DNA from: Macrostomum lignano
Lineage: Eukaryota
Assembly (NCBI GenBank): GCA_002269645.1
Contig: NIVC01002941.1
Span: forward strand, 1 to 24,082
DNA length: 24,082 nt
Direction: 5' to 3'
Below, piece by piece: positions 1 to 24,082 of the stretch (positions within the stretch are counted from its first letter, which is position 1; each line of letters starts with the position of its first letter). Under the pieces are notes generated by a model that did no database searches, was not told the origin of the DNA, and saw only the letters and a program-made list of their open reading frames with translations. The translations under genes were made by a program, and so were the position numbers.

Positions 1-129
1 CTGGCCGGCTGGTTTCGGCCAAAACCGGACGGCGTGGCCAAGGAGCTGCTGTTCGACGCCGAGGGGAATCCAAGTCCGCTGCCGGGCATTGTGCGGCGTC
101 TGTATGCGCACTATGCCAGAGGGATGTGA
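1..129 (+). CDS. Partial coding exon of an unidentified gene (LAGWFRPKPDGVAKELLFDAEGNPSPLPGIVRRLYAHYARGM*)
   Basis: Frame 1 is open from the window start, with the same GC3-rich codon use (ctg, gac, gcc, aag, gag) as the other exons. It ends either at TGA 127-129 or at a GTGAGC donor starting at 126. No family recognised. Confidence 0.55.
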   Translation: MAGWFRPKPDGVAKELLFDAEGNPSPLPGIVRRLYAHYARGM

Positions 130-159
130 GCGCTTCTGGTTGTGCATTGACCTTGTTGC

Positions 160-1958
160 AGTCTTATCTGTCCTATCTGAGTCTTATCTGAGTCTTATCT
201 GAGTCTTATCTGAGTCTTGTCTTAGTCATATCTGAGTCTTATCTGAGTCTTGTCTAAGTCTTATCTGAGTCTTATCTGAGTCTTATCTGAGTCTTATCTG
301 AGTCTTATCTGAGTCTTATCTGAGTCTTGTCTGAGTCTTATCTGTCTTTCTTAGTCTTATCTGAGTCTTATCTGAGTCTTGTCTTAGTCATATCTGAGTC
401 TTATCTGAGTCTTGTCTGAGTCTTGTCTGAGTCTTATCTGAGTCTTATCTGAGTCTTGTCTTAGTCATATCTGAGTCTTATCTGAGTCTTGTCTGAGTCT
501 TGTCTGAGTCTTATCTGTCCTGTCTTATTCTTATCTGAGTCTTATCTGAGTCTTATCTGAGTCTTATCTGAGTCTTATCTGAGTCTTATCTGAGTCTTAT
601 CTGAGTCTTATGTAAGTCTTATCTGAGTCTTATCTGAGTCTTATGTAAGTCTTATCTGAGTCTTATCTGAGTCTTGTCTGAGTCTTATCTGTCCTGTCTT
701 ATTCTTATCTGAGTCTTATCTGAGTCTTATCTGAGTCTTATCTGAGTCTTATGTAAGTCTTATCTGAGTCTTATCTGAGTCTTATGTAAGTCTTATCTGA
801 GTCTTATCTGAGTCTTATCTGAGTCTTATCTGAGTCTTATCTGAGTCTTATCTGAGTCTTATCTGAGTCTAATCTGAGTCTTATCTGAGTCTTATCTGAG
901 TCTTGTCTGAGTCTTATCTGTCCTTTCTTAGTCTTATCTGAGTCTTATCTGAGTCTTGTCTTAGTCATATCTGAGTCTTATCTGAGTCTTGTCTAAGTCT
1001 TATCTGAGTCTTATCTGAGTCTTATCTGAGTCTTGTCTTAGTCATATCTGAGTCTTATCTGAGTCTTGTCTGAGTCTTGTCTGAGTCTTATCTGTCCTGT
1101 CTTATTCTTATCTGAGTCTTATCTGAGTCTTATCTGAGTCTTATCTGAGTCTTATCTGAGTCTTATGTAAGTCTTATCTGAGTCTTATCTGAGTCTTATG
1201 TAAGTCTTATCTGAGTCTTATCTGAGTCTTATCTGAGTCTTATCTGAGTCTTATCTGAGTCTTATCTGAGTCTTATCTGAGTCTAATCTGAGTCTTATCT
1301 GAGTCTTATCTGAGTCTTGTCTGAGTCTTATCTGTCCTTTCTTAGTCTTATCTGAGTCTTATCTGAGTCTTGTCTTAGTCATATCTGAGTCTTATCTGAG
1401 TCTTGTCTAAGTCTTATCTGAGTCTTATCTGAGTCTTATCTGAGTCTTATCTGAGTCTTATCTGAGTCTTATCTGAGTCTTGTCTGAGTCTTATCTGTCC
1501 TTTCTTAGTCTTATCTGAGTCTTATCTGAGTCTTGTCTTAGTCATATCTGAGTCTTATCTGAGTCTTGTCTGAGTCTTGTCTGAGTCTTATCTGAGTCTT
1601 ATCTGAGTCTTATCTGAGTCTTATCTGAGTCTTATCTGAGTCTTGTCTGAGTCTTATCTGTCCTTTCTTAGTCTTATCTGAGTCTTATCTGAGTCTTGTC
1701 TTAGTCATATCTGAGTCTTATCTGAGTCTTGTCTGAGTCTTGTCTGAGTCTTATCTGAGTCTTATCTGAGTCTTGTCTTAGTCATATCTGAGTCTTATCT
1801 GAGTCTTGTCTGAGTCTTGTCTGAGTCTTATCTGTCCTGTCTTATTCTTATCTGAGTCTTATCTGAGTCTTATCTGAGTCTTATCTGAGTCTTATCTGAG
1901 TCTTATCTGAGTCTTATCTGAGTCTTGTCTGAGTCTTATCTGAGTCTTGTCTGAGTCT
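160..1958. repeat. 11-bp tandem satellite (GAGTCTTATCT)n with variant units and higher-order structure
   Basis: Period 11 is visible throughout. Variants ATGTAAG (751/1165) and TCTAATC (AATC at 871/1285) recur 414 bp apart. Confidence 0.97.
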
Positions 1959-2008
1959 AAATTCCTGAATAAAAACACATTATAAGTAGTATTTTTATTC
2001 AGGAATTT
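1959..2008. other. Perfect 17-bp inverted repeat with 16-nt loop
   Basis: AAATTCCTGAATAAAAA (1959-1975) is the exact reverse complement of TTTTTATTCAGGAATTT (1992-2008). Confidence 0.9.
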
Positions 2009-2443
2009 TGCAGGCATAGAAGTGCAAGTGCAGCCAACCCAACATGTGGAACATTGCAGGATTCAACAGAACCCCTTGTTCGCTTTTACGAATAAAATCT
2101 CAGTCAAAATCTTTGGCCAAAAGAAGGAAATTATCTTGTGTCTTTTTGTGATTTCGCCTTGCAAGCCGAATCAATTAATGCGGCATTGGGCATTGGGGAG
2201 GAAGGAACCATGACGAAGAATTCACATGAATGATTTCGGAAATTGTGTTCAGGAATATGAAAATATGGTTTCTATTTTTAGGCTGGGCGTGGCTCGTTTT
2301 TAGGATGGCAAATTAGGAGACGTCTCAGGCTGTTTTACAATTCGATCCATTTTTATTAGGTTTTTATTGTGTGCCACGTGGACTCTGCCTGCAAATTTTG
2401 CTGTATGGCTGGTTAATAGATTTTGGGAGGTTTTAGGGCTCTA

Positions 2444-2500
2444 GCCTAGCAGAGCCGATCGGATTCACAACTGAAAGGTCGGGGTTCGATTCTCGACCCA
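2444..2500 (+). mobile_element. Truncated tRNA-like SINE head, same family as 4035-4326
   Basis: TGAAAGGTCGGGGTTCGATTCTCGACCCA (2472-2500) matches 4071-4100 except for one G in a run, and contains the pol III B-box GGTTCGATTC. Confidence 0.75.
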
Positions 2501-3032
2501 TTGAGTAGGTTCCAAGTGCATGAATATGTTGGATGAATAGCATAACTTGCTATTATTATATAAGAATACCAACATTATACTTTATTATTCATCCATGCTC
2601 TGTAAGCGTCGAATTTCATATGTCGGAAAATGAGAGCAGCTATATTTTGTGATTTAAGCATTCACCAATAAGGTATTTCATCCATATTTCAGCAAGTAAT
2701 ACACCTTTTACGTTCAATTTCGATCAGAGTCAAGTTCTGAAAAAGAAGATAGCGGAAATTCAATTCAAAACAGACAGAGCCGTTGCAATTCAAACATTTA
2801 CAGTAGGCTTTTTGTCTATGGCTAAAGGTAGTCATTTGTTAACTATTTAATCCCCGGCATGGCCCAGCCGACTTCATGGACAAAGAAACGTTTTGGGGGG
2901 TATTATTCATATTTTATACTTCTTCAGGTTATCAGTCTGTTTCTTTTACGAGTATAAAAATTCCTGATGCTGATATTTGTCTTAGTGCCAAAGCAAGTAT
3001 TTTGAGCTACAAACAACCTCAGCAAGATCAAG

Positions 3033-3530
3033 ATGAGCCCCAGAACTGTGAACCATATGCTAGGCTGTCGAACGAATGCCATTGGCTTTGTGATCGAAGC
3101 GCTCGACAGAGGTGAACACCCAAAGGACACTGCAAGGTTGCTGAATTTAAAAGAAAAGATGGTTTACAGCATCCATCAGCGCGTTGAAATCACTGCTGGG
3201 CGAGATCGCCTACGAAAGGGTGGCAAATTGCAGAAATGCAGCAGAAGTTAAAGGAACAGTCCATTTGGTTATCAGATTTTGACTATGACCAGAGCTCTGG
3301 AAAAGCGACTGAAAACTGTTGGTACAGACAAGGACATTCCAGCGGTACGCAACAACCGCAGACTGTTGCGAGAAGGCAGGAATTGGCCGAATGGCTCACG
3401 AGTGTTTGGACCAAGTTGATGCTTGTTGGACCAAATTAAATGCCGCTGTGCAAGCCTTGCTACCATAGACAAAATTTATCTTGGATTAAATTCATGCGTG
3501 TAGGCCCAAATGAGTCACAATTGTACTTTC
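3033..3530 (+). pseudogene. Degenerate Tc1/mariner-like transposase remnant
   Basis: VIEALDRGEHPKDTARLLNLKEKMVYSIHQRVEITAGRDRLRKGGK resembles the Tc1 N-terminal HTH plus GRPR-like linker. ELAEWLTSVWTKL...NAAVQAL resembles Tc1 C-terminal helices. It is broken across frames and no DDE core is visible. Matched from memory, not by search. Confidence 0.5.
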
Positions 3531-3658
3531 TGTGATAAGAATTCTTGTACCTGTACGTCTTGACACAGTTCATGAGGCTTAACGTAAAAAAGTTGTTCAA
3601 ATCCGACGTAAATCCTATTCTAATCTACAAAAACGTCACAATTTCTCACACAATCCAG

Positions 3659-3993
3659 GTGAAAGTCTGGCTGCGAGACGAAGCAGACGTCAAGAGCATG
3701 CTCGCCGAGCTGAAGGTGCTCTTCCTGTACAACAGGCGAGTCACCTCGGTGACGATCTTCGTGCTGGACGGCCGCTCGGTCAGCCAAGTGGCATCGCATC
3801 TGGACACGGAGTTCGGTGACTGGCTTCAGCTGGCCTGCCCGCCAACTCAAGGAGCTACCTGACGATCCACCGCGTGCTGCCGGTGGATCAACGAGCCGCT
3901 GTCGTGTCAGCGGCGCTTCGGGCGTCAGAGGACGCTGAAGTCGAGCTGGCGATGCACCCGTCGCTGGACGGCTTCGACCTCAACCACCTGTGA
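3659..3993 (+). CDS. Probable terminal coding exon of an unidentified gene, with a 1-nt frameshift near 3832
   Basis: Acceptor ...caatccAG ends at 3658. The reading is VKVWLRDEADVKSMLAELKVLFLYNRRVTSVTIFVLDG...DWLQL. Coding-like codon bias then continues in another frame (GLPANSRSYLTIHRVLPVDQRAAVVSAALRASEDAEVELAMHPSLDGFDLNHL*) to TGA 3991-3993. Confidence 0.65.
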
Positions 3994-4034
3994 TGGACAG
4001 AATTGAGACACTGTTTCTCGGAAACTGTTGGAGG

Positions 4035-4326
4035 GTTGCAGCCTTGTGGCTAGAGAGTCGGGCTTGCGAGTGAAAGGTCGGGGGTTCGATTCTCGACCCA
4101 ACTCGGAACAATTTGTGTCCTTGAGCAAGACACTTAACTCTGCATTGCTTCAGTTCACCCAGCTGTAAAATGGGTGCCAGCATTAGCTGGAGTAATTAAT
4201 CCCAGTCCTTGGACTGAACAGCCGTACGCAGCCTTCAGATGTGTCCCCCGCAATAGCTGCGGCTGAGCTGTCGGTTGCACATCTGGTTATTAGGGCAGGT
4301 GTAATCAATTATTATTATTATTATTA
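4035..4326 (+). mobile_element. Apparently full-length tRNA-derived SINE with CORE-like central domain and (TTA)n tail
   Basis: A-box-like GTGGCTAGAG (4046-4055) and B-box GGTTCGATTC (4083-4092). The central TGTGTCCTTGAGCAAGACACTTAAC...CAGCTGTAAAATGGG resembles the MIR/CORE consensus. TTA tail at ~4309-4326. Confidence 0.85.
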
Positions 4327-4912
4327 GGAGGTTTAGCAATTTAGGATCTTTTTTAAAGTCCCAGACTCTCAGTAAAAAATTAACGTTCTTCGTTGAAAAA
4401 CTGATAGAAAGATTGAATGTGCATCAGGATGTCCTGTAAAAGTTACTTGTTTAAAAATTGTTTATGATTTTGTTTATGAGTACTTAATTTAAAGGCTGTT
4501 ATTAATGATTAATGATATTTTGGAAACTTAGGTAAAAAACTAATTTTTAGTTAGCTTAGATCATTTAGACACAAAGTCCGGCTGGCCCTTCAACAGTTTT
4601 CCAAAGAACAGTGCGCAAATTTCACGCCACTATTTGATCATATTTAAGTATCTGAGTGAACATTCTCAACTCACCCAAGGCTCTGTAATAAGCCAATAAG
4701 AATTATTTAATTATTTTATGTACTTTCCTATATCAGATGCATTGCTTAATTGAAGTTGCTGCAGCCTGCGGTTTGGTGACACAATGCTAACCATTGATTG
4801 TATCTTTCTTAATTGCTAATTTCATAAATAAATTAATAAGAGGCTAGGAGGTAGCTCGCTATTTTCATAATTTATTTTAATTGTCTTTTGTGTTGCCCTT
4901 TATATCTTCTCC

Positions 4913-5650
4913 TTTCATCTCCTCTGCCCGTCATCTCCTCTACCCTTCATCTCCCCCATCCTTCATCTCCCCCATCCTGCATCTCCTCAACTCTTCATCT
5001 CCCCCACCCTTCATCTCCCCCATCCTGCATCTCCTCAACTCTTCATCTCCTCCACTCTTCATCTCGTCAGACTCTTCATCTCCTCCGCCCTTCATCTCCT
5101 CAACCCTTCATCTCCTCAACCCTTCATCTCCCCCATCCTTCATCTCCTCAACTCTTCATCTCCCCCACCCTTCATCTCCCCCATCCTTCATCTCCTCAAC
5201 TCTTCATCTCCTCCACTCTTCATCTCGTCAGACTCTTCATCTCCTCCGCCCTTCATCTCCTCAACCCTTCATCTCCTCAACCCTTCATCTCCCCCATCCT
5301 TCATCTCCTCAACTCTTCATCTCCCCCACCCTTCATCTCCCCCATCCTGCATCTCCTCAACTCTTCATCTCCTCCACTCTTCATCTCGTCAGACTCTTCA
5401 TCTCCTCCGCCCTTCATCTCCTCAACCCTTCATCTCCTCAACCCTTCATCTCCACTACCCTTCATCTCCTCAACCCTTCATCTCCACTGCCCTTCATCTT
5501 CTCAACCTTTCATCTTCTCAACCTTTCATCTTCTCAACCCTTCATCTTTTCAACCCTTCATCTCCTCAACCCTTCATCTCCACTACCCTTCATCTCCTCC
5601 ACTCTTCATCTGGTCAGATTCTTCATCCCCTCCGCCCTTCATCTCCTCCC
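4913..5650. repeat. Degenerate ~16-bp C/T-rich minisatellite (core CTTCATCTCC) with a 161-bp higher-order period
   Basis: The CTTCATCTCC core recurs about every 16 nt. The marker ATCTCGTCAGAC occurs at 5061, 5222 and 5383. Confidence 0.93.
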
Positions 5651-5879
5651 CTCCTCTCTTCCACATTACATATCCTTCAATCTGCGTCTGTTCTGCCCTT
5701 TATCTTTATTTTTCTATTTCTACAGCTGAACTGAGCAGGGGAGCTTGGATTAGAGACTTTCCCAGCTCGTGAAATTTCAATATTTTAAAGTTAAAGTCTG
5801 TGACAGCGTTTCCAAGATTCATGCTCGCCTCAGTGTCGTGAAGATATCAAAATTCATATTCATAAAATCCTTGGGCCTC

Positions 5880-6423
5880 ACAGCCGTGGAAGCGTGGGGA
5901 CGCAAGATGGGTGGATCCCCAGATTCCCTGCATTTCGGACAGGTGGCCGAGCGACACGGCAGGGAAGTTGCGAGTCTCCAGGTGCGAGCCTGAACTGGGC
6001 GGGGCCGGGCGAGGCTGCCTGCTCTTGAGCTGCTGTGGGCAACAGCAGGTCTTCTCCTGAGTCGGGGAATACGAAGAGACGAGAGAGGGTGTTCTCCCCT
6101 CCCCGACTCCGCTTCCCTGTGATGCTCAAAGCCTCATCCCGTGCTCAGCTGCAGCTACTCATCTACTCCTGACTTCCCGCCCCTAAGTGATCCCCGTCTC
6201 CCGCTCCCCCCGTTACACACCTGTCAGTCGGGTCTCAGCTCTCGGGCGGCTAAAATCCTCATTTCTTTACTCCTGAGCGAATCAGGACGCGCAGTTCTCG
6301 GAAACAACCAAAAATTCCAATCCTCCGCTGTGCTCAATGCAGCGGCAGTAAAAGCCGTGCCGTCTCAACCGACTGCTGCAATCTGCCTCGCATCACTCCC
6401 TCCCTGTCTCGCCGCTGATCAGA
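5880..6423 (+). promoter_or_regulatory. GC/CpG-rich upstream region (putative promoter or 5' UTR) of the 523-aa gene
   Basis: Local rise in GC and CpG relative to the AT-rich flanks, with a GC-box GGGCGGGG at 5997-6004. It lies directly upstream of ATG 6424. No TSS evidence. Confidence 0.35.
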
Positions 6424-6933
6424 ATGGGCCAAAGCAACTCTGTTGAGCGGGTGTTCACTCCGCCGAAGTTCACCAGCTCCTACGGCCACTGCGCCCTGCA
6501 CGTGTCGCATGAAATCGGCGATCTGTGCGGCAGCAGCGGCGGCACTGGCGACTGGGACGTCGACACCGGCAGCAAAGCTGGCGGCCTTGACGTTCTCTAC
6601 GGCGACTCGGAGCTCTCCGGCCTGCTGATGAAAGCTTTGCTGGCTCATGTTGGCGGCAGCTCCAAGGACCTTCAGCCGTACGCCCGGCTCGTCAAGGACG
6701 GCTGGCAGAGAGTCTCGTGCGCCCGCCTGCTGCGCCCGATGCCCACGGTGGAGCCGGTGGAGCCGCTGTGCAGGAAGCGCTACAGCTTCCTCTGCGACTT
6801 CCTAGCCAGCCTCTACGCCAACGGCTACCGCGTGCTGGCCGGCATCAAACTGCTGCGGAAGCACGATGGACTCAACTTGAGCTCCATCCTGCTGGAGCAG
6901 GTGCGGAAAGAGGAAGGCCAGGACGCCGAGGAG
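6424..6933 (+). CDS. Exon 1 of 4 (170 codons) of a 523-aa uncharacterised four-repeat protein
   Basis: ATG at 6424 gives MGQSNS. The frame is open and GC3-rich up to ...QDAEE, followed by donor GTGAGC at 6934 (phase 0). Confidence 0.88.
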
Positions 6934-6947
6934 GTGAGCGAGTCAAT

Positions 6948-6969
6948 TTATTATTATTATTATTATTAT

Positions 6970-7007
<38 letters not shown>

Positions 7008-7008
7008 G

Positions 7009-7050
<42 letters not shown>
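6948..7050. repeat. Compound microsatellite (TTA)n(CTA)n in intron 1
   Basis: Directly visible trinucleotide runs filling most of the 132-nt intron. Confidence 0.97.
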
Positions 7051-7052
<2 letters not shown>

Positions 7053-7065
7053 TCAAATTTTCCAG

Positions 7066-7371
7066 ATGAAATTTTCCGTCATAGATTTGCACGGAGAAGA
7101 CACACTAATGGTCTGGTTCGCCCCTCGCGACCTACAAAATGACATAACTGAGATTTTCGATCGGTACTGCAATCATGAGTACAGGAGAATCGAAATCAGT
7201 GAGACGTGTCTCCACCTGGTTGCCAAGGACTCGATCTGGTTCACTGGCAAGGGCAGCAGCATGGAGATCAAGGACATGGGTCGCTACATTCTGCTTCACC
7301 TGATCGAGTCGGCCATCGGTCGTGGATTCTGGCCGGAAGTGGCGCTGAACCTTGGACAGAACGACACTCTG
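7066..7371 (+). CDS. Exon 2 of 4 (102 codons)
   Basis: Acceptor ttttccAG ends at 7065. The reading is [14 protein letters not shown]...LGQNDTL, followed by donor GTTAGA at 7372 (phase 0/0). Confidence 0.85.
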
Positions 7372-7440
7372 GTTAGAACAAGCATAATACTGCTAGTACC
7401 ATGAATGCATAACCAACTATTTAAATTTGTTATTTCTATT

Positions 7441-7820
7441 AGTTGCTTGGTTGGTTGGTTGGTTGTTTCGTTAGTTGGTTGGTTGTTTGATTGGTTGTTT
7501 GGTTGGTTGGTTGGTTGGTTGGTTGGTTGGTTGGTTGGTTGGTTGGTTGGTTGGTTGGTTGGTTGGTTGGTTGGTTGGTTGGTTGGTTGGTTGGTTGGTT
7601 GGTTGGTTGGTTGGTTGGCTGCTTGGTTGCTTGGTTGCTTGGTTGCTTGGTTGCTTGGTTGCTTGGTTGCTTGGTTGCTTGGTTGCTTGGTTGCTTGGTT
7701 GCTTGGTTGCTTGGTTGCTTGGTTGCTTGGTTGCTTGGTTGCTTGGTTGCTTGGTTGCTTGGTTGCTTGGTTGCTTGGTTAGTTGTTTTGCTGGTTGGTT
7801 CGTTTTGGTTGGCTGGTTGT
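7441..7820. repeat. Compound microsatellite (TTGG)n switching to (TTGCTTGG)n in intron 2
   Basis: Pure TTGG run at ~7500-7618, then the 8-mer GCTTGGTT at ~7619-7780, with degenerate edges. Confidence 0.97.
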
Positions 7821-7863
7821 TTTATTTTCTCTATACAAAATACCGATTAAAACTCCAATCCAG

Positions 7864-8166
7864 GTGATGAGGAAAGCCCCAGAAAAGTGTCTCGAGCTCA
7901 CGGACACGCGCCTGCTGATGGTGTCTTTGGAGCGGAAAAATTGTATTCGACTGGTTTCGTCCGACAATTCCTCTGTCAAGTGGTGCCTCGACGTGACTCA
8001 GAAGTTTTGGAACCAGACGGAGTTCGGCGGGGTCAAGTCAGTGTCCAACTACAGCCACTCGGTTCTCGTTGAGCTCAACGTCCAGATCTGGCGGGTGCAC
8101 TACTTTGATGAGAGAAGCATGTACGGCAAGTTGTATCTGGTGCGACTGTTCACCGACGCGCTGCAG
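7864..8166 (+). CDS. Exon 3 of 4 (101 codons)
   Basis: Acceptor caatccAG ends at 7863. The reading is VMRKAPEK...LFTDALQ, followed by donor GTGAGA at 8167 (phase 0/0). Confidence 0.88.
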
Positions 8167-9204
8167 GTGAGACACTCTGCTGTTGTGTCGATGCTGTATC
8201 GGTCTATAGGCTGCTGAAATTGTCTGTGAAGAAGCAGTGAAGATTCGCATCACAGGCACTTGGATCAGAGAAGAATCTTGGGCTTAATATTAGAATTCAG
8301 TGTTTAATAACCTTCATAGACTACTCAGGATGTATAAGAAGTAAAATGGATCAGAAATTTCGCTAATTAGAAAAATTCCGTTCGTTGTTTCCATTTTCCT
8401 AAAGAATTATTTTTCTATATGTCTTCACGTACTTCGTAAACCTGTTGACAGCGTTTGATTCGATTTTCAAAGGACTTTTCCGAGCAAGCAAATGTGAAAT
8501 TGTTTCCTAGATTTGATCAGTGCTCTTAGTCTTGCAGAAAACATTATTTATTGAGATGATTTAGAATGGCTCTGTGAAACTATAAGAGATAAAGGGAATA
8601 ACAAAACATACAATTAATCAACTCTGCACAGAAGCAAGGGCCTGGGATGTACGACGTATTTTTTTAATGAGCTTTGAAACCTACGATTTGGTCGCATAAT
8701 AAGACTGCCCACAGAAGAGCCTGAAGGCACTCTATTGCAGTGTCTGCAATAATGTGGCTCACTGATATTACAAAAGAACTTCAAGCATGTCCGTCCACTG
8801 AGGCCAGAGCTCTGGCCTATCAGAGCGCACAAACCGATGGTCCCCCGGTTTCCACTTTCATTGTTCCTCCATGTCAATACGCTTGTAAACGAGACACCTA
8901 GTGCTTTTTGCCCGCTGGCTAACTAAAAAAAGGGAATGACTACCATATGCATGCATAGCTCGTAGCTAGTAGCAACTTAACGGTTAGCGCGCCTGACTAT
9001 CGTGAGTTCTTGTGAGTCCGTGAGTTTCGAGAATGGTCGACATTAATTTGGAGCGTCCGCACAGAAATGGGCCTTCGTTGGGGTCGTGTGGCCACAAGTC
9101 CCAAATGAATGCAAGGGTTGCCGTAGCGCGAGAGTCAGACGTGTTTACTGAGAACTGCGGAGCGGACCCGGTGCCAGCAACTCAAGCGAACTTCCCCCTT
9201 TCAG

Positions 9205-9657
9205 GACGGCTGGCGACCCATCCTGCGATTCGACAAGAACGACCACGCCAAGTCCAGCATCGTGTTCGGTCGCGCCCAGCCCGCCAAGTGCGCCGTGTTC
9301 TGCCTGGCCCTCATGGGCAAAGGCATGCTGCGCGCCTGCAAAGCGCCGCTCGACGCTCGCTCGGCGATTCGTTCGGTCATCTTCGACACCTGGTACAAGG
9401 AAGTGTACACCGAGTTTACCAAGGACCTGTGGTGGGGTATGAACCTTGGGGGGACGCCCTGGTCTCGTTCGGTTGTTCCGTCGGTCGCTCTGCTACTCGC
9501 CATCGTTGAGGCGCTCCGCAACCTGGGCTGGCAGCTCATGCTGACGGTACGCACCAGCGGGCTGTATCCCAAGGGCGAGTACAAAGACCAGAAAGGCGAG
9601 ACCAGACGGTTCAATCACTGCGATGTGGACACCATGTTCTTCTACAAGCCGGTATGA
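9205..9657 (+). CDS. Exon 4 of 4 (150 codons plus stop)
   Basis: Polypyrimidine acceptor cttccccctttcAG ends at 9204. The reading is DGWRPILRFDKND...DVDTMFFYKPV*, in frame with the listed ORF 9262-9657. TGA at 9655-9657. Confidence 0.88.
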   Translation, partial: DGWRPILRFDKNDHAKSSIVFGRAQPAKCAVFCLALMGKGMLRACKAPLDARSAIRSVIFDTWYKEVYTEFTKDLWWGMNLGGTPWSRSVVPSVALLLAIVEALRNLGWQLMLTVRTSGLYPKGEYKDQKGETRRFNHCDVDTMFFYKPV

Positions 9658-10258
9658 GTCGGCGGAACTGGAGCCACCCTGTTCGGTTAACACTTAAAGA
9701 GGGTTTTTAAACACTTTTCAATTTCGTTGTCTCGATTCTGTCTTATTATTGTCAATATTTTCTCATATTTACCTTTGCCTATCATTCGTTTATCTCATTT
9801 ATGCATCTGTCCATCTCATTCATGATTCTCTGTCTGATCCGAGAACCTCCCTACCTCACCCCTCCATTCAGACGTTGAGAAGCTCATACTTGTGAGCACA
9901 TCTGAACCATTCTGAGCCGTTCGCTGACATTATCAAAAACTTTTTTAATCAGATATGTCTGCCTGCCCTATAGCTTAAAATTGTGTACCTGTGTGCCAGT
10001 TTCTTTATCGGAGACAATTTGAGTTTTACAGAACACATTATACAAAATAATCTCATGATTTAACCGGAATAGCTTTTTTGTAGCATCAGAAGTCATTGTA
10101 GTCTTGTGAAAACTTTGTTCGGAATAATATACCTGGCTTGACTGCAAACTCCATTCTGGAACCCAGTTCCTGTCTGTCCAAAAATATGCAGCCATTTATT
10201 GTTTTAGTTTGTGATAGTTTGTTTCTGTCTGGTTGTTTCTCGTTTTCCGTATGCATGC

Positions 10259-10260
<2 letters not shown>

Positions 10261-10337
<77 letters not shown>
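10261..10337. repeat. (CAGA)n microsatellite
   Basis: About 19 perfect tetranucleotide units. Confidence 0.97.
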
Positions 10338-10364
10338 TACCGCTGTCTGTGTGTTTAGCGGGAC

Positions 10365-11617
10365 CAGAGTTTGGTTAATGCATTAGGTGGACCACCTAGT
10401 TTCCTTATAAAACCGGTGTCTTTTGTCTCTACACGAAAAGTTAGCGTGGGTTGTCTTTCAGTTTAGCCTGCAGATTAGCCATCTCGTGGAAACTGCATGT
10501 CACTTTCAACTGGGATAGCTGGACCAGCCCGGACCTGTTTTAGGTGGACCTTCAAAAAGACACCGTTTAGGTGGACCATCATTTATTTAGCAGAGTACTG
10601 GGATTATTATCGACCCAGTACTGTTAAGCACGAGAAACAACACTAAAAGTCACGTGACAGAAGTCCCAAATACACAATATGTAATAAAGTGAAAATAATG
10701 CATTCAGTTCTAGTTTGCTCCGGACTCAAGAACCATCATCCCCATTAAAAACAAATGAATCAAATGCAACTAATTTTTAGGCCGAGAAAAATAGTTACAA
10801 GTGCAAATTAACGGCCAAGCAAAAGTTTAAATAGCAAAAAGTCATATTTGTTTTTCACTAGAATAATGATAAACCTAAAGAAACGCACTTAACGTCCCAA
10901 ATATGTGCCAAAAGGCAAGTAGATTGACGACGATATAATTATTAAATACATTTGCCTAATAAATTTCACGTATTACAATAAAAAAACTTTCCATTCAATT
11001 TTTGAAAAATGAAAAAAGTTTTACCGGACGGACGAGACATGTTACGACGGATAGCGGAATCATCTCACAGAAAGCCACAAGCTGTCGCAGTCAATATCAT
11101 CATAAACAAACTTTTGCGGTTGAGCACAAAAAAATCGTCTTCATTTTGCCGGAGTTGCTTGCGTCACTCGTCTGCATCAAAGCTGACTTGCCGTCTCCAG
11201 ACTGGGCCTGTCAAATTTGGCATTTATACGAGAATTCAGGATTGACAGTTTACAACTGATATTCTACTGAGACTTTGAAACAGACTGGCATATTGGTGTC
11301 AGTGCAGTCTGTAGGTTAGCTGGACCACCTAAACTTGAATTCCACCTCCTATCTGTGGGGCTCTTAAACAGACTTGATCAGTTGCGTCAGTGCAGTCTGT
11401 AGGTTAGCTGGACCACCTAAACTTGAATTCCACCCCATCTATGAGGCTCTAAAACAGACTGGCTCTGTGGCGTCAGTGCAGTCTGTAGGTTAGCTGGACC
11501 TCCTAAACTTGAATTCCACCCCATCTATGAGGCTCTAAAACAGACTGGCTCTGTGGCGTCAGTACAGTCTGTAGGTTAGCTGGACCAGTTCAATTAGAAT
11601 AGGATAAGCCAAATCTG
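10365..11617 (+). mobile_element. Putative degenerate or non-autonomous hAT-like DNA transposon
   Basis: Imperfect terminal match: CAGAGTTTGGTTAA (10365) versus the reverse complement of TAA(G/A)CCAAATCTG (11605-11617). Subterminal TAG(G/C)TGGACC motifs occur at both ends. A frameshifted peptide resembles the hAT C-terminal dimerisation region. No TSD found. Confidence 0.4.
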
Positions 11618-14600
11618 AACACTTTTGCAGCAAGCTCATCACAGTAGATTCAATCTCGTCCTATGACTGAACTGCGATGAGGCAACACGTCTGTCCACCG
11701 GACTGACCAGCGTCTCAGGTGCCTCAGCCGACTTCTTAGAAGTGTCCAGACGTGAGGTGTCAGCCTATAGTCGACTAATGGCTCTTGGCCTTTAAAGTCT
11801 TGGTCGATATCTTGCTGGAGTTGCTTGCGTCACTCGTCTGCATCAAAGCTGACTTGCCGTCTCCAGACTGGGCCTGTCAAATTTGGCATTTATACGAGAA
11901 TTCAGGATTGACAGTTTACAACTGATATTCTACTGAGACTTTGAAACAGACTGGCATATTGGTGTCAGTACAGTCTGTAGGTTAGCTGGACCACCTAAAC
12001 TTGAATTCCACCTCCTATCTGTGAGGCTCTTCAACAGACTGGCTCAGTTGCGTCAGTGCAGTCTGTAGGTTAGCTGGACCAGCTAAACTTGAATTCCACC
12101 TCCTATTGGTGAGGCTCTAAAACAGACTGGCTCAGTTGCGTCAGTGCAGTCTGTAGGTTAGCTGGACCAGCTAAACTTGAATTCCACCTCCTATCTGTGA
12201 GGCTCTAAAACAGACTGGATCAGTTGCGTCAGTACAGTCTGTAGGTTAGCTGGACCACCTAAACTTGAATTCCACCCCATCTGTGAGGCTCTAAAACAGA
12301 CTGGCTCTGTGGCGTCAGTACAGTCTGTAGGTTAGCTGGACCAGTTCAATTAGAATAGGATAAGCCAAATCTGAACACTTTGCAGCAAGCTCACCACAGT
12401 AGATTCAATCTCGTCCTATGACTGAACTGCGATGAGGCAACACGTCTGTCCACCGGACTGACCAGCGTCTCAGGTGCCTCAGCTGACTTCTTAGAAGTGT
12501 CCAGACGTGAGGTGTCAGCCTATAGTCGACTTAATGGCTCTTGGTCTTAAAGTCTTGGTCGATATCTTGCTGGAGTTGCTTGCGTCACTCGTCTGCATCA
12601 AAGCTGACTTGCCGTCTCCAGACTGGGCCTGTCAAATTTGGCATTTATACGAGAATTAAGGATTGACAGTTTACAACTGATATTCTACTGAGACTTTGAA
12701 ACAGACTGGCATATTGGTGTCAGTACAGTCTGTAGGTTAGCTGGACCACCTAAACTAGAATTCCACCTCCTATCTGTGAGGCTCTTCAACAGACTGGCTC
12801 AGTTGCGTCAGTGCAGTCTGTAGGTTAGCTGGACCAGCTAAACTTGAATTCCACCTCCTATCTGTGAGGCTCTTAAACAGACTTGATCAGTTGCGTCAGT
12901 ACAGTCTGTAGGTTAGCTGGACCACCTAAACTTGAATTCCACCCCATCTGTGAGGCTCTAAAACAGACTGGCTCTGTGGCGTCAGTACAGTCTGTAGGTT
13001 AGCTGGACCAGTTCAATTAGAATAGGATAAACCAAATCTGAACACTTTTGCAGCAAGCTCACCACAGTAGATTCAATCTCGTCCTATGACTGAACTGCGA
13101 TGAGGCAACACGTCTGTCCACCGGACTGACCAGCGTCTCAGGTGCCTAAGCCGACTTCTTAGAAGTTTCCAGACGTGAGGTGTCAGCCTATAGTCGACTA
13201 ATCGCTCTTGGCCTTTAAAGTCTTGGTCGATATCTTGCTGGAGTTGCTTGCGTCACTCGTCTGCATCAAAGCTGACTTGCCGTCTCCAGACTGGGCCTGT
13301 CAAATTTGGCATTTATACGAGAATTCAGGATTGACAGTTTACAACTGATATTCTACTGAGACTTTGAAACAGACTGGCATATTGGTGTCAGTGCAGTCTG
13401 TAGGTTAGCTGGACCACCTAAACTTGAATTCCACCTCCTATCTGTGAGGCTCTTAAACAGACTGGCTCTGTGGCGTCAGTGCAGTCTGTAGGTTAGCTGG
13501 ACCTCCTAAACTTGAATTCCACCCCATCTATGAGGCTCTAAAACAGACTGGCTCTGTGGCGTCAGTACAGTCTGTAGGTTAGCTGGACCAGTTCAATTAG
13601 AATAGGATAAGCCAAATCTGAACACTTTTGCAGCAAGCTCACCACAGTAGATTCAATCTCGTCCTATGACTGAACTGCGATGAGGCAACACGTCTGTCCA
13701 CCGGACTGACCAGCGTCTCAGGTGCCTCAGCCGACTTCTTAGAAGTGTCCAGACGTGAGGTGTCAGCCTATAGTCGACTAATGGCTCTTGGCCTTTAAAG
13801 TCTTGGTCGATATCTTGCTGGAGTTGCTTGCGTCACTCGTCTGCATCAAAGCTGACTTGCCGTCTCCAGACTGGGCCTGTCAAATTTGGCATTTATACGA
13901 GAATTCAGGATTGACAGTTTACAACTGATATTCTACTGAGACTTTGAAACAGACTGGCATATTGGTGTCAGTACAGTCTGTAGGTTAGCTGGACCACCTA
14001 AACTTGAATTCCACCTCCTATCTGTGAGGCTCTTCAACAGACTGGCTCAGTTGCGTCAGTGCAGTCTGTAGGTTAGCTGGACCAGCTAAACTTGAATTCC
14101 ACCTCCTATTGGTGAGGCTCTAAAACAGACTGGCTCAGTTGCGTCAGTGCAGTCTGTAGGTTAGCTGGACCACCTAAACTTGAATTCCACCTCCTATCTG
14201 TGAGGCTCTAAAACAGACTGGATCAGTTGCGTCAGTACAGTCTGTAGGTTAGCTGGACCACCTAAACTTGAATTCCACCCCATCTGTGAGGCTCTAAAAC
14301 AGACTGGCTCTGTGGCGTCAGTACAGTCTGTAGGTTAGCTGGACCAGTTCAATTAGAATAGGATAAGCCAAATCTGAACACTTTGCAGCAAGCTCACCAC
14401 AGTAGATTCAATCTCGTCCTATGACTGAACTGCGATGAGGCAACACGTCTGTCCACCGGACTGACCAGCGTCTCAGGTGCCTCAGCTGACTTCTTAGAAG
14501 TGTCCAGACGTGAGGTGTCAGCCTATAGTCGACTTAATGGCTCTTGGTCTTAAAGTCTTGGTCGATATCTTGCTGGAGTTGCTTGCGTCACTCGTCTGCA

Positions 14601-17600
14601 TCAAAGCTGACTTGCCGTCTCCAGACTGGGCCTGTCAAATTTGGCATTTATACGAGAATTCAGGATTGACAGTTTACAACTGATATTCTACTGAGACTTT
14701 GAAACAGACTGGCATATTGGTGTCAGTACAGTCTGTAGGTTAGCTGGACCACCTAAACTTGAATTCCACCTCCTATCTGTGAGGCTCTTCAACAGACTGG
14801 CTCAGTTGCGTCAGTGCAGTCTGTAGGTTAGCTGGACCAGCTAAACTTGAATTCCACCTCCTATTGGTGAGGCTCTAAAACAGACTGGCTCAGTTGCGTC
14901 AGTGCAGTCTGTAGGTTAGCTGGACCACCTAAACTTGAATTCCACCTCCTATCTGTGAGGCTCTTCAACAGACTGGATCAGTTGCGTCAGTACAGTCTGT
15001 AGGTTAGCTGGACCACCTAAACTTGAATTCCACCCCATCTGTGAGGCTCTAAAACAGACTGGCTCTGTGGCGTCAGTACAGTCTGTAGGTTAGCTGGACC
15101 AGTTCAATTAGAATAGGATAAGCCAAATCTGAACACTTTGCAGCAAGCTCACCACAGTAGATTCAATCTCGTCCTATGACTGAACTGCGATGAGGCAACA
15201 CGTCTGTCCACCGGACTGACCAGCGTCTCAGGTGCCTCAGCTGACTTCTTAGAAGTGTCCAGACGTGAGGTGTCAGCCTATAGTCGACTTAATGGCTCTT
15301 GGTCTTAAAGTCTTGGTCGATATCTTGCTGGAGTTGCTTGCGTCACTCGTCTGCATCAAAGCTGACTTGCCGTCTCCAGACTGGGCCTGTCAAATTTGGC
15401 ATTTATACGAGAATTCAGGATTGACAGTTTACAACTGATATTCTACTGAGACTTTGAAAAAGACTGGCATATTGGTGTCAGTGCAGTCTGTAGGTTAGCT
15501 GGACCACCTAAACTTGAATTCCACCTCCTATCTGTGAGGCTCTTAAACAGACTGGCTCTGTGGCGTCAGTGCAGTCTGTAGGTTAGCTGGACCTCCTAAA
15601 CTTGAATTCCACCCCATCTATGAGGCTCTAAAACAGACTGGCTCTGTGGCGTCAGTACAGTCTGTAGGTTAGCTGGACCACCTAAACTTGAATTCCACCT
15701 CCTATCTGTGGGGCTCTTAAACAGACTTGATCAGTTGCGTCAGTGCAGTCTGTAGGTTAGCTGGACCACCTAAACTTGAATTCCACCCCATCTATGAGGC
15801 TCTAAAACAGACTGGCTCTGTGGCGTCAGTGCAGTCTGTAGGTTAGCTGGACCTCCTAAACTTGAATTCCACCCCATCTATGAGGCTCTAAAACAGACTG
15901 GCTCTGTGGCGTCAGTACAGTCTGTAGGTTAGCTGGACCAGTTCAATTAGAATAGGATAAGCCAAATCTGAACACTTTTGCAGCAAGCTCATCACAGTAG
16001 ATTCAATCTCGTCCTATGACTGAACTGCGATGAGGCAACACGTCTGTCCACCGGACTGACCAGCGTCTCAGGTGCCTCAGCCGACTTCTTAGAAGTGTCC
16101 AGACGTGAGGTGTCAGCCTATAGTCGACTAATGGCTCTTGGCCTTTAAAGTCTTGGTCGATATCTTGCTGGAGTTGCTTGCGTCACTCGTCTGCATCAAA
16201 GCTGACTTGCCGTCTCCAGACTGGGCCTGTCAAATTTGGCATTTATACGAGAATTCAGGATTGACAGTTTACAACTGATATTCTACTGAGACTTTGAAAC
16301 AGACTGGCATATTGGTGTCAGTACAGTCTGTAGGTTAGCTGGACCACCTAAACTTGAATTCCACCTCCTATCTGTGAGGCTCTTCAACAGACTGGCTCAG
16401 TTGCGTCAGTGCAGTCTGTAGGTTAGCTGGACCAGCTAAACTTGAATTCCACCTCCTATTGGTGAGGCTCTAAAACAGACTGGCTCAGTTGCGTCAGTGC
16501 AGTCTGTAGGTTAGCTGGACCAGCTAAACTTGAATTCCACCTCCTATCTGTGAGGCTCTAAAACAGACTGGATCAGTTGCGTCAGTACAGTCTGTAGGTT
16601 AGCTGGACCACCTAAACTTGAATTCCACCCCATCTGTGAGGCTCTAAAACAGACTGGCTCTGTGGCGTCAGTACAGTCTGTAGGTTAGCTGGACCAGTTC
16701 AATTAGAATAGGATAAGCCAAATCTGAACACTTTGCAGCAAGCTCACCACAGTAGATTCAATCTCGTCCTATGACTGAACTGCGATGAGGCAACACGTCT
16801 GTCCACCGGACTGACCAGCGTCTCAGGTGCCTCAGCTGACTTCTTAGAAGTGTCCAGACGTGAGGTGTCAGCCTATAGTCGACTTAATGGCTCTTGGTCT
16901 TAAAGTCTTGGTCGATATCTTGCTGGAGTTGCTTGCGTCACTCGTCTGCATCAAAGCTGACTTGCCGTCTCCAGACTGGGCCTGTCAAATTTGGCATTTA
17001 TACGAGAATTAAGGATTGACAGTTTACAACTGATATTCTACTGAGACTTTGAAACAGACTGGCATATTGGTGTCAGTACAGTCTGTAGGTTAGCTGGACC
17101 ACCTAAACTTGAATTCCACCTCCTATCTGTGAGGCTCTTCAACAGACTGGCTCTGTGGCGTCAGTGCAGTCTGTAGGTTAGCTGGACCTCCTAAACTTGA
17201 ATTCCACCCCATCTATGAGGCTCTAAAACAGACTGGCTCTGTGGCGTCAGTACAGTCTGTAGGTTAGCTGGACCAGTTCAATTAGAATAGGATAAGCCAA
17301 ATCTGAACACTTTTGCAGCAAGCTCACCACAGTAGATTCAATCTCGTCCTATGACTGAACTGCGATGAGGCAACACGTCTGTCCACCGGACTGACCAGCG
17401 TCTCAGGTGCCTCAGCCGACTTCTTAGAAGTGTCCAGACGTGAGGTGTCAGCCTATAGTCGACTAATGGCTCTTGGCCTTTAAAGTCTTGGTCGATATCT
17501 TGCTGGAGTTGCTTGCGTCACTCGTCTGCATCAAAGCTGACTTGCCGTCTCCAGACTGGGCCTGTCAAATTTGGCATTTATACGAGAATTCAGGATTGAC

Positions 17601-20600
17601 AGTTTACAACTGATATTCTACTGAGACTTTGAAACAGACTGGCATATTGGTGTCAGTACAGTCTGTAGGTTAGCTGGACCACCTAAACTTGAATTCCACC
17701 TCCTATCTGTGAGGCTCTTCAACAGACTGGCTCAGTTGCGTCAGTGCAGTCTGTAGGTTAGCTGGACCAGCTAAACTTGAATTCCACCTCCTATCTGTGA
17801 GGCTCTTAAACAGACTTGATCAGTTGCGTCAGTACAGTCTGTAGGTTAGCTGGACCACCTAAACTTGAATTCCAGCCCATCTGTGAGGCTCTAAAACAGA
17901 CTGGCTCTGTGGCGTCAGTACAGTCTGTAGGTTAGCTGGACCAGTTCAATTAGAATAGGATAAACCAAATCTGAACACTTTTGCAGCAAGCTCACCACAG
18001 TAGATTCAATCTCGTCCTATGACTGAACTGCGATGAGGCAACACGTCTGTCCACCGGACTGACCAGCGTCTCAGGTGCCTAAGCCGACTTCTTAGAAGTT
18101 TCCAGACGTGAGGTGTCAGCCTATAGTCGACTAATCGCTCTTGGCCTTTAAAGTCTTGGTCGATATCTTGCTGGAGTTGCTTGCGTCACTCGTCTGCATC
18201 AAAGCTGACTTGCCGTCTCCAGACTGGGCCTGTCAAATTTGGCATTTATACGAGAATTCAGGATTGACAGTTTACAACTGATATTCTACTGAGACTTTGA
18301 AACAGACTGGCATATTGGTGTCAGTGCAGTCTGTAGGTTAGCTGGACCACCTAAACTTGAATTCCACCTCCTATCTGTGAGGCTCTTAAACAGACTGGCT
18401 CTGTGGCGTCAGTGCAGTCTGTAGGTTAGCTGGACCTCCTAAACTTGAATTCCACCCCATCTATGAGGCTCTAAAACAGACTGGCTCTGTGGCGTCAGTA
18501 CAGTCTGTAGGTTAGCTGGACCAGTTCAATTAGAATAGGATAAGCCAAATCTGAACACTTTTGCAGCAAGCTCACCACAGTAGATTCAATCTCGTCCTAT
18601 GACTGAACTGCGATGAGGCAACACGTCTGTCCACCGGACTGACCAGCGTCTCAGGTGCCTCAGCCGACTTCTTAGAAGTGTCCAGACGTGAGGTGTCAGC
18701 CTATAGTCGACTAATGGCTCTTGGCCTTTAAAGTCTTGGTCGATATCTTGCTGGAGTTGCTTGCGTCACTCGTCTGCATCAAAGCTGACTTGCCGTCTCC
18801 AGACTGGGCCTGTCAAATTTGGCATTTATACGAGAATTCAGGATTGACAGTTTACAACTGATATTCTACTGAGACTTTGAAACAGACTGGCATATTGGTG
18901 TCAGTACAGTCTGTAGGTTAGCTGGACCACCTAAACTTGAATTCCACCTCCTATCTGTGAGGCTCTTCAACAGACTGGCTCAGTTGCGTCAGTGCAGTCT
19001 GTAGGTTAGCTGGACCAGCTAAACTTGAATTCCACCTCCTATTGGTGAGGCTCTAAAACAGACTGGCTCAGTTGCGTCAGTGCAGTCTGTAGGTTAGCTG
19101 GACCAGCTAAACTTGAATTCCACCTCCTATCTGTGAGGCTCTAAAACAGACTGGATCAGTTGCGTCAGTACAGTCTGTAGGTTAGCTGGACCACCTAAAC
19201 TTGAATTCCACCCCATCTGTGAGGCTCTAAAACAGACTGGCTCTGTGGCGTCAGTACAGTCTGTAGGTTAGCTGGACCAGTTCAATTAGAATAGGATAAG
19301 CCAAATCTGAACACTTTGCAGCAAGCTCACCACAGTAGATTCAATCTCGTCCTATGACTGAACTGCGATGAGGCAACACGTCTGTCCACCGGACTGACCA
19401 GCGTCTCAGGTGCCTCAGCTGACTTCTTAGAAGTGTCCAGACGTGAGGTGTCAGCCTATAGTCGACTTAATGGCTCTTGGTCTTAAAGTCTTGGTCGATA
19501 TCTTGCTGGAGTTGCTTGCGTCACTCGTCTGCATCAAAGCTGACTTGCCGTCTCCAGACTGGGCCTGTCAAATTTGGCATTTATACGAGAATTCAGGATT
19601 GACAGTTTACAACTGATATTCTACTGAGACTTTGAAACAGACTGGCATATTGGTGTCAGTACAGTCTGTAGGTTAGCTGGACCACCTAAACTTGAATTCC
19701 ACCTCCTATCTGTGAGGCTCTTCAACAGACTGGCTCAGTTGCGTCAGTGCAGTCTGTAGGTTAGCTGGACCAGCTAAACTTGAATTCCACCTCCTATTGG
19801 TGAGGCTCTAAAACAGACTGGCTCAGTTGCGTCAGTGCAGTCTGTAGGTTAGCTGGACCACCTAAACTTGAATTCCACCTCCTATCTGTGAGGCTCTAAA
19901 ACAGACTGGATCAGTTGCGTCAGTACAGTCTGTAGGTTAGCTGGACCACCTAAACTTGAATTCCACCCCATCTGTGAGGCTCTAAAACAGACTGGCTCTG
20001 TGGCGTCAGTACAGTCTGTAGGTTAGCTGGACCAGTTCAATTAGAATAGGATAAGCCAAATCTGAACACTTTGCAGCAAGCTCACCACAGTAGATTCAAT
20101 CTCGTCCTATGACTGAACTGCGATGAGGCAACACGTCTGTCCACCGGACTGACCAGCGTCTCAGGTGCCTCAGCTGACTTCTTAGAAGTGTCCAGACGTG
20201 AGGTGTCAGCCTATAGTCGACTTAATGGCTCTTGGTCTTAAAGTCTTGGTCGATATCTTGCTGGAGTTGCTTGCGTCACTCGTCTGCATCAAAGCTGACT
20301 TGCCGTCTCCAGACTGGGCCTGTCAAATTTGGCATTTATACGAGAATTCAGGATTGACAGTTTACAACTGATATTCTACTGAGACTTTGAAACAGACTGG
20401 CATATTGGTGTCAGTGCAGTCTGTAGGTTAGCTGGACCACCTAAACTTGAATTCCACCTCCTATCTGTGAGGCTCTTAAACAGACTGGCTCTGTGGCGTC
20501 AGTGCAGTCTGTAGGTTAGCTGGACCTCCTAAACTTGAATTCCACCCCATCTATGAGGCTCTAAAACAGACTGGCTCTGTGGCGTCAGTACAGTCTGTAG

Positions 20601-23600
20601 GTTAGCTGGACCAGTTCAATTAGAATAGGATAAGCCAAATCTGAACACTTTTGCAGCAAGCTCACCACAGTAGATTCAATCTCGTCCTATGACTGAACTG
20701 CGATGAGGCAACACGTCTGTCCACCGGACTGACCAGCGTCTCAGGTGCCTCAGCTGACTTCTTAGAAGTGTCCAGACGTGAGGTGTCAGCCTATAGTCGA
20801 CTTAATGGCTCTTGGTCTTAAAGTCTTGGTCGATATCTTGCTGGAGTTGCTTGCGTCACTCGTCTGCATCAAAGCTGACTTGCCGTCTCCAGACTGGGCC
20901 TGTCAAATTTGGCATTTATACGAGAATTCAGGATTGACAGTTTACAACTGATATTCTACTGAGACTTTGAAACAGACTGGCATATTGGTGTCAGTACAGT
21001 CTGTAGGTTAGCTGGACCACCTAAACTTGAATTCCACCTCCTATCTGTGAGGCTCTTCAACAGACTGGCTCAGTTGCGTCAGTGCAGTCTGTAGGTTAGC
21101 TGGACCAGCTAAACTTGAATTCCACCTCCTATTGGTGAGGCTCTAAAACAGACTGGCTCAGTTGCGTCAGTGCAGTCTGTAGGTTAGCTGGACCACCTAA
21201 ACTTGAATTCCACCTCCTATCTGTGAGGCTCTAAAACAGACTGGATCAGTTGCGTCAGTACAGTCTGTAGGTTAGCTGGACCACCTAAACTTGAATTCCA
21301 CCCCATCTGTGAGGCTCTAAAACAGACTGGCTCTGTGGCGTCAGTACAGTCTGTAGGTTAGCTGGACCAGTTCAATTAGAATAGGATAAGCCAAATCTGA
21401 ACACTTTTGCAGCAAGCTCACCACAGTAGATTCAATCTCGTCCTATGACTGAACTGCGATGAGGCAACACGTCTGTCCACCGGACTGACCAGCGTCTCAG
21501 GTGCCTCAGCTGACTTCTTAGAAGTGTCCAGACGTGAGGTGTCAGCCTATAGTCGACTTAATGGCTCTTGGTCTTAAAGTCTTGGTCGATATCTTGCTGG
21601 AGTTGCTTGCGTCACTCGTCTGCATCAAAGCTGACTTGCCGTCTCCAGACTGGGCCTGTCAAATTTGGCATTTATACGAGAATTAAGGATTGACAGTTTA
21701 CAACTGATATTCTACTGAGACTTTGAAACAGACTGGCATATTGGTGTCAGTACAGTCTGTAGGTTAGCTGGACCACCTAAACTTGAATTCCACCTCCTAT
21801 CTGTGAGGCTCTTCAACAGACTGGCTCAGTTGCGTCAGTGCAGTCTGTAGGTTAGCTGGACCAGCTAAACTTGAATTCCACCTCCTATCTGTGAGGCTCT
21901 TAAACAGACTTGATCAATTGCGTCAGTACAGTCTGTAGGTTAGCTGGACCACCTAAACTTGAATTCCACCCCATCTGTGAGGCTCTAAAACAGACTGGCT
22001 CTGTGGCGTCAGTACAGTCTGTAGGTTAGCTGGACCAGTTCAATTAGAATAGGATAAGCCAAATCTGAACACTTTTGCAGCAAGCTCACCACAGTAGATT
22101 CAATCTCGTCCTATGACTGAACTGCGATGAGGCAACACGTCTGTCCACCGGACTGACCAGCGTCTCAGGTGCCTCAGCGACTTCTTAGAAGTGTCCAGAC
22201 GTGAGGTGTCAGCCTATAGTCGACTTAATGGCTCTTGGTCTTAAAGTCTTGGTCGATATCTTGCTGGAGTTGCTTGCGTCACTCGTCTGCATCAAAGCTG
22301 ACTTGCCGTCTCCAGACTGGGCCTGTCAAATTTGGCATTTATACGAGAATTCAGGATTGACAGTTTACAACTGATATTCTACTGAGACTTTGAAACAGAC
22401 TGGCATATTGGTGTCAGTACAGTCTGTAGGTTAGCTGGACCACCTAAACTTGAATTCCACCTCCTATCTGTGAGGCTCTTAAACAGACTGGCTCTGTGGC
22501 GTCAGTGCAGTCTGTAGGTTAGCTGGACCTCCTAAAACTTGAATTCCACCCCATCTATGAGGCTCTAAAACAGACTGGCTCTGTGGCGTCAGTACAGTCT
22601 GTAGGTTAGCTGGACCAGTTCAATTAGAATAGGATAAGCCAAATCTGAACACTTTTGCAGCAAGCTCACCACAGTAGATTCAATCTCGTCCTATGACTGA
22701 ACTGCGATGAGGCAACACGTCTGTCCACCGGACTGACCAGCGTCTCAGGTGCCTCAGCCGACTTCTTAGAAGTGTCCAGACGTGAGGTGTCAGCCTATAG
22801 TCGACTAATGGCTCTTGGCCTTTAAAGTCTTGGTCGATATCTTGCTGGAGTTGCTTGCGTCACTCGTCTGCATCAAAGCTGACTTGCCGTCTCCAGACTG
22901 GGCCTGTCAAATTTGGCATTTATACGAGAATTCAGGATTGACAGTTTACAACTGATATTCTACTGAGACTTTGAAACAGACTGGCATATTGGTGTCAGTA
23001 CAGTCTGTAGGTTAGCTGGACCACCTAAACTTGAATTCCACCTCCTATCTGTGAGGCTCTTCAACAGACTGGCTCAGTTGCGTCAGTGCAGTCTGTAGGT
23101 TAGCTGGACCAGCTAAACTTGAATTCCACCTCCTATTGGTGAGGCTCTAAAACAGACTGGCTCAGTTGCGTCAGTGCAGTCTGTAGGTTAGCTGGACCAC
23201 CTAAACTTGAATTCCACCTCCTATCTGTGAGGCTCTTCAACAGACTGGATCAGTTGCGTCAGTACAGTCTGTAGGTTAGCTGGACCACCTAAACTTGAAT
23301 TCCGCCCCATCTGTGAGGCTCTAAAACAGACTGGCTCTGTGGCGTCAGTACAGTCTGTAGGTTAGCTGGACCAGTTCAATTAGAATAGGATAAGCCAAAT
23401 CTGAACACTTTGCAGCAAGCTCACCACAGTAGATTCAATCTCGTCCTATGACTGAACTGCGATGAGGCAACACGTCTGTTCCACCGGACTGACCAGCGTC
23501 TCAGGTGCCTCAGCTGACTTCTTAGAAGTGTCCAGACGTGAGGTGTCAGCCTATAGTCGACTTAATGGCTCTTGGTCTTAAAGTCTTGGTCGATATCTTG

Positions 23601-24082
23601 CTGGAGTTGCTTGCGTCACTCGTCTGCATCAAAGCTGACTTGCCGTCTCCAGACTGGGCCTGTCAAATTTGGCATTTATACGAGAATTAAGGATTGACAG
23701 TTTACAACTGATATTCTACTGAGACTTTGAAACAGACTGGCATATTGGTGTCAGTACAGTCTGTAGGTTTAGCTGGACCACCTAAACTTGAATTCCACCT
23801 CCTATCTGTGAGGCTCTTCAACAGACTTGGCTCAGTTGCGTCAGTGCAGTCTGTAGGTTAGCTGGACAGCCTAAACTTGAATTCCACCTCCTATCTGTGA
23901 GGCTCTTAAAACAGACTTGATCAATTGCGTCAGTACAGTCTGTAGGTTAGCTGGACCACCTAAACTTGAATTCCACCCATCTGTGAGGCTCTAAACAGAC
24001 TGGCTGTGCGTCAGTACAAGTCTGTAGGTTAGCTGGACCAGTTCAATTAGAATAGGATAAGCCAATCTGAACACTTTTGCAG
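11146..24082. repeat. Nested tandem satellite: ~406-bp constant segment plus variable numbers of 86-88-bp subrepeats; runs off the window end
   Basis: The marker GGAGTTGCTTGCGTCAC occurs at 11151, 11817, 12572, 13240, 13820, 14575, 15330, 16170, 16925, 17505, 18173, 18753, 19508, 20263, 20843, 21599, 22266, 22847 and 23603. Copies are near-identical. Confidence 0.98.

Follow-up and report, generated by a model that had tools for sequence, protein, structure and literature searches.

Genes and unique sequence flanking the array

The window, meaning the whole 24,082-nt stretch of Macrostomum lignano DNA analyzed here, contains a protein-coding GNPW-repeat gene of four exons (6424-9657) and, beginning 1.5 kb downstream of it, a nested tandem array on the + strand (11146..24082). 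The last exon of the gene has one close relative, with which it shares 80% amino acid identity, and more distant members of the family are found in cnidarians, a flatworm, a nematode, a chytrid and a diplonemid. For two of the exons, a word-index search returned no homologues, and neither exon was on record. The only transposase-like piece in the window is a Tc1-like fragment (3033-3500), which lies 8 kb from the array and is unrelated to it. No match to rRNA was obtained anywhere in the 24 kb, and telomeric repeats of any common type were absent from the window.

The left boundary of the array had been placed at 11146 by the first-pass annotation, and alignment of the junction between flank and first unit with the internal junctions confirmed this position. 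The transition is sharp (11146..11150, + strand; 11146 within +/-5), and the tetranucleotide TTGC forms a microhomology common to the flank (CATTTTGC/CGGAG) and to every inter-unit junction (ATCTTGC/TGGAG). No copy of the unit was found in the 11 kb flank.

The unique flank contains five copies of a half-site of the repeat core, TTAG[G/C]TGGACC (10355..10577, + strand), which start at 10355, 10383, 10515, 10540 and 10567. All five are on the same strand within 223 bp, with spacings of 28, 132, 25 and 27 bp. By chance, 0.9 occurrences of the motif would be expected in the whole window when up to one mismatch is allowed. The half-site at 10383 sits in a perfect dyad, TAGGTGG-A-CCACCTA. Beyond this cluster the motif does not occur elsewhere in the 11 kb flank, and no cluster in inverted orientation is present anywhere in the window. 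The possibility that the flank is itself a decayed monomer was rejected, since the local alignment of 10340-11146 with the monomer was no better than that of shuffles outside the 16-nt site. Similarly, when the site was held fixed, the match around each flank site showed no extension to the monomer. A purely neutral model of the satellite leaves this cluster of motifs unexplained.

Organization of the array

Anchor spacings, core copies and the 86/88 bp arrays detected by TRF together define 18 full units and one partial unit. The units were marked with a 28-nt anchor taken from their constant part, which occurs 19 times in the window, from 11151 to 23603. The first nine spacings are 666, 755, 668, 580, 755, 755, 840, 755 and 580 bp, and the other nine are 668, 580, 755, 755, 580, 756, 667, 581 and 756 bp. 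The right end of the array is the end of the window, so that the array is truncated and its visible part, at least 12.9 kb, has one edge. Each unit consists of a constant part of 377 bp and three, four, five or six copies of a subrepeat of 86/88 bp. Units of 580, 667, 755 and 840 bp contain 3, 4, 5 and 6 cores, respectively, and unit length varies from ~580 to 840 bp because the count of the inner 86/88 bp repeat varies from 3 to 6.

In unit 1, the left constant segment of 152 bp (11146..11297, + strand), delimited by the junction alignment, ends in ~34 nt of degenerate subrepeat tail (CTACTGAGACTTTGAAACAGACTGGCATATTGGT). It is followed by a subrepeat block with four cores at periods of 88, 86 and 86 bp (11298..11586, + strand), of which the last subrepeat is truncated to the 29-nt core. 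The right constant segment of 225 bp (11587..11811, + strand) completes the unit and carries its sole SalI (11770) and EcoRV (11806) sites. The only six-copy unit of 840 bp is unit 7 (15325..16164, + strand), as read from the strings of subrepeat variants.

This arrangement is that of a nested satellite, as the first-pass annotation had described it. All 18 of its unit lengths are identical to the anchor spacings, and the core counts bear out its division into classes of 3, 4, 5 or 6 cores around a constant segment. Its proposal that SalI and EcoRV cut once per unit also holds in the sequence, where each enzyme has 18 sites at unit spacing. Digestion with EcoRI is predicted to yield mostly 88 bp fragments, together with fragments of 105 bp and of ~387 or 491 bp. 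The alternation of a 377 bp constant segment with 3-6 subrepeats of 86/88 bp follows the x^s X definition of a nested tandem repeat. Moreover, the repeats run head-to-tail in a single orientation and are non-coding, as expected of a satellite of this type.

The 29-nt core of the subrepeat, GTCAGT[AG]CAGTCTGTAGGTTAGCTGGACC, is present in 78 exact copies in the window. Its 22-nt inner part gave 80 matches at up to three mismatches, every one of them within the array and on the + strand, and 0 matches in 100 shuffles. One extra core carries an indel and brings the total to 81, all on the + strand, in agreement with the earlier estimate on the order of 80 motif copies. The description of this motif as palindromic holds only in part. 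Taken as a whole, the 29-nt core is non-palindromic. It does contain TACAG-T-CTGTA, which occurs in 45 copies, together with the left half of the dyad TTAGCTGG-A-CCAGCTAA, of which there are 14 perfect copies and 39 with one mismatch. In addition, CAGTCTGT pairs with ACAGACTG, located 17 nt upstream, in 72 copies. The best candidate for a protein-binding site, if the array contains one at all, is this invariant, dyad-bearing core, which recurs as a cluster of sites in the flank.

A coding function for the repeat was rejected because the array contains no ORF >50 aa and because the lengths of unit and subrepeat are both indivisible by three. An array of structured or small-RNA genes (5S, spliced leader, snRNA or tRNA) was also rejected. 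The Rfam search gave 0 matches at gathering thresholds and, for two units at E-values up to 5, only chance matches of 17 bits, and ARAGORN identified 0 tRNA genes. An inverted-repeat search of two units and the flank yielded internal dyads only and no terminal inverted repeats. Exact-pattern scans of metagenome, prokaryotic genome and viral collections found 0 relatives, and a full-text literature search for published sequence matching the core and a SINE-like block returned nothing relevant.

Variation among the repeats

Subrepeats within one unit share a mean identity of 93.3%, whereas subrepeats at the same position in different units are 99.5% identical. This difference suggests that the inner repeat predates the amplification of the units, so that the inner repeat probably formed first and the units were multiplied later. 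Amplification had been proposed to be recent, which is supported by the identity of 99.4-99.7% among units of the same class. The subrepeat variants also hold fixed positions within the unit, with E first, H penultimate and D last. Likewise, which variant of the constant segment a unit carries mostly goes with its length class.

Several subrepeats are chimeric. Variants K, O and R combine an 88-type head with an 86-type tail, N has the head of D and the tail of A, and J has the head of F and the tail of A. Unit 7 is a recombinant in which K-C, from a 3-copy unit, is joined to N-B-C-D, from a 4-copy unit of the edge type, and the constant segment that follows it is identical to the one following unit 1. 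On a larger scale, self-blastn of the array revealed a duplicated block of several units, the first copy of which (12110..15680, + strand) aligns to the second (17042..20613, + strand) with 99.16% identity over 3.57 kb at an offset of 4932 bp. A further multi-unit duplication detected by self-blastn spans 3.66 kb at 98.5% identity. Products such as the chimeric subrepeats and the duplicated 3.6 kb multi-unit blocks speak for unequal exchange out of register, acting at two or three levels.

The order of the units comes from a single assembly. Runs of private 21-mers are unevenly distributed along it: 11150-21800 contains four that are real, and the last 2.2 kb contains 11. A zone rich in private variants, mostly 1-bp indels, was delimited there (21897..24082, + strand). 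This pile-up of indels suggests that the last ~2 kb is a poorly polished contig end. The contig probably stops inside unresolved repeat sequence.

Origin of the array

Based on this evidence, the array is most likely (probability about 0.7) a non-coding nuclear satellite of the nested, variable-length tandem-repeat type, amplified by unequal exchange and block duplication. It is a real and fairly ordinary satellite that fits an already known kind of nested tandem repeat, and its existence requires no function. In the proposed course of events, the 86/88 bp repeat would have arisen within one sequence, its copies diverging to ~93% identity. Head-to-tail amplification of the complete monomer, and of blocks of 3-6 monomers, would have followed, either by unequal crossing-over or by replication-template switching, and gene conversion may have kept the copies at least 99% alike. 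Lastly, misaligned monomers would have exchanged subrepeats out of register, which would have changed the subrepeat count by one at a time and given rise to the length classes of 580/667/755/840 bp. Further duplication of blocks could then have copied these classes. A sharp boundary and high identity would also be expected if an extrachromosomal copy had been amplified by rolling circle and then reinserted.

The first-pass annotation had derived the array from a transposon end, and this part of its proposal was not substantiated. The units have neither terminal inverted repeats nor an ORF >50 aa, no unit copy lies in the 11 kb flank, and the single transposase-like fragment is 8 kb distant and unrelated. 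The one fact in favor of the proposal is the group of five flank half-sites TTAG[G/C]TGGACC at 10355-10577, which resembles the subterminal transposase-binding repeats of transposons, but sites for a host DNA-binding protein would fit equally well. If the satellite did come from a transposon, the motif of 11-16 nt would be a transposase-binding subterminal repeat, the sequence from ~10340 onward would be the end of the element, and an inner tandem repeat bearing a palindromic site pair would have expanded. Such an origin is doubtful. It would account for five same-strand sites within 223 bp of unique flank with none elsewhere in the 11 kb, for the dyads that one flank copy and the array copies make from the same half-site, and for the sharp boundary of the array, and it has precedents in Tetris (PMC4079207) and in the Ogre-derived satellites (PMC7004042). 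However, terminal inverted repeats are missing from the ends of both unit and array, the unit retains no transposase remnant, and the window contains no site cluster in inverted orientation and no dispersed unit copy. The similarity between flank and monomer is confined to the site itself. Moreover, the whole monomer has been amplified here, as opposed to the subrepeat alone in Tetris. It is also conceivable, though unlikely, that the satellite is seen soon after its birth at its place of origin. A cluster of sites would then have existed downstream of the gene, and a nearby segment bearing a palindromic site pair would have been duplicated via the TTGC microhomology and amplified to >80 sites, with the site itself under constraint. 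The protein recognizing the TTAG[G/C]TGG dyads could in that case be a transposase or a host factor.

Other explanations concern the location of the array or the fidelity of its assembly. A subtelomeric position as telomere-associated sequence, between the last genes and the telomere and possibly protein-bound, would be compatible with the nested satellite favored here but appears distinctly unlikely. A gene-bearing region lies immediately before the array, which extends to the apparent contig end, and complex, internally subrepeated units are a usual feature of subtelomeric arrays. The TAS-R repeats, which are both transposon-derived and protein-bound (PMC9723646), would be a parallel. However, no common telomeric repeat is present in the window, whose end precedes the distal end of the array, and assemblies break at internal satellites as well. 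An improbable alternative is that the repeat family is real but that the order or number of its units stems from mis-joined or collapsed long reads. The steep climb of private 1-bp indels in the last 2.2 kb and the lengths of units 15-18, each one base off that of its class, are consistent with such an artefact. Against it, there are only four private variants from 11146 to 21800, each length class is marked by its own diagnostic substitutions, and the duplicated multi-unit blocks are consistent within themselves. It is very improbable that the window borders on an rDNA cluster or that the array is an escaped and amplified fragment of an rDNA spacer. Nested tandem repeats were first formalized on an rDNA spacer (PMC3273788), the architecture of a constant segment with a variable number of short, one-orientation repeats is the same, and a contig ending within the array would fit an unassembled rDNA cluster. 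Nevertheless, the 24 kb window has no rRNA match, whereas a spacer would lie between 28S and 18S rRNA genes, a protein-coding gene (6424-9657) lies 1.5 kb upstream, and the 18 or more super-repeats far exceed those of typical spacers.

If the assembly is right, the nested satellite is a cleanly resolved case of the origin and spread of monomer length classes. A few out-of-register exchanges of the inner repeat would have been followed by block duplication, with the recombinant products still recognizable. In addition, the short site common to the unique flank and every subrepeat provides a testable link between a binding-site cluster, possibly a transposon end, and a young satellite. Apart from the history of its length classes and this shared site, the array is a typical complex satellite.

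Comparison with known repeat systems

Satellites have arisen from the inner repeats of transposons in bivalves, where the elements concerned are tandem-repeat-bearing MITEs and Helentrons. In Drosophila virilis, the TIR-220 satellite originated from the inner tandem repeat of the transposon Tetris (Dias et al., 2014, PMC4079207). The present array resembles Tetris in its variable copy number, which is 3 versus 4 between Tetris alleles and for which unequal crossing-over was invoked, and in that kilobase-scale homogeneous arrays were proposed to form from repeats with transposase-binding sites (PMC4079207). In contrast, only the 220 bp inner repeat was amplified in Tetris, demonstrably within elements bounded by terminal inverted repeats (PMC4079207), whereas amplification here took in the entire composite monomer, and no element can be seen. 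The Ogre-derived satellites of Lathyrus sativus share the long monomers of the present array (Vondrak et al., 2020, PMC7004042). These satellites are expanded short tandem arrays of a mobile element, and some of them have monomer length variants, but they derive from the 3'UTR of a plant LTR-retrotransposon and hold a fixed position relative to gag-pol (PMC7004042). Nothing comparable flanks the present array.

The subtelomeric TAS-R repeats of Drosophila, like the array described here, form a tandem array of complex units adjoining genes (PMC9723646). They are bound by the site-specific protein Mod(mdg4)-N, and their repeated binding sites for a specific protein lead to a dose-dependent effect; they are also of transposon origin (PMC9723646). 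The source of TAS-R is an identified LTR, Invader4, and the array adjoins telomeric retrotransposons (PMC9723646). In contrast, the present window includes neither a telomere nor a parent element.

Xenopus-type rDNA spacers contain super-repeats made of a spacer-promoter segment and a variable number of short enhancer repeats. The "Bam island + 60/81 bp" super-repeats of Xenopus resemble the present array in that short repeats, variable in number, follow a constant segment and the whole is reiterated head-to-tail. However, they are few per spacer and are located between rRNA genes, while the present array is without an rRNA gene. A formal description exists for the nested tandem repeat, written x^s X, in which s is variable and which was first described in the rDNA intergenic spacer of taro (Matroud et al., 2012, PMC3273788). 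In both, a tandem motif x, which is short, alternates with an interspersed motif X in one orientation, and in the present array s ranges from 3 to 6. As far as the window shows, the present array differs from that of taro in lying outside an rDNA spacer, in the length of its interspersed motif (377 bp), and in a partial third level of repetition with blocks of ~2.0-4.9 kb.

Organization of the array

The first-pass annotation described a nested satellite with quantised unit lengths, and this observation of the array is confirmed. A 28-nt anchor sequence taken from the unit's constant part is found 19 times, from 11151 to 23603, and its spacings equal exactly the unit lengths that had been claimed (666, 755, 668, 580, 755, 755, 840, 755, 580, 668, 580, 755, 755, 580, 756, 667, 581 and 756 bp). 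The start of the array at 11146 (+/-5) is likewise upheld: the flank is unrelated up to TTGC, after which unit 1 and the later units are identical. On the right side, the array continues past the window end.

Each unit consists of a left constant segment of 152 bp, a block of subrepeats of 86/88 bp, the last of them shortened to the 29-nt core, and a right constant segment of 225 bp. The left segment ends, and the right one begins, with degenerate subrepeat sequence. The core, GTCAGT[AG]CAGTCTGTAGGTTAGCTGGACC, is present in 78 exact copies, and the last unit holds an extra copy altered by an indel. The 22-nt inner part of the core gives 80 matches at up to three mismatches, all 80 on the forward strand and within the array, compared with 0 in 100 shuffles. 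As proposed, units with 3, 4, 5 and 6 cores measure about 580, 667, 755 and 840 bp, and each unit has a single SalI site and a single EcoRV site. An EcoRI site is present in every subrepeat. The inner 86/88 bp arrays show 87-92% matches in Tandem Repeats Finder.

The subrepeat contains two inverted repeats. There are 72 occurrences of ACAGACTG-N17-CAGTCTGT and 45 of TACAG-T-CTGTA, and the dyad TTAGCTGG-A-CCAGCTAA is found 14 times in perfect form and 39 times with one mismatch. Given this layout, the 29-nt core is not itself a palindrome, as had been supposed, but includes a small palindrome together with the left half of each of two larger ones. Comparison of the 59 full subrepeats yields about 13 variable positions in all, with the 22-nt inner core invariant. 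Long invariant stretches also lie outside the inner core, so there is no clear extra constraint on the core alone.

Private 21-mer runs, which mark variants found in one unit only, are unevenly distributed, with 4 real runs in 11150-21800 vs 11 in the last 2.2 kb. The variants of this end stretch are mostly single-base indels in short homopolymers, whose density climbs sharply toward the window end (21897-24082), and the off-by-one unit lengths (756, 667, 581 and 756) all fall there. This pattern suggests a contig end that has low read support and was poorly polished. The real array probably extends further than shown, and the last units are not to be over-read.

Amplification of the array

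Subrepeats inside one five-copy unit have a mean identity of 93.3%, whereas equivalent subrepeats compared between units reach 99.5%, which indicates that the inner repeat predates the amplification of the unit. Whole units of the same class are 99.4-99.7% identical, and the constant segments are 97.1-100% identical among units.

When each distinct subrepeat is given one letter, the five-copy units read EFGHD (units 2, 8 and 12), EFLHD (5, 13 and 15), EFMHD (6) and EFMTD (18). The four-copy units are ABCD (1), IJHD (3), EJPD (10) and EQHD (16), the three-copy units are KCD (4, 11 and 14), OCD (9) and RSD (17), and the only six-copy unit is KCNBCD (7). The length classes are thus monomer types defined by sequence, and the constant-segment variant mostly goes with the monomer type. 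Several subrepeats are chimeric. In K, O and R, an 88-type head is followed by an 86-type tail. N has the head of D, the terminal copy, with the tail of A, and J likewise combines the head of F with the tail of A. The sole 840 bp unit, unit 7, is the K-C of a three-copy unit fused to N-B-C-D, and the constant variant that follows it is the one that follows unit 1. Chimeric subrepeats and a unit such as this are expected products of out-of-register exchange between misaligned subrepeat blocks. Because the heads of K and O differ, the three-copy state was gained, or converted, more than once.

Larger blocks have also been duplicated. The stretch 12110-15680 recurs at 17042-20613 (99.16% over 3.57 kb), 11366-15015 corresponds to 20390-24040 (98.5% over 3.66 kb), and recurrent offsets of about 2.0 kb reflect a 5-4-3 unit triplet. 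With these multi-unit duplications above the unit level, the array has two to three repeat levels, and the structure is a nested (variable-length) tandem repeat as formally defined (PMC3273788).

The left 11 kb

The DNA of the left 11 kb is eukaryotic and nuclear, has a CpG observed/expected ratio of about 0.8 and includes several micro- and minisatellites. A four-exon gene occupies 6424-9657 on the forward strand (exons at about 6424-6960, 7066-7404, about 7860-8150 and 9205-9657), and its exons show GC periodicity of the coding type and are collinear with a 518-aa protein. The product, of about 500 aa, begins with MGQSNS and has four internal repeats. It belongs to an uncharacterised family found in cnidarians, a flatworm, a nematode, a chytrid and a diplonemid, whose members are also about 500 aa long, carry MG at the N terminus and have four internal repeats. 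The nearest relative, on a genomic contig, shares 80% protein and 78% DNA identity. The array starts 1.5 kb past the stop codon of the four-exon gene. The introns hold (TAC)27 at 6970-7051 and (GTTGGTTG)47 at 7442-7819.

Among the other repeats, a 1.8 kb minisatellite of 165 copies of AGTCTTATCTG lies at 160-1958 (88% matches). Immediately after it, at 1959-2008, comes an inverted repeat of 20 nt, 95% complementary, around a 10-nt spacer. A second two-level repeat, C/T-rich with a GC skew of -0.6, lies at 4914-5648, where about 46 copies of a 16 bp minisatellite have a higher-order period of 161 bp (4.3 copies, 92% matches). The tRNA T-arm-like block GAAAGGTCGGGG(G)TTCGATTCTCGACCC occurs at 2472-2500 and 4071-4100, and ARAGORN and Rfam made no tRNA call on either copy. 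The second copy heads a stretch of about 270 bp (4040-4310) that ends in (ATT)n and, by inspection only, resembles a tRNA-derived SINE. At 3033-3500 (forward strand) lies an N-terminal piece of a Tc1/mariner-type transposase, degenerate and interrupted by stops, with a helix-turn-helix and weak Pfam matches to HTH_28/HTH_29; this fragment is unrelated to the array. The GC-rich patch at 3545-3990 (forward strand) combines a coding-like GC3 of 0.71 with two pieces of ORF that lie in different frames; it had no Pfam match and may be an exon or a frameshifted transposon remnant.

Origin of the array

Five forward-strand copies of the site TTAG[G/C]TGGACC start at 10355, 10383, 10515, 10540 and 10567, 570-790 bp ahead of the array. 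With up to one mismatch allowed, 0.9 occurrences are expected per whole window, and at up to two mismatches 6 of the 7 matches in the 11 kb flank fall within this 223 bp stretch. The copy at 10383 belongs to the perfect dyad TAGGTGG-A-CCACCTA and that at 10515 to GCTGG-A-CCAGC, and the half-site of both is that of the dyad in every subrepeat. Beyond the site, flank and monomer are not similar, and the flank is therefore not a decayed monomer. The cluster is directly preceded by (AGAC)19 (10261-10337), the end of which forms with the next CTGTCTGT an inverted repeat (10330-10352) reminiscent of the ACAGACTG...CAGTCTGT arms of the subrepeat. A hairpin, AGTACTGGG-N11-CCCAGTACT, lies just past the last site copy (10591-10619).

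The first-pass annotation had suggested that the array derives from a transposon end. A cluster of short sites on one strand has the look of subterminal transposase-binding repeats near the end of an element, from which satellites have been shown to grow in Tetris (PMC4079207), and tandem repeats within Ogre elements have likewise grown into satellites (PMC7004042). However, terminal inverted repeats, a target-site duplication, a transposase and dispersed copies are each absent in the window or beyond its reach. Neither unit copies in 1-11140 nor inverted repeats at the unit ends were found. Overall, growth from a transposon end seems rather unlikely, and putative binding sites for a host factor would fit the flank cluster equally well. 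At the left junction, flank and monomer end share the microhomology TTGC, of four bases only, as a first tandem duplication in situ would leave.

Rfam matched no family in the whole window at gathering thresholds and gave only chance matches for two units at E-values up to 5, no tRNA genes were found, and the array has no ORF longer than 50 aa. Exact-pattern scans of metagenome, prokaryotic-genome and viral collections had no matches, and a full-text search of the literature did not find the core sequence.

Comparison with known satellites

By the one testable feature, the array does not belong to the rDNA-spacer class. A subtelomeric location is possible, with a precedent in Drosophila TAS-R, an array that is transposon-derived and protein-bound (PMC9723646); the window contains no telomere-type repeats. 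The array is valuable as a neat illustrative case, and the site common to flank and array is a testable lead. In its workings the array resembles other complex satellites on which unequal exchange has acted.
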